Below the pieces are notes generated by a model. That model was given only the letters and a program-made list of their open reading frames with translations. It did not search any database and had not been told where the DNA came from. Shown in pieces: positions 1 through 64,000 of a stretch of DNA of 64,000 bases. Source of the stretch: Dehalococcoidia bacterium. Lineage in GTDB: Bacteria > Chloroflexota > Dehalococcoidia > GIF9 > UBA5629. How positions within the stretch are numbered: the stretch's first letter is position 1; every line of letters starts with the position of its first letter. The stretch lies in contig PLME01000011.1 in assembly GCA_003142375.1 (NCBI GenBank), positions 14,599 through 78,598 of the forward strand, in the 5' to 3' direction. The translations under genes and the position numbers were made by a program.

Positions 1-192
1 ATCCCGGAGCGGCGTCCACCCCCTGCGCTGAGAAAAAAAGCCGCAGCGGAGGCCGGAGCAGCCAAAATCGGTGCACTTCCGCTGCCGGTGTGGCGCTGCA
101 AAGTCTGCGGGTATCTATGTGCGCGTGACGGCCCGCCCGAGATATGCCCCATCTGCAAGGCCAAAAAAGATAGGTTCGAGCGTTTCATTTAG
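1..192 (+). CDS. 3' fragment of a CDS ending in a rubredoxin-type Cys4 zinc ribbon (…[33 protein letters not shown]); 5' end lies outside the window
   Basis: Frame 1 is open from nt 1 to TAG at 190-192. The CxxC…CxxC spacing matches the C-terminal rubredoxin-like domains of rubrerythrin and related proteins. Confidence 0.5.
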
Positions 193-252
193 CCTTATAA
201 TAATTCTCAGGGATCTTTTGCTTCTTATCTGCGAGAATAATTAGACCTGCGT

Positions 253-1029
253 ATGAAAGACGTCTGGAAACATTATAACCTTGCCCGTATCGGGTGGCTT
301 CAGCGGCACGGCTCGATATATTTCCCCTTCTGGAATATGGTCTTTAAATATCCCCCGCTGCTGGCCTTCAACGCCGTCCTGATGCTGAAATCCAACCTTA
401 CTAACTCGTGCATCGTGCATGTCATCGGGGACAGCCACGTAGTGCCCTTCACCTACCGCTTCCCCTACCTGATACACCATATATCCCAGGCCACGGCCTA
501 CAACCTGGGGAAGGAGAAGAGCTTCACCCGCTCCAGCGAGTATTTAAAGCTGTTCCTCTCCAAAATAAATAAAAAGAGGGACGTGGTCATGCTGGTTTTC
601 GGGGAGATCGACGCCCGGGTGCATATCTATCTGCAGTACGGCAAGAGCGGAAGGACCTTAAGCATCGACACCCTGGTGGACGCTACGGTGGAGACGTATG
701 GGGAGGTCATCAAACGGATAAAGGAAGACGGGTTCGCCGTCTGCGTTCACGGCATTCCGCCAGCGGCCAGCAAGGAATTCATCACCGCCCTGCCGTTTTC
801 AGGCAAGCCGCGTGAGAGGAGCGAGATATCCAGGAAGTTTAATCAAAAGCTGAAGGAACGCTGTGAGTCGTTGAGGGTGCCCTATATAGATATTCAGTCC
901 ATAGCCTCCGATGATAGCGGCTTTATTAAGAAGTATTACCTGGCGGATGAGGTGCACTGCAATAGCAAGATAGTGCCCTTCACCAGCAGCGTCATTAAAG
1001 AGGCCTTCGGGAAAGAGAAAAGATTTTAA
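253..1029 (+). CDS. hypothetical protein with possible SGNH/GDSL-hydrolase-like blocks (GDSHV … FGEID … DEVH)
   Basis: 258-aa ORF with hydrolase-like motifs I, III and V in the expected order. No close family recognised. Confidence 0.5.
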   Translation: MKDVWKHYNLARIGWLQRHGSIYFPFWNMVFKYPPLLAFNAVLMLKSNLTNSCIVHVIGDSHVVPFTYRFPYLIHHISQATAYNLGKEKSFTRSSEYLKLFLSKINKKRDVVMLVFGEIDARVHIYLQYGKSGRTLSIDTLVDATVETYGEVIKRIKEDGFAVCVHGIPPAASKEFITALPFSGKPRERSEISRKFNQKLKERCESLRVPYIDIQSIASDDSGFIKKYYLADEVHCNSKIVPFTSSVIKEAFGKEKRF

Positions 1030-1056
1030 TAGTTGCGACCGGTCAGGCCGCATGAG

Positions 1057-1230
1057 CTATTTGACGCCGACCGGTTCGGTGGATGGCTTGAACCTGATGC
1101 CGTTCCAATCGTACAACTGCCTTCCGCACTGGGTGCACATGACAAGTGTATTGCGGCCGCTGGCCTCTTCACGTGCCCTGACCAGTTTTTGACAGGAAGG
1201 GCAGTAAACCCTTTTGATTAGCATTTTCAT
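1057..1230 (-). CDS. small zinc-ribbon protein, 57 aa (MKMLIKRVYCPSCQKLVRAREEASGRNTLVMCTQCGRQLYDWNGIRFKPSTEPVGVK)
   Basis: Below the 60-aa cutoff of the ORF track. Two CxxC pairs. GGGAGG sits 8 nt upstream of the ATG. Preferred over the overlapping 62-aa plus-strand ORF, which has no RBS. Confidence 0.5.
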   Translation of the reverse strand: MKMLIKRVYCPSCQKLVRAREEASGRNTLVMCTQCGRQLYDWNGIRFKPSTEPVGVK

Positions 1231-1463
1231 ACCTTGGCCTCCCTATAGTTACCTGTACTATTCTAGCACACAGGGGGAGGCGCGGAATAAGAAAACGTAA
1301 TTATCCCATCGAGATAAGCGGTTGATTGGTAATCTATCTTATTACTTTTCTTGCTGAGTCTGACCCTATCGTCCCAATATTTTGGGCACTTTAGTACTAT
1401 TAAATATTCTATTATTCCTGCACTATTAGTAACAATAAAGGCAAAAATAAGGAGGCGATAGTA

Positions 1464-1754
1464 TTGGCGATAAATAACAACCTTCTGGAAAAAGCCTTGC
1501 GTCATGCGGGAGGCTGGGAAGAACTTGAGCGGCAATATAATGAGATTAAGAAAAACCAGTTTTACATTGATGACAATAAGGTTGAATTGTTGCAATCGTT
1601 TGATGGCAATTGGATCGCAGTTTATAATTCCGTAGTGGTAGCCAATGGCAAGGATTATGAATCTGTTGCTAAAGTATTGGCAAATAAGAAAATGCCGGCT
1701 GAGGAAACTGCAATCAGGTTCATATCGAGTAAGAAAATTGCCACCCCCTTTTAA
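1464..1754 (+). CDS. hypothetical small protein, 96 aa, TTG start
   Basis: AGGAGG 8 nt upstream of TTG. Followed by a strong hairpin terminator. Confidence 0.5.
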   Translation: MAINNNLLEKALRHAGGWEELERQYNEIKKNQFYIDDNKVELLQSFDGNWIAVYNSVVVANGKDYESVAKVLANKKMPAEETAIRFISSKKIATPF

Positions 1755-1808
1755 TATATGACCCGGATGGCTCATGGTACTTGTTACCATGGGATAATTA
1801 CGTAAAAA

Positions 1809-1843
1809 ATCCCCCGGACTTTGCTGAGGTCCGGGGGATTTTA
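1809..1843. terminator. bidirectional intrinsic terminator (11-bp perfect stem ATCCCCCGGAC/GTCCGGGGGAT flanked by an A-run and a T-run)
   Basis: Perfect inverted repeat with 6 A's upstream and TTTT downstream. Lies between the convergent 1464-1754 (+) and abfD (-) genes. Confidence 0.65.
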
Positions 1844-1923
1844 TTGTAAACCCGTCATTGCGAGCGAAGCGAAGCAATGACCAGTGAATAAAATCACTTC
1901 GTTCCTCGCAATGACCCAAATAA

Positions 1924-3429
1924 CTAGTCTTTGATACCGGCTATCTTTTTGACCATGTTTTTCTTGGACTCGATGTCGTACTGAGTCGTTATGGCGATCT
2001 GTTCCATGACGGGTGAGCCGCCGCCGTGGTAGCTGCCGACCTGGTGTATTCCACCCGTGGCCGAGCAAAGAGCATCGCCGACATACATCCAGAATTTGAT
2101 GGCATTTTCGGTTTTTATAGCGGGGTTGCGCATGGTGTACTTTTCCAGCAGGGCCTTGGTATCGGGATTGAGGAAATCGGCCTCATGCGGGAAGGTTGCG
2201 GGAATGCCGCCGGAGATGTCGCAGAGAATCTCTGATTCCCTGTAAACATTTTCGCCGGTCAGGCAGCGTCCGACATTGCAGTAAATTGAGTTTGGAATAT
2301 AGCTGCCCGGGCCATAGGGGACAAAGCCCACACCCGGCATGTAGACCTCCGGTTTGCCCAGCTCGGATGCTGTAAAACCGGCGGCATAGCCGAGCTCGGT
2401 TACCATGATGAGCTCTGCCAGCTTTTCTCTCACGTGGCTGGCCTTGTGCACGCCGTTATATTCGGCGGCCAGGGCTGCCGTGCCAACGGTGATGTCGCCG
2501 ATGGCCGGCTTGCAGCCGGAGTAGCTGTGGCGATGGAAGAGGGCGAAGAGAAGTGCGCCTACTGCTCCGTGAACGGTCTCGCCGCAGAGGAAAACCCTTT
2601 CCCAGGGGATGAAGCATTTGTCGAAGATGGTATATGAGTCGGTTGCGCCGGGCATAAAGCCCCTCTTGAAATGCTTGCGCTCCCTCAGGTTATGGATGGT
2701 TACGACCTGCTTAATGCCCTCATAGTCTGCCGGGACGGCGAAGGCCACCGCCCAATCGTTTTCAGTTGGCAGAAGTGCGCGGGTGGGAACAACGATGATC
2801 TCGTCGGCTGTTGAGGCCTCGGAGTTATGGACCTTGCATCCGCTGACCACTATGCCGTCGCTTTTCCTCTCAACTACGTGCAGGTAGAGGTCCGGGTCGA
2901 TCTGCTCGCTGGGCCTCTTCATTCTGTCGCCTTTAACATCAGTTTGTGCGCAGCATCCGACCAGGTCTTCGTTCTGAAAACGTTCGAGCCACTTAAGGAA
3001 ATTCTTGTGATACTCGGTGCTGCCTTTGTTTTGCTTGTCGGCTTCAAAGGATATGGCGTTGAGCGCATTGGAGCCGTCGATGCCCATGCAGCGCTGTATG
3101 CAGCCGCCCACCCGCTGGCAGAGGGCACGTGTCATATCCTGCTTCTTGTGCAGGTCTTCCTTGCTCTGATGGATGTGGGTGAAACGGTTAATGGTATTGC
3201 CTGTGATGTGGCTCTTGGCCAGCATCAGGTCCTGTAGATTGGGGTCCTGGGCGAAATCGTACGTCGACCCGATGGTGTTGATAGTGTTCATCTGCTGTTC
3301 ATCGCACCGGTCGATTAGATGGCCGTCGTAATATACGTTGCGGCGCATCTTGCTCAGGCGTTCCGTGAATTGTTTCTTAGTTCCCAGACATGTTTTAGGT
3401 GTTTTTGTTGCTTTACTGTCTATTGCCAT
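1924..3429 (-). CDS. abfD: 4-hydroxybutyryl-CoA dehydratase / vinylacetyl-CoA delta-isomerase (4-hydroxyphenylacetate 3-hydroxylase family)
   Basis: 501 aa. Strong similarity along the whole length to Clostridium aminobutyricum AbfD as I remember it (TINRF..HQS.DL.KK, DPDLYL.VVE.R.DGIVV.G.K, C-terminal KK..K.IAGIK). AAGGAGG RBS. Confidence 0.8.
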   Translation of the reverse strand: MAIDSKATKTPKTCLGTKKQFTERLSKMRRNVYYDGHLIDRCDEQQMNTINTIGSTYDFAQDPNLQDLMLAKSHITGNTINRFTHIHQSKEDLHKKQDMTRALCQRVGGCIQRCMGIDGSNALNAISFEADKQNKGSTEYHKNFLKWLERFQNEDLVGCCAQTDVKGDRMKRPSEQIDPDLYLHVVERKSDGIVVSGCKVHNSEASTADEIIVVPTRALLPTENDWAVAFAVPADYEGIKQVVTIHNLRERKHFKRGFMPGATDSYTIFDKCFIPWERVFLCGETVHGAVGALLFALFHRHSYSGCKPAIGDITVGTAALAAEYNGVHKASHVREKLAELIMVTELGYAAGFTASELGKPEVYMPGVGFVPYGPGSYIPNSIYCNVGRCLTGENVYRESEILCDISGGIPATFPHEADFLNPDTKALLEKYTMRNPAIKTENAIKFWMYVGDALCSATGGIHQVGSYHGGGSPVMEQIAITTQYDIESKKNMVKKIAGIKD

Positions 3430-3505
3430 ATTTCCTCCTTATAGCAATGCTAATTATTTACTTTTTGATCCTACGACAGGTAGGCATGGATCGTTGTGAC
3501 GTCTT

Positions 3506-4225
3506 TCATGCCACCTGCTTGACCGGCTGCAATTTTTTATGGCCGTTCTTTTTAGGGGACCTTTTCAGATGTGACAGGATAGCGCCAGTCTGCTCCTCAG
3601 TATATTCTTCCAGTGTGTAGTGCTTCTTGAGAAACCAGCCGCGGTTGGCCCAGGCGTTGGCTATAACAATAATGTTATGGGCCGCTAGCCGGGGATCCTG
3701 TGCTTCGAAAACCCCCTCGGCAATTCCGTCGGCAATGAGTTTCTCATAATAATCGATAACGCGGCTTTCCGCCTTATAGACGATCTTTCTATCCTGCAGG
3801 GGCAGGGAAAGCATTATATGGTTGACGAAGTTGTGGAAATCACGGTAATTTTCCACGATCTCCAGATAATTCTTGATAGAGTCTTTCAGCCGCTCCTCGC
3901 AGGACTTGCCTTTTTGTTCCTTGGTAAAGCGGGAGAGCGATTGGCAAGTCAGGTCCGAAGTGAAATTGATGATAAGATAGAGTATATCCTCTTTGGAACC
4001 TATGTAATGATACAGCCCGCCTGTGCTCATCCCCAGGGCCGAGGCCAGTTCCCTGGTACTGATATTGTGGTAGCCCCTCTTTGTGATCAGTTCGGTGGCT
4101 ATCTTGACGATATGGTTTCTGCGTTCGTTAACCAGTTCGGTATCGCTGCTGAATGTTCTTACTTTTCTCATATTGCAGACCGAGCGCTCAGTCGATGTGA
4201 GTATTTTAGCATAATAACCGGCCAT
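3506..4225 (-). CDS. TetR/AcrR family transcriptional regulator
   Basis: N-terminal HTH signature (ISTRELASALGMSTGGLYHYIGSKEDIL). Divergent from the acyl-CoA dehydrogenase gene. Start codon uncertain. Confidence 0.8.
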   Translation of the reverse strand: MAGYYAKILTSTERSVCNMRKVRTFSSDTELVNERRNHIVKIATELITKRGYHNISTRELASALGMSTGGLYHYIGSKEDILYLIINFTSDLTCQSLSRFTKEQKGKSCEERLKDSIKNYLEIVENYRDFHNFVNHIMLSLPLQDRKIVYKAESRVIDYYEKLIADGIAEGVFEAQDPRLAAHNIIVIANAWANRGWFLKKHYTLEEYTEEQTGAILSHLKRSPKKNGHKKLQPVKQVA

Positions 4226-4352
4226 TACAAAATGTACAGAGAGCAGATGCGGTTGACTCTAATGGGCTGCTGGGTTAGGATACCCTGTGTTTAAAATAAC
4301 TCCGCATGGACCACGGCTTGACATAAATAACATATAAATCAGGAGACGAAGC

Positions 4353-5537
4353 ATGAAATTCCAGGGAGTGGACTATTATTGCATCGATGACCTATTGAGT
4401 GCGGAAGAGAAGATGACCCGTAAGATGACCAGGGACTTTATGGAAGATATTATTAAGCCCATGGTGGTCGATGCCTTCCATACCGAAGAACCGCTGGACA
4501 TGAGGGCGCTGGCGCCCAAAATGGGGGAGCTGGGGCTTATCGGGCCTTTTATACCCAGGGAGTACGGGGCTGCCGGGTCGAGCTATGTAACCTTCGGCCT
4601 GATCTCGCAGGAGATCGAGAGGGTGGACAGCTCGATGCGCAGCTTTGCAGCAGTTTCGGCCGGGCTGGTGATGTTCCCCATCTGGCAATACGGATCGGAG
4701 GAGCAGAAAATGAAATGGCTGCCGGCCATGGCCAAGGGCGAGAAAATCGGCTGCTTCGGGCTGACGGAACCGAATGTGGGCTCAGACGTTTCGTCGCTGG
4801 AGACCGTGGCGGTGAAAAAGGGCAATAAATGGGTTATCAACGGCGCCAAGCAGTGGATAAGCGAGGCTGCCATGGCGGATGTCGCCGTTGTCTGGGCTAA
4901 GACCAGCCAGGGTGTCAAGGGCTTCCTGGTGGAGAGGGGTACGACCGGGTTCGAGCAAAAATTTATGAGCAAGAAGGGTTCCATGCGGGCAGGGGATGTG
5001 GGTGAGCTTGTCTTGAGCGATGTCAGCATCCCTGAGGACAGCATGCTGCCCAAGTCGGGTGGTCTGAAATCGCCCCTGTCCTGCCTGAATATGGCCAGAT
5101 ACGGCATATCGTGGGGCGCTCTGGGAGCCGCCATGGACTGTTACGAAACGGCCCTTAATTACACCGGCGAGAGGAAGCAGTTCGGTGCGCCAATAGCATC
5201 GTTCCAGTTGGTTCAGGAAAAGCTGGTGACGATGTTGATCGAGATCACCAAAGGGCAGTTGCTCTCCTACCAACTCGGCAGGCTGATGGATGCCGGGAAG
5301 GCCAGGCCAACCCAGATATCCATGGCTAAAAAGAACAATGTCGGGGTGGCGCGCATGTGTGCCCGCACGGCTCGCGAGCTACTGGGGGCCAACGGCGTTT
5401 CCCTCGAGTATTCACCCATCCGGCATATGGCCAATATCGAGTCCGTCTATACTTACGAGGGGACGGACGACATCCACACCCTTATCATAGGCCAGGATAT
5501 AACCGGCATCTCGGCTTTCGGCGGGGGCAGGCAGTAA
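4353..5537 (+). CDS. acyl-CoA dehydrogenase, glutaryl-CoA dehydrogenase-like
   Basis: 394 aa with ACAD N, middle and C domains. GcdH-like N-terminus (DYY.IDDLLS.EE). AGGAG RBS. Confidence 0.8.
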   Translation: MKFQGVDYYCIDDLLSAEEKMTRKMTRDFMEDIIKPMVVDAFHTEEPLDMRALAPKMGELGLIGPFIPREYGAAGSSYVTFGLISQEIERVDSSMRSFAAVSAGLVMFPIWQYGSEEQKMKWLPAMAKGEKIGCFGLTEPNVGSDVSSLETVAVKKGNKWVINGAKQWISEAAMADVAVVWAKTSQGVKGFLVERGTTGFEQKFMSKKGSMRAGDVGELVLSDVSIPEDSMLPKSGGLKSPLSCLNMARYGISWGALGAAMDCYETALNYTGERKQFGAPIASFQLVQEKLVTMLIEITKGQLLSYQLGRLMDAGKARPTQISMAKKNNVGVARMCARTARELLGANGVSLEYSPIRHMANIESVYTYEGTDDIHTLIIGQDITGISAFGGGRQ

Positions 5538-5665
5538 TACCGTGTTAGGGGTATTACTGGCAACTTGATACAGGTTGGCCTGCCGATCAGATAAGTTGTA
5601 CCATTAATGGCGGACGGCAACAGTCGCCAGACTTTAATCCGCATAATTACTTAAGAAGGAAAAGC

Positions 5666-5848
5666 ATGATGCCCCTTGCATTTTTTGGTTTTGCTATATT
5701 CTGTTGCGTTTTCGTTGCGGCTGTATTCGTACTGGTCTTCTGGACGATTATCAACGGCCTTCAGGATGAAGCAAAGCACAGGAAGCAGAATGCTATTTTA
5801 AAAAAAGAGAAGTCAGCCCCCACCGACGAGGGTGACAAACCCGCCTAA
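5666..5848 (+). CDS. small single-pass membrane protein, 60 aa
   Basis: GAAGGA RBS. Hydrophobic N-terminus followed by a charged tail. Confidence 0.4.
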   Translation: MMPLAFFGFAIFCCVFVAAVFVLVFWTIINGLQDEAKHRKQNAILKKEKSAPTDEGDKPA

Positions 5849-5916
5849 TCAGCAACCTCTCAGGCCGCTAATTATAGTAATATACTCGTTAGAAGTCCGA
5901 TCACCAATCTTGCTGG

Positions 5917-8184
5917 CTAGACAATGACTTCCGCCTGGTTCTTCTGCTTGATGGCGGCCTGCGCGGCAATGAGCTTGGCAATGGGCACCCGGAATGGGCT
6001 GCAGCTCACGTAGTCCACGTTAATGGCGTGGAAGAAACTTATGGAGTGGGGTTCCCCTGCCTGCTCGCCGCAGACTCCGATCGGGATATCTTGTTTGGAC
6101 CTTCTGGCCCAGAATATGGCTGTTTCCATGAGCCTGCCGACCCCTTTGATATCTATGATTTCAAATGGGTTGTTCTCCAGGATGCCGATTTCAAGATAGG
6201 TTGAGAGGAATTTCTTCTCGGCGTCCTCCCGGCTGAAAGAGTATACCGCCTGTGTCAGGTCATTAGTGCCGAAGGATAGGAAATCCGCCACCTCGGCCAG
6301 CCTCCCGGCCCTCATGCAGGCACGCACGGTCTCCATCATGGTCCCCACCTTCAGCGTGGAGCCTTCGGTGCAGCTCTTTTTTATCATTATCAGCTCCTGG
6401 GAGGTAATAACCTGGGGTATCATTATCGAGACGTCTGCCGGCGCTTCCTTCTTGGCTGCCTCTATGGCCTGGACCTGCATTAAATAAATTTCCGGATTGG
6501 TGACGGCTACGCGCACACCCCTGTGCCCGAGCATGGGATTTATCTCCTTGAGCTCTACAATACGCTGCCTGGTCTTTTCGTCGGCTGCTTCCTTTTCAGA
6601 GGGGAGAAACTCATGCAGAGGCAGATCAAGAAGCCTGATGATAATGGGCAGGCCTTTCAGCTCTTTAAACAAGGCGATGAAATCCTCTTTTTGAAGTTTG
6701 CTCAGGTGTTTGAGCGCAGCTGATTTCTGGGCGGGGGTCGCAGCCAGGATGTATTCCCTAATGGCAGATAAGCGCTCTGGCCCGCTGAACTGACGCTCCG
6801 TGCGGCAAAGGCCTATGCCTTCGGCGCCCAGCTTAATGGCCTGGGCCACCATCTCGGGGATGTCGGCATTAGCCCTGACTCCCAGCCGTTTGGCACCGTC
6901 CAGCCAGGTGAGCAGTTCCTCGAATTCCTTGATCATTACGCCCTCTTCCATGGGAAGCACACCGAGGTACACCGTGCCGCTGGTACCGTCGATGGTGATG
7001 GTGTCCCCCTTATAGATAGTCTGCCCTTTACAGGTGAACAGCTTCTTTGCGAGATCGATTAGGATATCTTCGGCGCCGCAGACGCACGGTTTGCCCATGG
7101 CCCTGGTCACGATGGCAGCGTGGGATGTCAGACCGCCCCTCGAGGTCAATACGCCGTCAGCCGCGGCAATGCCCTGGATATCGTCAGGGCTCGTCTCCGG
7201 CCTGACAAGGATGGAGGGGATGCTTTTCTTGGCCTGTGTCATGGCATCTTCCACAGTAAACACGACCTGCCCGCTGACAGCCCCGGGCGCAGCCGCCAAG
7301 CCTTTGGTCAACGGCTCATGCGCTTGAGTGGACTTGATATGTTTGTGCAAGAGCGCCCTCAGGTCATCGACGTTTAATCGGAGTATGGCTTCCTCCTGGG
7401 TGATAAGGCCCTGGTGCACCATATCTACCGCAGACCTAACGGCCGCCTGGCCGCTCCTTTTAGCCGATCGCGTTTGGAGTATGTAGAGAGTCCCGGACTC
7501 CACCGTGAACTCTATATCCTGCATGTTGCGGAAATGCTTCTCGAGGAAACTTACTTTTTGTTCCAGTTCCTTATATACCTCCGGCATGCTGGCCTTGAGC
7601 TGGGAGATGGGAACGGGCGTTTTGGCTCCGGATACGATGTCCTCTCCCTGTGCACATTCAATACATTCACCGAATAAACCGCTTTCACCCGTGCTGGGAT
7701 CACGGCTGAAGACAACGCCGGTTCCTGAGCGCGAGTCCTTATTGCCGAAAACCATGGCCTGTATGACAGCCGCGGTGCCTATATCGGAGGCAATATGGTT
7801 AAGCCGCCGGTATTCCACGGCACGCATATTGTCCCATGAATCGAAGATACGTTTTATGGCCGATCTCATGTCAGCCGCACTATTAATATTAAGTACCGTG
7901 TCCATCATGCCCGGCATTGAAATCGGCGCTGATGACCGTACCGAGACCTGAAGGCCCTTGCCAAGCTTGGCATGAGCCTGTTTTTCCAGTTCTGCCAGCG
8001 CTTGAGCGATCTCTTTTTCCGCCAGACGTCCGGTCTTTTTATATTCGTTATACCCCCCAACGGAAACCACAAACCCAGGTGGGACCGGCAAACCCAGCCT
8101 GGTCATAATCACGAGGTTAGCCCCTTTGTTACCCAATGCCGCCTTATCTTCGCAGGCACCACCAAACGAGTAAATATAATCCAT
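5917..8184 (-). CDS. ppdK: pyruvate, phosphate dikinase, compact form (PEP-utilising enzyme family)
   Basis: N-terminal GNKGANL…GLPVPPGF. Central phospho-His motif TSHAAIVTRAMG. C-terminal FGTNDLTQ and CGE…G. About 110 aa shorter than canonical PPDK in the nucleotide-binding domain. GAGGAGG RBS. Confidence 0.75.
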   Translation of the reverse strand: MDYIYSFGGACEDKAALGNKGANLVIMTRLGLPVPPGFVVSVGGYNEYKKTGRLAEKEIAQALAELEKQAHAKLGKGLQVSVRSSAPISMPGMMDTVLNINSAADMRSAIKRIFDSWDNMRAVEYRRLNHIASDIGTAAVIQAMVFGNKDSRSGTGVVFSRDPSTGESGLFGECIECAQGEDIVSGAKTPVPISQLKASMPEVYKELEQKVSFLEKHFRNMQDIEFTVESGTLYILQTRSAKRSGQAAVRSAVDMVHQGLITQEEAILRLNVDDLRALLHKHIKSTQAHEPLTKGLAAAPGAVSGQVVFTVEDAMTQAKKSIPSILVRPETSPDDIQGIAAADGVLTSRGGLTSHAAIVTRAMGKPCVCGAEDILIDLAKKLFTCKGQTIYKGDTITIDGTSGTVYLGVLPMEEGVMIKEFEELLTWLDGAKRLGVRANADIPEMVAQAIKLGAEGIGLCRTERQFSGPERLSAIREYILAATPAQKSAALKHLSKLQKEDFIALFKELKGLPIIIRLLDLPLHEFLPSEKEAADEKTRQRIVELKEINPMLGHRGVRVAVTNPEIYLMQVQAIEAAKKEAPADVSIMIPQVITSQELIMIKKSCTEGSTLKVGTMMETVRACMRAGRLAEVADFLSFGTNDLTQAVYSFSREDAEKKFLSTYLEIGILENNPFEIIDIKGVGRLMETAIFWARRSKQDIPIGVCGEQAGEPHSISFFHAINVDYVSCSPFRVPIAKLIAAQAAIKQKNQAEVIV

Positions 8185-8324
8185 GACAAGTCCTCCTCAA
8201 GTTACATTATATAGGAAAGACGTATAAATAAAAGGCCTTTTCAGTTCAAAATTCTGACCTGAAGATGCTAAATTTGACTTAACCTGTTTATAACTTTGGC
8301 CGTCCGTGATATGCTCATAATAAT

Positions 8325-8894
8325 ATGAAAAAGATAAACTGGTTTAAGCTGGGAATCATCTTTGTCCTTTTTGTGATTTTCAGTGCAGTTGTAGCTTATG
8401 CAACACAAATAGTTTTCACCAGCTTTCATTTGCCCATCCATAGGTATGAGCCTGCGGCCTACCTGACGATTTTCCTGGTTGCTCTGGTGGTGAACCTGTC
8501 ACTGATCCCGCTGCCCTTCGCGGTCTCTCTGATGATTGCTGCGGCCGCTATCTGGAACCCCATCCTGGTGGCTTTGGCCGGGAGCCTGGGAGCCAGCCTG
8601 GGGGAAATGAGCTATTACTATCTTGGATACCTGAGTAAGAAAGTTGCCATACCGGATGATATCATCGGGTACCAGACTGTGAAGTCCTGGGTCGATAAAT
8701 ACGGCATGTGGGCCATCGCCTTCCTCTCGTTCCAGCCGGTTATTCCCATGGAAATTGGTGGGCTGGTGGCCGGGCTGGCCAAATATCCCCTGGGCAAATT
8801 CCTCATCGCACTCTGGATCGGCAAATTTCCAAAATACATAATACTGATATACCTGGGATCCGCTTTAATGCACTTGATACCTGTTCTTCGTTAG
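8325..8894 (+). CDS. DedA/VTT-domain family membrane protein
   Basis: 189 aa, multi-TM, DedA-like core. Confidence 0.55.
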   Translation: MKKINWFKLGIIFVLFVIFSAVVAYATQIVFTSFHLPIHRYEPAAYLTIFLVALVVNLSLIPLPFAVSLMIAAAAIWNPILVALAGSLGASLGEMSYYYLGYLSKKVAIPDDIIGYQTVKSWVDKYGMWAIAFLSFQPVIPMEIGGLVAGLAKYPLGKFLIALWIGKFPKYIILIYLGSALMHLIPVLR

Positions 8895-8938
8895 GAGTTA
8901 CCCGCTATAACTGAATTGCTGCAGAGAGGCAAGAAATC

Positions 8939-10507
8939 ATGAATATTGGAAGTTTGCTGGATGACAACATACAGAGGTTCGGCGAATATGATTTTGTATG
9001 CTTCGAAGGTAAATGGCATTCCAATGTTGCAATAAACTTGGCTGCCAACCGGCTGGCAAATGCGCTGAAAAATCTGGGAATTGGTAAAGGGGACAGGGTT
9101 GGCGTTCAACTGTTGAATTGTCCGCAGCTAATGGAATCTTTTTTCGCCATTTTCAAAATCGGCGCTATTTTGGTGCCGGTCAACCCATCTCTTCGTTCGG
9201 AGGAATTGGCATATCTTTACCAGGATGCAGGTTTGGCAGCCCTGATCACCAGCACTGATTTCATGGACAAGATCAGGGCAGCTAAAGGGAAGGCTCCCGA
9301 CCTGAAATATGTGATCACAATAGAAAAGAAAGTTCCCCAAGATGCCCTGTCCTACGACATAATCACAGGGCGGGAGCCGGGTGAGATTGCTCTAACGGAA
9401 ACGGGCAACGACGACGTGGCCGTCATCATCTACACGGCCGGCACTACAGGCAATCCCAAAGGGGTAATGCTGACGCACTATAACTGGTTTACGCACATCA
9501 CCGGGTATTATGAACTGGTTTTACTGGACAGAAGGGGTATCGAGGTAAAAGGCAGGGAGGCGACCGTGTTTGGGGTGGCCCGTAACCGCGTATCGCTGGT
9601 TACGCTGCCTCTTTACCATGGTTACGGAGTATTCGCTATGAATCTGGAGTTCCTCACCGGTGGGAGAATGATACTGCTTTCGCGCTGGGATACTGAGGAA
9701 GCGATGAAATGCATTGAGCAATACAGGGTTAGTGAATTCCGCGGCGTTCCAACCATGTACATCCAGTTGCTTAATTACCCCGCCGCCGATAAATACGATT
9801 TAAGCTCACTGCAGGTGTGCATCTGTGGCTCTGCCCCGATGCCCCTGGAGGTCGCCCGGCAATGGAAAGCGAAGTATGGCATCGATATATGGGAGGGCTA
9901 CGGGTTGAGCGAAGCGACGACCGTCAATTGCGGTAATATAGCCGCCGGGAAGGAGCCGAGGTACGGTTCGATCGGCAAGTGCTATCAAAAATGTAATACC
10001 ATATCAATATTCGGCCCGGACGACAGGGAACTGCCGGCTGGCGAGATAGGTGAGATAGTTATCAAGGGTCCATGCGTTATGAAAGGCTACTGGAACAAGC
10101 CCCGGGAAACCGCTGAGGCCATAAGGGATGGTTGGCTTCATACTGGGGATGTCGGCCGTAAGGATGAAGACGGTTACATTTATATCACCGACCGCAAGAA
10201 AGACCTCATCATCCGCGGCGGGGAAAACGTATATCCCACAGAGGTGGAGAACGTCCTTCACAGGCATCCGCAGGTGATGGAATGTGGTGTTATCGGCATC
10301 CCGGACAGCACGTATGGGGAAGAGATCATGGCTTTTATAGTACTCAAGACCGAAGGCTCAGCCACAGAGGAAGAGCTGATAGATTTTTGCCGGGAGCAGT
10401 TGCCGGCCTTTAAAAGGCCCAAGACCATCCAGTTTATGGACTCCCTGCCCAAAAGCTCGGTAGGCAAAATTTTGAGAAGGGAATTGCGCATTAATAAACG
10501 CGGTTAA
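8939..10507 (+). CDS. AMP-dependent acyl-CoA synthetase/ligase (long-chain-fatty-acid--CoA ligase family)
   Basis: AMP-binding motif YTAGTTGNPKGVMLTH. C-terminal GWLHTGD and K at the end (PKSSVGKILRREL). Confidence 0.85.
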   Translation: MNIGSLLDDNIQRFGEYDFVCFEGKWHSNVAINLAANRLANALKNLGIGKGDRVGVQLLNCPQLMESFFAIFKIGAILVPVNPSLRSEELAYLYQDAGLAALITSTDFMDKIRAAKGKAPDLKYVITIEKKVPQDALSYDIITGREPGEIALTETGNDDVAVIIYTAGTTGNPKGVMLTHYNWFTHITGYYELVLLDRRGIEVKGREATVFGVARNRVSLVTLPLYHGYGVFAMNLEFLTGGRMILLSRWDTEEAMKCIEQYRVSEFRGVPTMYIQLLNYPAADKYDLSSLQVCICGSAPMPLEVARQWKAKYGIDIWEGYGLSEATTVNCGNIAAGKEPRYGSIGKCYQKCNTISIFGPDDRELPAGEIGEIVIKGPCVMKGYWNKPRETAEAIRDGWLHTGDVGRKDEDGYIYITDRKKDLIIRGGENVYPTEVENVLHRHPQVMECGVIGIPDSTYGEEIMAFIVLKTEGSATEEELIDFCREQLPAFKRPKTIQFMDSLPKSSVGKILRRELRINKRG

Positions 10508-10616
10508 ATACAGCAGTCTGGACTTAACCCGGGGTTATAATTGGCCGGTAGATACCGATGAAACTTGCAGAAAACGCCGGATTATCCTATTATCGTTTAA
10601 GAGCGGGATATTAGAT

Positions 10617-11420
10617 ATGAATTACAGCGAGGTATGTGAGCATAGGAAATCGGGGCCCTTTATTAAATATTGTTTGGGGGGAAATATTCGCGCTGGTTTT
10701 TACCTGCTGATAGCATGTATTATTTTCTTCTCCACGTTTGCTTGTGCAAACCTTAATAAGAATACGGGGACACCTACGACGGGGTCCTCAACAAGTCAGC
10801 AGCCTGCCGGCAGTTCATCTCAAAATAATCCTGAGGCTGGCTCAAACGTAAACTCCAACACGCAACCTGCAACTACGCCTACACCGGCCCAGCCTACACC
10901 TGCGGTTACTACGCCGCCCCCGGCGCCGCCGGCCCCGGTTCAACAGTCCACGCCGCCTTCCCAGCCCGCCGCTACTTTGAATGTCCCCCCGGCTAGCCAG
11001 TCGAGTACAGGTGATATGATCAAGAAGGAAGCCTGTCTGATGGGGCTGACCAAAGATGATTTAGGTGGGGAAGGATGGGTACGCATAAGCTCGGGGCCCG
11101 CGTCGATTTTGTATACAAATTCAGTGTGTCACGCACAATATTCACAGGGCGGATCATTTTCACCGACCGTGCAAAATACGGTGGCGGTATATCGCACCGT
11201 TCAAGTTGCGATCAACGCCTATGATAAGGAAAAGCCGCAGTATGCCACGGTTTCCAATCCGGCCATCGGCGATGAGTGTTTTTTAAATGACTCTGTTCCC
11301 ATCAACAGGGAGTTGGTATTCAGAAAAGCCAATGTGGTTGTATATCTATTTTTACAGCAGTATCAGACGGGAGACATCGAGCACTATGCCAGTGTGATTG
11401 AGCAAAGGATTACCCCCTGA
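10617..11420 (+). CDS. hypothetical secreted protein/lipoprotein with a Pro/Thr/Ala-rich linker
   Basis: N-terminal hydrophobic segment ending FACAN (lipobox-like). Low-complexity PT-rich region. Globular C-terminal domain. Start uncertain. Confidence 0.5.
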   Translation: MNYSEVCEHRKSGPFIKYCLGGNIRAGFYLLIACIIFFSTFACANLNKNTGTPTTGSSTSQQPAGSSSQNNPEAGSNVNSNTQPATTPTPAQPTPAVTTPPPAPPAPVQQSTPPSQPAATLNVPPASQSSTGDMIKKEACLMGLTKDDLGGEGWVRISSGPASILYTNSVCHAQYSQGGSFSPTVQNTVAVYRTVQVAINAYDKEKPQYATVSNPAIGDECFLNDSVPINRELVFRKANVVVYLFLQQYQTGDIEHYASVIEQRITP

Positions 11421-11457
11421 CCTTAAACCGATGATAATTTGAGCAAGAGCGATAACA

Positions 11458-11850
11458 TTGGAACAAAAACAGATGGATAGTCCACAGGAACAGAACGGGA
11501 GAGTCAGACGAAACAGGCACCATGGTTTTTCGGCCATTTTTGCCGGGCTGTTTCTGATCATGCTGGGGGGACTGCTTTTCCTGGCCAGCCAGGGGATTAT
11601 TTCATGGGATAAATGGTGGCAGCTCTTTCTCATAGGGCTTGGCGTTATTTTATTAATCGATGTTTTTATCCGGTATTTGCAGGATAGAAGCATCGGTTTT
11701 CAAGCAGGCAGAGTAATTGCCGGTTTAGTATTGATCATTATCGGGACGGCTTTCTTCCTCAGTGCGGTGAACTGGTGGGCTTTAATTATCGTCGCTGTAG
11801 GTGTGGTGATCCTTATTGTTGGGGTGTGGCGGCGTTCGGTAGATAAATAA
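11458..11850 (+). CDS. hypothetical membrane protein (4 predicted TM helices)
   Basis: 130-aa ORF. Hydrophobic helices separated by short loops. Start uncertain (TTG at 11458 or ATG at 11473). Confidence 0.5.
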   Translation: MEQKQMDSPQEQNGRVRRNRHHGFSAIFAGLFLIMLGGLLFLASQGIISWDKWWQLFLIGLGVILLIDVFIRYLQDRSIGFQAGRVIAGLVLIIIGTAFFLSAVNWWALIIVAVGVVILIVGVWRRSVDK

Positions 11851-11938
11851 CTGCTGTGTAACTTGTCGACTATCTTAGACTTTACCTTCAATTTATGCGA
11901 AAATATCTTCCAATTAATCTCAGTTTGCCTTTAAAGCT

Positions 11939-12730
11939 ATGAATCTGGGTATTGCGGGGAAAACGGCGATCGTTTCTGCGGCCAGCAGGGGTATAGGCAA
12001 GGCTGTGGCCATAGGGCTGGCTAAAGAGGGCGTCAACATGGCTATTTGCGCCCGCAATGAAGCCGGGCTCCGCAAGACTGCCCAGGAAATAGAATCCTTA
12101 CATTCGGTCAAAATCCTGCCTATTATTGCCGATCTGACCAAAGCCAGCGAGGTGAAGAACCTGGTTGGAGAGACCGTCAGTCGTTTTGGCTGGGTGGACA
12201 TACTGATAACCAACACGGGGAATCCGCCCCCCGGGCCTTCCAGCTCATTCACTGATCAGGACTGGGAGTACGCAGTATTACAAAATCTGCTCAGCAACGT
12301 CAGGCTATGCCGTGAGGTGATTCCCCTTATGAAAAAACAACACTGGGGAAGGATAGTCAACATGATCTCCATTTCGGCCAAGCAACCACTCGAAAACATG
12401 ATATTGTCCAACTCCATTAAAGCCGCCATCGTCGGCATGGCCAAAACACTGTCGCAGGAAGTGGCGGCGGACAATATACTTATAAATAACATCTGCCCGG
12501 GCTGGATACTTACAGATCGTTTGGTAGAGATGGCTAAGCGGGAAGCTGATAAAAGAGGCAAAACCTATGATAAAGTGCTGGCCGAATTGATAGCCACTAT
12601 ACCTATCAAGCGTTGCGGCACGCCCGAAGAGGTCGCCAACCTGGCGATATTCCTTGCATCGGAGAGGGCTGCCTACATGACCGGCACTACTATCCAGGTC
12701 GATGGTGGCCTGGTTAAAGGCCTTCTTTAA
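11939..12730 (+). CDS. SDR family oxidoreductase (FabG-like 3-oxoacyl reductase)
   Basis: TGxxxGIG N-terminus (SAASRGIGKAVA). NNAG-like (ITNTG). Catalytic S…Y…K region. Confidence 0.85.
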   Translation: MNLGIAGKTAIVSAASRGIGKAVAIGLAKEGVNMAICARNEAGLRKTAQEIESLHSVKILPIIADLTKASEVKNLVGETVSRFGWVDILITNTGNPPPGPSSSFTDQDWEYAVLQNLLSNVRLCREVIPLMKKQHWGRIVNMISISAKQPLENMILSNSIKAAIVGMAKTLSQEVAADNILINNICPGWILTDRLVEMAKREADKRGKTYDKVLAELIATIPIKRCGTPEEVANLAIFLASERAAYMTGTTIQVDGGLVKGLL

Positions 12731-12853
12731 TCAAAGACGGATGCGGGCTACCGATGAGATTTCAGCTAAATACTCTCATAAGGGATATTGACATATACTG
12801 CCGCTTATATTATATTAAAGCAATGGTATCTAAGGGAGGTTATAAGTTCAAGA

Positions 12854-14403
12854 TGAAAGTAGTATTTAATTCGACATGGAGAATAGTCCTTGCCCTGGCG
12901 GTGATGTTGAGTTTCGGACTGGCAAACGCCACACCAGTGCAGGCATTTGCAAACCCGGCCTTAGTAACACTTTTAGGCGCCGGGAATTTTGCGGTTCTGG
13001 CAGGAGCGGCAATTACAGATGCAGGGGCTGGTACGCATATCACTGGAAATGTTGGGGCGTACCCCATTACTGGCGCCGCTATCGGCCTAGTATGCACACA
13101 AGTGACTGGAATTATTTACCAGAGTGATGCTGCTGGCATGGGATGTTTTGTGACGGACCCTGTTAACCTGAACACGGCTATGATCAACAGGTTAGCCGCT
13201 TACACAGACGCTAACAGCCGGACAGCTGATATTACTGGCCTGGGCGGTGGTACTGTTGGCCCTCAGACTCTCGTTCCCGGCGTCTATAAATGGACTACCC
13301 CTGTGACAATAACAGGCGATCTCGTTCTGTCGGGTGGCCCCAATGCCGTTTATATCTTTGAGATAGCGGGAACCCTTGACATGGCCACCAACAAAAGCAT
13401 ACTCCTGAGCGGTGGCGTACAGGCTTCCAACATATTCTGGGCAGTCGCTGGCGCAACGACCCTACTTCCAGGCTCACACTTTGAGGGTAACATCTTGTCT
13501 GGGTCGAACATCGCCATGCAAAGTCTTGCATCTATCAATGGCAGGCTGTTAGCACTGACTGGGATCACATTTGATCACAATGCCATTATAAAGGCAGTTT
13601 TTGTGCCACCGGCCACCACACTGGCAGTACTCGGAATATCCACCCCGCGTATTGGATGCATTGCCACTGATGTGACGGTAACCGCCTTTGATGGAGCTAA
13701 CAACGTCGTTCCGAGTTACCGTGGCACCATCCACTTCACCTCAACGGATTCGGCGGCAGTGCTGCCGGCGGATTACACTTTCGTCGCCGGTGATGGTGGT
13801 ATACACACCTTTACTAACGGGGTAATTTTATCCACCGCTGGAATACAGACGGTGACAGTCATCGATGTTGCAAACGGTCTCACTGGCACCAGTTTCCAAA
13901 TCACTGTTGTTCCCTGCCAGGGTCCTGTGCCCACCCCTGGACCTGGTATAACATCACCAGTGATCTCCACGGTTGCCCCGACTCTTCCCCCATCTGGTAG
14001 AGCGATTCCTGGGGCAGGCGCACAGGGTGGTCCGGCGGCGCTGCCGAGCTTTGTAATTACTAAGCTATGCGTTGATTCTGACAATGTTACACTCTGTCTG
14101 AAAAACACCATGGCTTATTCCCAGACATTGGTAGTTATACTGAAATCAAACAATGTCGACATCGGCCAAAAAACATTTAACCTATCGCCAAATGCCGAGC
14201 TTTGTGCCTCATGGTATATAGATGCCGCACAAGCAAAAGGAAACCTCAGGGTCAATATCGGAGGCATTGTAGAGAAGGATGTTCCATCTTGCGGTGTTGT
14301 AGTGCAGCAGTCTATTGATTGGTTGCTCTGGGTGATAGTAGCACTGTTCGTCATAGCCGTCATCGGGCTGCTGCTGTACTTCCTCACGAGGAGGAGGAAA
14401 TAG
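12854..14403 (+). CDS. cell-surface protein with an ice-binding-like (DUF3494) domain, a Big-like domain and a C-terminal TM anchor
   Basis: Signal peptide MKVVFNSTWRIVLALAVMLSFGLANA. DUF3494 signature (FAVLAGAAITDAGAGTHITGNVGAYPITGAAIG). Ig-like region. C-terminal hydrophobic stretch followed by TRRRK. GGAGG upstream of the 12854 ATG. Confidence 0.7.
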
Positions 14404-14440
14404 GCTCAGCAAACGGGTACTTTCTGTTAGTATAATCTTA

Positions 14441-14477
14441 GATGGGGCACATCATATGATGTGCCCCATCTTTTTTT
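14441..14477 (+). terminator. intrinsic terminator (perfect 15-bp stem GATGGGGCACATCAT/ATGATGTGCCCCATC followed by T7)
   Basis: Perfect palindrome followed by TTTTTTT, 38 nt after the stop codon of the ice-binding-like gene. Confidence 0.75.
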
Positions 14478-14578
14478 CTATATTATTTTCATTTTTAGGT
14501 TGATGGCAGCATGGTCAAAGGCCTTCTATAGTTTCTATCGTCACGCAATTGGAATTTGTTAGGGGGGAAGCTTTGAAG

Positions 14579-14595
14579 TGGTAGGCCGTGCAGGA
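14579..14595. repeat. 17-bp direct repeat TGGTAGGCCGTGCAGGA, identical to the 3' end of tRNA-Lys (putative attL)
   Basis: Exact match to 24536-24552. The surrounding sequence differs on both sides. Confidence 0.6.
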
Positions 14596-15068
14596 TAAAA
14601 GCAAGAACTTTTTCTAAGACTTACACATTACCTCAATGATATGAGAGAGCTCATGGTCCCAAAACAAGCGCACTAAAAGGCGGTAACCGCTTGCCTCCTT
14701 TGGATATAAGACTATCAATATAGATATAGAATAGTCAAGGACGGCCATAGCCAGCAGGCTATCAGGCTGGCAGTCAATAGCGTGATGCCCACTATCCGGT
14801 GATAGTGTGCGCTATACTCGACGTCGTAATGTCTGCCAGACACATTCATCATTTCACACATCCCGATTTTTTCTAAAGTTTCAACCGGGCTATGTGTAGG
14901 CGGAATATATAATAAAAACGCTAACTATACTAACCTTGGCTAACGCTATTAAAAACTTCAAGTTGAGGCCAGGGTAATTTAATAACTGGTTCCTTTTGCT
15001 GATTACGGCTGGTATAGAAAAGGGGAGGCTCTCAATAATCGGAGGATTCTAATTATACATGGACTAAA

Positions 15069-18000
15069 TTACGGTGGTGGGGTCATCCTCACCTCGACCC
15101 AGTGTTCCTTATGGTCGTCAACAAGAGGGATGGTCTTATCGTGTTGCTCAACGCCATCCACGCTCACGCGCATCTCACCATTCCCGGCAGGCGTTTGCAG
15201 GACCGCGATGTGGTAGACCGTCTCCCGATAGCGGTAGTGCATCTTGAACCCCACCCAATCCGCAGGGAGGCACGGCGTAAAACGCAGTTTATCCACTTCA
15301 AGTGTGAGCCCCAGGAGTGATTCCACGATCAGCCGGTACATCCAGGCGGCCGAGCCCGTGTACCATGTCCAGCCGCCGCGGCCGGTATGCGACGGTGCCG
15401 CATAGACGTCGGCGGCAACGACGTAGGGTTCCACTTTGTAGGTGGCAGTCTCCTCGGTCGATCTTGCATGGTTCACCGGGTTGATCATGGTAAAGAGCTC
15501 CCACGCGCGCCGGTTGTCCCCCAAGCGAGCGAAGGCCATTGCCGCCCAGATGGCCGCATGCGTGTACTGCCCGCCGTTTTCTCTAACTCCGGGGACGTAC
15601 CCTTTGATGTAGCCGGGATTCAGCGCCGACTTGTCGAAGGGCGGATCCAGAAGTTGGATCAGCCCATGCTCGCGGCGAACGAGGCGCTCGTCCACCGCTT
15701 CCATGGCCATGCGCGAACGCTCATGATCTCCCGCACCTGAAAGAACAGACCAGCTCTGCGCTATCGAATCAATTTGGCATTCGGGGTTAACTGACGATCC
15801 AAGCGGCGAGCCGTCGTCGAAATAAGCGCGGCGGTACCACTTTCCATCCCAGCCATTCTGCTCGAGATTCTGGCGCAGTTGAGCCGCCTCCCTCTGGCAA
15901 CGTTCGACGAAAGATAGGTCACCCCTTGTACGGGCAACCTCCATAAACTGCGTGAGTACTTCATAAAGGAAAAATCCTAACCACACGCTTTCGCCTTTGC
16001 CGTGTTCGCCCACCAGGTTCATGCTGTCGTTCCAGTCACCGGAGCCGATGAGCGGCAGGCCGTGTACACCGAATTTAAGGCTATTCAGGATGGCTCGGAC
16101 ACAGTGTTCGTAAAGACTCGCTACCTCTTCAGAGCGCCCGGGCAGATCGTAATAACAGTCTTCATCAGCGTTTACCGAGCGGCCCTGGATGAAGTGGACG
16201 GGCTCATCCAACACGCCGGTGTCCCCGGTGGTGAGGACATAGCGGCACGTCGTGAGCGGCAGCCAGAGGTAATCGTCCGAACAGTGAGTACGCACACCCC
16301 GACCCGTTGGAGGATGCCACCAATGCTGAACATCTCCTTCCAGGAATTGACGGGACGCACACAGGAGCAGGTGCTCGCGCGCGAGATGCGGCCTGGCGTG
16401 GATTAGGGCCATCACGTCTTGCAACTGATCGCGGAAACCGAAGGCGCCCCCCGACTGGTAGGTTGCGCTTCGCGCCCAAAGGCGACACGCCAGAGTTTGG
16501 TATAGCAGCCAACCGTTGGCCAACACGTTGATGGACTGGTCGGGTGTTTCCACATTTACCGCACCGAGGGTGTGTGTCCAGTGCTGCCATACCACATCGA
16601 GGGCGCAGCGCGCAGCGTTTGATCCTCGAAAACGGTTGACCAGGTTTCTCGCATCGTCTACGTCTCGCCCTAGGCCGAGTCTGAAGATGATTTCACGCTC
16701 TTGCCCGGCGGCCAGATCGAAGCTCACCTGGATCGCGGCGCAGGGATCCAGGGCGGCCCCCACCTTGTTGGAAAGGCGCGTGCGCGTCATAGCGGCAGGA
16801 GCGCATAGCGTACCGTTGCGTCCCAGGAATTCAGTCCGATCGCCACTTATGGTGCGAGTCGTATCGTCCACGTCGAAGAACGCAATCCGGTCAGGGAACT
16901 CCGTGTTGTATGGGTTGTGTGCGAAGAGCGCGCCGCTATCCGGGTCAATTTCGGTGATCACGTGCATGGTCGATTTCGGTCGCAGGTCGCCAAGCACCCA
17001 TTCCACATATCCGGTAGCGGAGAGCCGGCGGGATCGTCCCGACTCGTTGAATACTTTGAGCACCGTAAACTTGATCGCTGCGTCCATAGCCACGTAAACC
17101 CATAGCTCGGAGCGGATGCCGCGCTCGGTGTGTTCAAAGACGCTGTAACCGAATCCGTGCCGGGTGACGTAAGGCGTTGCCCCGCGGCAGGGCAACGGCG
17201 TGGGCGACCAGAAGTAGCCGCTCTCTTCATCACGGAGGTAAAATGCCTCTCCTCTCGAATCGCCCACGGGATCGTTCTCCCAGGGAGTGAGGCGGAACTC
17301 GTGAGCATTCTCGCTCCAGGTGTAGGCAAGACCGCTCTCTGAGATGACGGTCCCGAAGTGCGGGTTGGCCAGCACATTCACCCAAGGAGCCGGTGTCAGC
17401 TGCCCGTGCGCTGTGGTAATAACATACTCGCGCCCATCCGGGGTGAATCCGCCCAGCCCATTGTAGAACGTCAGATCGTGGCGTGGCAACGAGGCGACCG
17501 CCAGGGGTTCGGAGCGGCGGGTTCGGGTCGGGATAAGGAGGGGCACGGTTACTTCCACCTGACTACGACCGTTGATCTGGTCCACCAGCGACCCCCGGCT
17601 GTCGCTGATGATGGCGCGAGCGACCGCTTGGATTAGGATGCGATCCTCCTCCGCTATCTGCTCCGCAGGTCTTACGAAAATGCCGCCGGGTCGATCGGTC
17701 ACGTTGGCTTCGATGCCTGCGGCAATGAGCCCCATGACCTGGTCGTGGAGGAGTTGCCGGTAACCTGCGTGATCTTCGTTCCAGATCACCAGGTCCACCG
17801 CTAGTCCTTTGAGATGCCAGTACGCGTGGGCCTGCACGAGTTGGCGCACCAGATCGATATTGGCCGGATTTTCAATCTGCAGCAGCACAATCGGCAGATC
17901 GCCGGAGATGTCGTAGCTCCAGAGACCGGATTGCCCCCGGCGGTTCTTGATGAGGACACTTGGGTCGGCTCGCAGCGAAGCATTAGCGTAGATGATCGAG

Positions 18001-21000
18001 CTGGCAAGGTGCCCATAGAGTTGCGCATCGGCTGCGGAGGCATTGAACTGGCGCAGCAGCACATGGCTATGTGTCCATGCCAAATCAAAGACGCGGTCCG
18101 CGAGACGCCGATCCTGGTATTTTCCCACAAGACGTAAGGCTGCACCGCGGGTTTCACCGATGCCGGTGACAATGTTTATCGTTGCCGATTCTTCGGGATC
18201 CAGCGTTATCCGATAGCGGATGGCTACAATCGGATCGAGCACAGAGCCCTCGCTACCCGAGAGCGCTTCAGTAAAAACACCAGCGCCCCCGCTCATCGCC
18301 TGTGGATCGGCGACGGTGTTACCGCGGCCGATGAACTGCATGCGATCGGTCTCATAGGAAACATCTCCGATCTCCGCTCCATGCACGACCATCAGGTGAA
18401 ACATCCAGGGCGCCTGCTCGCCCTGGGAGCGGGGCCGGCGAGTGCAGAGGATCGCTCGCTGCCGGCGGATGATCTCGGTCTGGACAAATAGATTGCTGAA
18501 CGCCGGATGCAGTGCGTCGGCGGCAGGCAGTGCCAGAACCACTTCCGCATAACTGGTAACATCGATCGCTCGGCGCGTACGCGCGCGGTTGGTGACGCGG
18601 ACTCGGCGTAGTTCGATATCATCCTCGGGCGAAACAGCGATCTCGGTATAGGTTTCATAGTCGTGGTCGCGACAGCGAAACTCGGCTCGCCCTTCCGAGA
18701 AGATCGCCTCAAAATGCTTCGACCGTTTGAGCGCCGGCTGATAGGCCGTTGACCAGAATTCCCCACTCGTCACGTCGCGGAGGTAACAGAACGTGCCCCA
18801 GTTGTCGCAGGTGCGGTCTTCGCGCCAACGGGTAACGGCGAGGTCCTTCCAGCGGCTGTAACCGCCGCCGGCACTGGTGATCATCACATGGTACCTGCCA
18901 TTCGAGAGCAACTGCACTTCCGGGTTTGGCGTGTCGGGGCTTGTGAAAACGCGAATCGGCGTCTCCGAAGCGCTGGAAGCCGTATGATACTCGGAGAGCT
19001 CGGAGGTGTGCGCATAGAACGCTGTCGCCTTGGGGATTCGCTCCTGCAGCAACAGCATGGTCGCCTGGAACAAGGGATCCGACTCGAATCGCTTCTGCAT
19101 CTGGCGGTCCAGGAGCAGATGCGCCAAAGACAGGAGACTCATGCCCTGGTGATGGGCCATGAAGGACCGAACCACGACCCTCGATTGTCCGCGCGGCAGA
19201 TGCGACGGAGTGTAGTCGATCGCCTCGTAGAAGCCATACCGGGTTTCAAAGCCTTCAGCAGCGAGTCGTTCGAGGTTCAGGCACGCCTCCTCGGGCGCCA
19301 CCATCAGCGCCAGTGCCGAGGCATAAGGCGCAATCACCAGGTCCTCGGCGAGCCCGCGTTTGAGCCCCAGGCCGGGGACACCAAAGGCGCTGTATTGGTA
19401 GTTGAGATGCACATCGATGGCATTGTAACCACATTCCGAAATGCCCCAAGGCACCCCGCGTTTTTTCCCATATTCGATCTGCCTGGCCACCGCCGCCTTA
19501 CAGGTCTGGTCGAGCAGCGTGGGTTCGTAGGTCGGCATCACCAGGAGCGGCATCAGGTATTCGAACATCGAACCGCTCCACGAAAGGAGGATCGGTTCTC
19601 CACCGGCGGTAGTCAGCAGACGTCCCAGGGCAAACCAGCTCTCCTGCGTCAGTTGTCCCTGCGCAATCGCTACGAAATAGGAAAACCTCGCTTCCGAAGC
19701 CAGGAGATCGTAGTAACTGGAGTCCCGCTGGCATTCACCGACATGATAGCCGATAGCTAGCAGATGACGCGTCTCGTCAAACAGAAAGTCATATTTCATC
19801 CGGGCGAATGCGTCGCATTGCGTGGCAAGTTCTTTGATAGCCGCAATCCTTGTTCTGGCGTGCTGGCTGGCTGCCGTGATGAGGCGTTGAAGTTCACCAA
19901 GCCAAGCGCTTTCCGCCGACGTGGTGGCAGAGCTGAGCCGATGTACGATCGCCGGCAGGAGCTTCACCTCCAGTGCTGCCAGTTCGTGCAATGTTGGGAT
20001 CTCGTCGAGATCGGGAAAGTCTCCGAGGCTATTCGGAGAAGAAAAGAGCACTGTCCATGGAGCGAGAAACGTCAGCTCATCGAGGGCATCTCGACATTGC
20101 TCGGCGAAGGCGTGGGCCCACCACCTCAATTGGCTCTCGGTGTCGGCATCGAGAGCTTCCACGTCGGTGACCACTACCGCAGCGGACGTTGCCAGCTGAT
20201 CAAGGCACAGCCGCGAAGCCATGAGCGTGGTGAGTTGGGAACGGGTCGCGGACTCCAGATCCTGCTGAAGTTGAGCGAGTTGGGCCGGGGCGTATACTTC
20301 CGGAGCGGCGGCCGCCGCGTCTATGACAATCCTGAGAGTGTCGCTTAAGCCCTCAAAGAATCGCGTTTCCAGGATCTTGTGATCGGCAAGTCCGAGCAGA
20401 CCCGGCCGCAATGTCAGCAGATGGCCTGCGAGGTTCCCGCTGTCCACCGACGAAATGTAGAGGGGCAGCAGTGGTTTCAGAGATTGCGTATCATACCAGT
20501 TGTAGAAGTGGCCTTGGTGTCGTTCCAGGGTTTCCATGGTGCAGAGTGCCTTCGCTGTACGTTCGATGAGTTGTCGGGCCGAAAGGTAGCCGAAGTCATA
20601 CGCGGACAAATTCGCCAGCAACGCAAGGCCCATGTTGGTAGGCGATGTGCGATGTGCGATGACCGCAACAGGATTCTCCTGATAGTTATCAGGCGGCAGC
20701 CAATTATCTTGCGGGCCGATGAAGGTCTCGAAGAACGCCCAGGTTTTCCGGGCAAGCTTCCGTAGAAAGAGGGTCTGATCCACTGTCATCCCTGCTCGGC
20801 GGCGAGCGAGCGGCCGACTGATCCACCAGGCGATAGCGGGGGAGCCAAACCAGAGGCACAGTATGGGCCCAGCCACAGCCAACACGGCCGGTTTGGATGC
20901 AGCAAGCGTGATCACCACAGCAACGGCAACGAGCGGGCCGATCCACATTGTCCGACATGAGCCGACAAGGTCCGTGCGGCTATTGCGATCCGAGTTGCCC

Positions 21001-23822
21001 GACGGATTCCATTGGAGCAGTCGCTTATGCGTGATCAGCATCCGCCAGGCGGTGCGCACCATGGCATCCAGACTGAAAAACGCTTCGTATGGCAGGCATA
21101 CGAGCGTGAATGCAGCCTGAACGAAGTGACGGCGGGCCGAGCGCACTGCGGCAGCGAGGTGCAGTCTCAGAGTCACATCGACTGGCTTTTGAAGCGCATT
21201 CAGGGCCGAGGCTATCAAAGAAGGAATCAGGATGATGCCTATCACCGCCAATGTCCAGAACCAGGCCGATGGTAACACGGTCCAGCCCAGAAGCAAGAGG
21301 AGTGTCAATGCCGTGGGGGTGAGGCTACGCCGCAGGTTGTCGAAAATCTTCCATCTCGACAGCCCCGAGAGTGGATTTTTCTCCAGGCGTGAGTCGGGGC
21401 CGGGAACGTTAGGCATCACCCACTGCGCAATCTGCCAATCCCCGCGAATCCAACGGTGCCGGCGGCTGACGTCCGCACTGTAGAGGGAGGGGTTTTCCTC
21501 GTATAGCGGCACATCACTCAATGACCCGGACCGGATGTAACACCCTTCCAGAAGATCGTGGCTGAGGATCCGGTTATCGGGGAAACGCCCGCCCAACACC
21601 CGCTCGAATGCATCAACATCATAGATGCCCTTGCCGATGAACGAGCCTTCACCGAACAGGTCCTGGTAAACATCGGAAACGGCGCGCGTATACGGATCGA
21701 TGCCGAGCTCATTGGCGCACATGCGCGCATACCGCGATCGGTTCGTGCCGGGGAGGCTCACTGCCACCCGTGGCTGAAGAATGCCGTACCCCGCAACAAC
21801 ACGCTGCTGGTCTTCGTCGTAACGTGCACGATTGAGTGGGTGCGCCATGGCGCCCACAAACTGCCACGCCGAATCGCGTGCAAGTTGCGTATCGGTATCC
21901 AGGGTGATCACGTACTTCACGTCCGATAAGACCGTGGTTTCACCGACGATGAGAGCGAAGCGATCACTTGATCCTCCGCGCAAAAACCCATTCAAATCGG
22001 CAAGCTTGCCGCGCTTGCGCTCGTAACCCATATAGATCCGGTCGCACGGATTCCATCGGCGAGGGCGATGAAACAGGAAGAAGGTATCGCCTTCTTGACT
22101 CCTGTACTTTTCGTTCAGCTCTTCGATTCTCTGCCGGGCCAGCCGCAACAGCGGTTCGTCTTCCGGCAGCGTTTTTTCGATGGCGTCGTGAAAATCAGTG
22201 AGCAAACCGAAGTGGAGGTGATCATCCCGATTTGCCAGGAAGCGGACTTCCAATCCCTCGATCAGGTCCTCAATGTTTTGAGTGCTTGTGAGAATCGTCG
22301 GGACCACAACCAGAGTTCGCAATTCCTGCGGGATCCCTTGGGAAAAATCCATGCGCGGCAGCGGTTGCGGCGTCGCCAGCAACGTCGCCAGCCAGTTCAC
22401 CACCGCTACCGCCAGATGACTGGCGCAGAGAATCGATAGGAGTCCGATCAGCCCCAATGCCCAACCCTGCAACCCATCGGCGTACGCCTTCGCCGCGAAG
22501 CACCCGGCTAAGATCGCTGTCATCAGAAGGATGGTGCCGCTATACAGCAGGAAAGGAAACCGGCGGCTGGCTTTGCGCAGAACCTCAGCAGACGATAAGC
22601 GCACCTCCGTCATTCGTTCGAGCTGCGCCAATCCCTCGTCGATCAGGTAGAAGCCGACGTGCGCTGCGCGTTCGTCGCCGCCTTTCCGTGCCGCTACCTC
22701 ATTTGCCAGATTGATCGCTTTGCGCGCCACCTCGCTCTCGGAGTAGGGACAGCTCTTCGCAGACTTCTCCACGACGTGACGGTAGCGATCACGGGTGGCA
22801 AAATCCATCTTGCCGTAGACGCCGCCAGGATCCTCACTCAGGATCTGCTCAACAATGCTCATCGTCTCGACAAACTCGCGCCAGTCCATCGCGCCCAGTA
22901 AGCGGAGGCTGCCGATGCTGTTGCTCATCGAGACCTGGTCGGCAGTTTGTTGTTGGTTCTCCGAGCGCACCAACTGTTCGATGGTCAGTCCAACCTCAGA
23001 CAGTCTCTGTTCAATCCAGGTAAGCGGCACTGCAAGAGCGGGACCCTGGCCCTGCAAGCGACGTGTGAGCTCCGCAACAAACGAGCTCACCATCGGGGGG
23101 TTCGACCGTGCCATGTCGGAGATCGCCAGAATCAGGCTCTTTGAGTCCTTCTCGGCGATCTCCGTCATCTGGTCGGCCCAATAGTCGGCACGGTTTCGAT
23201 AGATCATGTGGGCGGCGATCAGGGCGGCAATCCGCCGAACATTCTCGATCAGGACCAGGCGCAGCATGATGGGGATAGCCCAAAGTTCGCCCAATTTCAG
23301 GGTGGTCACCGACTGGTAGGCGGCTACGAAACTGCTGAGGTTTTCCGGGTACAACCGTCCATCGCCGTGCGAGATCATCTCCAGAGCGATGTCATACACC
23401 CGCGGAAGCCCAGCCGATGGGCCATTCAGCAAGTGCGGCAGCTCACGGCTATAACCCTTCGGCAAGTATCGCTTAGCCATTCGAATCTGTTCCTCAATCA
23501 AATAGAAATTGTCGAGCAGCCATTCGCCGGCCGGTGTAATCCGGCGGTCTGCCTTGACGTGCTCTGTCAGCAGGTTGTGGACTTCAAGCAGGAGACTTTC
23601 ATTCTCGGCCAGCCGCGCCAGAAGGCGGTCCCGAGGGCGTCCAGGCTTCAACTGGTGCTCACCCGCAAGGATCTTCCCATGCTGCTCCATCTGATCGTCA
23701 CTGAACAGTTCTGATCGAAGGGATAGTTCATCGCCGGCATACTTCTGTGCCAGGTCTTTTTCGCAGAGGCGCGCCCACATACGGGAAAATGTCCCGCGAA
23801 CGGTCTTGCTGCTTATCTTCAT
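15069..23822 (-). CDS. cyclic beta-1,2-glucan synthase-like giant protein (2917 aa; GT84 glycosyltransferase + GH94 phosphorylase-like domains)
   Basis: Size matches NdvB/ChvB/Cgs. N-terminal EWLLDNFYLIEEQIR-type motif. A TM cluster near residue 420. GT84-like core (MGYERKRGKLADLN … DTD). C-terminal GH94-like region with GDWND. AAGGAG RBS. Confidence 0.7.
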   Translation of the reverse strand: MKISSKTVRGTFSRMWARLCEKDLAQKYAGDELSLRSELFSDDQMEQHGKILAGEHQLKPGRPRDRLLARLAENESLLLEVHNLLTEHVKADRRITPAGEWLLDNFYLIEEQIRMAKRYLPKGYSRELPHLLNGPSAGLPRVYDIALEMISHGDGRLYPENLSSFVAAYQSVTTLKLGELWAIPIMLRLVLIENVRRIAALIAAHMIYRNRADYWADQMTEIAEKDSKSLILAISDMARSNPPMVSSFVAELTRRLQGQGPALAVPLTWIEQRLSEVGLTIEQLVRSENQQQTADQVSMSNSIGSLRLLGAMDWREFVETMSIVEQILSEDPGGVYGKMDFATRDRYRHVVEKSAKSCPYSESEVARKAINLANEVAARKGGDERAAHVGFYLIDEGLAQLERMTEVRLSSAEVLRKASRRFPFLLYSGTILLMTAILAGCFAAKAYADGLQGWALGLIGLLSILCASHLAVAVVNWLATLLATPQPLPRMDFSQGIPQELRTLVVVPTILTSTQNIEDLIEGLEVRFLANRDDHLHFGLLTDFHDAIEKTLPEDEPLLRLARQRIEELNEKYRSQEGDTFFLFHRPRRWNPCDRIYMGYERKRGKLADLNGFLRGGSSDRFALIVGETTVLSDVKYVITLDTDTQLARDSAWQFVGAMAHPLNRARYDEDQQRVVAGYGILQPRVAVSLPGTNRSRYARMCANELGIDPYTRAVSDVYQDLFGEGSFIGKGIYDVDAFERVLGGRFPDNRILSHDLLEGCYIRSGSLSDVPLYEENPSLYSADVSRRHRWIRGDWQIAQWVMPNVPGPDSRLEKNPLSGLSRWKIFDNLRRSLTPTALTLLLLLGWTVLPSAWFWTLAVIGIILIPSLIASALNALQKPVDVTLRLHLAAAVRSARRHFVQAAFTLVCLPYEAFFSLDAMVRTAWRMLITHKRLLQWNPSGNSDRNSRTDLVGSCRTMWIGPLVAVAVVITLAASKPAVLAVAGPILCLWFGSPAIAWWISRPLARRRAGMTVDQTLFLRKLARKTWAFFETFIGPQDNWLPPDNYQENPVAVIAHRTSPTNMGLALLANLSAYDFGYLSARQLIERTAKALCTMETLERHQGHFYNWYDTQSLKPLLPLYISSVDSGNLAGHLLTLRPGLLGLADHKILETRFFEGLSDTLRIVIDAAAAAPEVYAPAQLAQLQQDLESATRSQLTTLMASRLCLDQLATSAAVVVTDVEALDADTESQLRWWAHAFAEQCRDALDELTFLAPWTVLFSSPNSLGDFPDLDEIPTLHELAALEVKLLPAIVHRLSSATTSAESAWLGELQRLITAASQHARTRIAAIKELATQCDAFARMKYDFLFDETRHLLAIGYHVGECQRDSSYYDLLASEARFSYFVAIAQGQLTQESWFALGRLLTTAGGEPILLSWSGSMFEYLMPLLVMPTYEPTLLDQTCKAAVARQIEYGKKRGVPWGISECGYNAIDVHLNYQYSAFGVPGLGLKRGLAEDLVIAPYASALALMVAPEEACLNLERLAAEGFETRYGFYEAIDYTPSHLPRGQSRVVVRSFMAHHQGMSLLSLAHLLLDRQMQKRFESDPLFQATMLLLQERIPKATAFYAHTSELSEYHTASSASETPIRVFTSPDTPNPEVQLLSNGRYHVMITSAGGGYSRWKDLAVTRWREDRTCDNWGTFCYLRDVTSGEFWSTAYQPALKRSKHFEAIFSEGRAEFRCRDHDYETYTEIAVSPEDDIELRRVRVTNRARTRRAIDVTSYAEVVLALPAADALHPAFSNLFVQTEIIRRQRAILCTRRPRSQGEQAPWMFHLMVVHGAEIGDVSYETDRMQFIGRGNTVADPQAMSGGAGVFTEALSGSEGSVLDPIVAIRYRITLDPEESATINIVTGIGETRGAALRLVGKYQDRRLADRVFDLAWTHSHVLLRQFNASAADAQLYGHLASSIIYANASLRADPSVLIKNRRGQSGLWSYDISGDLPIVLLQIENPANIDLVRQLVQAHAYWHLKGLAVDLVIWNEDHAGYRQLLHDQVMGLIAAGIEANVTDRPGGIFVRPAEQIAEEDRILIQAVARAIISDSRGSLVDQINGRSQVEVTVPLLIPTRTRRSEPLAVASLPRHDLTFYNGLGGFTPDGREYVITTAHGQLTPAPWVNVLANPHFGTVISESGLAYTWSENAHEFRLTPWENDPVGDSRGEAFYLRDEESGYFWSPTPLPCRGATPYVTRHGFGYSVFEHTERGIRSELWVYVAMDAAIKFTVLKVFNESGRSRRLSATGYVEWVLGDLRPKSTMHVITEIDPDSGALFAHNPYNTEFPDRIAFFDVDDTTRTISGDRTEFLGRNGTLCAPAAMTRTRLSNKVGAALDPCAAIQVSFDLAAGQEREIIFRLGLGRDVDDARNLVNRFRGSNAARCALDVVWQHWTHTLGAVNVETPDQSINVLANGWLLYQTLACRLWARSATYQSGGAFGFRDQLQDVMALIHARPHLAREHLLLCASRQFLEGDVQHWWHPPTGRGVRTHCSDDYLWLPLTTCRYVLTTGDTGVLDEPVHFIQGRSVNADEDCYYDLPGRSEEVASLYEHCVRAILNSLKFGVHGLPLIGSGDWNDSMNLVGEHGKGESVWLGFFLYEVLTQFMEVARTRGDLSFVERCQREAAQLRQNLEQNGWDGKWYRRAYFDDGSPLGSSVNPECQIDSIAQSWSVLSGAGDHERSRMAMEAVDERLVRREHGLIQLLDPPFDKSALNPGYIKGYVPGVRENGGQYTHAAIWAAMAFARLGDNRRAWELFTMINPVNHARSTEETATYKVEPYVVAADVYAAPSHTGRGGWTWYTGSAAWMYRLIVESLLGLTLEVDKLRFTPCLPADWVGFKMHYRYRETVYHIAVLQTPAGNGEMRVSVDGVEQHDKTIPLVDDHKEHWVEVRMTPPP

Positions 23823-23835
23823 TTTTGATGTCTCC

Positions 23836-24300
23836 TTGTACCACTTCTCAAGTCACAATTGCCAGGGTGTGAAGAGGGAGAATTACCTCTGGAACTGGCG
23901 GCCGGTAGCCGAGAGCACTGTGAGATCGCGTGTGGTTGTATTCCTTTCTCTACATATCCACAAGCACCTTGGCCTCAAGCAGCGTTGTGAAGATGTCTCG
24001 ATTGAGCAACTCGTCCCTCAGTTTCCCGATGAATGACTCGATGTAGCCATTCTCCGACGGACTCCCCAGTTCTATGAACAACGCCCTCACTCCAAGTCGT
24101 TCCAACCATTGACGTACGGCTCTGGCTGTGAACTCAGGGCCATTGTCTGATCTGATGTGCCGGGGAGTGCCTCTGATGACGAAGAAGGTACACAACTGAT
24201 CAATGACGTTCTGTGAGCTGATACGACGGTTAACCACCATGCCCAGACATTCTGTGGTGTACTTGACCTGCTCCCAATAAGTGTACCACTTTTTAAGTTA
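23836..24300 (-). pseudogene. IS3-family (IS2-group) transposase OrfB, integrase-core fragment: N-terminally truncated, with an in-frame amber stop replacing the conserved Trp
   Basis: Translation …HIRSDNGPEFTARAVRQWLERLGVRALFIELGSPSENGYIESFIGKLRDELLN…LLEAKVLVDM*RKEYNHTRSHSALGYRPPVPE. The DM*RKEYN position corresponds to DMWRxEYN in intact relatives. No N-terminal half or OrfA is present. Confidence 0.75.
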
Positions 24301-24535
24301 AGTGATTGAGCCCGTGAGGGCATCCCCTTTTATGTACCAACCGTAATGCTAGTTTTGCGGGCCATGAGTCCACGAGTGCGTGGAGAGTCGTTACCATCTC
24401 GTGATAGTATGCGTTGTACCCTGCATCCAAAGTCGTTTCAGATAAGTGCAAGCCATAGAATCAGTGTGTCGGCAGGACCTGTGATCTGACACACTGATTC
24501 GTCTGTTAAAATGAAGTCGACCTGGTGGGTTTGTA

Positions 24536-24611
24536 CTTGGTAGGCCGTGCAGGAATCGAACCTGCGACCCACTGATTAAAAGTCAGTTGCTCTACCAACT
24601 GAGCTAACGGC
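24536..24611 (-). tRNA. tRNA-Lys (anticodon TTT)
   Basis: 76-nt cloverleaf GGGCCGTTAGCTCAGTTGGTAGAGCAACTGACTTTTAATCAGTGGGTCGCAGGTTCGATTCCTGCACGGCCTACCA. Anticodon loop CTTTTAA. Confidence 0.9.
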
Positions 24612-24721
24612 CCATTCACGGGATGTGGTTTCAGGAGAAACCGACTAAAAAGTTTATCACAATCTTATTCGCAGAGACAATTAAAGGCGTGACAATAGTT
24701 GCTGAAGCTTCAAATAAAAGG

Positions 24722-24796
24722 TGGAGCGGGTGAAGGGATTCGGACCCTCGACGTCTTGCTTGGGAAGCAAGCACTCTACCGCTGAGTTACACCCGC
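24722..24796 (-). tRNA. tRNA-Gly (anticodon CCC)
   Basis: 75-nt cloverleaf GCGGGTGTAACTCAGCGGTAGAGTGCTTGCTTCCCAAGCAAGACGTCGAGGGTCCGAATCCCTTCACCCGCTCCA. Anticodon loop TTCCCAA. Confidence 0.9.
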
Positions 24797-24841
24797 ACAG
24801 ACGGAATTATATTAGAAATCTCCTATATGTCAAGTAGACGG

Positions 24842-25285
24842 TCACCCTTTTTTATTTACCCATTCTGGTGTCGCTATTTCGGCATTTAAAAAAGGTTCCC
24901 GCAGGTACGGCTTAATATCCAGTACAGGCGAGCCGTCGATGGCATCCAATCCTACAACGGTTAGCAGATTGGCTTTTCTTTTGACCAGTTTGACTACTGT
25001 AAGGCCTATCGGGTTGGGACGTACCGGGCTTCTGGTGGCGAAGACCCCTTTTAAAGGCAGAGTGGGGTTGCGGTATGGGTGTACTTTCATGATCAGCCGC
25101 TCGCTTTTTTTAACCTTGTGCAGCCAGAAGACAATAATAAGGTGGGAGAAAGACTCGATTCCATCAAGAGCTTTTTCGTAAGCCGGGTCAACAATTACCT
25201 GAGCTTTCAAATTGCCGCGAGCAACTTTGCGCCTGCTTTTGATACTGCTTTTTATAAAGCCGATGGGTTCCAGCCTGTCTGTCAT
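24842..25285 (-). CDS. trmO: tRNA (adenine37-N6)-methyltransferase TrmO/TsaA (YaeB family)
   Basis: YaeB-family core (RPNPIGLTVVKLVKRK…LDAIDGSPVLDIKPY). Start taken at MTDRLEPIGF. Confidence 0.7.
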   Translation of the reverse strand: MTDRLEPIGFIKSSIKSRRKVARGNLKAQVIVDPAYEKALDGIESFSHLIIVFWLHKVKKSERLIMKVHPYRNPTLPLKGVFATRSPVRPNPIGLTVVKLVKRKANLLTVVGLDAIDGSPVLDIKPYLREPFLNAEIATPEWVNKKG

Positions 25286-25402
25286 ATCACAAGTATAGAA
25301 GATTTGATTTGAATGCATCAATTGCAGGTTGAATGAAGTTGAACAACCGTTCGAATAGATATACAATCAATAGCGCTTCAAATATTATTCCTGGAGATTA
25401 AC

Positions 25403-26884
25403 ATGCCCAAACCTTCGCTCGATTATTTATTTAATCCCACCTCAATTGCCATTGCCGGCGTGTCACCGGATGCAGCCAGGCCCAACCTGGCGCAACTATT
25501 TGTAAGTACACTCAGAAACTTTGGTTTTAAGGGTGAGATTTACCCTCTTCACCCATCCGGTGGTGAGCTATTTGGTACGAAGGTATATACCAATGTGCGT
25601 GAAATACCCGGCCCGGTCGACTACGTTATATCGGCTATACCCGCACGTTTCACACCGCAACTGATAACCGACTGCGTGGCCAAGGGAGTAAAGGCTGTCC
25701 ACCTCTTTACCTCAGGTTATGGGGAGATCGAGGACGAGATAGGCAAGAAGCTCGAAGGGGAAATATTGAAGATAGCCCGCAAGGGCGGCATGCGCCTGGT
25801 AGGGCCGAACTGTATGGGACTCTACAACCCGTCGTCGGGACTCACATTCGCCGGAGATTTTCCCGACCAGATAGGTTTCCCGCGCCAATCCGGGTCTCTG
25901 GGTTTGATTTCTCAGAGCGGAGGCAACTGTATTTACACTATTCGTGAAGCAGCAGGTAGGGGCGTATTTTTCAGCAAAGCCATAAGCTATGGAAATGCCG
26001 CCGACCTAAATGAAACGGATTATCTGGAATATATGGCGGAGGATGCTCAAACCAAATTGATCGCCATGTATATCGAGGGTGTAAGGGACGGCAAACGTTT
26101 CATGCAGGCGTTGAAAAACCTGGCCGGCAAAAAACCTGTGATAATCAATAAAGGCGGCAATACGGAGACGGGAGCCAGGGCCTGCGCCTCTCATACTGGC
26201 TCCCTGGCAGGGTCGGCTGCCATATGGCACGATCTTATTAAGCAGGTTGGGGCGATCCCGGCTGGAAGCATCTCGGAACTGGTCGATATGGGCGTGGCCT
26301 TTCTCAAGATGAAGGTGCCCAATGGCCGGAATACGGTCGTCATCGGCACCGGTGGTGGCATCGCCGTCCAGGCTTCCGATGATATCACCGGGGCCGGCCT
26401 GGACCTGCCCATTTTACCCCTGGAAGTCAGGAAAAAGCTGGTGGCTATATATGGTACCGAGGCCGGCAGCATCTTCAGGAACCCGGTTGATGCGCCGCCT
26501 ATGGCGAGCGTAGAAAAATACGTGGAGGCGGTTAAAGCCATAGCAGAATCCGACCAGGTCGATGTGCTGATTTTGCATTGCCCCTTTGACATCTGGGCCA
26601 TGGTAAGCCGCAGCCTGCCGCTCAGGCCTTTCATCGAAACGGTGGCTGTACTGGCGAAAGTAATAGATAAGCCTATGGCTGCAGTGCTGCACTACGATAC
26701 AAACTCCGGTTCGAGGCAGATGGTTGAAGACGTGCAGAAGAAATTCGTGGACCTGGGCTTGCCTGTCTATCCCTCAATACAACGTGCCGCGACGGCTATA
26801 AATAAATATATAGAGTATTACGAGCGGCTGAGGGGCGAAAACAGATTATCAAGGGTTTCCGGCAGCAAACGAAAAGCCTGCTGA
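25403..26884 (+). CDS. acyl-CoA synthetase (NDP-forming) alpha-type protein (CoA-binding + succinyl-CoA-synthetase-like flavodoxin domains)
   Basis: N-terminal CoA-binding fold (SIAIAGVSPDAARPN…) and ligase-CoA domain. No ATP-grasp partner is adjacent. Confidence 0.6.
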   Translation: MPKPSLDYLFNPTSIAIAGVSPDAARPNLAQLFVSTLRNFGFKGEIYPLHPSGGELFGTKVYTNVREIPGPVDYVISAIPARFTPQLITDCVAKGVKAVHLFTSGYGEIEDEIGKKLEGEILKIARKGGMRLVGPNCMGLYNPSSGLTFAGDFPDQIGFPRQSGSLGLISQSGGNCIYTIREAAGRGVFFSKAISYGNAADLNETDYLEYMAEDAQTKLIAMYIEGVRDGKRFMQALKNLAGKKPVIINKGGNTETGARACASHTGSLAGSAAIWHDLIKQVGAIPAGSISELVDMGVAFLKMKVPNGRNTVVIGTGGGIAVQASDDITGAGLDLPILPLEVRKKLVAIYGTEAGSIFRNPVDAPPMASVEKYVEAVKAIAESDQVDVLILHCPFDIWAMVSRSLPLRPFIETVAVLAKVIDKPMAAVLHYDTNSGSRQMVEDVQKKFVDLGLPVYPSIQRAATAINKYIEYYERLRGENRLSRVSGSKRKAC

Positions 26885-26885
26885 C

Positions 26886-27755
26886 CTATTTAAGGGCCTT
26901 CTTAACCGTTATCCCGATCTCTGCAGGATTGGGAGCAATTATAGCCCCGGCGGCGGATAAAGCCGCCATCTTATCCTGTGCTTTCCCCGTATTACCGCTG
27001 ATAATAGCTCCGGCATGCCCCATGCGCCTGCCGGGAGGAGCGGATGCTCCAGCTATGAAGGAAACCACAGGTTTGCTCACCCTTTCTTTAATGAATTGGG
27101 CTGCTTCCTGTTCCATGGTGCCTCCGATCTCCCCGATGAGCACGATAGCATGTGTGTCCTTATCTTCCTGAAAGAGTTTCAATATATCCACAAAGTTCGT
27201 TCCCAAAAGGGGGTCGCCGCCTATTCCCACACAGGTGGACTGCCCGATACCGAATCCGGTCAATTGAGCCACTGTCTCATAAGTAAGCGTGCCGCTACGT
27301 GAGACCACGCCCACATTGCCCTGCTTGTGAATCTCACCTGCCATGATGCCGACCTTGCACTTGCCAGGCGAAATTAAACCGGGGCAATTGGGACCGATAA
27401 GACGTACGGGCTTGCCTTTGAGGAAACTGTAAGCGTTAACCATGTCCATTACCGGGATTCCTTCTGTGATGCAGACCACCAGCGCAATGCCGGCATCCGC
27501 CGCTTCCATGATTGAATCGGCCGCCCCGGCTGGGGGGACAAAAATAATGCTGGCGTTGGCGCCCGTTTCCTTAACGGCGCTTTCAACCGTATTAAAAACA
27601 GGCACTCCGGAAACCTGGGTGCCACCCTTGCCGGGCGTCATCCCAGCTACGACCTTGGTGCCGTACTCTATGCAGCGTTGTGTATGAAAGCTGCCTTCCC
27701 CGCCGGTAATGCCCTGAACCAGCAGGCGTGTTTTTTCATCGATTAAAATACTCAA
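26886..27755 (-). CDS. sucD: succinate--CoA ligase subunit alpha
   Basis: [25 protein letters not shown]…; active-site His region GHAGAII. ATGA overlap with sucC. Confidence 0.9.
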
Positions 27756-28924
27756 TCCCGGCCTCCTTTAGCAGCCGCCACAGCTTTGCGTGCAGCATCC
27801 AGGAAATCGGCCGCCTCTATATAGTTGATCCTGGATTCAGCAAGGAGGCGTTTGCCCTCAGTAACATTGGTGCCGGCCAGCCTGACCACAACCGGGACTT
27901 TGATATCTATCTGCTGATAGGCCTCGATTATCCCGCGGGCGATGGTATCCGCCCGTGCCATCCCGCCGAAGATGTTGACCAGGATGGCCTTAACATCCGG
28001 GTCTGCGGTGAAGACTTTAAAGGCGCTGACAACAGCGTTGGTATTGTTCACTGTACCAATATCGAGAAAATTGGCCGCGTTGCCGCCACAGAAATTTATC
28101 AGGTCTAACACTGCCATAGCCAGGCCGGCCCCGTTGACCATGCATCCTATATTGCCGTTTAGTTTAATATAGTTCTTGATGCCCATTTCGCTGGCCCTGG
28201 CTTCGAAGGGATCATCCTGCGCTGGATCGTGGAGCTGCCGGATATCATCGTGTCGAAAAAGGGCGCTGTCATCAAAATTCAACTTGGCGTCAAGGGCCAT
28301 AATTTTGTCATCTGCGGTAATTACCAGGGGGTTTATCTCAGCCAGGGAGCAGTCCTTTTCGCGGAATAACCTGTAGAGGTTGGCCATCAATTTAACGGCG
28401 GGTTTGACCTGGGCCGTACTTAAATTCATGCCGTAGGCCAGCTTACGGCCTTCGAAATCCTGCCAGCCCGCAGCCGGGTCGATGTGAACTTTGAGAATCT
28501 TCTCGGGGCTGGTCCTGGTTACCTCTTCGATGTCCATGCCTCCGGCCTCGCTGGCAATCATGACCGGCATTTTGCGGGCGTTGTCGATAACGATGCTGAG
28601 ATATAGTTCACGCCGCACTTCCATAACCTTTTCCACCAGGACTTTGCCGACGGGCGCTCCTTTGGCGGACGTTTGATGTGTGATCAGCCTTGCTCCAATT
28701 ATCCCGGCAGCCGATTTCTCAGCCTCGGCAGCATCTGCAGCCAGCTTAATTCCACCGGCTTTGCCCCTGCCACCGGCGTACACCTGGGCCTTGACGGCAA
28801 CCTTACCTTCCAGACCGGCGGCGATCTTCTTTGCCTCTGCCGGGGTACTGGCTACATCGCCGGCGGGAACAGGAACCCCATACTGGGATAATAAGGCCTT
28901 AGCCTGATATTCATGTATTTTCAT
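27752..28924 (-). CDS. sucC: succinate--CoA ligase subunit beta (ATP-grasp)
   Basis: [20 protein letters not shown]… canonical SucC. GAGGAG RBS. Confidence 0.9.
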
Positions 28925-29049
28925 CCTGTTCTCCTCTTACCAGCCGTACACTGCTTGGCAAGCGAATTATATATTATTGCGAGTACTAAAGGGGATGTTT
29001 ACTCAATCGAAATACAATGTAGTTATTCTCTAAATTTAGAGCCAATTTT

Positions 29050-29607
29050 CTAAAGGCTGACCCTGTATTTGGCCTTGCCTTCCTCGTAGAGGTCGCCCCC
29101 GTAGATATCGTTGATAACCGTAGCCGGAAAGTCCTTTACCTCCAGGCGCCGGATGGCTTCAGCTCCGAGATCGTCGTAGGCTATTACGTCCGCTTTGGTT
29201 ATAGTCTTGGATATGAGGGCGCCGGCACCGCCGATAGCGGCGAAATATACAGCCTTGTATTTTTTCATGGCATCTTTAACGGGTTGCTGGCGGTCGCCCT
29301 TGCCGATCATGCCTTTGAGTCCTTCGGCCATGAGACGGGGCGCATAAATGTCCATTCGGCCGCTGGTGGTCGGCCCTGCGGAGCCGATGGCATGTCCAGG
29401 CTTGGCGGGCGAAGGCCCCATATAATAGATAACCTGGTTTTTAAGGTCCAGTGGCAGCTTTTCACCCTTGTCCAGGGCTTCTACCAGGCGTTTATGGGCC
29501 GCATCTCTGGCGGTATAAATCACTCCCGTAATTAAAACCTGGTCGCCGGCCTTGAGCTTTTCTACCGTTTTTTCATCGAGGGGCGCCGATATTTTGATAG
29601 TTTCCAT
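29050..29607 (-). CDS. Fe-S hydro-lyase (class I fumarate hydratase / L(+)-tartrate dehydratase family), beta subunit
   Basis: 185 aa, FumB/TtdB-type C-terminal catalytic domain. Confidence 0.8.
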   Translation of the reverse strand: METIKISAPLDEKTVEKLKAGDQVLITGVIYTARDAAHKRLVEALDKGEKLPLDLKNQVIYYMGPSPAKPGHAIGSAGPTTSGRMDIYAPRLMAEGLKGMIGKGDRQQPVKDAMKKYKAVYFAAIGGAGALISKTITKADVIAYDDLGAEAIRRLEVKDFPATVINDIYGGDLYEEGKAKYRVSL

Positions 29608-29631
29608 AGCAAAATCCTTTACATAAACAGT

Positions 29632-30459
29632 TTATTTTTGTTTGACTGTAAATTCGGGGACGTCAATTTTCGGCTTGGCCTGTGGTAAGGAAGTTGCCAG
29701 TAGGGCGGGAGCGGTTGTCTTTTTAACCCTCAGCGCTTTGGCCGCAACGCCTTTGCGAAGCAATTGTATGGCGAGGGCGGGGTCTACACCTTTAGGGCAG
29801 GCCTCTGAGCAGGCGGCTGCGAAATGACAGTTCCACACAGCATGGTCTTTCTCTACTATCTGGTACCTCTGGTCCTGACCTTCATCCCTGCTGTCGGCGC
29901 AGTAGCGGTAAGCCTGGCCGAGGGCTTGCGGGCCCAGGAAAGCTAGGTCGCTGGCTGAGGTAGGGCAGGCTGCGATACAAAGGCCGCATTTTATGCAATA
30001 AGTAAACTGCAGGAATTCATCCAGCTCGTGCGGTTTTTGTATATATCCGGCTGTGGGCTTTTCCATTTCCGCATTGTCGCCCCGGATGATATAAGGCTTA
30101 ACGGACTTATGATGTTCAAACAGGGTTTCCAGACGGGGGACCAGGTCTTTGATGATGGGCATATTCGGCAGCGGCTTGAGGGTCAGCCTGTCTGCATGGA
30201 ATTCCTCCAGCTGGGTGTGGCAGGCTAAATGGGGGTATTCATTTATCAGCATGCCGCAGGAACCGCAAACTCCCATGCGGCAGGAAGTACGAAATGCCAG
30301 GCTGCTGTCAAGGTTTTCCTTAATATATAAAAGGCCTTCCAGAACGGTTGTACCGCGCTTTACCGGCACTATGAATTCCTGGAAATGCGGTTTGCGGTCT
30401 TTTTCCGGGTCGAACCGCTGAACCCGGAAGGTTATTTTTTTAACAGCGTCACTGCTCAT
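29632..30459 (-). CDS. sdhB: succinate dehydrogenase/fumarate reductase iron-sulfur subunit
   Basis: 2Fe-2S motif (CRMGVCGSCGM) plus two ferredoxin-like Cys clusters. AGGAGG RBS. Confidence 0.85.
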   Translation of the reverse strand: MSSDAVKKITFRVQRFDPEKDRKPHFQEFIVPVKRGTTVLEGLLYIKENLDSSLAFRTSCRMGVCGSCGMLINEYPHLACHTQLEEFHADRLTLKPLPNMPIIKDLVPRLETLFEHHKSVKPYIIRGDNAEMEKPTAGYIQKPHELDEFLQFTYCIKCGLCIAACPTSASDLAFLGPQALGQAYRYCADSRDEGQDQRYQIVEKDHAVWNCHFAAACSEACPKGVDPALAIQLLRKGVAAKALRVKKTTAPALLATSLPQAKPKIDVPEFTVKQK

Positions 30460-30475
30460 GAATGCCTCCTTATAA

Positions 30476-30844
30476 TTATCTGTAACTGCTGAACAGGGCT
30501 ATCGGCGCGTAAGTGCCAAGGATAAGGAAAATAACGCCGAAGGCTATAATACATCCCGTTAAAATACGCATAGCCGACGCGGATAGATTTGTCTCCAGCA
30601 GTATGTTGCGGAACCCGTTTAAGGCGTGGAATAACCCGAATGCCAGCAGGGAAATATATATGCCTACCCACGAACCCTGGTGCGCTCTCTCCATCATAGA
30701 GCCCCAGGTTGTGGGACCGGCAACCTTGATTCCCAGTAAACCAAGAACGACATCCGATTGCTGCACTGTGATATGGATAGCAAGTAACACAGCCACCAGG
30801 GCGCCCGTGACCATTTGTGCCAGCTGTAGATAAGTATTCTTCAT
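30476..30844 (-). CDS. sdhD: succinate dehydrogenase/fumarate reductase membrane anchor subunit (SdhD-like)
   Basis: Three TM helices. ATG overlaps the sdhC stop (ATGA). Confidence 0.6.
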   Translation of the reverse strand: MKNTYLQLAQMVTGALVAVLLAIHITVQQSDVVLGLLGIKVAGPTTWGSMMERAHQGSWVGIYISLLAFGLFHALNGFRNILLETNLSASAMRILTGCIIAFGVIFLILGTYAPIALFSSYR

Positions 30845-31287
30845 CCCCAACCTCCGATTGAGAAGTCAATGAAGAAGGCCACAGCCAGGATCATAATGGC
30901 TGCCAGTGTGACCAGCGTCCAGGCCCGCTTTCTGCGGATGGCATCCGTAAATGGATAAATGGGCGGGACCGGTTTTCCAAGTGCAAACCCCAGTTCCTGA
31001 ATTATCAATCTCAGGCCATTAAGTGCATGATAGGAGAAAGCCGCAACAACCAGGAATTCACCTACCCTGAACAGGGGATTGTCCAAAAAGTCTATAGTGG
31101 AGGCCCAGACGGCCTGGCCCTGTACCCGAAAAATGGTAGTGGCCGTCAGGTGAAACAGGCCGAAAAGCAAGAGTCCCAGGCCGGTAATCCTGTGGAGCAG
31201 GTAGAGGTAACGTTCCAGCTTGTAGTTGCCGGCCCAGATCCACCCACGCATTCCTAAATAATTTTGATGAGGCCCTTTATCTGCCAT
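30841..31287 (-). CDS. sdhC: succinate dehydrogenase/fumarate reductase cytochrome b subunit (SdhC-like)
   Basis: 148 aa, three TM helices with conserved His residues. Operon position between sdhA and sdhD. Confidence 0.65.
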   Translation of the reverse strand: MADKGPHQNYLGMRGWIWAGNYKLERYLYLLHRITGLGLLLFGLFHLTATTIFRVQGQAVWASTIDFLDNPLFRVGEFLVVAAFSYHALNGLRLIIQELGFALGKPVPPIYPFTDAIRRKRAWTLVTLAAIMILAVAFFIDFSIGGWG

Positions 31288-31297
31288 ATATGACCTC

Positions 31298-33010
31298 CTA
31301 ATATTTCCTTTCCACCGGATTCCACATAGTGATGGTGACCGGCATATATTCCAGGCGTGGTCCGTCGGCTGTTCGATATGCCAATGTATGCTTCAGCCAG
31401 TTGGCATCATCGCGGGTCTTGAAATCACGCCGTGCATGCGCTCCCCGTGACTCCTGGCGGGCCAGCGCGCCTGATACGACGACTTCAGATAACTCAATGA
31501 GATTGTCCGTCTCAAGCGCATTTAGAAGGTCGGTGTTATATATGTGGCCGTGGTCCATAACCTTTACCAGCGGCAGCCTCTGTTTAATATCCCGTATAGT
31601 TTTCAATGCAGCCTCAAGCTCTGTGGCAGTCCTGAAAACGCCGGCCTTAGTATCCATAGTTTTGAGGAGCTCGTTCTTCAAGACGTAAGAGCTTTCAGCG
31701 CCGAAACTGGTGAAACGCTTGAAAATGCTGGCTTCTGCGTCATTGATGACAGATTCTGACGGTAAATCGGCGTAGGCCTTCTGTGCTTTAACATATTGGG
31801 CCGCTTTTTGCCCGGTGATCTTGCCCCAGACCAGGCATTCGGCGGTCGAGTTGGAACCCAGCCGGTTGGCGCCGTGAAGGGATACGCAGGCAGCCTCTCC
31901 GGCGGCCCAGATGCCCGTCACCGGCGTAGCGCCGTCAATATCGGTGTGGATACCGCCCATGGTGTAGTGGGCGGCCGGACGGACCGGGATAGGCGTAAAT
32001 ATCGGATCGATGAAGTCGAACCTCATGGCGACCTCACGAATCAAGGGCAGACGTTCGTTGATCTTGTCGGCCCCGAGATGGCGCAGATCGAGATGAACGT
32101 AGTCCAGCCCGCTTTCTTCTATATAGCCGCGGCCGTTTTCGATTTCGGTCATCTCAGCCCTGGAGATAATGTCCCGTGGGGCCAATTCCATTTTAGAAGC
32201 GGCATATTTCTCCATAAACCGCTCGCCCTGGCTGTTAAAAAGGTAACCGCCTTCGCCGCGCGCGGCCTCTGTAATAAGTATCCCTGATGGCACAAGTCCG
32301 GTGGGGTGAAACTGGATGAACTCCAGGTCCTTGAGAGGCAGTCCTGCCCGGTAGGCCATGGCCATGCCGTCGCCGGTAGCGGTCAGGGAATAGGTAGTGA
32401 ACCCGTACATACGGCAGGCGCCCCCTGTGGCGATGATAAGCGCCTTGCCCCTCAGGACGAAACACTCACCGCTGGTCAGGTTCCAGACGATAACCCCTCG
32501 GAAAACATTGTCTTTTATCAATATGGCATGCACGTAGCATTCGTCGTATCTAACGACATTGGCATGTTTTTGCAGCGTGTCGTAAAGGGTCTGCATTTCG
32601 AAGAAGCCGGTCTTATCGGCCGCAAAGGTAGCGCGGTCGAAGCTATGACCCCCGAAGGGCCGCTGATTGATGCGGCCATCGGGCCGGCGTGACCAGGGGA
32701 TGCCCCAGTGTTCCAGCAGATTGATCTCTCCCGGTATTTCTGTAACGAAGCGCATAGCGACATCCTGGTCGCAAAGGAAATCAGCGCCGCGCACGGTATC
32801 CCATGCGTGCAATTCGATGCTGTCACCATTTTCCGGCTGCATAACCGCCGCGGTTCCGCCCTCGGCACACACTGAATGCGCACGCATGAGCTGCACCTTG
32901 GATACGACAGCGATATCAGCCTCGGAGTTTTTGCGCGCGATCTCCACGGCCGCACGCAGCCCGGCCAGGCCGGCGCCCAGGACTATTACATCGTGCTGCT
33001 GCGTTATCAT
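31298..33010 (-). CDS. sdhA: succinate dehydrogenase/fumarate reductase flavoprotein subunit
   Basis: FAD-binding N-terminus (DVIVLGAGLAGLRAA). His for covalent FAD (RAHSVCAEGG). RxxR active-site residues. 570 aa. Confidence 0.9.
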   Translation of the reverse strand: MITQQHDVIVLGAGLAGLRAAVEIARKNSEADIAVVSKVQLMRAHSVCAEGGTAAVMQPENGDSIELHAWDTVRGADFLCDQDVAMRFVTEIPGEINLLEHWGIPWSRRPDGRINQRPFGGHSFDRATFAADKTGFFEMQTLYDTLQKHANVVRYDECYVHAILIKDNVFRGVIVWNLTSGECFVLRGKALIIATGGACRMYGFTTYSLTATGDGMAMAYRAGLPLKDLEFIQFHPTGLVPSGILITEAARGEGGYLFNSQGERFMEKYAASKMELAPRDIISRAEMTEIENGRGYIEESGLDYVHLDLRHLGADKINERLPLIREVAMRFDFIDPIFTPIPVRPAAHYTMGGIHTDIDGATPVTGIWAAGEAACVSLHGANRLGSNSTAECLVWGKITGQKAAQYVKAQKAYADLPSESVINDAEASIFKRFTSFGAESSYVLKNELLKTMDTKAGVFRTATELEAALKTIRDIKQRLPLVKVMDHGHIYNTDLLNALETDNLIELSEVVVSGALARQESRGAHARRDFKTRDDANWLKHTLAYRTADGPRLEYMPVTITMWNPVERKY

Positions 33011-33852
33011 AACACCGCCTCTTTATGACGGGCGGCATGACATTGCAAATTCACTGCCAAAGGCATGCTGGCAATGTGCGCCGGAAAGGTCTCAACATTT
33101 ACAGCCAAGGCCGTTACCGTGCCGCCGTATCCCTGGGGTCCTATCCCCAGAGCGTTAATCCGTACGAACAGGTCTTTTTCCAAATCGGCAACTTCGGGAT
33201 CTGCATTATGCGCTCCAACTTTACGCAGAAGTGACTTCTTGGCCAGCTCCATAGACTTCTCAGACGTCCCTCCAATGCCCACACCCACGATGATAGGCGG
33301 GCAGGGGTTACTGCCTGCTTCTTCAACCGCCGTAACTACAGAATCTACAATACCCTGGCGCCCTTTGGACGGCGTCAGCATGAAAAGGCGGCTCATGTTT
33401 TCGCTGCCTCCGCCCTTGGGAACTATGATAATCTTCAATTTATCGCCCGCCACAATATCGGTGTGGATGATGGCCGGTGTGTTGTCTTTAGTATTGACAC
33501 GGGAGGAGAAGGGCTGCTTTACCATGGACTTACGCAGGTAACCTGCCTGATAGCCCATCCGTACCCCTTCGTTTACAGCATCGTAAAGGCTGCCGCCTGT
33601 AATATGGACATCCTGGCCCACTTCCAGATAGACAACTGTGGCCCCGCAATCCTGGCAAATAGCCATCTGTTCGGCTTTAGCCATGCGCGCGTTTTCAATG
33701 AGTTGTTCGAGGGTTTGTTTACCAATGGGGGATTGTTCGCTTGCCAGGGCCTGTCGTAGGGCATCAAGGACATCTTCCGGAAGAGAAAAATTTGCTTCCT
33801 GGCATAGCCGGGATACTGAGTCAGTGACTTCTTTAACGCTGATTTCTCTCAA
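33007..33852 (-). CDS. Fe-S hydro-lyase (class I fumarate hydratase / tartrate dehydratase family), alpha subunit
   Basis: 281 aa, FumA/TtdA N-terminal domain with the Cys ligand region (CQDCG). 4-nt overlap with the sdhA start. Confidence 0.8.
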   Translation of the reverse strand: MREISVKEVTDSVSRLCQEANFSLPEDVLDALRQALASEQSPIGKQTLEQLIENARMAKAEQMAICQDCGATVVYLEVGQDVHITGGSLYDAVNEGVRMGYQAGYLRKSMVKQPFSSRVNTKDNTPAIIHTDIVAGDKLKIIIVPKGGGSENMSRLFMLTPSKGRQGIVDSVVTAVEEAGSNPCPPIIVGVGIGGTSEKSMELAKKSLLRKVGAHNADPEVADLEKDLFVRINALGIGPQGYGGTVTALAVNVETFPAHIASMPLAVNLQCHAARHKEAVL

Positions 33853-33890
33853 TTTAATTATCCTTTTCCCTTGAGATTTATGACGGGCAA

Positions 33891-35246
33891 TTAATCTTTG
33901 GGCGCCGGCGGAATAAAGCCCTCTTTCATCAGCAAGGCTGTCGACTCCCTGGCATTCTTAATCATGGCCTCTGCCTGTTTGGTCAATTCTTCCCTCGTAG
34001 CCTTAATTCGTGCAACGCCCTGTTCCTGTGCCTTCATGCCGACGGCCACCGCTTCCCTTATGAACACTTCCCATTCTCCCATAGTCGGGGCAATGCTGTC
34101 TTCACTGATGCCCCTATCCTCGGCACATTGGGCCAATTCATGGGCTGCAGCCAGGCACATCTCATCGGTGATGGTCTTGGCCCTGACATCCAGCGTGCCG
34201 CGGAAGATGGCCGGGAAGCCGATAGAGTTGTTCACCTGGTTGGGGAAGTCCGACCTGCCCGTAGCAACAATCCTGGCCCCCGCTTCCTTGGCATCCCATG
34301 GCCAGATCTCAGGGATAGGGTTGGCACAGACAAACACAATAGAATTCTTGGCCATGCCCTTTATCCACTCAGGTAGAATTACGCCGGGGCCGGATTTAGC
34401 CAGTGAAATGCAAACGTCCGCGCCTTTTAACGCCTCCGCGATCCCGCCGGTCCTGTGTTCGGGGTTGGTGGTCTGGCAGAGCGCCCACTTGTAGGGGTTC
34501 TCTTTCTGCTGTTGCTCGAGGTCTTTTCTGCCCGGATGAAGTGTGGATTTGCTGTCCACCACAATGGTATTGGCAGGCTTCAAGCCATCGGCAAACAGCA
34601 ACCTGAGGATGGCAATGTTGGCAGCGCCGCTGCCTATGACCGCCATAGTAGCATTCTCTTTTTTCTTACCCACGATTTTCAGGGCGTTGATGAGGCCGGC
34701 CAGGGTAACGGCTGCGGTGCCCTGCTGGTCATCGTGCCATACGGGGATGCGGGCTTCGGCGCGCAACTTATCAAGTATGTAGAAACATTTGGGGCTGGAG
34801 ATATCTTCGAGGTTAATTCCTCCGAACGACGGCTGAAGCAGCTTAACCGTCCGTATAATCTCGTCAGGGTCTTTGGTATCCAGGCAAATAGGAACGGCAT
34901 CTACACCGCCAAGGTATTTAAATAGAAGCGCCTTGCCTTCCATCACGGGCATTCCGGCTTCGGGGCCTATATCGCCCAGGCCCAGTACACGGGTGCCGTC
35001 GCTGACTACCGCGATGGTGTTCCATTTATTGGTGTAGTCATAGGCTTTATCCCGGTCCGCCTGTATAGCCCTGCAGGGCTCTGCGACGCCCGGTGTATAC
35101 CATATGGCAAAGTCGTTGAAATCGCGAACAATGCACCTGGGCATAGTTTGCATCTTCCCTTTGTAATACTTATGCAGCTTGTTTGCGACCTCGGCCGGTT
35201 TACGCGCCTTGGCCAGCAATTCTTCTACGGTAGGTTTCTCTGACAT
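33891..35246 (-). CDS. NAD(P)-dependent malic enzyme
   Basis: Malic-enzyme N-terminal and NAD-binding domains (…[19 protein letters not shown]…, GSGAANIAI). GGAGG RBS. Confidence 0.85.
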
Positions 35247-35432
35247 GATTTATCCTCCATTAGCGGTTATACTGGCAAATACTGGGGAAAATGCAAAAAA
35301 TATTATGCTCCTGTAATCCTTGTAAATCAATAGCTCGTATTTGCTCCACAAAGGAATGACCTTTATGGATTATGTCCAACGATACTAATTCGGTCGATTG
35401 ACCTAAAACAGGACTAAATTTACCACCGATTA

Positions 35433-36122
35433 TTATTGCTTGTCAACATTTCGGCGTTTTGTTTTAGCCGGCGAACTCCTTTTAGGTAAAGCTATAGAGC
35501 CTGTAGAATGGACGATGCCAAGGGCGGCATCCTGGCACCTCTGAATATAGTCCTCAAGGGTATAGCGTTTTCGCAGGTGCCAGCGCTTCAAAGCCCACAT
35601 ATGTTCCAGCATGACTATATAATAAGCCGCCAGCTCAGGGTCCTTGATTTTAAATTCTCCTTTTTTTCGCCCGGCCTCGATTATATTCCTCAACAGGTCA
35701 TTGGCTTCATATTCCAGCTTTATTAATTGTTTGAGGTGACGCCGGCTCATGTTCCTGGATTCACGGTACCAGAACAATAAAGTATCCTGGATGGTATCCA
35801 GAGTCACTAGCGCCTCCCTGATCCTCATGGTCAGGGCTTCGCTGTAGGAGATGAAGGGCATCTGGTCGCGTATTTCCTGATCATATTCTTTCATTTTATC
35901 CGTCGTCATCTGCACGAATAAGTCGAAAAAGTCGTCCTTCGACTTTATATAATAGTAAAGATTCCCCTGGCTTATACCGCAGACCTCTGCGATCTGTCGC
36001 GTAGTAGTTTGCCGGTAGCCGTTTTTGAAAAAAAGCTCTGAGGCCGTTTTCACGATCTGCTTCAATCTTTTGTCTTTGCGTTTCAGTTTGTCAGGCTGTC
36101 CGCCTTTGGTTTTAGCTTTCAA
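35433..36122 (-). CDS. TetR/AcrR family transcriptional regulator
   Basis: HTH (TTTRQIAEVCGISQGNLYYYIKSKDDFF). TTG start. Confidence 0.8.
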   Translation of the reverse strand: MKAKTKGGQPDKLKRKDKRLKQIVKTASELFFKNGYRQTTTRQIAEVCGISQGNLYYYIKSKDDFFDLFVQMTTDKMKEYDQEIRDQMPFISYSEALTMRIREALVTLDTIQDTLLFWYRESRNMSRRHLKQLIKLEYEANDLLRNIIEAGRKKGEFKIKDPELAAYYIVMLEHMWALKRWHLRKRYTLEDYIQRCQDAALGIVHSTGSIALPKRSSPAKTKRRNVDKQ

Positions 36123-36154
36123 CTCAATACCCCACCATTTTTATTTGTTGACTG

Positions 36155-37696
36155 CTATTTGGCGATTTTAAAAACGGTATGCCGCTCCCATGCCGGCGAC
36201 GGTTGCGAAAAATCGGTGCGGAAGTGTGCGCCCCGGCTTTCCTCCCGCATAAGGGCCGCTTCTGTCACCAATCTGGCGTTCAGAATCATGGCGTTTAACT
36301 CATAAGAAGCCCGGTCCGCCGGTTGAGGCAGCACCTTTTGCCAGGCGGCAAGTGTACTGGCGGCTCGGTTGAGTCCTTCACCTGATCTCACTATGCCGAC
36401 CTCATCCCATAGTAGAGATTGAAGATTGGCGAGGTTCAGCAAGGGGATATCGCCTTGAGCCGGCTGCTGGCTCAAGCGGTGGCAATCGGCTTCAGCCGTA
36501 TTGGGCACTGCCCGATTGGACTGCATCTGTGATTTTTCGATAATTCTTTTGCTGAAGACGACCACTTCCAGCAGAGAATTTGACGCCAGCCTGTTCGCGC
36601 CGTGTACCCCTGTGCAGGCTGTCTCTCCCGCAGCAAAAAGGCCGCCGATATTGGTCTCGCCCCATGTGTTAACCTTGACGCCTCCCATCAAGTAGTGGGC
36701 GGCGGGCGCCACCGGAATCAGGCCTTTGGTAATATCCAGTCCGTGGTCCAGGCAGTAGCGGTAAATGTGGGGGAACCTTGTGGTAACTTTGATGGCAGGG
36801 ATGTGTGTGACATCCAGGAAAACCCTGTCGCTGCCCGTCTTTCTCATTTCGGAAACGATGCTTCGGGCTACAATATCCCTGGGCGCCAGCTCTCCCTCAG
36901 CTACGTAGTCAGGCATAAACCGGTAGCCATCCACATTCCTGAGAATACCGCCCTCGCCTCTGACTGCCTCCGTGATCAGGAAGGGCCAGACACCTGGAAG
37001 GCGCAGGGCCGTGGGATGGAATTGGTAGAATTCCATATCGGTAATTTCGGCACCGGCCTGGTAAGCCAGTGATATGCCGTCGCCGGTGGCGGTATCGGAA
37101 TTGGTGGTGTATTTATATAGTCGGCCTGCACCGCCGCTAGCCAGGATGATGAAACGGCACCCGTATTCTTCGCTCAATCCGCTGCGGAAATCGGTGGCTT
37201 TTATACCCGCGACGCAGCCGTTATCAACCACTATTTCTGTGGCCAGGCAGTATTCGAGAACGGTTATGCCGGAGATTAAAACCTGTTCGCTTAAGGTGGA
37301 CTCGATATACTCCCCCGTAGCGTCGCCTCCAGCGTGCACAATACGCGGCACGCAATGGGCGGCTTCCCTGGTTAAAGCAATCTCACCGTCCAAAGTATCG
37401 AAGGGGACGCCGTATCTGATCAGGTCGGATATGCGGTCGGGAGCCTCATTGACCAGGATTTTCACCGCCTCTGAATTACACAGCCCGGCCCCGGCCTTAA
37501 TAGTATCGTTATAATGCAGTTCGGGCGAATCATTTTTACCCAAAGCTGCAGCGATACCCCCTTGAGCATACCTGGTATTACACTCCTCTATCCCCCCTTT
37601 AGTAATGATAAGTACGCTGCCATAGTCCTTGGCCAGCAGGGCACTGTAAAGGCCGGCGATTCCGCTGCCGACAATTATATAGTCATAATGTTTCAT
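36155..37696 (-). CDS. nadB: L-aspartate oxidase
   Basis: 513 aa. Close to E. coli NadB as I remember it across the FAD, capping and C-terminal domains (RFMPDYVAEGELAPRDIVARSI; HGANRLASNSLLE). Confidence 0.7.
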   Translation of the reverse strand: MKHYDYIIVGSGIAGLYSALLAKDYGSVLIITKGGIEECNTRYAQGGIAAALGKNDSPELHYNDTIKAGAGLCNSEAVKILVNEAPDRISDLIRYGVPFDTLDGEIALTREAAHCVPRIVHAGGDATGEYIESTLSEQVLISGITVLEYCLATEIVVDNGCVAGIKATDFRSGLSEEYGCRFIILASGGAGRLYKYTTNSDTATGDGISLAYQAGAEITDMEFYQFHPTALRLPGVWPFLITEAVRGEGGILRNVDGYRFMPDYVAEGELAPRDIVARSIVSEMRKTGSDRVFLDVTHIPAIKVTTRFPHIYRYCLDHGLDITKGLIPVAPAAHYLMGGVKVNTWGETNIGGLFAAGETACTGVHGANRLASNSLLEVVVFSKRIIEKSQMQSNRAVPNTAEADCHRLSQQPAQGDIPLLNLANLQSLLWDEVGIVRSGEGLNRAASTLAAWQKVLPQPADRASYELNAMILNARLVTEAALMREESRGAHFRTDFSQPSPAWERHTVFKIAK

Positions 37697-37906
37697 GCTC
37701 TTATCAGTTCTTGATGTGCGATGCTTTAGTATGACAGCCCGTCGACTGAATAGAAAATATATTGACTCGCTAATGCCATTTTAACATGGCAATCCGCATA
37801 CTGACCAATTTATTGATTAGTGGACAGGGAAGTAATCTGATAAAAAATTCCCGCGGCAGCCGACATACCGCGGGAATATCCATATTCTGTCTTGCAGAAT
37901 GGTTCG

Positions 37907-39148
37907 CTAAACTTTCTCTACGATTGCGCAGACGCCCATACCGCCTCCGCCGCAGATCGCGATCAGACCGGTTTTGGCATCCCGCCTTTTCATTTCGTGA
38001 GTCAGGGTAGTCATAATGCGTGCGCCGGTTGCGCCGAGCGGGTGTCCCAGCGATACGCACGAGCCGTTGACGTTTATCCTGTCATGGTCTTTCTCTGTTA
38101 AACCAAGTTCCTTCATATTGGCCAGTATCTGAGCGCTGAATGCCTCATGTATCTCAATAAGGTCTATCTGGTTGATCGTCAGGCCGGCTTTTTTCAAGGC
38201 CAGTTCGACGGCCAGGCTGGCGGATTTATAGGCTGCTCGGGGATCGGCGCCGCTGTAGGCGAAGGCTTTGACGGCAGCCAACGGCTTCAACTTCAGGCTC
38301 TTGGCTTTCTCCTCAGTCATCAGGACACAGGCTGCGGAGCCGTCATTTTCGCCCGAGGAGTTGGCGGCAGTGCACACACCACCCTGCACAGGCCTGAGTT
38401 TGGCCAGCGTTTCCATGCTGGTATCCTTGCGCGGGCGCTCGTCAACGCTGAATAAAACCGGTTCGCCTTTGCCCTGCGGAACGGGTACCGGAACGATTTC
38501 CTCTTTGAATTTTCCGCTCTCCTGGGCGCTGCAGGCACGCTGATTGCTGATGAGTGCCCACCTGTCCACTTCTTCCCGGGTGATGCCGTGTTCCTTGGCG
38601 GCGGTTTCGGCCCAGGTCATCATCGACTGTAGTATGCCGAACCTGTCTTCAGGCTGCGACATCACCCTGCCCCTTTGCACCCTATCGTACATCGGGATTG
38701 ACCAGGTGGACATACTGCCATGTCCTTTAGGCATATCGCCGGTGCCGCCCAGAGACCATCTGATATCACCCTTCAAATAGAACTCTGCAGTGCTCATGCT
38801 CTCCACTCCGCCCGCTACCATGATGTCCATATTCCCTGTCTGAATCATCATGGTGGCTATGGTGATGGCGTCCAGACCGCCGGGGCAGCGTCTGTCGTGG
38901 GTAAACCCCACCACTTCCACCGGCCATCCCGCTTTGAGCAATGACATGCGGGCGATATTAACATATTCTCCGCTCTGGTAATTCTGTGCCAGTATCACTG
39001 CACCAATCGACTTCGGTTCAAGGTTGGACCTTTTCACCACTTCGTTAAGTATGTGTGCTGCCAAATCGTAGGCCGGCACGGTCTTTAAGGCGCCTCCGAA
39101 ATTGCCTATGGCTGAACGTGCAGCACTGGTTATGACTACTTTGCTCAT
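37907..39148 (-). CDS. acetyl-CoA C-acetyltransferase (thiolase II)
   Basis: Thiolase signature. Start chosen at MSKVVITSAARSAIG with GGGAGG 7 nt upstream. Confidence 0.85.
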   Translation of the reverse strand: MSKVVITSAARSAIGNFGGALKTVPAYDLAAHILNEVVKRSNLEPKSIGAVILAQNYQSGEYVNIARMSLLKAGWPVEVVGFTHDRRCPGGLDAITIATMMIQTGNMDIMVAGGVESMSTAEFYLKGDIRWSLGGTGDMPKGHGSMSTWSIPMYDRVQRGRVMSQPEDRFGILQSMMTWAETAAKEHGITREEVDRWALISNQRACSAQESGKFKEEIVPVPVPQGKGEPVLFSVDERPRKDTSMETLAKLRPVQGGVCTAANSSGENDGSAACVLMTEEKAKSLKLKPLAAVKAFAYSGADPRAAYKSASLAVELALKKAGLTINQIDLIEIHEAFSAQILANMKELGLTEKDHDRINVNGSCVSLGHPLGATGARIMTTLTHEMKRRDAKTGLIAICGGGGMGVCAIVEKV

Positions 39149-39252
39149 CGTTGTCCTCCCATTTTCCAAATTATTGTTTTAAAAATCATTTTTCAAGGAT
39201 TATAGCACGCCGGTAAATACACAAAGTCCATTGATTAGATCGTGAACTAAAG

Positions 39253-40395
39253 CTATTTCACACCGATCTCGCGTGCTATTACGCGCAGTTGAATCTCGGA
39301 GGTGCCTTCGGTAATAGTTCCCAGCCGGGCGTCCCTGAAATAGCGCTGAGCGATGGAATCCTCCATCAGGCCGTAGCCTCCGCATATCTGTAATGCTTCC
39401 ATGGTAGTGCGTACTGCAGCCTCGCTGGCATGCAGTTTAGCCATGGCAGCTTCCCTAATATGCGGCCTGCCCTGGTCATATAGCCAGGCAGCCCTGTAAA
39501 TCATCCACCTGGCGGTCTCGATGTCCATAGCCATGCGGGCTAACTTAAAAGCGTTGGCCTGGAAGCTGCCGATAGTCTGCCCAAACTGCTTTCGGTCATT
39601 TCCATAGGCCAGTGCATTATCGTAGGCTGCCCGAGCCAGTCCCAGGCTGCGGGAGGCGTGGGAAATCCTTCCCCCCATAAGCGACTCTATCACATAGGGA
39701 AATCCTTTGCCTTCCTCCCCGATAAGGTTTTCTGCTGGCACTTGGCAGTCTTCAAAGCTAAGCTCGGCGATCTCACCGGATTTGGCGCAGAACTTGTACA
39801 GTTTGGAGCGGGTAAAGCCGGGCATGCCTTTTTCCACGATGAACAGGCTCATGCCACTGCGCGGCCCTTTGCTTTTGTCGGTATAGGCGGCTGTAACTGT
39901 AAAGTCGCTGATATTTCCGTTGGTAATGAATATCTTGGTCCCGTTCAAATAGTATTTTCCGTCTTTTTTGATAGCAGTGGTTTGCAGTGATGCAGCATCC
40001 GAGCCGGCATTGGGTTCAGTGAGGCCGAAGGATGCTATCTTACGGCCCTTTATAGCGGGCACCAGGTATTTCTGTTTTTGTTCTTCCGTGCCATGCTTGT
40101 ATATTGCCGCCGTGCCAATTCCGCCTTGCACCATGGTTGCAGCGGCAAATCCCACCGAATAATAGGCAACCTCTTCAACGGCGATGCACTCACCCAGCTT
40201 GCCCATCCCGGCAGCCCCGTACTCCGGCGAGTAGCTAAGGCATAAATAGCCGAGGTCTCCCATCATGGGGAATAATTTGACCGGAAAGGTCGAGGTTTTT
40301 TCAGCTTCGTCGACCAGGGGTGCCACCTCTTTGGATGCGAAGCTGCGTATGGCATCCCGTAGCATTTTTTGTTCTTCAGAAAGATCGAAATCCAT
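39253..40395 (-). CDS. bcd: acyl-CoA dehydrogenase, short-chain (butyryl-CoA dehydrogenase-like)
   Basis: 380 aa ACAD with catalytic Glu near the C-terminus (…YRAAWLYDQG…GGYG…). AGGAG RBS. Confidence 0.85.
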   Translation of the reverse strand: MDFDLSEEQKMLRDAIRSFASKEVAPLVDEAEKTSTFPVKLFPMMGDLGYLCLSYSPEYGAAGMGKLGECIAVEEVAYYSVGFAAATMVQGGIGTAAIYKHGTEEQKQKYLVPAIKGRKIASFGLTEPNAGSDAASLQTTAIKKDGKYYLNGTKIFITNGNISDFTVTAAYTDKSKGPRSGMSLFIVEKGMPGFTRSKLYKFCAKSGEIAELSFEDCQVPAENLIGEEGKGFPYVIESLMGGRISHASRSLGLARAAYDNALAYGNDRKQFGQTIGSFQANAFKLARMAMDIETARWMIYRAAWLYDQGRPHIREAAMAKLHASEAAVRTTMEALQICGGYGLMEDSIAQRYFRDARLGTITEGTSEIQLRVIAREIGVK

Positions 40396-40532
40396 TTTTT
40401 ATCTCCTGCAATTAAAGTACCGAACCAAGTTTAGGATTATAGTACAAACGGACAAATTTGAACAAGTGACCTATTTTCGGCCTTAGCGGGCTAATGGTAT
40501 AATCGCGCTGAATAAATGGTAGGAGGACTGCG

Positions 40533-41438
40533 TTGAATCCTGAAGAGACCTTAAATAAAATAAAAGTCGTGGGCGTTATTGGAGCTGGCGGAATGGGCAA
40601 TCAGATTGCGGAGCTCATGGCCCGTATAGGTGGCTACAAGGTAAATATCGTCGATATAAACATTGAATATGTTAATAAAGGCCTTGCGGCTATCGATGGC
40701 CGGCTGGAGAAATTTTTTGTCGCCAAAGGAAAGATGTCGGCGGACGAGAAGAAGGCATTGACCGATCGTATCAAGGGCACGGCCAAGCTGGAGGAGGCCG
40801 TCAAGGATGCCGACTTCGTTATCGAGGCGGTCATTGAGAATATGGCCCTGAAGAAAGATATCTTTAAGAAACTGGATGACTTCTCCATGCCTCATACCAT
40901 ACTGGCTTCCAACACCTCTTATTTGAACATAACTGAGATGGCTTCGGCCACCAAGAAGCCCGACAAGGTCGTAGGCATGCACTTTTTCAATCCTGTGGCC
41001 ATGATGAAGCTGGTGGAGGTTGTAAAAGGAGCCACCACTGCGCAGGAGACCTGTGAGGTGGTTCGTGCTCTTTCGCTTAAATTGGGCAAAGAGCCGGTGA
41101 TATGCCAGGATTTCAGTTATGGGTTCCTGGCCAACAGGGCTTACCGGGGCCTTTCGACGGAGGCAGTGCAAATGGTCTGGGAGAGGGTTGCCTCCCCGGA
41201 AGACATAGATAAAGCTCTTAAACTGGGTTACAACCTGCCAATGGGCCCCCTGGAGTTGTCCGATATGACCGGAGGCTGGGCGCTGAGAGCTTCCTCCGAG
41301 GAAGATGCCGTAAGAGAACTGGGCTCGGATAAAGGACGTCTGCATCCTTTGATCAGAATGATGGTCAGGGCAGGCTATACCGGCGGACCCGGTAAAAAGG
41401 GTATCTATGATTTCTACCGTGACGTGATTTCTAAATAA
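40533..41438 (+). CDS. hbd: 3-hydroxybutyryl-CoA dehydrogenase
   Basis: NAD-binding GxGxxG (VIGAGGMG). 3HCDH N and C domains. TTG start with GGAGG RBS. Confidence 0.85.
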   Translation: MNPEETLNKIKVVGVIGAGGMGNQIAELMARIGGYKVNIVDINIEYVNKGLAAIDGRLEKFFVAKGKMSADEKKALTDRIKGTAKLEEAVKDADFVIEAVIENMALKKDIFKKLDDFSMPHTILASNTSYLNITEMASATKKPDKVVGMHFFNPVAMMKLVEVVKGATTAQETCEVVRALSLKLGKEPVICQDFSYGFLANRAYRGLSTEAVQMVWERVASPEDIDKALKLGYNLPMGPLELSDMTGGWALRASSEEDAVRELGSDKGRLHPLIRMMVRAGYTGGPGKKGIYDFYRDVISK

Positions 41439-41497
41439 TAGTATTAAGGGACCGGCCGTCGGTCTAAAATTACATAATGTGCTGTTAGGAGAAAATC

Positions 41498-42283
41498 ATG
41501 AGCAGTGATTTTAAGACTATACTTTACGAGAAGAAAGGCAATGTGGCCTGGATTACTCTGAACAGGCCCGAGGTACTGAATGCGCAGAACGATCTTTTGC
41601 GTGCGGAGGTCGTAACGGCCCTGGAGCAAGCCAGGGACGACGACAATATCCATGCAATCGCTATCACAGGGTCTGGCGATAGAGCTTTCAGCGCTGGTGC
41701 AGATATAAGTGAGTTTCCCAAGAGATATCCCTCCGATATCATCAAATGGAAGGGCAGAAAGGGTCCTTATATGGTAATCAGGGAGTTGCCCAAACCGGTT
41801 GTAGCGGCTGTCAACGGCATGGCCTTCGGCGGCGGGTGCGAGATTGTCCTGGCATGCGACTGCGTGATCGCCGTTGAGGACGCCCAATTCGGGCAGCCGG
41901 AGGTACGGATCGGCGTTATACCGGGAGGAGGCGGCACACAGATTCTGCCCCGCTTGATAGGTGAGAAGAAAGCCAAAGAGTTGATTTTCAGCGGGCGTCC
42001 CATCACTGCAGCGGAAGCCCTGCAGATGGGAATGATCAATCAGATCGTTCCGCGCGACAAGTTAATCGAGGCTACAGAGAAGATGATAGAAGGCTTCCTA
42101 AAAAATAGCCCGGTTATATTGAAGCTGGCCAAGCTGTCGGTCAATAAATCGCTGGAAACTACCCTGTCGGTAGGTATGGACTGTGAGCGGGACCTTTTCG
42201 CCCTTTGCTTCGGCACAGAGGACCAGAAAGAAGGTGCCAAGGCATTTTTGGAGAAAAGAAAGCCGAATTATACAGGTAAATAA
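41498..42283 (+). CDS. crt: enoyl-CoA hydratase (crotonase)
   Basis: Crotonase fold with catalytic Glu-containing motifs (…GGGCEIVLACDC… EVRIGVIPGGGGTQ). Confidence 0.85.
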   Translation: MSSDFKTILYEKKGNVAWITLNRPEVLNAQNDLLRAEVVTALEQARDDDNIHAIAITGSGDRAFSAGADISEFPKRYPSDIIKWKGRKGPYMVIRELPKPVVAAVNGMAFGGGCEIVLACDCVIAVEDAQFGQPEVRIGVIPGGGGTQILPRLIGEKKAKELIFSGRPITAAEALQMGMINQIVPRDKLIEATEKMIEGFLKNSPVILKLAKLSVNKSLETTLSVGMDCERDLFALCFGTEDQKEGAKAFLEKRKPNYTGK

Positions 42284-42331
42284 GAATTCTGCGTTATAAA
42301 TGAAGCGGGGATGACGATTAGCACAAAATAG

Positions 42332-42568
42332 CTATCGAAGCTTCAGGCCTTGCGCCAGGATATCGCAGAGGTAATCGTCATGTCTCATATAATGATGTAC
42401 GGTTTCCTTATAGTCCTGTGCTTCTTTTACAAGTAAATCCAGCATGGCGTCTGCGCCGGCTTCGAAGATCATCTTTGCCATCTCCCATGAGGAATCGTCG
42501 CCGTAGGGATTGGTCCATCCTTCGGGACGGTAATTGATCTTTAGCTTCTCAGGCTGTGCTTCAGCCAT
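42332..42568 (-). CDS. hypothetical small protein (~78 aa from MAEAQPEK…)
   Basis: ORF directly downstream of the Cys-rich small ORF. Weak RBS. Confidence 0.35.
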   Translation of the reverse strand: MAEAQPEKLKINYRPEGWTNPYGDDSSWEMAKMIFEAGADAMLDLLVKEAQDYKETVHHYMRHDDYLCDILAQGLKLR

Positions 42569-42719
42569 GCTTTGCCCCAACCTTGCTGGTAGACTTTTCA
42601 AGCTTATCCCGGCCCTGGTTTTTAGTGTTTACCTTGGTAATGATTTCCAGCAGGCAATTGGTACAGATAATGGAGTCGCAATCGATCTTGGCGGCGCATT
42701 CAGCACATTCACACGGCAT
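42561..42719 (-). CDS. Cys-rich small protein, 52 aa (MPCECAECAAKIDCDSIICTNC…); an upstream GTG at 42770 is also possible
   Basis: Six Cys as CxCxxC-x6-CxC…CxxC. AAAGAGG 9 nt upstream of the internal ATG. Confidence 0.35.
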   Translation of the reverse strand: MPCECAECAAKIDCDSIICTNCLLEIITKVNTKNQGRDKLEKSTSKVGAKHG

Positions 42720-42988
42720 TTTAGTAACCTCTTTTGGGTTAGCCTCCAGGGTAACCCTCTTAATGGACACAGTATTACATAATTATATGTATCATTGAAT
42801 GACCATTAGTATCAAAAGAGTGACCAATATGGATATAATTCGATCATATTCGAGATGAATGGTTTACATAATATATACATGACTAATTTCCTAGTAAATT
42901 CAGTACTCTTAGGTGATTCACACGGTGGAAAGCAGGGTATAAGATAAGCACATAACTTAATCATTCTTTACTCTTTATTAAAACACCG

Positions 42989-43020
42989 GCGATGCCGTCG
43001 CTCCAGCGACGGCATTTTTA
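42989..43020 (+). terminator. intrinsic terminator hairpin (ATGCCGTCGCT-cc-AGCGACGGCAT + TTTTT) with no obvious upstream gene
   Basis: Perfect 11-bp stem with T5 in an intergenic AT-rich region about 170 nt upstream of the PAS gene. Confidence 0.5.
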
Positions 43021-43195
43021 GTATCTAAACTGACCTATATTCCCAGTACTGTGCAACAAAAGTACTAGCTTAAAAAGTACCAATAGGGGATAGCTAAGCG
43101 CTCAGAACAGCCTTATTCTATATGCGTCTGAATATTGTCGGATAGAGTTTTTGAGCCATCCTTGTAAAGGTGGTTGAAATAACGGAGGAGAAGAA

Positions 43196-43672
43196 ATGAG
43201 CACACAATTTAAGACTGAGAACCAGCATGAGCAGGGACTGACGGCACTTCGACGCTATGTTTCCGAATACGAGGAAATGGAAATCGAACGCAAGCAGCAG
43301 GAAGAAAAATTGCCGGTGAGTAAAACAAAAATTCGAGCTGCCGCCAAACAACGTAAGGATGCAATCTATATCAGTACCCGGGACGGTAAGTTCGTAAACA
43401 TCAACCAACAGATGTTGGACCTGCTGGGTTATGACATGGATGAGATGATGGGCATGGATATCAAGCATATTTGCGTGAATCCCGTTGACCTGGATAGGCT
43501 GCAAAAGGAGATTGACCAGAAGGGATACGTCATCAGCAACAGGCTGAAACTCTATAAGAAGGACGGCACCGAGGTGTCGTGCCTTATCACTTCCACTATC
43601 AGGTGGTATAACGAGGATAATATTCCGGGCAACCAGCCCATGTTCAAGTCCTGGGTCAGATGTGTTAACTAG
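43196..43672 (+). CDS. stand-alone PAS-domain protein
   Basis: GGAGGAG RBS. PAS core (AIYISTRDGKFVNINQQMLDLLGYDMDEMMGMD…). Confidence 0.7.
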   Translation: MSTQFKTENQHEQGLTALRRYVSEYEEMEIERKQQEEKLPVSKTKIRAAAKQRKDAIYISTRDGKFVNINQQMLDLLGYDMDEMMGMDIKHICVNPVDLDRLQKEIDQKGYVISNRLKLYKKDGTEVSCLITSTIRWYNEDNIPGNQPMFKSWVRCVN

Positions 43673-43683
43673 GGGCAAATAAA

Positions 43684-44304
43684 ATGCGGACTAAACTTAT
43701 TAACTATAAAAACAAGTTGTCAGATTTGCTCAATAAGAAAGCCCGGCTGAGCGGGCCGGGAGCAGCCTTGTTGTTAGTTGTACTCGTTCTTTACAGCGGC
43801 CTATCGATCGCCTGGGTACCTTATACGGACCCATATCGAACCGCATCTTATCCTCACACATCGATCTCTACGGCAGCTATGGAGCCGAACATCATGGTTG
43901 ACGCAGTTATCCCCGAGAATGTTACTTACGGTCAGATTTTTAATTTAGCAATTACGGTTGGGAACAACGGAAATGTTCCTGCCAATGATGTTCATCTGCT
44001 TTATAAGGCCAGTCCACAGGGGTTTTTCATCGTCCAGAATGTTGACCAGCCCGCCTGCGCTCTGGGTCAGGACAGTGAAGATGTCAGTCTCGGCACCCTA
44101 TCCACAAATGAGCTAAAGGAAATCAATTTCATGCTCCAGGTACCCTCTAAAGAGCAGGTGGCTGGCGTGTGGAGCAAGAACTTCAGGTTCGATTTCACAG
44201 TTTCTTACGATAACAGAGTCAATACATACGCGGGCTGCGTTGAATTACTGGTCAGGCACGGCAAGCTGCTTCTCATGAAAAAGGGTTTCACTCAGACAAA
44301 TTAG
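43684..44304 (+). CDS. membrane-anchored/secreted protein with a DUF11/CARDB-like beta-sandwich
   Basis: N-terminal TM (AALLLVVLVLYSGLSIAW). Motif NVTYGQIFNLAITVGNNGNVPANDV. 11 nt after the PAS gene. Confidence 0.5.
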   Translation: MRTKLINYKNKLSDLLNKKARLSGPGAALLLVVLVLYSGLSIAWVPYTDPYRTASYPHTSISTAAMEPNIMVDAVIPENVTYGQIFNLAITVGNNGNVPANDVHLLYKASPQGFFIVQNVDQPACALGQDSEDVSLGTLSTNELKEINFMLQVPSKEQVAGVWSKNFRFDFTVSYDNRVNTYAGCVELLVRHGKLLLMKKGFTQTN

Positions 44305-44313
44305 CATCGCTTC

Positions 44314-45855
44314 CTAGGTGGCGATTTCTGCAGAACCTCCTGCCTTTTCGATTTTGCCATGAGGCAGGAGGAATATCGAGGGTACCACACCCAACAATAC
44401 CACGATGGCACCGATTACGTAATTCATATCATAGGCAGTTACACTGGCCCTTAAATTCACGTATTGATATAGCGCGATAACGGCTTCATTGTACGAAGCT
44501 TCAGAAGTAAGGCCGCTCTGCATTAGAAGCGCCTGTATCCTGGATAAAAATCCTACAGCCATCAGGGAATTGGGCGTCATCGATTGGATGATATTCTCGA
44601 GATTGACCTTTTGGAAGGTGTCGAGCAGCGTGGCGAAGGCAGCAATACTTAACGATCCGAAAATAGTCCTGGATACATTCAATAATGACGACGCTTGAGC
44701 TGTCAGCCTGGGTGGCACGGAGGAAAGCGCGTAGGTCATTATAGGCATCATTGAGAGCCCCATGCCCATTCCGCGGATGAACAGCATGATCCTGAGAATA
44801 TCGTCCGGCGTGGAAACGTCCAGTATTTGCATATAAAGCGACATAACACCCAGGATAAGGAGTCCGATCACTGCCGGCACGCGTGGGCCTATCCTGTCAT
44901 AGAGCCGCCCGGATACGGTCATACCAATCATGGCGCCAACGACCTGCGGCAGCAACATCACTCCGCTGTCGAAAGCCGATAACCCGCGAAGTTGTTGGAG
45001 AAAAAGCGGCAGCAGGAAAATAATGGCATATAGGCCTATGGTCGTAATGAAAGTGAGACCGATGCCGACGGAGTACCCCTTATGTTTGAACATGCGGAGA
45101 TCCAGCATGGGCTTCTTTTCAGTGAGCTCGATTATTATCCACATCATAACGCAGAAACTGCCAACCATCAGCAGGGTGATGATTCGCCAGTCTGTCCAAT
45201 GCCAGGTGGGAGCGTACGAGAGGGCATATAGAATCGAACTGAAGCCAGCGGCTGCAAATATAAAACCCTTATAATCAAAAGTTGAACTGACCAGCGGTGT
45301 ATCCTCGATCCAGGCCAATCCCATCATAATTGCCGTTAATACGATAGGCACATTGATATAGAAAACCAGTCGCCAGTCCCAATATGTCACCAGGTACCCG
45401 CCGAGTGTGGGTCCTAATACAGGTGCTAGCATCATGGGGATGCCTAGCATAGCCATGGCTGAGCCACGCTTTTCCGGAGGAACATTCATATAGATGAATG
45501 TCATGGAGAGCGGATTGAGCACACCTCCGGATAATCCCTGCAATATCCTGAAGCCGATTAAAGAATCCGAGTTCCACGATAAGCCGCATAACACGGAACC
45601 GAGCAGGAATCCGATCTGGCTGGCCAGGTACACTTTCTTTATGCCGAACCGGTCGCTGAGAAATGCGGCGGCAGGTGTGGAGATGGCACTGGCCATCAGG
45701 TAAGCTGAGACAATCAGCTGCGCCCGGTCGGCTGTGGCATTGAAGACGGCCATTATATGCGGCAATGCCACATTCATAACGGTCTGGTCCAATATCTCCA
45801 TGAAAGTGCCGAATATGGCAACCGCCAGTATCTTGGACTCGCTTACCTTCGGCAT
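44314..45855 (-). CDS. MFS transporter, DHA2 (EmrB/QacA) family, 14 TMS
   Basis: 513 aa with the conserved motif A region (GRLYDRIGPR). Confidence 0.85.
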   Translation of the reverse strand: MPKVSESKILAVAIFGTFMEILDQTVMNVALPHIMAVFNATADRAQLIVSAYLMASAISTPAAAFLSDRFGIKKVYLASQIGFLLGSVLCGLSWNSDSLIGFRILQGLSGGVLNPLSMTFIYMNVPPEKRGSAMAMLGIPMMLAPVLGPTLGGYLVTYWDWRLVFYINVPIVLTAIMMGLAWIEDTPLVSSTFDYKGFIFAAAGFSSILYALSYAPTWHWTDWRIITLLMVGSFCVMMWIIIELTEKKPMLDLRMFKHKGYSVGIGLTFITTIGLYAIIFLLPLFLQQLRGLSAFDSGVMLLPQVVGAMIGMTVSGRLYDRIGPRVPAVIGLLILGVMSLYMQILDVSTPDDILRIMLFIRGMGMGLSMMPIMTYALSSVPPRLTAQASSLLNVSRTIFGSLSIAAFATLLDTFQKVNLENIIQSMTPNSLMAVGFLSRIQALLMQSGLTSEASYNEAVIALYQYVNLRASVTAYDMNYVIGAIVVLLGVVPSIFLLPHGKIEKAGGSAEIAT

Positions 45856-46134
45856 CTATAATTCCCGAATAGCTCTGGACAGAATTCTATAGTATATGCG
45901 GATATCAAATACGGGTTGAATGCTTTTGCATAATATGTTGAGATCATCGGGCGTATATTATTGGGCTGTGTAATTAGCTCTATATTATAAGACATCCGTC
46001 TGGATAACTACATGGTGCTATAGATAATACAAATGCAGTTGGGATCAATGGGATATGCTGCTTTTCCCCCACCTAAACCAAGACCGAGGTATAATGAATA
46101 TTAGCCCCGTATAAATTGGGGACTATGTAAGATC

Positions 46135-46779
46135 ATGCGTAAATTATTGCCCTTGGCAACTCTCATTATGTCGGCAGTATTAATTGCTTCTGCATCCTGC
46201 AATAAACCTGTTGCCGCTGAGGTGGAACTGAAATATGATAACAATTCCCTGAGAGAATATTTGCCGGTCAGCGCGCCGACTTTCACGGGCTACCTGGTTT
46301 CATTCGTTACCCCTACCAACAAGTTCACCATCAGGAAAATACGTATCAATGGGATGGTTGCTGCCTGGCGCCAGTACCAGGATAAGTCCATCGAATTGCA
46401 GATCTGGGATAAGGACAAGAAGGTCATATACCAGGACAGCTATCCCGACACTCAATTTCCCGTTAACCCTTACGATAACAAAACGGCATTTCGGCCGGAG
46501 ACTGCCTGGACGGATTTAGGTGTGCCTGATGTAATTGTCACCAGTCCTTTCTATGTACACATCCATTCCGACGACGGCCGGTGGGGAGAATTCCGCATGG
46601 GCGCGGATGACAGCGCTGTAAACAGCCATTCTGAATTAACCGTCAGAGACGGTAGTGTCGATATAGTACTTGACGGCTGGCCCTACTGGAGAAAGGACTC
46701 GGCGGGCCATGACCTGTGGTACGGTGATAAGTCAAAAGTGAACTGGATGGTACGTGTGGTCGGTGTGAATTCAAACTGA
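46135..46779 (+). CDS. hypothetical lipoprotein
   Basis: Lipobox LIASASC at the N-terminus. 214 aa. Confidence 0.5.
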   Translation: MRKLLPLATLIMSAVLIASASCNKPVAAEVELKYDNNSLREYLPVSAPTFTGYLVSFVTPTNKFTIRKIRINGMVAAWRQYQDKSIELQIWDKDKKVIYQDSYPDTQFPVNPYDNKTAFRPETAWTDLGVPDVIVTSPFYVHIHSDDGRWGEFRMGADDSAVNSHSELTVRDGSVDIVLDGWPYWRKDSAGHDLWYGDKSKVNWMVRVVGVNSN

Positions 46780-46851
46780 GGACGGGTAAACAAAGTAAAA
46801 AGGCCAGCATTAGGTGTATCCTGGGTAATGTAAGGGGGGTGACTCAATATT

Positions 46852-48087
46852 ATGAAGAAATGGAACAATATCCTGTCGATTATGACAGCCTTTGTTATTG
46901 CGACGGTCATTTTTATCGCAGGCTGTGGGGGGAAAGCCCAGACGCCAGTGCCCACCGGCCCAATCACCATTAAGGTTGGATTACCTACACCCCTGGATGA
47001 TCCGGCCGCCCCCTGGGGCAAAGCTAACATGGATCCATATCTAAGCTGGATTGACCTGTTTAACAGAGAAGGTCTCCAGGTAAACAATAAAACCTATAAC
47101 TTCAAATTGGTTGCGGCTGATGACCGTGACTCGCCGGAAGGTGGTGCGGCAGCAGCGAAACAACTCATCTATAGTGATGGCTGCAAATTCCTCGCGGGGC
47201 ACTGGAGCTGGAGCTACTCTGCAATATCGGCCATCTCCAATCCTGCCAGGGTAATCTTTGTAACCAGAGACGGCGGAGGCATTGAATATAACGCAGCCAC
47301 TCAACCATACAATGTTTTCGGCACTCCCGCAAAGGAAGAATGGGTAGCTGACGTGCTGGCGGCACATGCAAAATTCCCGGGCAGCAAGATCGGTTTTCTT
47401 GAGCCCGCTACAGGTCTCACTAAATCTGAAATACAAGAGATGAGCAAGCAATTCTTTGATCCGGCCGGGATGGTCTACCATTGGGAGATATATCCTGCGG
47501 GGACCAGTGACTTCGGCCCGTATATCCATGAGTTTGCACAAGAAGGCTGCAGTCTAATCTATCTGGATGCAGCTTTAGATACAACGGTTTCGTTCATAAA
47601 ACAGCGCTGGGAGGCGGGTTACAAGTGGCCGGTTGCCCAGGCGGGAGGTCTGGCCGACCTTGGGATATACACAGCGGCTTGCGGCTCCGACGCAGTGCAG
47701 GGCCTGATCGGTGGCTATTTCGGCATTTGGGATTTTAAGGAAACAATAGTCAATCCTAAATATGTAGCCATGTGTCAGGAGGTGATGAGAACCCTTTCTC
47801 AAAAACAGGATAAGGCGTATACATATAATGACTGGATAGGCTGGCTGCCGTCACACCTTCTTATCGTTGCCCAGGCTATGCAAAGGGCGGGTACGGTGGA
47901 TGATTCCGATGCCATTATGCAGGCCATCAGAGGCGGTACTTTCGATACAACGGCAGGCACATTTACTATGTCGGGAGAGAAAACCTACGGCTCGCCGATT
48001 GTGTTTGGCTGCCCGTGTGCAATCTGCATTGTCCAGGGTGACAGAGCTGTATATCTTTCCGAGCACCCGGTCAATTCCATACCCTGA
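46852..48087 (+). CDS. ABC transporter substrate-binding lipoprotein (type 1 periplasmic binding fold, Leu/Ile/Val-binding-protein-like)
   Basis: Lipobox IAGCGG. PBP1 fold features. No permease or ATPase genes adjacent. Confidence 0.7.
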   Translation: MKKWNNILSIMTAFVIATVIFIAGCGGKAQTPVPTGPITIKVGLPTPLDDPAAPWGKANMDPYLSWIDLFNREGLQVNNKTYNFKLVAADDRDSPEGGAAAAKQLIYSDGCKFLAGHWSWSYSAISAISNPARVIFVTRDGGGIEYNAATQPYNVFGTPAKEEWVADVLAAHAKFPGSKIGFLEPATGLTKSEIQEMSKQFFDPAGMVYHWEIYPAGTSDFGPYIHEFAQEGCSLIYLDAALDTTVSFIKQRWEAGYKWPVAQAGGLADLGIYTAACGSDAVQGLIGGYFGIWDFKETIVNPKYVAMCQEVMRTLSQKQDKAYTYNDWIGWLPSHLLIVAQAMQRAGTVDDSDAIMQAIRGGTFDTTAGTFTMSGEKTYGSPIVFGCPCAICIVQGDRAVYLSEHPVNSIP

Positions 48088-48148
48088 AAAGCCAGTCATT
48101 AAGTCAGATGTCAGCCGGAGATAAAAGATTGAAAGGAGGGCGAGGTTA

Positions 48149-48436
48149 ATGGCAAAACCGAAACGGACTACTTTCCCTGGCCATCAAATAATCGCTACAG
48201 TTAAGTCGGTCAAGGGCAACTGCTCTTGGGGACACGAAGCGGGTGACACCTTTCGCATAAACTGTCATGATACCGCCGGCCTTTGCGGCTTTTTCTATCA
48301 TGCTATCTTCCCTGACATTGCCATGCTCCAGTTTGGCGGCGGTTTCCCCAAAGAATGGGGTGACCCGGATGTGGTGACCGCAGAGTGCATGGACAAGATG
48401 AATCTGGTTAAGCTTGAACTTCGTAGAGAGAAATAG
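48149..48436 (+). CDS. TIGR04076-family small Cys-containing protein
   Basis: 95 aa. Pattern VKG.C..GH..GD.F.I….GLC….H.IFP….L.FGG.FPW….D..V.ECPD. AAGGAGG RBS. Confidence 0.55.
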   Translation: MAKPKRTTFPGHQIIATVKSVKGNCSWGHEAGDTFRINCHDTAGLCGFFYHAIFPDIAMLQFGGGFPKEWGDPDVVTAECMDKMNLVKLELRREK

Positions 48437-48488
48437 GGCTGTAAGATCCCCGACTGACAAAGGAATACAGTACAATGGTTTGTACAAA

Positions 48489-48734
48489 ATGAAATCGGGT
48501 CTGAGTGCAGCGTACAGCGTCTTCGTTTTGGCTCTTACCACTGTGATTGTGGTCTCACTACTTTACGTCACTGTTACCTCTATATCTTCGCCCACTAACC
48601 TGGAATGGCTGACCGTGATCGGCTTCATAATAGTGATTTACCTGGTGGGTATCGCCATAAGTTTTGCCGGGCTTTATGTAATAGAAAAACTGTTCAAGCG
48701 AGATAAGAAGCGGGCAAAGGCCGCTGTAGCTTAG
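48489..48734 (+). CDS. small membrane protein (2 TM)
   Basis: Hydrophobic ORF ending 1 nt before tRNA-Arg. Start uncertain. Confidence 0.35.
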   Translation: MKSGLSAAYSVFVLALTTVIVVSLLYVTVTSISSPTNLEWLTVIGFIIVIYLVGIAISFAGLYVIEKLFKRDKKRAKAAVA

Positions 48735-48735
48735 C

Positions 48736-48811
48736 TGGCGTCCCTGGGGGGATTCGAACCCACGACCCGCTGCTTAGAAGGCAGCCGCTCTATCCACTGA
48801 GCTACAGGGAC
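48736..48811 (-). tRNA. tRNA-Arg (anticodon TCT)
   Basis: 76-nt cloverleaf with anticodon loop CTTCTAA. One U:C mismatch in the T-stem. Confidence 0.85.
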
Positions 48812-48870
48812 TCATATGGAGTTTAACACAGCGAATTACGCGACTTCAACAGGCCGGATTGACTGCGATT

Positions 48871-49143
48871 TTATACGGTTGCCTGCTTTGGTGAATCAGG
48901 TTCTTTGACGGTGGTGGTCTCTTTGGCTGTTTCGACGGTTTTAGGAGGAAGTTGGGCTTCAGATGTAGTTTTGCTGTCGGTCACATAAAAACCGGAACCC
49001 TTGAAAATGATCGGAACAGGTACGAAAAGGCGCCTGGCCTCGCACTTGCATTTCGGGCAATTAGCGACGCTGTCATCATTAAAGCCCTGCCTGAGCTCGA
49101 ATTTTGTATTGCATTTTGAGCAAACATATTGATAAATAGGCAT
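48871..49143 (-). CDS. FmdB-family zinc-ribbon protein
   Basis: MPIYQYVCSKCNTKFE…CPKCK, the classic FmdB CxxC…CxxC N-terminus, with a low-complexity tail. Confidence 0.65.
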   Translation of the reverse strand: MPIYQYVCSKCNTKFELRQGFNDDSVANCPKCKCEARRLFVPVPIIFKGSGFYVTDSKTTSEAQLPPKTVETAKETTTVKEPDSPKQATV

Positions 49144-49352
49144 TAGTCCCTCGGCTGTCAATCTGTTTTATATTTAATAGTTAGCAATCACAGAGTCTGA
49201 TTGCTAACTATTTATTTTAAATATATCTGTCGGGTAAGTCAAGCATCAACGCAGCTCAATATCACTTCACAGCTATTATGCGCTGTGATATACTATGAAA
49301 TTGCCCGGTCAATTGGATTGTTTCTCACTCCAGTCGGGTAACCTCTAAACAG

Positions 49353-49427
<75 letters not shown>

Positions 49428-49609
49428 ACTCTACATAATATCCATGTTTTCTGCGATCAACGCGACTAATTGATTAATCAATTTAGTTTAGACCTTTGGC
49501 TCGCGCGATTAGCCCCGTCAGACTATTGTCTCATCCGTCCTGAATCCTTATATTGATGTCTACAGGTTGGGGGCCTTAAAAGACAGCAAGTATATAAAGT
49601 CCGAAGATA

Positions 49610-51745
49610 ATGAATATAATCTCTGTATTACATTTCAGCAGCTTCATTACCAATCTATTGCTTATCACATTAGTGCTGAGCAGGAAATCCGGAGCCCTGC
49701 TTAACCGCATTTGTGCCTTTTTAATAGCCACCTTCGCATTCTGGAGCCTGTTTTCCGGTCTATATACCATGGCCGGTACCAATGAGGAAGCTACGCTGCT
49801 TCTGAATATCAGTTCTTTCGGTTGGTGCGTAACGCCGGTTGCCAGTCTTTGGTTCTATCTTGCTTTAGCCAATAAAGACAGCCTATTGAAGAACAAGGCC
49901 TTAATCACCACTACCGCACTGGTTGCAGTTGCTTTTATATATGCGCAATGGTCAGGAAACATGATTTCCGAGAGTATTCAGGCCGGCTGGGGATGGACAG
50001 GCATCTGGAAACTATCGATAGCAGCCTATGCCTTTTATATTTACTATTTCGGAGCGTCCGGCGCCTGCATTTACTTAATAATCGATTTTGGACGAAAAGC
50101 TAAGACAAATCATCAGAAAAAACAGGCCAAATTACTGATCATCACAGGTGTCACCGCCCTGGCGCTGGCAACAATCACGGATGTTGTCTTTCGTGTTGCT
50201 GATATTAGGGCTGTCCCGGATGTAGCAGATATCTTTTTTATGATCTGGGGTATCGGGATTGTATATGCTGTATCCAAGTATGGCCTGATGAGCCTCACAC
50301 CGACGGTGGCCGCTGAAACCATATTAAGCACGATCAGCGATTCCATCATCTTACTGGATGCCAGTGCTCAAATCGTATTTACCAACCGGGCGACGACGAC
50401 ATTGCTTGAGTCCAAAGACGATGATCTACATGGAGCTAGCTTCAGTTCAGTGGTCAAGGATAAAAAGGCGGCCGGAGATTTGCTTCAGGAAACACTCACG
50501 GTCGGCAGCAGCATGGACCATGAACTTTCATATTTATCTAAAAACGGCAAAGCTATACCGGTTCTTGTCTCGACTTCAGTTGTTCACGATTCAGACAACA
50601 ATATAGTAGGGTACGTTATTTCAGCTAAGGACATCACCAGGCGTAAACAGTCAGCGGAATTGATCCTGCAGGAGAAAAATTTCTCCAACGCTGTGATCGA
50701 TAGCTTGCCGGGCTTGTTCTACATTATCAACAGGGACGGCAAATTTTTACGCTGGAGTCAGAATGATTTGAAGGTGACCGGTTACACAGATGAGGATGCA
50801 CCTAATCTGAATGTACTAGACATAATTGCGCCAGAAGATAGAGAGATGATATCAGCCAAAATGCTGGAAGTGTTCAATGGTGAGGCCGACACAGCAGAAA
50901 TCAATGTTCTGACTAAAACCGGGGAGAAGATTCCATACCATATCACAGGCAAGCGTGCCTCCATAGGAGATGAAACGTATTTGTTGGGCATGGGCATAGA
51001 TATTACCGACCGTAAAAAGGCTGAAGCCGCCCTGCAAATAACCATGGACGAACTGAGATATTCCAACGAAGAGCTGCAGCAATTCGCCTATATCGCTTCA
51101 CATGATCTACAGGAACCTTTACGTATGGTCTCAAGTTACGTACAGCTTCTGGAAAAACGCTATAAGGATAGTCTGGATGCGGACGCACATGATTTCATTA
51201 ATTTTGCAGTTGCCGGCGTTAAACGCATGCAAAGCCTGATAAATGACCTTCTACAGTATTCAAGGGTTGGCACACGCGGAAAACCCTTCGAAAATACACA
51301 GTGTCAAGATGTATATGATGCTGCTGTTACTAACCTCAAAATAGCTATAAAAGAAAGCGGGGCATCGGTTAGCCGTGGTAATCTCCCTCCAGTGTTTGGC
51401 GACAGCGGCCAACTAATCCAGGTCTTGCAAAATCTGATAGGAAACGCCATAAAATATCATAATGAAAAAAGCCCGGAGATTTTCGTAGGTGCCGAAAAGA
51501 AGAACGGCAACTGGGTATTTTCGGTAATAGACAATGGCATTGGTATAGATCCCAAATTCTTCGATCGTATATTTTTGATATTCCAGCGACTGCACGGCAA
51601 CGAATACCCCGGAACAGGCGTTGGGCTGTCAATTGCAAGAAAGATTGTGCAACGCCACGGCGGGCAGATATGGGTAGAGTCAAAGCCCGGCAAAGGCAGC
51701 ACTTTTTATTTCACTATTCCGTCGAGAAAAGAAGGAGGGAACTGA
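49610..51745 (+). CDS. sensor histidine kinase: N-terminal 7TM domain, two PAS domains, HisKA, HATPase_c
   Basis: 711 aa. H-box ([12 protein letters not shown]). N, G1, G2 boxes (GNAIKYH…, [18 protein letters not shown]). Confidence 0.85.
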
Positions 51746-52197
51746 TGGCAACAGATATTGCTGGCAAACCGGTTGATGTGTTGCTGGTGGAAGACAACCC
51801 GGGGGATGTCCGGCTTACCCGTGAAGCGCTGAAAGATGCGAAATTGGCCATTAATCTGCATGTGGCCGGAGATGGCGTGGAAGCTATGGCTTTTCTAAGA
51901 CACGAGAGGGAATATGCTTCAAAACCTCGCCCTGATTTGATTTTGCTGGATTTAAATTTGCCGAAGAAGGACGGCAGGGAGGTGCTGGCGGATATAAAGA
52001 ATGACAGTGATTTAAGGCGTATCCCCGTGGTTATAGTCACAACATCCAAAGCGGAAGAGGATATTTTAAAGTCCTACGATCTTCATGCCAACTGCTATGT
52101 CACCAAGCCGCTGGACCTGGATCAGTTTATCACAGTAGTACACTCCATCGAACAATTCTGGTTAACTATTGTGAAATTGCCCGCGGATGGTAAATAA
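51745..52197 (+). CDS. CheY-like single-domain response regulator
   Basis: Start overlaps the HK stop (TGATG). Receiver Asp motifs (LLVEDNPGD…LILLDLNLP). Confidence 0.8.
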
Positions 52198-52218
52198 ACT
52201 GTAAATATTAGCGAGCCG

Positions 52219-54735
52219 ATGAACAATCATCCAATCAATATTTTGCTGGTAGAGGATAACCCAGCCGATGCCCGGCTAATCTTTGAGCTATTAAAAGATG
52301 GTTGGGGCGGTAGATATGAACTTGCGCATGTTGACCGGTTCGCTAAAGCAAAGGAACGCCTGCAAAAGGACATGGTCGATATAGTACTTCTTGACCTCAG
52401 CCTCCCTGACAGCCACGGTTTAGATACGATCACCGGGTTGAATGGCCATACCGATAAAATGCCTATCATCGTGCTTACAGGTTTGGACGACCAGGCACTG
52501 GCAGTCACGGCACTGCAGGCCGGAGCGCAGGACTACCTGGTAAAAGGCCAGGTGGACGGTGAGCTGTTATGGAGATCTATGCGCTATGCCATAGAACGCA
52601 AAAAGGCTGAGGTGGCGCAGAACGAAAGCGAGGAAAAGTACCGTTCTATACTGGAGGAAATGGGCGAAGATTACCACGAACTCGATTCCAGGGGCAACTT
52701 AACATTCTTCAATGATACGCTGTGCCGTCTGCTTGGATACACCAGGGGTGAACTCGACGGCATGAATTATAAGAAATATACGCCACAGGAGTCCTGGAAG
52801 GATATAGTTGCGACTCATTCTGAGGTTTTTCGCACAGGTAAACCGCGTTTTGCATATCCAATGGAGGAAATAAGAAAGGACGGCACCAGGATTTTTGTGG
52901 AAGAATCCATTTTCCCGCTGAGAAATAAAGAAGGTGTCATCACAGGTTTACGCGTCATAAGCAGGGATGTGACCCAACGTAAACGGTCCGAGGAAATGGT
53001 CCAGCGGACGCAGAAAGACCTGCAATTGATGGTTGACTCACTGCCGTTCGGTATCATCATCATTAATGCAGAAGACCGCAAAATTCGCCATGCCAATCAT
53101 ACGGCGCTTGAGATGGCAGGCTATAAATCAATGGAACAGCTTGCAGACATGGTATGTCACAAGACGCTGTGCATGGACCCCGAAGGACAATGCCCAATGC
53201 TGGATCTGGGTCAACAGATAGACAGATCTGAAAGAGTACTGGTGACCAGGACCGGTAAAAAGGTACCAATCCTGAAAACTGTAATCAGGCTGCGGATTGA
53301 TGACGAAGATGTGTTGCTTGAATCTTTTGTAAACATATCCCGGCAAAAAATAACAGAGACGGCGCTTAAGCATTCCAATGACTATCTGGAGAAACTTATT
53401 AATAATGGTAATGCACCCATCATGGTCTGGGACCCTGAATACCGCATAACCCGCTTTAACCGCGCCTTTGAATTTCTCACCGGGTATAGTGCTGACTATG
53501 CGCTGGGAAAGAAACTGGATATATTATTCCCCGCCGATAAACGCGATGAGTTGATGGAGCACATTAAACATGTCACTGACGGGGAGAGTGGGGAGAGGTG
53601 GGAATCACAGGAAATTCCCGTTTTATGTGCTGATGGCACTACACGCACAATTCTATGGAATGTTGCTTCGTTATATGCCGAAGATGGCGAGACGGTGATA
53701 TCTACCATTGCCCAGGGCCTGGATATCACCGAACGCTTAAAAGCCGAGAAAGAGATCCAAGAGCGTGAAAGATTATACCGTACACTCATCGAGACCTCTC
53801 CGGATGCCATCTGCCTGCTGGATTTAAATGCAAATATCATTATGCACAACAAACAGGTATTGGAAGTGTTCGGAATTAACCTGTCTGAGGATTTAAAGGG
53901 TAAGAATGTAATGGATCTGGTGATCCCGGGGCATCACGAAGATATGCTCTACAAAACCGAACTTATTACTAAGAATGGAAATATTAGAAACTTGGAGATG
54001 GAAAGCTATAAGATAAACGGGCAGCCGTTCTATATGGAGCTTAGCTCTTCCATACTTCTGGATGAGGAGCAGAAACCGAAATCAGTGCTAGTTGTTTTTA
54101 AAGATATAACCAGCCGTAAATCGGGTGAAGTTGAGCTCGCCAAAAGTTACGAAAAAGTGCGGAAAACACTCAACGACGCCATCAATACACTGGTCAAAGT
54201 CGTGGAAATGAGGGACCCGTATACTGCAGGCCATCAACAGCGGGTAGCCGCCCTGGCCATTGCCATAGCGAAGCAGTTGCAGTTTGATGAACAGCGTATA
54301 GAAGATCTGAGGATGGCGGCAATAATACACGATATCGGTAAGATATATGTTCCGGCGGACATGCTCAGCAAGCCCGGCAAATTAACCGACCTTGAATTTG
54401 AAATAATCAAAACACATGCCAAGGGCGGCTACGATATTGTAAAAAGCATGGATTTCCCCTGTAAAATTGCCCAGGCAATTCTACAGCATCATGAAAGGTT
54501 AAACGGCTCGGGATATCCGCACGGGCTAAAGGACGATGATATCATTTTCGAGGCCAGGATACTGGCTGTGGCGGACGTCGTCGAAGCTATGGCTTCCCAT
54601 CGTCCTTACAGGCCGGGAATGGGCATCGATAAGGCTCTGGATGAAATAAGGCAAAACGCAGGAAAAATATACGATCCTGAGGTAGCAGATGCCTGTATAA
54701 AGCTTTTCAGCGAAGAAGGGTTCAGGTTCGAGTAA
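52219..54735 (+). CDS. response regulator with REC, PAS/PAC x3-4 and HD-GYP phosphodiesterase domains
   Basis: 838 aa. REC (ILLVEDNPADARL…IVLLDLSLPD). PAS repeats. HD-GYP (…AAIIHDIGK… HHERLNGSGYP). Confidence 0.8.
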   Translation: MNNHPINILLVEDNPADARLIFELLKDGWGGRYELAHVDRFAKAKERLQKDMVDIVLLDLSLPDSHGLDTITGLNGHTDKMPIIVLTGLDDQALAVTALQAGAQDYLVKGQVDGELLWRSMRYAIERKKAEVAQNESEEKYRSILEEMGEDYHELDSRGNLTFFNDTLCRLLGYTRGELDGMNYKKYTPQESWKDIVATHSEVFRTGKPRFAYPMEEIRKDGTRIFVEESIFPLRNKEGVITGLRVISRDVTQRKRSEEMVQRTQKDLQLMVDSLPFGIIIINAEDRKIRHANHTALEMAGYKSMEQLADMVCHKTLCMDPEGQCPMLDLGQQIDRSERVLVTRTGKKVPILKTVIRLRIDDEDVLLESFVNISRQKITETALKHSNDYLEKLINNGNAPIMVWDPEYRITRFNRAFEFLTGYSADYALGKKLDILFPADKRDELMEHIKHVTDGESGERWESQEIPVLCADGTTRTILWNVASLYAEDGETVISTIAQGLDITERLKAEKEIQERERLYRTLIETSPDAICLLDLNANIIMHNKQVLEVFGINLSEDLKGKNVMDLVIPGHHEDMLYKTELITKNGNIRNLEMESYKINGQPFYMELSSSILLDEEQKPKSVLVVFKDITSRKSGEVELAKSYEKVRKTLNDAINTLVKVVEMRDPYTAGHQQRVAALAIAIAKQLQFDEQRIEDLRMAAIIHDIGKIYVPADMLSKPGKLTDLEFEIIKTHAKGGYDIVKSMDFPCKIAQAILQHHERLNGSGYPHGLKDDDIIFEARILAVADVVEAMASHRPYRPGMGIDKALDEIRQNAGKIYDPEVADACIKLFSEEGFRFE

Positions 54736-54756
54736 AGCCCTTATCTTATAGAATTA

Positions 54757-55674
54757 TTAGCGTTCTTTCAAAAAACTGAAGGCTGATTTTGCAGATGTAG
54801 CGCCGTCGCCTACGGCGGTGGCAACCTGACGGGCGGAGTTCCTTCGGACATCTCCAGCGCTAAATATGCCAGGCACGCTGGTACGCATTGATTCATCGGT
54901 AACAATATTGTTATTTTGGTCCATCTCAACTAAACCCATGAAGAGGGCGCTGTTGGGTATCAAACCTATGGCGACAAAGAGGCCATCGACTTGAAGGGCA
55001 GATTTCTCTCCGGATTTCACATTTTTCAAATTTATATGGCTGAGCTTATCCTGGCCTTCTAGGCTTTCAACAACTGAGTCCCATTTAAATTGAATTTTGG
55101 GAATAGAAAAGGCAAGCTTCTGGACAACACTGCTAGCCCGGAGCTGATCACGCCTGTGAATAATATAGACTTTGCCTGCATGCTGGCTAAGCTCCAGTGC
55201 ATCCGTAACAGCCGTGTCGCCTCCACCCACTACCGCCACATCTTTATTTTTGAAAAGAAACCCATCACAAGTAGCGCAGTACGATACACCCCGGCCTGTC
55301 AGTCTGGTCTCTCCATCAACGCCAATCTTACGGTAGTTTGACCCGGTGGCTATGATGACCGATATTGCGGTAATGAATCCGTCATCCATTGTAATTTCGA
55401 ATTTATCTGAGGCATGTTTAAATCCGGTAACTTCACCAACTGTGCTTGTTAGCCCGAAACGGGATGCCTGCTCGTACATCAGCCGGCCCAGCTCCATACC
55501 TGAAACGCCCTCGGGAAAACCAGGGTAATTTTCGACATATCCGGCATTCACAATTTGACCCCCAAACAAGCCTCGTTCGATAAGGATGGTACTAAGTCCA
55601 TATCTGGAAGCGTACAGACCGGCTGTGAGACCGGCGGGGCCTCCACCGATTATAGCCACTTCATATTCTTTCAT
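54757..55674 (-). CDS. trxB: thioredoxin-disulfide reductase
   Basis: FAD motif (IIGGGPAG). Redox CATC (YCATCDGF). NADPH GGGD motif. GGAGG RBS at MKEYEVAI. Confidence 0.85.
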   Translation of the reverse strand: MKEYEVAIIGGGPAGLTAGLYASRYGLSTILIERGLFGGQIVNAGYVENYPGFPEGVSGMELGRLMYEQASRFGLTSTVGEVTGFKHASDKFEITMDDGFITAISVIIATGSNYRKIGVDGETRLTGRGVSYCATCDGFLFKNKDVAVVGGGDTAVTDALELSQHAGKVYIIHRRDQLRASSVVQKLAFSIPKIQFKWDSVVESLEGQDKLSHINLKNVKSGEKSALQVDGLFVAIGLIPNSALFMGLVEMDQNNNIVTDESMRTSVPGIFSAGDVRRNSARQVATAVGDGATSAKSAFSFLKER

Positions 55675-55707
55675 TACCCCTCCTTCAAAACACAAGACAT
55701 AATGTGT

Positions 55708-56673
55708 TTATTGGCGGCCGTGGTATTTAGTGTATTCTTCCTTTAAGTGCTTATTGGTGACGTGTGTATAGACTTGCGTAGTACGGATGCTTTCATGCCC
55801 CAGCATTTCCTGCACAGAGCGCAGGTCTGCGCCCGAAATCAGCAAATCTGTGGCAAAGGAATGTCTAAGGGTATGCGGGTGCGCATCGATGGGTAGACCG
55901 GCCTTTTTGGAGTATTTTTTAACTATGCGCTCAACCGAACGGGCGGTTAATCTCATTTTTTCACCGGCTTTATCGTTAATTTTTCGGCCCCCATATCTGA
56001 TGAATAGTGGCAAATAGCTATCTTTTCTCACGTCAAGGTAGCGTTTAATCCAGTCAGCGGCGATATCGGACAGGAAGACTACACGTATTTTATTGCCTTT
56101 GCCTCTGACCCCGAATTCTTTCCTGTCCAGATTAATCTGATCGCGGTTAAGCTTTACCAGTTCTGATACCCTCAAACCGGTGCTGAACAGGGTTTCCAGT
56201 ATGGTCCTGTCTCTTAACCCAGCGTCATCAGATATCTCGGGACTGGCCATTAAGCGGATCAATTGCTCATTGTTAAGAAAATTGACCATGCGCGGATTCG
56301 CCTTCGGAAGGTCGATTTTCTCGGGATTCAGGACGTCAATATCGCGTTTCACACCAAGATAGCGAAGAAAAGAGCGTAGAGCAACAATATGATAGGTCTG
56401 GGTATTTTTATTAAGCTGTTTGCCGTTCTTGGCCCGGAAAGAAGCTAGATAAATACGGAATCTTCTGACTGTATCCAAATTGATGGAAGAAGGGGAAAGG
56501 GGTAAAGAGTTTTCTTCAAGCCAGGTGATAAAACGGGATAAATAGTGCTTGTATTCCAAAATAGTTAACTGGGATAGGGATTTTTCAATGAGCATGTAAT
56601 CAAGGAAATCATCGGCAAGCAACTTTAGAGTTTGGATATTGATTGGATCAGCCATATTATTATTATAATTCAC
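55708..56673 (-). CDS. tyrosine site-specific recombinase, XerC/XerD family
   Basis: SAM-like N-domain. C-terminal R…HxxR…Y (HTLRHSFATDLL…TQVYTHV). Confidence 0.75.
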   Translation of the reverse strand: MNYNNNMADPINIQTLKLLADDFLDYMLIEKSLSQLTILEYKHYLSRFITWLEENSLPLSPSSINLDTVRRFRIYLASFRAKNGKQLNKNTQTYHIVALRSFLRYLGVKRDIDVLNPEKIDLPKANPRMVNFLNNEQLIRLMASPEISDDAGLRDRTILETLFSTGLRVSELVKLNRDQINLDRKEFGVRGKGNKIRVVFLSDIAADWIKRYLDVRKDSYLPLFIRYGGRKINDKAGEKMRLTARSVERIVKKYSKKAGLPIDAHPHTLRHSFATDLLISGADLRSVQEMLGHESIRTTQVYTHVTNKHLKEEYTKYHGRQ

Positions 56674-56738
56674 TGCTGCTAATGTCGCAAAAGTATCAAT
56701 TTACGACGTTGTTATTTTAGTTAGACGATTCTAGCCCA

Positions 56739-57860
56739 TTACAACAATTTCTGGACTTTCTCGAGCAGATCGGCCAGATTCCAGCCATTTTGAGCGGAAA
56801 TAACTACGGTGGCTTCCGGAGGAGATTTAATTGTTATAGTTAGATCAGCGGATTCCTCCATACTTTCTACCAGCAGGTCTATCTTATTGATCACGGTAAT
56901 CCTTGGTTTGGTATCCACCTTGAGCTGCCGAAGAATTTCCTCCACTGTTTGTGATTGGCTTACAGCATCAGGACTCGTTATGTCAACGATGTGTAGCAAT
57001 AGATCAGCTTGGTCAAGCTCTTCCAGGGTGGCATGAAAAGCCGCCACGATCAAGGGCGGCAATTTATGGATGAATCCTACGGTATCGGTCAATAAAATGT
57101 TTCTACCGTCCGGCAGATGCAACTTCCGCGTTACCGGGTCCAGCGTCGAAAACAGTTTGTTTTCCACTAATACATCAGATTTGCACAATGCATTTAATAG
57201 TGTGCTCTTACCTGCGTTTGTATACCCGACCAGTGCAACCAGGGGCGTATGGCTCTTTTCCCTTTTCCGTCGATAAAGATCACGGTGCTTCCTGACCGCT
57301 TCGATCTGTCTCTTTATGTTGCTTATGCGCTTCCTTATCAGTTGTCTATCGGTTTCTATCTGAGATTCGCCCGGCCCCCTGGTACCAATGCCCCCGCCCA
57401 GCCTTTCAAGGTGGCTCCATTGTCCTGCCAGCCTGGGCAGCAGATATTCGTGTTGCGCCAGCTCTACTTGGAGCTTACCTTCCTTAGTCCTGGCGCTGCG
57501 CGCAAATATATCCAGGATAAGCGCGGTTCTATCGATCACTTTAACGCCCAGGGCTTCTTCCAGGTTTCGCTGCTGCCTGGGTCGCAATTCATCATTGAAG
57601 ATAGCAGTGTCGTAGTTAAGGGTGGACTTTAAGTCCACTAGCTGTTGCAACCTTCCTGAGCCGATATAATGCGTCGAGGAAGGCTTTTCGAGCTTCTGGA
57701 TGACCCTGCCCACTACCCTTGAACCCGCCGTTTTGGCAAGTTGAGCGAGCTCTTCCATGGAACTGTCCAATTCCCATCCGTGCCGCAGATCGTGGGATCC
57801 TACCCCCACCAGCACAGATCGTTCTTGCTTTTCACCCGTGCTGATTATTTCTTTGGTCAT
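56739..57860 (-). CDS. hflX: GTPase HflX
   Basis: HflX N-domain plus G-domain (GYTNAGKSTLLNAL; DTVGF; NKID). Confidence 0.85.
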   Translation of the reverse strand: MTKEIISTGEKQERSVLVGVGSHDLRHGWELDSSMEELAQLAKTAGSRVVGRVIQKLEKPSSTHYIGSGRLQQLVDLKSTLNYDTAIFNDELRPRQQRNLEEALGVKVIDRTALILDIFARSARTKEGKLQVELAQHEYLLPRLAGQWSHLERLGGGIGTRGPGESQIETDRQLIRKRISNIKRQIEAVRKHRDLYRRKREKSHTPLVALVGYTNAGKSTLLNALCKSDVLVENKLFSTLDPVTRKLHLPDGRNILLTDTVGFIHKLPPLIVAAFHATLEELDQADLLLHIVDITSPDAVSQSQTVEEILRQLKVDTKPRITVINKIDLLVESMEESADLTITIKSPPEATVVISAQNGWNLADLLEKVQKLL

Positions 57861-57879
57861 ATGGAGTATCGATCCCGTG

Positions 57880-59043
57880 CTATTTCGCCCTGAGGGTAAG
57901 CAGACGCCTTATGCCTTCATTAAACCTATCATCAGGCTGGGTTATGGATAACCTTACGTAGCCTTCCCCCGATTTTCCATAGCCGGTCCCCGGCGTAACC
58001 GCCACACCTGCTTTGTCCAGCAATTCAGCCGTATATTGGGCCGAAGTGTACCCTGACGGTATCCTAGCCCAGATGTAGAAACTGGCCATTGGCTTAGTGA
58101 CCTTCAGGCCGATTTCCTCCAGGGCTTTGACCAGCTTATCCCGCCGCTGTTGATATTTTTGATTCCGTATAGGTATATCATCCTGCTTGCCTGTCAGGGC
58201 CTCAATGGCAGCAATCTGTATGGCCTGCGGTATTCCTGAATCAAGGTTCGACTTAAAACGGAATAAGGCATCAACCATTGTGTGGTTGCCGACTACCATG
58301 CCTATCCTCCAGCCGGTCATATTATAGGTCTTGGAAAGCGAGTGGAACTCAACCCCCACCTCTTTCGCTCCAGGCGTCTCGAGAAAGCTGTGAGGTCTGT
58401 AGCCATCGAAAGCAACTTCAGTGTAAGGAGCATCGTGACAGACGGCAATATCATTTTTCTTTGCGAAAGCAACTACCTTTTCAAAGAATTCTGGGCCCGC
58501 TACAGCGCCGGTCGGATTATTGGGGTAGCATAGCCAGATGACCCTGGCCTTTTTCAAAATGTCTGCGGGTATGACCTCCAGGTCCGGCAGAAAAGCCCTG
58601 CTTTCTACCAGTGGTAAATAGTAAACCTCGCCGCCGGCCAGCAAACTGCTGATAGAATACACCGGATAGCCCGGGTCGGGCACCAGTGCCACATCTCCGG
58701 GGTCCAGCAGGCAAAAAGACATATGCCCGACGCCTTCTTTGGAGCCGATAAGCGGTAAGACCTCTTTTGCCGGGTCCAGGACAACATTAAAACGCCTCCT
58801 GTACCAGCCAGCGATAGCCTGGCACAGCTCCGGCATACCGAATGTTTCCGGATAGCGGTGGTTGACGGGGTCATGTGCAGCGGCACAAAGGCTGCGAATA
58901 ATGTGTTCTGGTGTCGGGCTATCGGGGTCTCCGATAGCAAAACTAATGACATCTTCCCCGCGTGCCTTTTTTTCAGCTATTTTCCGGCTGATTTCAACAA
59001 ACAAATATGGAGGTATCTTATCCAAACGATTTGCGAGTTTCAT
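57880..59043 (-). CDS. dapL: LL-diaminopimelate aminotransferase (class I/II aminotransferase)
   Basis: 387-aa PLP aminotransferase. Immediately upstream of dapF and overlapping it. Confidence 0.7.
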   Translation of the reverse strand: MKLANRLDKIPPYLFVEISRKIAEKKARGEDVISFAIGDPDSPTPEHIIRSLCAAAHDPVNHRYPETFGMPELCQAIAGWYRRRFNVVLDPAKEVLPLIGSKEGVGHMSFCLLDPGDVALVPDPGYPVYSISSLLAGGEVYYLPLVESRAFLPDLEVIPADILKKARVIWLCYPNNPTGAVAGPEFFEKVVAFAKKNDIAVCHDAPYTEVAFDGYRPHSFLETPGAKEVGVEFHSLSKTYNMTGWRIGMVVGNHTMVDALFRFKSNLDSGIPQAIQIAAIEALTGKQDDIPIRNQKYQQRRDKLVKALEEIGLKVTKPMASFYIWARIPSGYTSAQYTAELLDKAGVAVTPGTGYGKSGEGYVRLSITQPDDRFNEGIRRLLTLRAK

Positions 59044-59885
59044 AGTTCAAAAACTCCCGAAAATACATCCTCAACGGGGCCTTCCAAGTATACGTCGCCT
59101 TTACCATCCCAGCTGATTATAAGTGTGCCCCCTGGTATCTTTATGTCAACTGTTTCTCCTGTTATATTCTTAAGCTTGCTTATAACTGCGACTGCGCAGG
59201 CGCCGCTGCCGCAGGCCAGGGTTTCACCTACTCCCCTTTCCCAAATTCTCACCTGCAGGCTTCTGCCGTCTACTATGTTAACGATTTCAAAATTGGTCCG
59301 CTGCGGAAATAAGCTATGATGCTCGACCAGGGGACCGACTGTTAACAATGGGAATTTATCCACACTGTCCTTGATAAAACAGACAGCGTGAGGATTACCC
59401 ATGGAGACGAAGGAAAGTTCGATATCCTGGCCGTCGACCTGTACGAGTTGATCGAGTATAGGGCCATCACCATTTATAGCAACTGGAATTTCCTTTCCCT
59501 TCAAAATAGGCTTCCCCATATTCACACGTGCCCGGATCACCTCGCCATGCTCCGATACGGTTTCGACCTTCTTTTTGCCAGCCGCCGTCTCTATTGTGAG
59601 ATCAGGTCCCTTCACCAACTTTCTATCAATAGCATATTTGGCAAAACAACGCAGGCCGTTACCGCATATTTGCGCCTCGGACCCGTCGGCATTAAATATA
59701 CGCATCTTAAGGTCGGCAACACTGGAATTATCAATGGTGATCAGGCCATCAGCACCTATCCCAAAATGATTTCTGCAAATATCGTTGGAGAGTTTGCTCC
59801 AATCCATATCCATGTTCCGCGCATCAACCATTATGAAATCGTTGCCTGTGCCCTGCATCTTCACAAATTCAAGCTTCTTACTCAT
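59040..59885 (-). CDS. dapF: diaminopimelate epimerase
   Basis: MQGTGNDFIMVD … two active-site Cys (GNGLRC; CGSGACA). Confidence 0.85.
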   Translation of the reverse strand: MSKKLEFVKMQGTGNDFIMVDARNMDMDWSKLSNDICRNHFGIGADGLITIDNSSVADLKMRIFNADGSEAQICGNGLRCFAKYAIDRKLVKGPDLTIETAAGKKKVETVSEHGEVIRARVNMGKPILKGKEIPVAINGDGPILDQLVQVDGQDIELSFVSMGNPHAVCFIKDSVDKFPLLTVGPLVEHHSLFPQRTNFEIVNIVDGRSLQVRIWERGVGETLACGSGACAVAVISKLKNITGETVDIKIPGGTLIISWDGKGDVYLEGPVEDVFSGVFEL

Positions 59886-60811
59886 TAGCCTCTAATGCTG
59901 TTAAGAAAATTTTCTATAGTATAGTTTATTTGATTTTCTATATTATCTCCAATATCTAACCACTTGATGCGATTGTCAGAGATGTGAAACCAGGCGTATT
60001 GGCTGCGTGCAAACCGATGCGTCTCAAATTTTATCTTCTGTATCGCTGCATCCAGGTGCATCTCGCCATTCAGGTACGTTAATATCTGCCGGTATCCAAG
60101 ACTGGACATAGAAGGTAAACCGGCAGTGTATCCCATTGATAAAAGGTTTTTGACCTCATCGATGAGGCCGTCCGCAACCATCCTGTCAGTACGTCTGTCG
60201 ATCATTGTATACAAATTGTGTCTGTAGGCAGTCAACCCTATGATGAGCACCGGAAAAGGCACACCCTTTTTGGTCTGCAGTTTAGACGGCTTGTTGCCGG
60301 TCTTATGGTGGATTTCAAGCGCCCTGATTATGCGTCTCAGGTTATTTGGATCGATTCTACTCGCTGCAGCCGGGTCTATTTCGCTGAGTTCCCGGTATAA
60401 ACTGTATACACCATTTTCTTCGGCTTTTGACTGCAGGCTGTCTCTGAAAGCGTAGTCAGGCTCGACCTGCGGTATTTGCCATCCCTCGATAACAGACCAT
60501 ATGTATTGCCCGCTACCGCCAACCATGACAGGAATCTTGTTAGCTTCCAGGATCCTATCGATTACCGTATAAGCGGATGCCTGATACAAGGCAACGCTGT
60601 ACGCTTCGTCAGGATTTATTATGTCCAGCAAATGGTGAGGGACCACACCTTGCTCTGCCTTGCTGGGTTTAGCCGTGCCAATATCCATATACCGGTATAT
60701 TTGCCGGCTATCGGCATTAATAATTTCCCCGTTAAAAGCCTGTGCTATCTGGATACTGAGGTTACTCTTGCCTATTGCCGTCGGTCCGACAATGGCGACC
60801 AGGCATTTCAT
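59885..60811 (-). CDS. miaA: tRNA dimethylallyltransferase
   Basis: P-loop GPTAIGKS. DSRQIYR motif. Confidence 0.9.
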   Translation of the reverse strand: MKCLVAIVGPTAIGKSNLSIQIAQAFNGEIINADSRQIYRYMDIGTAKPSKAEQGVVPHHLLDIINPDEAYSVALYQASAYTVIDRILEANKIPVMVGGSGQYIWSVIEGWQIPQVEPDYAFRDSLQSKAEENGVYSLYRELSEIDPAAASRIDPNNLRRIIRALEIHHKTGNKPSKLQTKKGVPFPVLIIGLTAYRHNLYTMIDRRTDRMVADGLIDEVKNLLSMGYTAGLPSMSSLGYRQILTYLNGEMHLDAAIQKIKFETHRFARSQYAWFHISDNRIKWLDIGDNIENQINYTIENFLNSIRG

Positions 60812-60813
60812 GG

Positions 60814-61572
60814 CTACTGTTTTAGTGCCGCAGTCTGCCTGACTATCTCAATGAAATCCGAGGCTTTCAGGCTTGCCCCACCCACCAGGGCACCATCTAT
60901 ATGCGGCTCCCTGACAAATTCTGCTATATTGGCATCAGTAACGCTTCCTCCGTACAGAATTCTTACCGATTGAGCGATCTCACTATTCCATGTTGATGCC
61001 AGCGTACCCCTGATAAATTCTATGGTCCTGCCCGCCTGATCTCCGGTCGCGGCTTTCCCGGTCCCGATAGCCCATACCGGTTCATAGGCCACCACGATAT
61101 CTTTATTTGCGGATATTGCCTTTAATCCTCCTGTTACCTGCCTTGCCAAAATTTCTCTGGTCTTACCGGCTTCATTTTCCTGCAGCGATTCACCGATGCA
61201 AAAGATGGGCAACAGGCCGGTAGCCAAAGCAGCCTTTAGCTTCTCATTGACTATATCATCCGTTTCGCCGAAAAACTGTCTGCGCTCCGAGTGGCCGAGG
61301 ATAACGTATTTGCAGAGGCTTTTCAGCATCAACGGCGATATCTCTCCGGTGAAAGCGCCCTTTTCCTTGAAATACATATTCTGTGCCCCGACAGCGACCG
61401 CAGTATCCTTGACTATCTCGCTTACCCGTTGCAGAGAAATGAATGGGGGGCAAATAACCCGATCAATATTGCTTATAGCCTTCAATCCAGGCAGCATGTC
61501 CCTCGTCAGAATGACAGCCTCGTCAACGGTGGTATTCATTTTCCAGTTTCCGGCAATTAATGGTCTGCGCAT
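60814..61572 (-). CDS. tpiA: triose-phosphate isomerase
   Basis: AGNWKMN … ILGHSERR … YEPVWAIGTG signature. Confidence 0.9.
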   Translation of the reverse strand: MRRPLIAGNWKMNTTVDEAVILTRDMLPGLKAISNIDRVICPPFISLQRVSEIVKDTAVAVGAQNMYFKEKGAFTGEISPLMLKSLCKYVILGHSERRQFFGETDDIVNEKLKAALATGLLPIFCIGESLQENEAGKTREILARQVTGGLKAISANKDIVVAYEPVWAIGTGKAATGDQAGRTIEFIRGTLASTWNSEIAQSVRILYGGSVTDANIAEFVREPHIDGALVGGASLKASDFIEIVRQTAALKQ

Positions 61573-61636
61573 AATTACTCCGCACTAAAAAGGTACATAA
61601 TTCGATATTTACGGGGGATCTTCCGATTCAACGTTA

Positions 61637-62821
61637 TTATTCGTCGCTTAAAACATCAACACCGGGCAAGACTTCCCCTTCCAAAAAGTTCAAGCTGGCT
61701 CCACCGCCGGTGGATACGTGGGTCATCTTGGAACTCAGGTTCATCTCAGCCACGATTTCTGCAGTCGAACCTCCGCCGACTACAGTGGTTGCGTGCAGGT
61801 TGGCGAGCAGATCTGCCATGGCCCTGGTGCCGCGAGCAAACTGGGGAATTTCGATGACCCCCATTGGACCGTTCCAAAAGATGGTATGGCACTTTTTCAA
61901 GTTCTCGGTGAATAGCTCGATGGTTTGCGGGCCTATATCCACAATATATTTATTGGCAGGTATCATCGAAACCGGAGCTATAGAGAACCTGGCCTGGTCG
62001 TTGATGGCATCGGCCACGATAACGTCCAGGGGCAAGAGCAGGGACACGTTACTGGCTTTTGCCGAGGCAATTATCTGGTTGGCCAGGTCTTTTTTATCCA
62101 CTTCCACCGATGATAGTCCGACACCGTAATTTTGTGCGCTGAGAAAGGTGGCGGCCATACCGCCCCCTATGGGAAGGATATCGACTTTGCCCATCAAGTT
62201 ATTTATGAGCGTGATCTTATCGCTCACCTTGGCGCCCCCCAGCAGGGCTGCAAACGGATGCTGAGCATTGGTAAGAAGGTTGCCCAATGCCTTGAGTTCC
62301 TTCTCAAGTAGCAGACCGGCATATGAAGGCAGCAGTTTGGCCACTCCGTAATTGGAGGCATGCGCCCGGTGGGCTGTACCGAAAGCATCGTCGACATAGA
62401 TATCAGCCAGTTCAGCAAGCTGCCTGGCAAAATCGGGGTTATTCTTCTCTTCCTCAGGATGGAAGCGCAAATTCTCCAGTAATAATATGTCTCCGTTCTT
62501 TAACTTGGCTACGGCTTTCTTGACTTTCGGCCCCACGCAATCTGAGACCGTATAAATGGGTAAATTGGTCAATTGAGAAAGGCGCTCGGCAATAGGAGTC
62601 ATACACAGAGACTCGACAACCTTCCCATCGGGCCTGCCCAGGTGCGAGCAGAGGATTATCTTTGCTTTATGTTCCACCAGGTACCAAATAGTGGGCAAGC
62701 TGGCGATAATACGGCTGTCGTCCATGATTTCGTTGGTCTTCGGGTCAAGAGGCAAATTGAAATCAACCCTTACCAAAACTCGTTTCCCCGTCACTTCGAC
62801 CGCACGGATACTCTTTTTCAT
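61637..62821 (-). CDS. pgk: phosphoglycerate kinase
   Basis: Start at MKKSIRAVEVTGKRVLVRVDFN (AGGAG RBS). Canonical PGK motifs. Confidence 0.9.
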   Translation of the reverse strand: MKKSIRAVEVTGKRVLVRVDFNLPLDPKTNEIMDDSRIIASLPTIWYLVEHKAKIILCSHLGRPDGKVVESLCMTPIAERLSQLTNLPIYTVSDCVGPKVKKAVAKLKNGDILLLENLRFHPEEEKNNPDFARQLAELADIYVDDAFGTAHRAHASNYGVAKLLPSYAGLLLEKELKALGNLLTNAQHPFAALLGGAKVSDKITLINNLMGKVDILPIGGGMAATFLSAQNYGVGLSSVEVDKKDLANQIIASAKASNVSLLLPLDVIVADAINDQARFSIAPVSMIPANKYIVDIGPQTIELFTENLKKCHTIFWNGPMGVIEIPQFARGTRAMADLLANLHATTVVGGGSTAEIVAEMNLSSKMTHVSTGGGASLNFLEGEVLPGVDVLSDE

Positions 62822-63008
62822 CGAAATTATCTCCTGCTGTAATCGGTCAGCATACACCAAACGACATATAGATGTCTGACCCAACCAATGTTGAGTATAT
62901 CCAATGGCCGGAATTTGTTCAACATATACGTTTTAAACTATGCCAATATTTATTTTTCGATTCATTCATATTAAACTGTTATAAAGGCTTGCTGTAATAT
63001 TTTGAAAT

Positions 63009-63614
63009 ATGAAACCATCCGATATTAAAAGAGTTCCTCTGGTAATTGTAATATCCGGCCCGTCAGGCGTGGGGAAGGACGTAGTAATAGACGCCATAAT
63101 TGGCAAAAGCCGCAATTTCCATCATATAGTTACGGCAACTACCAGACAGAAGCGGCCGGGAGAGGTGGATGGCGTGGATTATCATTTCCTGTCCAAAGCT
63201 GAATTTAGACGAAAAATCGATGCAGAAGAGTTTTTGGAATATGCAGAAGTTTATGGCAATTACTATGGGGTACTGAAATCCGAGGTACAACGTGCTCTGC
63301 AGGATGGAAAAGATGTTATTTTAAAGGTTGATGTACAGGGTGCTGCTACACTAAAAAAGGTAATACCAGGAGCGCTGTTCATCTTTCTGGCGCCTCCTTC
63401 CATAGAGGATCTGCTCGAGCGGATGAAAAAGCGCAATGCGGACACGGATGAGGCGATGAGGGTCCGCATCAATAAAGCTAGAGAAGAGATGGAAAGCGGG
63501 AAATTATTTGATCACTCTGTAACAAATATGCGGAATAACCTGGACAGGACGGTAAACACCGTACACAGTCATATCAATAAATACCGCAGGACAAAACCAA
63601 CTATCAATATATGA
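63009..63614 (+). CDS. gmk: guanylate kinase
   Basis: P-loop GPSGVGKD and guanylate kinase core. Confidence 0.9.
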   Translation: MKPSDIKRVPLVIVISGPSGVGKDVVIDAIIGKSRNFHHIVTATTRQKRPGEVDGVDYHFLSKAEFRRKIDAEEFLEYAEVYGNYYGVLKSEVQRALQDGKDVILKVDVQGAATLKKVIPGALFIFLAPPSIEDLLERMKKRNADTDEAMRVRINKAREEMESGKLFDHSVTNMRNNLDRTVNTVHSHINKYRRTKPTINI

Positions 63615-63629
63615 GCCCGGCTGCCTGAT

Positions 63630-64000
63630 TCACCTGCTTTTTAATCCATCGATGAAATCGCTGATAAATTCGTTTACCGCTTGGGCGGGCGTGATTACAC
63701 CGTAATGACCCTCACACAAAATATCCGCCCTTATTTCCCTGAGCTTTTCAAGTGATTTTATGGCCTTTTGAGGCTCGCCACCCCACATCGGCTGGTACGG
63801 CCCGTGTATATCCTGCCCAAATAGTATCTTTTGGCCTTCAATATTATTGAGAACAACGGCAACGCTGCCAGGAGTATGGCCGGGTATATGTAAAAACTGG
63901 AATTCCAACGACCCTATTTTCAGATTGCTAGATTCGCCTTGTAACTTTATGTCAACTATGCAGGGCCGATATTTGACGCCGTAATACTCGGCGCCCACTT
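63630..64000 (-). CDS. MBL-fold metallo-hydrolase, C-terminal part; 5' end beyond the window
   Basis: HIPGHTPGS and downstream His/Asp ligands. The ORF is open to the window edge. Confidence 0.6.
   Translation of the reverse strand, partial: VGAEYYGVKYRPCIVDIKLQGESSNLKIGSLEFQFLHIPGHTPGSVAVVLNNIEGQKILFGQDIHGPYQPMWGGEPQKAIKSLEKLREIRADILCEGHYGVITPAQAVNEFISDFIDGLKSR

Follow-up and report, generated by a model that had tools for sequence, protein, structure and literature searches.

Islander (Hudson, Lau & Williams 2015, PMC4383910) recognises genomic islands integrated into tRNA genes by an intact tRNA or tmRNA gene at one boundary and, at the opposite boundary, a displaced fragment of it that keeps the direct orientation; further marks are a tyrosine integrase gene inside the interval, content of atypical composition and a precise empty site. 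The filter of Islander would reject the island described here, which has no integrase. Islands of the same bacterial class are known from Dehalococcoides, where they are found downstream of ssrA, a gene for a small structured RNA, are delimited by a direct repeat (~20 bp) of the 3' end of that gene, and carry strain-variable cargo; their target is the tmRNA, their recombinases are CcrB-like serine recombinases within a six-gene integration module, and some copies, without integration genes, are thought to be fixed (McMurdie et al. 2011, PMC3146451).

We analysed a 64-kb stretch of DNA (the window) from an uncultured peat Dehalococcoidia bacterium. Its positions 14579-24554 are probably a decayed, immobilised remnant of a site-specific integrative island, of a family that has the 3' part of tRNA-Lys(UUU) as its target in a peat/soil Dehalococcoidia clade. 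In contrast to the ssrA islands, the target here is tRNA-Lys, and an intact relative (locus L022) encodes an Xer-like tyrosine recombinase. With the islands of Islander it shares the intact tRNA at one end, the direct-oriented 3' fragment at the other and the foreign content, and in a sister species the same tRNA holds a related element that encodes a tyrosine integrase; it differs from them as an inactive remnant, without integrase, with a fragment of 17 bp and with a rearranged interior. The sequence-only reading, an island beside tRNA-Lys that has lost its integrase and holds one intact gene, was essentially right; the island measures ~10 kb (9.96 kb), and the gene is a foreign one, a giant cyclic beta-1,2-glucan synthase gene (cgs). 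The kind of island is ordinary and its mechanism is textbook.

The tRNA-Lys gene and its repeated 3' end

We found an intact tRNA-Lys(UUU) gene with an encoded CCA at 24538-24613 on the minus strand (ARAGORN, ttt; Rfam tRNA, 76.2 bits). The tRNA-Lys sequence is identical across the related loci L011, L013, L014 and L022. This gene would be the integration target, on the attB side, with the tRNA regenerated. Exact sequence search showed that the 17-mer TGGTAGGCCGTGCAGGA occurs exactly twice in the 64-kb window, both times on the plus strand and thus in direct orientation: at 24538-24554, within the tRNA gene, and at 14579-14595. The sequence-only reading had noted this recurrence and placed the distal copy exactly; its coordinates for the proximal copy (24536-24552) were off by 2 nt. 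The 17-mer corresponds to tRNA positions 60-76, that is, the last T-loop base, the 3' strand of the T-stem, the 3' strand of the acceptor, the discriminator and the encoded CCA.

An exact 17-mer is expected by chance about 1e-5 times per 64 kb. No further copy was found in the window at up to 2 mismatches (shuffles expect 0.01), nor any copy with up to 4 mismatches near any tRNA. The sequences flanking the two copies are unrelated on both sides, as had been claimed. At the distal copy we detected no similarity to the tRNA beyond the 17 bp, and the sequence to its left shows no relation to the element arm described below. A leftward extension of the distal repeat (TTTGA-AG) was rejected, being not above chance when compared with shuffles. 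We read the distal copy as a displaced 3' fragment of tRNA-Lys that marks the far end of the island.

Empty and occupied sites in relatives

Comparison of the relatives' loci over 10 kb revealed an empty and an occupied tRNA-Lys site within one sister species: the site is empty in the L013/L023 strain and occupied in the L022 strain, with flanks 99.9-100% identical. The L022 insert, of 6022 bp, is bounded by a 48-bp direct repeat of the tRNA-Lys 3' end, which reaches the anticodon loop. One of its products is a tyrosine recombinase of 325 aa (Pfam Phage_integrase, 1.6e-41; classed as Xer-like by NCBIfam), and it carries an error-prone DnaE2 cassette as cargo.

Directly 3' of tRNA-Lys, at 24450-24537, the window carries an 88-bp conserved arm that is 87-91% identical to L011, L014, L021 and L022. 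The arm contains a perfect 13-bp inverted repeat (24458-24470 / 24488-24500, GACACACTGATTC), which resembles the tRNA anticodon-arm sequence GACCCACTGATT. We had considered that these 88 bp, being conserved in L011 and L014, were ancestral chromosome, which would argue against integration. The comparison of L022 with L013/L023 overturned this idea, since the 88 bp lie within the L022 insert and are absent from L013/L023. Because 24450-24537 is homologous to the tRNA-adjoining 88 bp of the L022 insert, we assign it, by homology, to the tRNA-proximal arm of the same element family. Between L014 and L022 the arm regions are 95% identical and the housekeeping flanks 80%, which points to horizontal spread of the element. 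Viral contigs scanned for the arm and for the L022 integrase gave no match.

While the arm with its inverted repeat places the window in the family, the other features of the intact member, a 48-bp block reaching the anticodon loop and an Xer-like integrase beside the displaced fragment, are absent from it. No integrase or fragment of one was detected inside the interval by Pfam on all open reading frames or by six-frame inspection of the non-coding stretches. The only tblastn match of the L022 integrase in the window was at 55726-56565, outside the island, and when the L022 island proteins were searched by tblastn in the window and in every locus, the island yielded no integrase remnant. The proposal that an integrase inserted the island at the tRNA-Lys 3' end and was later lost is supported by the sister-species pair with its integrase and by the arm homology. 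It agrees as well with the lack of any remnant in the interval, and with the only intact gene there, cgs, being compositionally foreign and absent from the tRNA-Lys locus in three related species; no relative has it there.

All contigs of the window's own species carry the island, at 99.9-100% identity, with no empty site among them. Metagenomes with this species include JGI 3300036885, 3300036886, 3300037086 and 3300037091, SRR11569181, SRR7151603 and ERZ27254254. The relatives compared include contigs CAWJIA010000021.1, OY970123.1 and Ga0187866_1008655; each relative has different genes beyond tRNA-Lys, and therefore no empty site was found for this species. The anticipated empty site, with TrmO beside the ice-binding-like gene, did not materialise: the ice-binding-like gene has no close orthologue (the best is ~50% identical over partial coverage), and a tblastx comparison with the flanks downstream in the relatives matched the window at paralogue level only. 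The first feature of the left flank, just outside the island, is that gene's terminator, a perfect 16-bp palindrome followed by a T-run (14440-14471). Since no relative shares synteny with the left flank, the assignment of 14578 to the core chromosome has no independent confirmation.

A remodelled interior and its single gene

As the sequence-only reading had described, the interior holds one intact gene (15069-23822) and an IS3-type transposase pseudogene; the latter is recognisable as an rve fragment with an in-frame stop. The gene, cgs, is encoded on the minus strand, is 8.75 kb long and, judging from Pfam and PDB matches, specifies a full-length cyclic beta-1,2-glucan synthase (Cgs/NdvB) of 2917 aa. 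Pfam detects the GH94 supersandwich (4e-172), GH94 catalytic (3e-127) and Glycoamylase (4e-19) domains (PF06165, PF17167 and PF10091). Among PDB structures, the product matches NdvB/Cgs (8rf0/8rf9, E=0) and, over residues 1016-1598, the cyclization domain (8wy1, 2e-127), and residues 2124-2913 match GH94 phosphorylases. Over its N-terminal 1200 aa it shares 70-89% identity with proteins annotated as cyclic beta 1-2 glucan synthetase, and 70-77% with proteins from Desulfobacterota, Betaproteobacteria, Nitrospirota and Acidobacteriota MAGs; DTD and RRHRW motifs are visible in the sequence. The length expected of the family (~2800-2900 aa), the N-terminal membrane glycosyltransferase region, the cyclization domain and the C-terminal GH94 phosphorylase domain are thus all present, and the predicted product is of the Cgs/NdvB/ChvB type. 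It resembles the enzymes of Agrobacterium, Sinorhizobium and Brucella (PDB 8rf0, 8rf9) in length (2799-2818 aa in the PDB chains) and in its phosphorylase, cyclization ('glucoamylase') and glycosyltransferase parts. The window gene differs from theirs in that its host is an uncultured member of the Dehalococcoidia (Chloroflexota) and that it sits alone on a decayed island. No NdvA/ChvA-type exporter gene adjoins it. The fitness-type role that the sequence-only reading gave the island is putative, and in one natural population cgs has lost 56 bp, which shifts its reading frame.

The composition of cgs is atypical. Its GC content, 0.591, is the highest of the 43 open reading frames (0.504 +/- 0.037 for the other 42), and its tetranucleotide correlation is 0.15-0.35 (0.30 to the window background) as against 0.6-0.83 elsewhere; the correlation to the window background is 0.96 for the relatives and 0.83 for the L022 island. 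The intra-island non-coding stretches have a GC content of 0.43-0.50, so the non-coding backbone is not atypical. The claim of a GC-rich interval had the size of the difference right, but not its borders: the GC step coincides with the ends of the cgs frame (15069 and 23822), 0.5-0.7 kb inside the repeats.

Two backbone modules sit just inside the distal repeat. The first (14651-14738), with a small GC hairpin, is common to the L022 and L021 elements (91% to L022 8935-8869; 82-88% to L021 2652-2566) and in the window is inverted and at the opposite end of the island. We noted that the position and orientation of this 67-88-bp module are wrong for a simple L022-type element. The second, of 76 bp (14744-14819), is non-coding and common to the region downstream of tRNA-Lys in L014 (76% to L014 2215-2290); inspection by eye revealed no compensatory changes suggestive of RNA structure in it. 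Between the IS fragment and the arm lies a non-coding stretch (24299-24449), with no open reading frame or Pfam match and only short weak matches to L013. It was considered as the end of a second IS copy and rejected, because similarity past the first ~17-25 bp is not significant (47/300 shuffles reach it). Neither 14596-15068 nor 24299-24537 contains a Pfam-recognisable open reading frame, and in both non-coding stretches Rfam detected nothing but the two tRNAs and noise below threshold.

The IS3-family remnant (23854-24281, minus strand; Pfam rve/rve_3 and frame translation) is 5'-truncated and retains the C-terminal half of the rve DDE domain (profile positions 42-102 only), with an in-frame stop at 23950-23952. 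A complete IS3 has orfA and orfB with the DDE domain, ends in inverted repeats and is flanked by a short duplication of its target. The remnant shares with IS3-family elements the C-terminal part of the domain and a ...CA terminus; since it is ~430 bp long, carries the stop and lacks orfA, the left end and a target-site duplication, it is not a functional IS. No inverted partner of its terminus was found anywhere in the window. An imperfect 17-bp direct repeat flanks it (23837-23853 and 24282-24298), and its terminal ...GGTACA end abuts the ribosome-binding site of cgs.

The repeat measures 17 bp and not 48 bp, and one of the backbone modules is inverted, so the island has been remodelled; it is a mosaic and not a clean single insertion. 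The gene cgs was horizontally acquired. Its DNA is 93% identical to L019 and 90% to L020 (contigs from ERZ25039459 and ERZ25039461), the identity being limited to 15080-23837, so that homology ends at the borders of the open reading frame. Those copies lie in unrelated contexts, in another lineage with compositionally different genomes. No tRNA or integrase was found near the four other cgs copies (L019, L020, L024, L025). The gene may have come with the element or have been captured later beside the IS3 end; we lean slightly towards the latter.

The alternative, a sub-variant of the island reading that rivals only its remodelling and late-capture part, is that the element brought cgs with it from the start, all 9.96 kb entering in one recombination through a 17-bp attP/attB block, the integrase alone being lost later. 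The clean and exact repeat fits such a history, its inner edge falling in the T-loop, where an integrase that targets tRNA genes could plausibly act; so does the presence of one cargo gene only, and the cargo and backbone of islands are often unlike in composition. We nevertheless consider it rather doubtful, given the 48-bp block used by the intact family member with the same arm, the inverted and relocated module, the exact end of cgs homology at the frame borders with an IS3 terminus at the 5' breakpoint, and the other cgs copies, none of which adjoins a tRNA or integrase. The IS3 end, together with the different genes past the tRNA in every relative and the absence of an integrase, could suggest that there is no island at all, tRNA-Lys being a synteny breakpoint, the 17-mer a chance match or unrelated relic, and cgs a product of illegitimate or IS-mediated recombination. 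This is improbable, since a direct repeat so rarely expected by chance corresponds exactly to the tRNA 3' end, an element-derived arm adjoins the tRNA, and the distal repeat has element modules close by on its inner side. Finally, that the distal 17-mer is a leftover of a duplicated tRNA-Lys gene (a tRNA pseudogene) and not of site-specific recombination is very improbable: the six bases after it (TAAAAG) can be matched to the anticodon-loop region by allowing a deletion of 22 nt, but a match of 6 nt is no more than chance permits, nothing else there resembles a tRNA, and the element arm and the integrase-bearing island of the sister species would be left unexplained.

For the remodelled island we infer the following history. 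An element whose attP bore a copy of the tRNA 3' end would have recombined with the tRNA-Lys gene by means of a tyrosine (Xer-like) integrase, regenerating the tRNA, placing the 88-bp arm of the element directly 3' of it and displacing the original 3' fragment to 14579-14595. Later remodelling of the interior may have removed the integrase, left a displaced fragment of 17 bp where the intact relative has 48 bp, inverted one backbone module at the far end and reduced the IS3 copy to a fragment. The sole intact cargo would be the horizontally acquired cgs, brought by the element or captured afterwards next to the IS3 end, and without an integrase in cis the island would be fixed in the sampled populations. 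The expected empty-site junction is ...GGAAGCTTTGAAG|TGGTAGGCCGTGCAGGAATCGAACC..., and that of the excised circle ...GGGTTTGTACT|TGGTAGGCCGTGCAGGA|TAAAAGCAAGAAC...

Possible expression and meaning for the clade

Upstream of tRNA-Lys we located tRNA-Gly(CCC) (24722-24796, minus strand; ARAGORN) and a predicted strong promoter of the tRNA-Gly/tRNA-Lys unit with 12/12 consensus positions (24833-24806, minus strand). Since the IS fragment and cgs are on the same strand and no canonical terminator was found between this promoter and cgs, expression of cgs by read-through from the tRNA promoter is possible. Any benefit of the gene would be conjectural.

Tentatively, the loci compared here may represent an undescribed family of tRNA-Lys-targeting, tyrosine-integrase elements in peat/soil Dehalococcoidia, with an 88-bp arm whose hairpin mimics the anticodon arm, which would shuttle varied cargo between species (the DnaE2 cassette of L022; possibly metabolic genes beyond the arm in L011); the window remnant would then have fixed a recently imported cgs, possibly expressed by read-through.

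The locus shows in a concrete, well-delimited case how uncultured Dehalococcoidia of peatland acquire large single genes, and documents a recent transfer of the 8.75-kb cgs across lineages (90-93% DNA identity between compositionally different genomes). In this clade tRNA-Lys is an active integration hot spot, with L022 as the intact, integrase-bearing relative. Cyclic glucans are known mainly from Proteobacteria, with roles in osmoadaptation and host interaction. If the tentative reading above is true, the window's lineage would be a cyclic-glucan producer within Chloroflexota. An intact predicted Cgs in this phylum is notable for the biology of the envelope and of osmoprotection in peat.

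A tRNA-Lys repeat at both ends of a probable island

By ARAGORN, the window holds four tRNA genes, among them tRNA-Lys(UUU) (24538-24613, minus strand), just downstream of tRNA-Gly(CCC) (24722-24796). The 17-mer TGGTAGGCCGTGCAGGA has exactly two occurrences in the window, 14579-14595 and 24538-24554, each on the plus strand; no other copy was found there with up to two mismatches allowed (0.01 expected from shuffles), and a Hamming and short-BLAST scan of the window with longer parts of the tRNA revealed no other degenerate tRNA-Lys copies. The 17 nt correspond to tRNA positions 60-76, spanning a single T-loop base, the 3′ strands of the T-stem and acceptor, the discriminator and the encoded CCA. 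The sequence-only reading had reported that the last 17 nt of tRNA-Lys recur exactly at 14579-14595, and we confirm an exact match on the same strand, while its position for the second copy (24536-24552) is two bases off. Likeness between the copies ends abruptly at both edges, in agreement with its view that their flanks are unrelated.

The content between the repeats is also as that reading described: one intact gene, an IS3 transposase pseudogene and two non-coding stretches. The sole intact gene, cgs (15069-23822, minus strand), encodes 2917 aa. The transposase fragment is the C-terminal rve part of an IS3-type enzyme, with coding similarity from ~24281 down to ~23870 and an in-frame stop at 23950-23952; 14596-15068 and 24299-24537 hold no recognizable genes. 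The fragment lies between two copies of an imperfect (15/17) direct repeat, TGTACCACTTYTYAAGT: the first copy (23837-23853) is the IS terminus abutting the cgs ribosome-binding site, the second (24282-24298) the point where transposase similarity ends, and likeness between the surroundings past ~25 bp is not significant. A short motif, GTGATAGTRTGCGYTRTAC, appears in both non-coding stretches (14797-14819 and 24399-24417) and in the intergenic DNA of two relatives (L014, 2268-2290; L013, ~5616-5663 and ~2681-2732). No covariation was observed in it; it may be a promoter-like or regulatory element specific to the clade.

Integration at tRNA-Lys in related species

The adjacent 493-aa CoA-binding protein has counterparts (87-93% amino-acid identity) in four related species among peat and soil Dehalococcoidia MAGs, whose tetranucleotide signatures correlate with that of the window at 0.96. 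In each of the four, homology to the window extends from the right to tRNA-Lys and ends there; what lies beyond is a 2-oxoacid dehydrogenase/lipoate cluster in L011, DinB and others in L013, and an aldo-keto reductase, a methyltransferase and a CARDB protein in L014. None of the related species has cgs at this locus, and at the protein level the window's left flank shares nothing with them beyond paralogues. Every contig of the window's own species, drawn from seven samples, has the island, with 99.9-100% identity, and the predicted empty site with TrmO beside the ice-binding-like gene was absent from the genomes reached. That DUF3494 gene (12754-14403, left of the island, GC3 low at 0.49) has no close orthologue among 5.8 billion proteins, its best match being ~50% identical with partial coverage; the left flank, too, may be accessory DNA. 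In L014 (chromosome OY970123.1), tRNA-Lys and tRNA-Gly, adjacent in other species, are separated by ~1.9 kb (7404-9318) carrying an Old-Yellow-Enzyme-type NADH:flavin oxidoreductase and a 117-aa ORF.

A metagenome scan yielded L022 (contig Ga0187861_10000142), conspecific with L013 and L023 (99.9-100% identity on both sides of its insert). Compared with these, L022 carries 6022 bp more (3115-9136), with perfect 48-bp direct repeats of the 3′ part of tRNA-Lys: an intact integrative island (3067-9184 including repeats) with a precise empty site in a 99.9%-identical strain. Its 325-aa tyrosine recombinase begins 148 bp from the displaced fragment (Pfam Phage_integrase, 1.6e-41) and is Xer-like, under the XerC/XerD cut-offs in NCBIfam; the other insert genes encode an FMN reductase and a DnaE2-like (error-prone) polymerase III alpha subunit with a DUF6504 protein.

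In the window, tRNA-Lys is followed immediately on its 3′ side by 88 bp (24450-24537, the arm) that share 87-91% identity with the corresponding position in L011, L014 and L021, and the tRNA-proximal 88 bp of the L022 insert are this conserved arm. Because the arm lies within an insert missing from L013 and L023, we conclude that it is element DNA, that L013 and L023 present a true empty site, and that integration at tRNA-Lys is active in the clade. A native tRNA trailer, which would argue against integration, is ruled out on the same ground. The arm regions of L014 and L022 are more alike (95%) than their housekeeping flanks (only 80%), a difference that speaks for horizontal movement of the element from species to species. 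Within the arm is a perfect 13-bp inverted repeat, GACACACTGATTC, resembling GACCCACTGATT of the tRNA anticodon arm; a third copy lies close to the end of the L022 insert that holds the integrase. These are plausible as putative recombinase-binding sites.

The window has the arm beside tRNA-Lys and the displaced tRNA fragment 9.96 kb off. Just inside that fragment lie backbone modules common to L022 and L021 (14651-14738) and to L014 (14744-14819); outside it are the strong terminator of the ice-binding gene and no element homology. The identity block is 17 bp in the window versus 48 bp in L022, and the 67-88-bp module, 113 bp from the arm in L021 and L022, is inverted in the window and stands at the far end, the 113-bp spacer being missing; rearrangement of the island is clear. 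No integrase or integrase fragment was found in the island. Outside it, a 321-aa ORF (55708-56673, minus strand; 24% identity to the L022 integrase over 290 residues) is probably a chromosomal Xer-type recombinase. The proposal of integrase-mediated insertion at the tRNA-Lys 3′ end followed by integrase loss is thus supported in its core by the comparison of L022 with L013 and L023, the arm homology and the lack of an integrase in the interval.

By the Islander principle, island ends are marked by the regenerated tRNA and its displaced fragment (PMC4383910). Our island has both, but fails that tool's integrase filter, and is therefore a remnant. Within the class, its closest precedent is found in the ssrA islands of Dehalococcoides, which carry variable cargo, have 20-bp repeats of the 3′ end of tmRNA and include some fixed copies (PMC3146451); these use CcrB-like serine recombinases (PMC3146451), in contrast to the tyrosine recombinase of the L022 relative.

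Identity, origin and maintenance of cgs

Pfam assigns the giant protein a pair of GH94 domains plus a 'glucoamylase' domain. It matches cryo-EM chains of the Agrobacterium cyclic β-1,2-glucan synthase (8rf0, 8rf9) at E=0, with residues 1016-1598 matching the isolated cyclization domain 8wy1 and residues 2124-2913 GH94 phosphorylases, and DTD and RRHRW motifs are visible in its N-terminal glycosyltransferase region. By homology, we identify it as a full-length Cgs/NdvB/ChvB. No exporter gene adjoins cgs.

The gene stands out in GC (0.591 versus 0.504±0.037, the highest among 43 long window ORFs), in GC3 (0.691 versus 0.574±0.072) and in codon usage, which is unusually far from the window mean given gene length. 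Across 16-24 kb, tetranucleotide signatures correlate with the remainder of the window at 0.15-0.35, versus 0.6-0.83 elsewhere. The earlier claim that the island is more GC-rich than its flanks was thus right in size and wrong in position, because the step coincides with the cgs ORF borders, not the repeats; the interval's non-coding parts have 0.43-0.50 GC.

The N-terminal 1200 aa of cgs are 70-77% identical to proteins named cyclic beta 1-2 glucan synthetase at NCBI, from MAGs of Desulfobacterota, Betaproteobacteria, Nitrospirota and Acidobacteriota, and 87-89% identical to unnamed ENA proteins. Two of the latter proteins, from loci L019 and L020, have genes that share 93% and 90% DNA identity with the window, limited to 15080-23837, which covers the ORF and 15 bp more that include the ribosome-binding site. 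The sequences flanking both copies are unrelated to the window, lack a tRNA and resemble each other in tetranucleotide signature (0.87) more than the window (0.48-0.55); the signature of cgs itself is nearer to L019 and L020 (0.57-0.73) than to the window (0.30). Past the 5′ breakpoint of cgs, the window runs into the ...GGTACA terminus of the IS3 remnant. From the ORF-limited identity, unrelated flanks, signature and 5′ IS3 breakpoint, we infer that cgs is a recent import from another lineage, and we lean slightly towards its later capture next to the IS, rather than arrival on the element. More distant copies (L024, L025) lie in ordinary chromosomal contexts. The closest copy outside the species (L019, 1448-7628; 93% DNA identity) has transposase debris next to it (ISAZ013-type DDE, IS21 IstB), and so is also in a mobile-element-rich setting.

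The genes for cgs, the IS fragment, tRNA-Gly and tRNA-Lys share a strand. A sigma-70 promoter that matches the consensus at 12 of 12 positions (TTGACA, 16 nt, TATAAT; 24806-24833, minus strand) stands immediately upstream of tRNA-Gly, and the stretch from tRNA-Lys to cgs yielded no canonical terminator or promoter; together these make read-through expression of cgs from the tRNA promoter possible. In the JGI 3300036885 population of the window's species (L001/L006), a 56-bp frameshifting deletion (window 22246-22298) divides cgs into ORFs of 2394 and 514 aa, and another population (L002/L008) has a 6-bp in-frame gap. Unless the deletions are an assembly artefact, this suggests that selection on cgs is relaxed in some populations, and since one of them carries a frameshifting deletion, the gene is not indispensable.

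Follow-up and report, generated by a model that had tools for sequence, protein, structure and literature searches.

The locus lies in a 64-kb stretch of DNA (the whole stretch analysed, hereafter the window) and consists of a tRNA-Lys(UUU) gene (24538..24613, minus strand; ARAGORN, with an Rfam tRNA score of 76 bits) and an insert of ~10 kb adjoining it. The insert carries cgs (cyclic glucan synthase; 15069..23822, minus strand), for which the ORF list and translation give a protein of 2917 aa with an ATG start, and a 5′-truncated fragment of a DDE transposase (23950..24240, minus strand; 96 aa) with Pfam matches to the rve and rve_3 integrase-core domains, the rve match starting at profile position 42. 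The earlier note, made from the letters of this DNA, had described cgs as the sole cargo of an island; cgs is indeed essentially alone beside tRNA-Lys, but the rve fragment is also there. The distal boundary of the insert is a direct repeat, TGGTAGGCCGTGCAGGA (14579..14595, plus strand), which duplicates the tRNA-Lys 3′ end away from the gene and matches the 3′ end of the intact gene exactly over 17 nt (24538..24554, plus strand; CCA, discriminator, acceptor stem and part of the T arm). The two repeats are 9959 bp apart, the sequence matched at these two sites only, and no match was obtained in any of 100 shuffles. Between the left repeat and the end of cgs, the insert (14596..15068, downstream of the gene) is non-coding and AT-rich (41% GC), with no ORF or Pfam signal and no homology to any cgs-carrying locus.

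A Shine-Dalgarno sequence, GGAGA (23831..23835, minus strand), was read from the sequence 8 nt before the ATG of cgs. It falls in the last 15 nt before the ATG, over which homology between host contexts persists; the upstream homology to the contexts L009, L010, L011, L021 and L022 stops at 23837. A scan of the 128 bp preceding cgs, which does not cover Chloroflexota promoter types, gave no sigma-70-like promoter, and Rfam searches of the whole window at gathering thresholds and of positions 23800-24560 at E ≤ 1 returned only four tRNAs, with no riboswitch or other known RNA by cgs.

Comparison with the Cgs/ChvB protein of Agrobacterium tumefaciens (8rf0, solved by cryo-EM, and 8rf9; Sedzicki et al. 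2024, PMC10901819), which has a length of ~2818 aa, showed that the 2917-aa protein is collinear with it from end to end (PDB 8rf0_A, 2047 bits), and sub-queries of residues 32-416, 421-1177 and 1320-2890 matched 8rf0 in that order. The domain order proposed previously (N-terminal soluble region, TM, GT84, TM, cyclase and GH94) was borne out, as were both motifs on which it had been based, MGYERKRGKLADLN (residues 598-611) and GDWNDSMN (residues 2595-2602), and the ORF is intact; the order NTD - TM1/2 - GT84 - TM3-6 - CY - GP is common to the two proteins. Every published catalytic or priming residue of the GT84, primer Tyr, GH189 and GH94 sites is kept. The collinearity and these residues confirm the assignment to the NdvB/ChvB/Cgs proteins made in the earlier note, and we conclude that the 2917-aa protein is, as judged by residue conservation, a complete member of the Cgs family. 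An exact-sequence look-up gave no identical record.

The cytoplasmic N-terminal domain (NTD; residues 1-421; 22560..23822, minus strand) aligned over residues 32-416 to residues 22-401 of 8rf0 (E = 5e-50). It is the part most diverged from A. tumefaciens Cgs (174 bits over 385 residues), and in the hydropathy profile the first hydrophobic segment begins at residue 422, with none earlier. This ~400-residue soluble N-terminus had been considered unlike classic Cgs and perhaps a novel module. However, it matches the structure, an NTD of ~400 residues before TM1 has been described for Cgs (PMC10901819), and the N-terminal ~420 residues are, on the alignment, the canonical cytoplasmic Cgs NTD. The next segments are TM helices 1-2 (residues ~422-483; 22374..22559, minus strand; Kyte-Doolittle segments 422-448 and 453-483), and TM helices 3-6 (residues ~837-999; 20826..21314, minus strand) correspond to hydropathy segments 837-861, 856-878, 955-975 and 979-999. 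Six TM helices in a 2+2+2 arrangement, as in Cgs, are thus predicted from hydropathy, and the gap of ~74 residues between TM4 and TM5 compares with a 76-residue stretch in the published six-helix topology of Cgs (PMC10901819). The GT84 domain (residues ~484-836; 21315..22373, minus strand; E = 6e-93 to 8rf9/8rf0) lies between the two groups of helices. Its residues D543, R601, D642/D644, Y711, D756, R790-W791 and R793 are the equivalents of D527, R586, D624/D626, Y694, D739, R773W and R776 of A. tumefaciens Cgs, all conserved, and provide the UDP-binding Asp (D543), the DxD motif (D642/D644), the catalytic base Asp (D756) and the RW motif (R790-W791) of the active site. Tyr711, in the sequence GIDPY, aligns with the primer tyrosine Y694 in the IF1-homology loop; the roles of the GT84 residues and of the primer tyrosine have been described (PMC10901819).

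The cyclase domain (CY, GH189; residues ~1000-1612; 18987..20825, minus strand) was best matched in the PDB, over residues 1016-1598, by the TiCGS cyclization domain of Thermoanaerobacter italicus (8wy1, E = 2e-127; Tanaka et al. 2024, PMC10834661), and contains a Pfam Glycoamylase match at residues 1370-1579. In the residue-level alignment, E1463 (nucleophile), E1377 (acid/base), E1421 and H1557/H1558 correspond to E1442, E1356, E1400 and H1536/H1537 of TiCGS, for which the GH189 catalytic roles have been reported (PMC10834661). S1124/D1127 were also among the cyclase residues found, and equivalents of A. tumefaciens S1101/D1104 and E1300 are kept. In the GH94 phosphorylase half (GP; residues ~1613-2917; 15072..18986, minus strand), Pfam identified two GH94 supersandwich domains (PF06165) and the GH94 catalytic domain (PF17167, residues 2414-2838), and D2465 and the catalytic acid D2599, which is inside GDWNDSMN, align with D2393 and D2528 (8rf9). 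TiCGS is a protein of a thermophilic Firmicute; the isolated domain alone has been characterised, and neither transfer nor an island setting has been described for it.

A homologue search with residues 1-1200 gave 1629 matches, the best 120 of which were 66-89% identical and came from Desulfobacterota, Nitrospirota, Acidobacteriota and other MAGs. The family had been presented as best known from host-associated Proteobacteria; it is not restricted to them, since these best 120 of 1629 homologues are from environmental MAGs. At six loci sampled from this environmental clade, full-length identity was 72-91% (69-93% in DNA), and the genes were annotated as 'cyclic beta 1-2 glucan synthetase' or 'glucoamylase family protein'. 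Like the copy in the window, they are solitary, have no adjacent ABC exporter and are higher in GC than their flanks; unlike them, the window copy lies in a Chloroflexota genome and has a tRNA-Lys neighbour, a tRNA-end repeat and a transposase remnant. We found no literature tying Cgs/NdvB to Chloroflexota in the paper library searched.

Three Chloroflexota MAGs (L001, L003 and L004) matched the right flank of the insert (24454-30000) at 82-87% DNA identity, and a short contig of a fourth (L002) covered 25157-28952 at 86% DNA identity; the records label the matching MAGs Dehalococcoidia or Chloroflexia. In the three MAGs tRNA-Lys and tRNA-Gly are kept, cgs is absent within 9 kb, no second tRNA-end repeat was found within the same distance, and the left flank of the window is not syntenic. 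A cgs copy with 93% DNA identity was found in another contig (L009), where the match is limited to window positions 15085-23837 and the gene lies amid IS elements. RecA encoded on that contig is 82% identical to those of Desulfoglaeba, Desulfacinum and Desulfosoma, which indicates a Thermodesulfobacteriota-type contig, and the transfer therefore crossed phyla. Other cgs copies were 85-90% identical, each in yet a different context, and the homology between hosts ended exactly at the ends of the gene. Horizontal acquisition, as proposed in the earlier note, is thus supported by the 93% identical copy in another phylum and by the absence of cgs at tRNA-Lys in three relatives. We consider it likely that the locus represents an intact Cgs gained horizontally by an uncultured, Dehalococcoidia-like member of the Chloroflexota and placed beside tRNA-Lys. 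Thermodesulfobacteriota-type anaerobes were most likely the donors, the direction of transfer being deduced.

We propose that cgs entered a variable site next to tRNA-Lys, where the 17-nt repeat is the scar of a tRNA-targeted integration and a dead transposase remains. Compared with a tRNA-targeted integrative genomic island, the insert has the tRNA 3′-end repeat at its distal boundary but lacks an integrase: none was found among its ORFs or when stop-masked translations of both ends of the insert (14596-15068 in all six frames, 24200-24537 in the three minus-strand frames) were searched against Pfam at E ≤ 1, and these frames contained no transposase remnant beyond the rve fragment. An imperfect 17-nt repeat around the rve fragment (23837-23853 and 24282-24298) was dismissed as chance, ~5 such 15-of-17 matches being expected in 11.5 kb by our estimate. 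Just 3′ of tRNA-Lys, a hairpin-containing segment of ~85 bp (24455..24537) is common to L001 and L004, where its neighbours are housekeeping genes, and is absent in L003. Because this segment is probably host DNA (a tRNA operon terminator), the right junction is ambiguous (~24420-24538), and a simple integration in a single step between the 17-nt copies does not account for the ~85 bp common with the relatives. No empty site, with the left flank running directly into tRNA-Lys, was found. An exact search for a 32-nt left-junction pattern had 0 matches in metagenome_contigs, a collection that lacks this population, since JGI contigs do contain the sequence, and a search of the metagenomes with the Ice-binding-like protein of the left flank found no relatives. 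The insert junctions recurred at 99.9-100% identity in independent JGI assemblies.

The GC content of cgs was 59.0% (z = 2.5) and its GC3 69.1% (z = 1.6), compared with a mean of 50.8% GC (sd 3.3) for host ORFs. The context had been called low in GC, which does not fit a host of ~50% GC; the gene does stand above the host ORFs, but to call its GC strongly deviant was an overstatement given the GC3 value. Furthermore, in each of the six other host contexts cgs exceeded its flanks by 5-9 GC points, and this held even for a copy of 45% GC that appears to be ameliorated. The excess is thus partly intrinsic to the gene and, because it is found in every host, it is not independent evidence of transfer.

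One alternative to a Cgs is a GH94 phosphorylase fusion (cellobiose, chitobiose, cellobionic acid or sophoro-oligosaccharide) unrelated to glucan cyclisation. The C-terminal ~800 residues do match cellobiose and chitobiose phosphorylases (E = 1e-82 to 1e-90) and have the GH94 fold and catalytic Asp in common with the stand-alone enzymes, 1,2-beta-oligoglucan phosphorylase included. However, those enzymes are soluble proteins of ~800-1100 aa with no NTD, TM, GT84 or GH189 parts, the matches are confined to residues ~2123-2913 of 2917, the other 2100 residues are collinear with Cgs, and the protein has the GT84 motifs, the primer Tyr and both the nucleophile and the acid/base of GH189. This identity was ruled out by the domain and residue tests, and we give it practically no weight. 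Another explanation is that cgs is an old, vertically inherited gene of this Chloroflexota lineage with an intrinsic GC content, the 17-nt repeat being an unrelated old scar. The GC excess in all six other contexts, the modest GC3 z-score, the resemblance of the 85 bp adjoining the tRNA to host DNA and the absence of an integrase would all fit such a resident. Against vertical inheritance, cgs is missing at tRNA-Lys in three related genomes, it is more similar to the L009 copy (93%) than the host's flanking housekeeping genes are to those of Chloroflexota relatives (82-87%), between-host homology halts at the gene ends, and none of the named matches among the best 120 of 1629 homologues is labelled Chloroflexota. 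We therefore regard an old resident gene as very improbable.

A third explanation is that cgs is a recent, unused passenger that is already decaying, so that some cells would have an intact-looking ORF and others a pseudogene. Of three independent metagenome assemblies, one (L012) lacks 56 bp at a CGG microhomology (22246..22301), and the resulting frameshift falls at residues ~508-526, early in GT84. The earlier note had named frameshifts on resequencing as evidence against its reading; such a frameshift does occur in L012, and the other two assemblies that cover the position, L013 and the window, are intact there. A second variant (L013) has 6 bp deleted in frame within TM5 (20915..20920), giving a 2915-aa allele. 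Both deletions occur within the same population and fit decay, as does the moderate dN/dS of 0.27 for cgs versus L009, and the lack of an exporter among the ORFs scanned in the 64 kb, the lack of a recognisable promoter in the 128 bp scanned (Chloroflexota promoter types not being covered) and the dead or missing mobility genes of the insert fit an unused passenger. Because of the 56-bp frameshift allele and a dN/dS that is not very low, selection on cgs in the Chloroflexota host may be weak. On the other hand, the 8.75-kb ORF is open with all catalytic residues intact in the window and in L013, dN/dS is well under 1, and samples agree at 99.9-100% identity in the gene and its flanks, which makes the deletion either an artefact of assembly or an event that is very recent and confined to a minority. 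We consider a decaying passenger unlikely and favor an intact, horizontally gained synthase.

No ABC exporter (ABC_tran/ABC_membrane) was found among ~40 scanned ORFs of at least 150 aa across the window, a result that concerns linkage only, and none occurred within 10 kb of the homologous cgs genes in six of six contexts. A solitary cgs is typical in the environmental clade. The earlier note was thus correct that no partner exporter lies near cgs in the window, but the absence is no peculiarity of this copy because the six homologue contexts lack one as well. By comparison, Agrobacterium chvB adjoins the exporter gene chvA, whereas cgs here is solitary in its tRNA-Lys insert. Agrobacterium is also a diderm alpha-proteobacterium, whereas the host here belongs to the Chloroflexota, which are monoderm by the current paradigm (PMC10284905).

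The conserved machinery leads us to infer that UDP-glucose is the substrate from which the 2917-aa protein would make cyclic beta-1,2-glucan; what becomes of this glucan in a monoderm cell, and what it does there, we infer as well. T. italicus is a member of the Firmicutes, a group classed as monoderm, and its Cgs would be a precedent for a Cgs in such a host. The enzyme would be anchored in the membrane and face the cytoplasm. GT84 would glucosylate its own Tyr711 from UDP-glucose and elongate a beta-1,2 chain, GH94 would trim the chain length by phosphorolysis, and the GH189 cyclase (nucleophile E1463, acid/base E1377) would free a ring of ~17-25 glucoses into the cytoplasm. As Cgs has no export channel, any export would need a separate, unlinked transporter.

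Research on cyclic beta-1,2-glucans has dealt almost exclusively with their part in Proteobacteria, as osmoprotectants of the periplasm and as factors in host interaction. The cgs finding brings no new mechanism. Two misreadings that are easy to make are corrected by it, since a soluble N-terminus and the lack of a neighbouring exporter are both standard for Cgs, and it documents the movement of an 8.8-kb, single-gene function between distant anaerobic phyla, here most likely from a Thermodesulfobacteriota-type organism to Chloroflexota. An intact synthase in a supposedly monoderm lineage is a small pointer to an unexplored role in environmental anaerobes. It is possible, though on balance doubtful, that a single-gene, cross-phylum Cgs is active in a monoderm Chloroflexota with no Cgt/NdvA-type exporter and that its glucan is used non-periplasmically. 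If so, the glucan might be, for example, a cytoplasmic osmolyte or store, or be sent under an S-layer by an unrelated transporter, and the biology of cyclic beta-1,2-glucans would widen past the diderm periplasm and host interaction.

The cgs gene occupies 15069-23822 of the minus strand as one frame of 2917 codons, with an ATG start and a Shine-Dalgarno sequence, GGAGA, 8 nt upstream. Both motifs quoted in the earlier note were found in its product, MGYERKRGKLADLN at residues 598-611 and GDWNDSMN at residues 2595-2602. Pfam placed a Glycoamylase-like region at 1370-1579 and a GH94 catalytic domain at 2414-2838, together with two GH94 supersandwich domains. Residues 1016-1598 matched 8wy1, the isolated cyclization domain of the CGS from Thermoanaerobacter italicus (TiCGS), with E = 2e-127, and the similarity of stand-alone GH94 phosphorylases was confined to residues ~2123-2913. 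The published Cgs layout comprises a cytoplasmic N-terminal domain (NTD), six TM helices, GT84, cyclase (CY) and GH94 (GP), with TM4 and TM5 separated by 76 residues (PMC10901819). Helices predicted from hydropathy at residues 422-448, 453-483, 837-861, 856-878, 955-975 and 979-999 give a 2+2+2 layout with ~74 residues between TM4 and TM5, as in the cryo-EM structure. Used as sub-queries, residues 32-416 aligned with Agrobacterium tumefaciens Cgs residues 22-401 (E = 5e-50) and residues 421-1177 with residues 406-1155 (E = 3e-169); these alignments show a protein collinear with Cgs from the first domain onward. Because of this collinearity and the matching topology, the N-terminus is a canonical NTD, and the earlier view that the first ~400 soluble residues were unlike classic Cgs was wrong.

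Functional residues were compared by alignment to the A. tumefaciens structures 8rf0 and 8rf9; we took the numbering of PMC10901819 as that of 8rf0 because the DxD motif lies at 624/626. All residues named in that paper are kept (published positions in brackets): in GT84, D543 (D527), R601 (R586), the DxD pair D642/D644 (D624/D626), the primer tyrosine Y711 (Y694), D756 (D739), R790-W791 (R773-W) and R793 (R776); in CY, S1124/D1127 (S1101/D1104) and E1377 (E1300); and in GP, D2465 (D2393) and D2599 (D2528). The GH189 catalytic set of TiCGS (nucleophile E1442, acid/base E1356, E1400 and H1536/H1537; PMC10834661) is conserved as E1463, E1377, E1421 and H1557/H1558, respectively. On sequence grounds, the window protein is predicted to be a complete Cgs in which none of the three activities is missing.

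A search with residues 1-1200 returned 1629 homologues (E <= 1e-20). The best 120 of the 1629 were 66-89% identical, with named sources that included Desulfatitalea, Desulfobacterales, Syntrophales, Desulfobaccales, Nitrospirota, Acidobacteriota and Betaproteobacteria MAGs, and no named match among these 120 carried a Chloroflexota label. The closest copy (93% DNA, 91% protein identity), at locus L009, is homologous only over window positions 15085-23837, the gene plus 15 nt upstream, and is surrounded by IS21 and ISAZ013 elements. A RecA gene 10 kb away on that contig has Desulfoglaeba, Desulfacinum and Desulfosoma (82%), all Thermodesulfobacteriota, as its best named relatives. Three further loci (L010, L011 and L022) carry cgs at 85-90% DNA identity, each in a different context and with homology stopping at the gene borders. 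DNA homology between hosts breaks off no further than ~15 nt from either end of the ORF, and cgs seems to move, or to be rearranged, as a unit of one ORF. The strongest argument for a recent cross-phylum transfer, and one that bears out the horizontal acquisition proposed earlier, is that cgs is closer to the L009 copy, from another phylum (93%), than the flanking housekeeping genes of the host are to their own relatives (82-87%). The dN/dS ratio against L009 (0.27; dS 0.163, dN 0.045) indicates purifying selection overall. The homologues at L009-L011, L021 and L022 (ENA ERZ250394xx-ERZ250395xx, 'contig_N') are broken into 2-5 ORFs, in L009 by three single-base insertions. These breaks are probably long-read indel errors, not pseudogenes, and ORF splitting in such assemblies explains why most database matches are 'partial' proteins of 1000-2100 aa.

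The GC content of cgs is 59.0%, compared with a mean of 50.8% (sd 3.3, maximum 56.7) in the 39 other long window ORFs (z = 2.5); its GC3 is 69.1%, compared with 58.3% (sd 6.6; z = 1.6). The deviation described as strong in the earlier note is thus present but only moderate, and the surroundings are mid-GC rather than low-GC. The gene also lies 5-9 GC points above its flanks in six of six other contexts (L009, L010, L011, L020, L021 and L022), for example at 62.6 vs 53%, or as a 45% copy within a 40% GC genome. The excess looks largely intrinsic to the gene and, because it recurs in all six, is by itself weak evidence of transfer.

The 17-nt sequence TGGTAGGCCGTGCAGGA, which forms the 3' end of tRNA-Lys(UUU) (24538-24613, minus strand) at 24538-24554, recurs as an exact copy at 14579-14595, 9959 bp away. 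These are its only two occurrences, and 0 of 100 shuffles gave a match. Site-specific integration classically leaves such a detached tRNA 3' end as its scar. The two repeats enclose cgs, 473 bp of AT-rich non-coding DNA (41% GC) and a 96-aa DDE transposase fragment (23950-24240; Pfam rve from profile position 42, plus rve_3). Apart from this one coding remnant, cgs is the sole cargo, as the earlier note had proposed. No integrase or further transposase remnants were found in the stop-masked frames scanned at the insert ends. A 321-aa tyrosine recombinase (55708-56673; Phage_integrase and SAM-like N domain) is encoded beside hflX, 31 kb away from the insert; rather than the integrase of the island, it is most likely a XerC/D-type enzyme with a housekeeping role. 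On the left side, a 549-aa Ice-binding-like (PF11999) protein (12754-14480) has a C-terminal hydrophobic anchor ending RRRK. After its gene comes a terminator formed by a perfect 32-nt palindrome (14440-14471), inside which the independent metagenome contigs L015 and L016 stop (at 14455 and 14463).

Directly right of the insert, a 493-aa CoA-binding protein shares 87-93% identity with proteins from four Chloroflexota MAGs, labelled in their records as Dehalococcoidia (UBA1162, SPRUCE 613) and 'uncultured Chloroflexia' (two MFD MAGs, one a 2.46-Mb chromosome). Window positions 24454-30000 share 82-87% DNA identity with three of these MAGs (L001, L003 and L004), and 25157-28952 share 86% with a short contig of the fourth, L002. 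In L001, L003 and L004 alike, TrmO and the CoA-binding gene come after tRNA-Lys and tRNA-Gly (24722-24796, minus strand, in the window); no cgs lies within 9 kb of their tRNA-Lys, nor is there a second copy of the 17-mer. The window's left flank, from PPDK to the Ice-binding-like gene, has no synteny in any of them, and tRNA-Lys is therefore a variable spot across the lineage. In L004 (complete Chloroflexota chromosome OY970123.1), unlike in the window, L001 and L003, where the two tRNA genes are adjacent, about 1.9 kb separates them (7404-9318), with a 117-aa ORF and a gene for a flavin oxidoreductase of the Old-Yellow-Enzyme type, which again points to a variable spot at this tRNA pair. The AT-rich left end of the insert (14744-14819) is weakly similar (76% over 76 nt) to intergenic DNA of L004 (2215-2290), about 5 kb from its tRNA-Lys.

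The ~85 bp directly 3' of tRNA-Lys (24455-24537, with a hairpin) recurs at 88-90% identity in L001 and L004, where ordinary metabolic genes come next: L001 continues with lipoate ligase, Lpd and radical SAM genes and L004 with aldo-keto reductase and methyltransferase genes; in L003, homology ends exactly at the end of tRNA-Lys. This shared segment does not fit simple one-step integration. Two metagenome scans yielded no empty site, one of them in a collection that lacks this population. Either it is host DNA, with the current right junction near 24420-24455, or it is a relic of an older integration common to the three lineages.

At least four JGI metagenomes, as well as one SRA run, contain the same population. 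Five contigs (L012-L016), 99.9-100% identical to the window, reproduce the junction of left flank and insert, and two of them also span the transposase fragment, L012 reaching 24459 and L013 reaching 24409; an assembly chimera is therefore discounted as the source of the arrangement. The gene was seen in three allelic forms: the 2917-aa window form, a 2915-aa form in L013 with an in-frame 6-bp deletion in TM5, and a broken form in L012, where a 56-bp deletion (22246-22301, with CGG microhomology at its edges) destroys the frame at the start of GT84. The frameshifting that the earlier note named as grounds for refutation was thus found in one of the three assemblies covering this position (L012), the window and L013 being intact there. 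Eight substitutions within 49 bp (18734-18782, codons 1681-1697; three non-synonymous) separate the window from L012, L013 and L014, whose allele has the L009 base at seven of the eight positions; the pattern suggests either a short tract of recombination or a local mixture in the assembly.

The main rival to a working Cgs, favoured by the deletion allele, is that cgs is an unused passenger starting to decay. The missing exporter would agree with this: as noted earlier, no ABC-type exporter is present among the scanned window ORFs of at least 150 aa, where transport is represented solely by an MFS and a solute-binding protein some 20 kb off. So would the lack of a recognisable promoter in the 128 bp upstream, as judged by a sigma-70-like scan that does not cover Chloroflexota promoter types. 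The exporter and synthase genes chvA and chvB are adjacent, as are ndvA and ndvB; cgs and cgt are unlinked in Brucella. Because the Brucella genes are unlinked and an ABC exporter is likewise absent from the 10 kb around each of six homologue loci, lack of linkage is ordinary. Against decay, the 8.75-kb frame is intact and all catalytic residues are kept, and we regard an unused passenger as unlikely. We think it most likely that cgs encodes a functional Cgs acquired from Thermodesulfobacteriota-type bacteria. The gene would have reached this Chloroflexota lineage by entering the variable site beside tRNA-Lys, and its product would prime itself on Y711, polymerise beta-1,2-glucan from UDP-glucose, trim the chain through phosphorolysis and cyclise it on E1463/E1377, freeing the ring at the cytoplasmic side.

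The remaining window genes are consistent with an anaerobic heterotroph: among them are those for PPDK, fumarase, succinyl-CoA synthetase, malic enzyme and two flavoproteins of the fumarate reductase/succinate dehydrogenase type, along with a beta-oxidation set. A C4-dicarboxylate/TCA-branch cluster (26886-37696) holds succinyl-CoA synthetase alpha and beta, a two-subunit fumarase, an Fe-S subunit with the two FAD flavoproteins, malic enzyme and a TetR regulator, and is followed, to 42283, by thiolase, acyl-CoA dehydrogenase, 3-hydroxyacyl-CoA dehydrogenase and enoyl-CoA hydratase. A signalling trio (49610-54735) consists of a 711-aa histidine kinase of 7TM-PAS type, a small response regulator of 175 aa and a REC + 4xPAS + HD (HD_5) protein of 838 aa. 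T. italicus, a monoderm Firmicute, is already a known CGS bearer whose cyclization domain has been characterised. Chloroflexota, including Dehalococcoidia, are monoderm by the current paradigm (PMC10284905), and our literature search found no paper connecting Cgs with Chloroflexota. The architecture of the protein is nothing new; the novelty is confined to its host and context.
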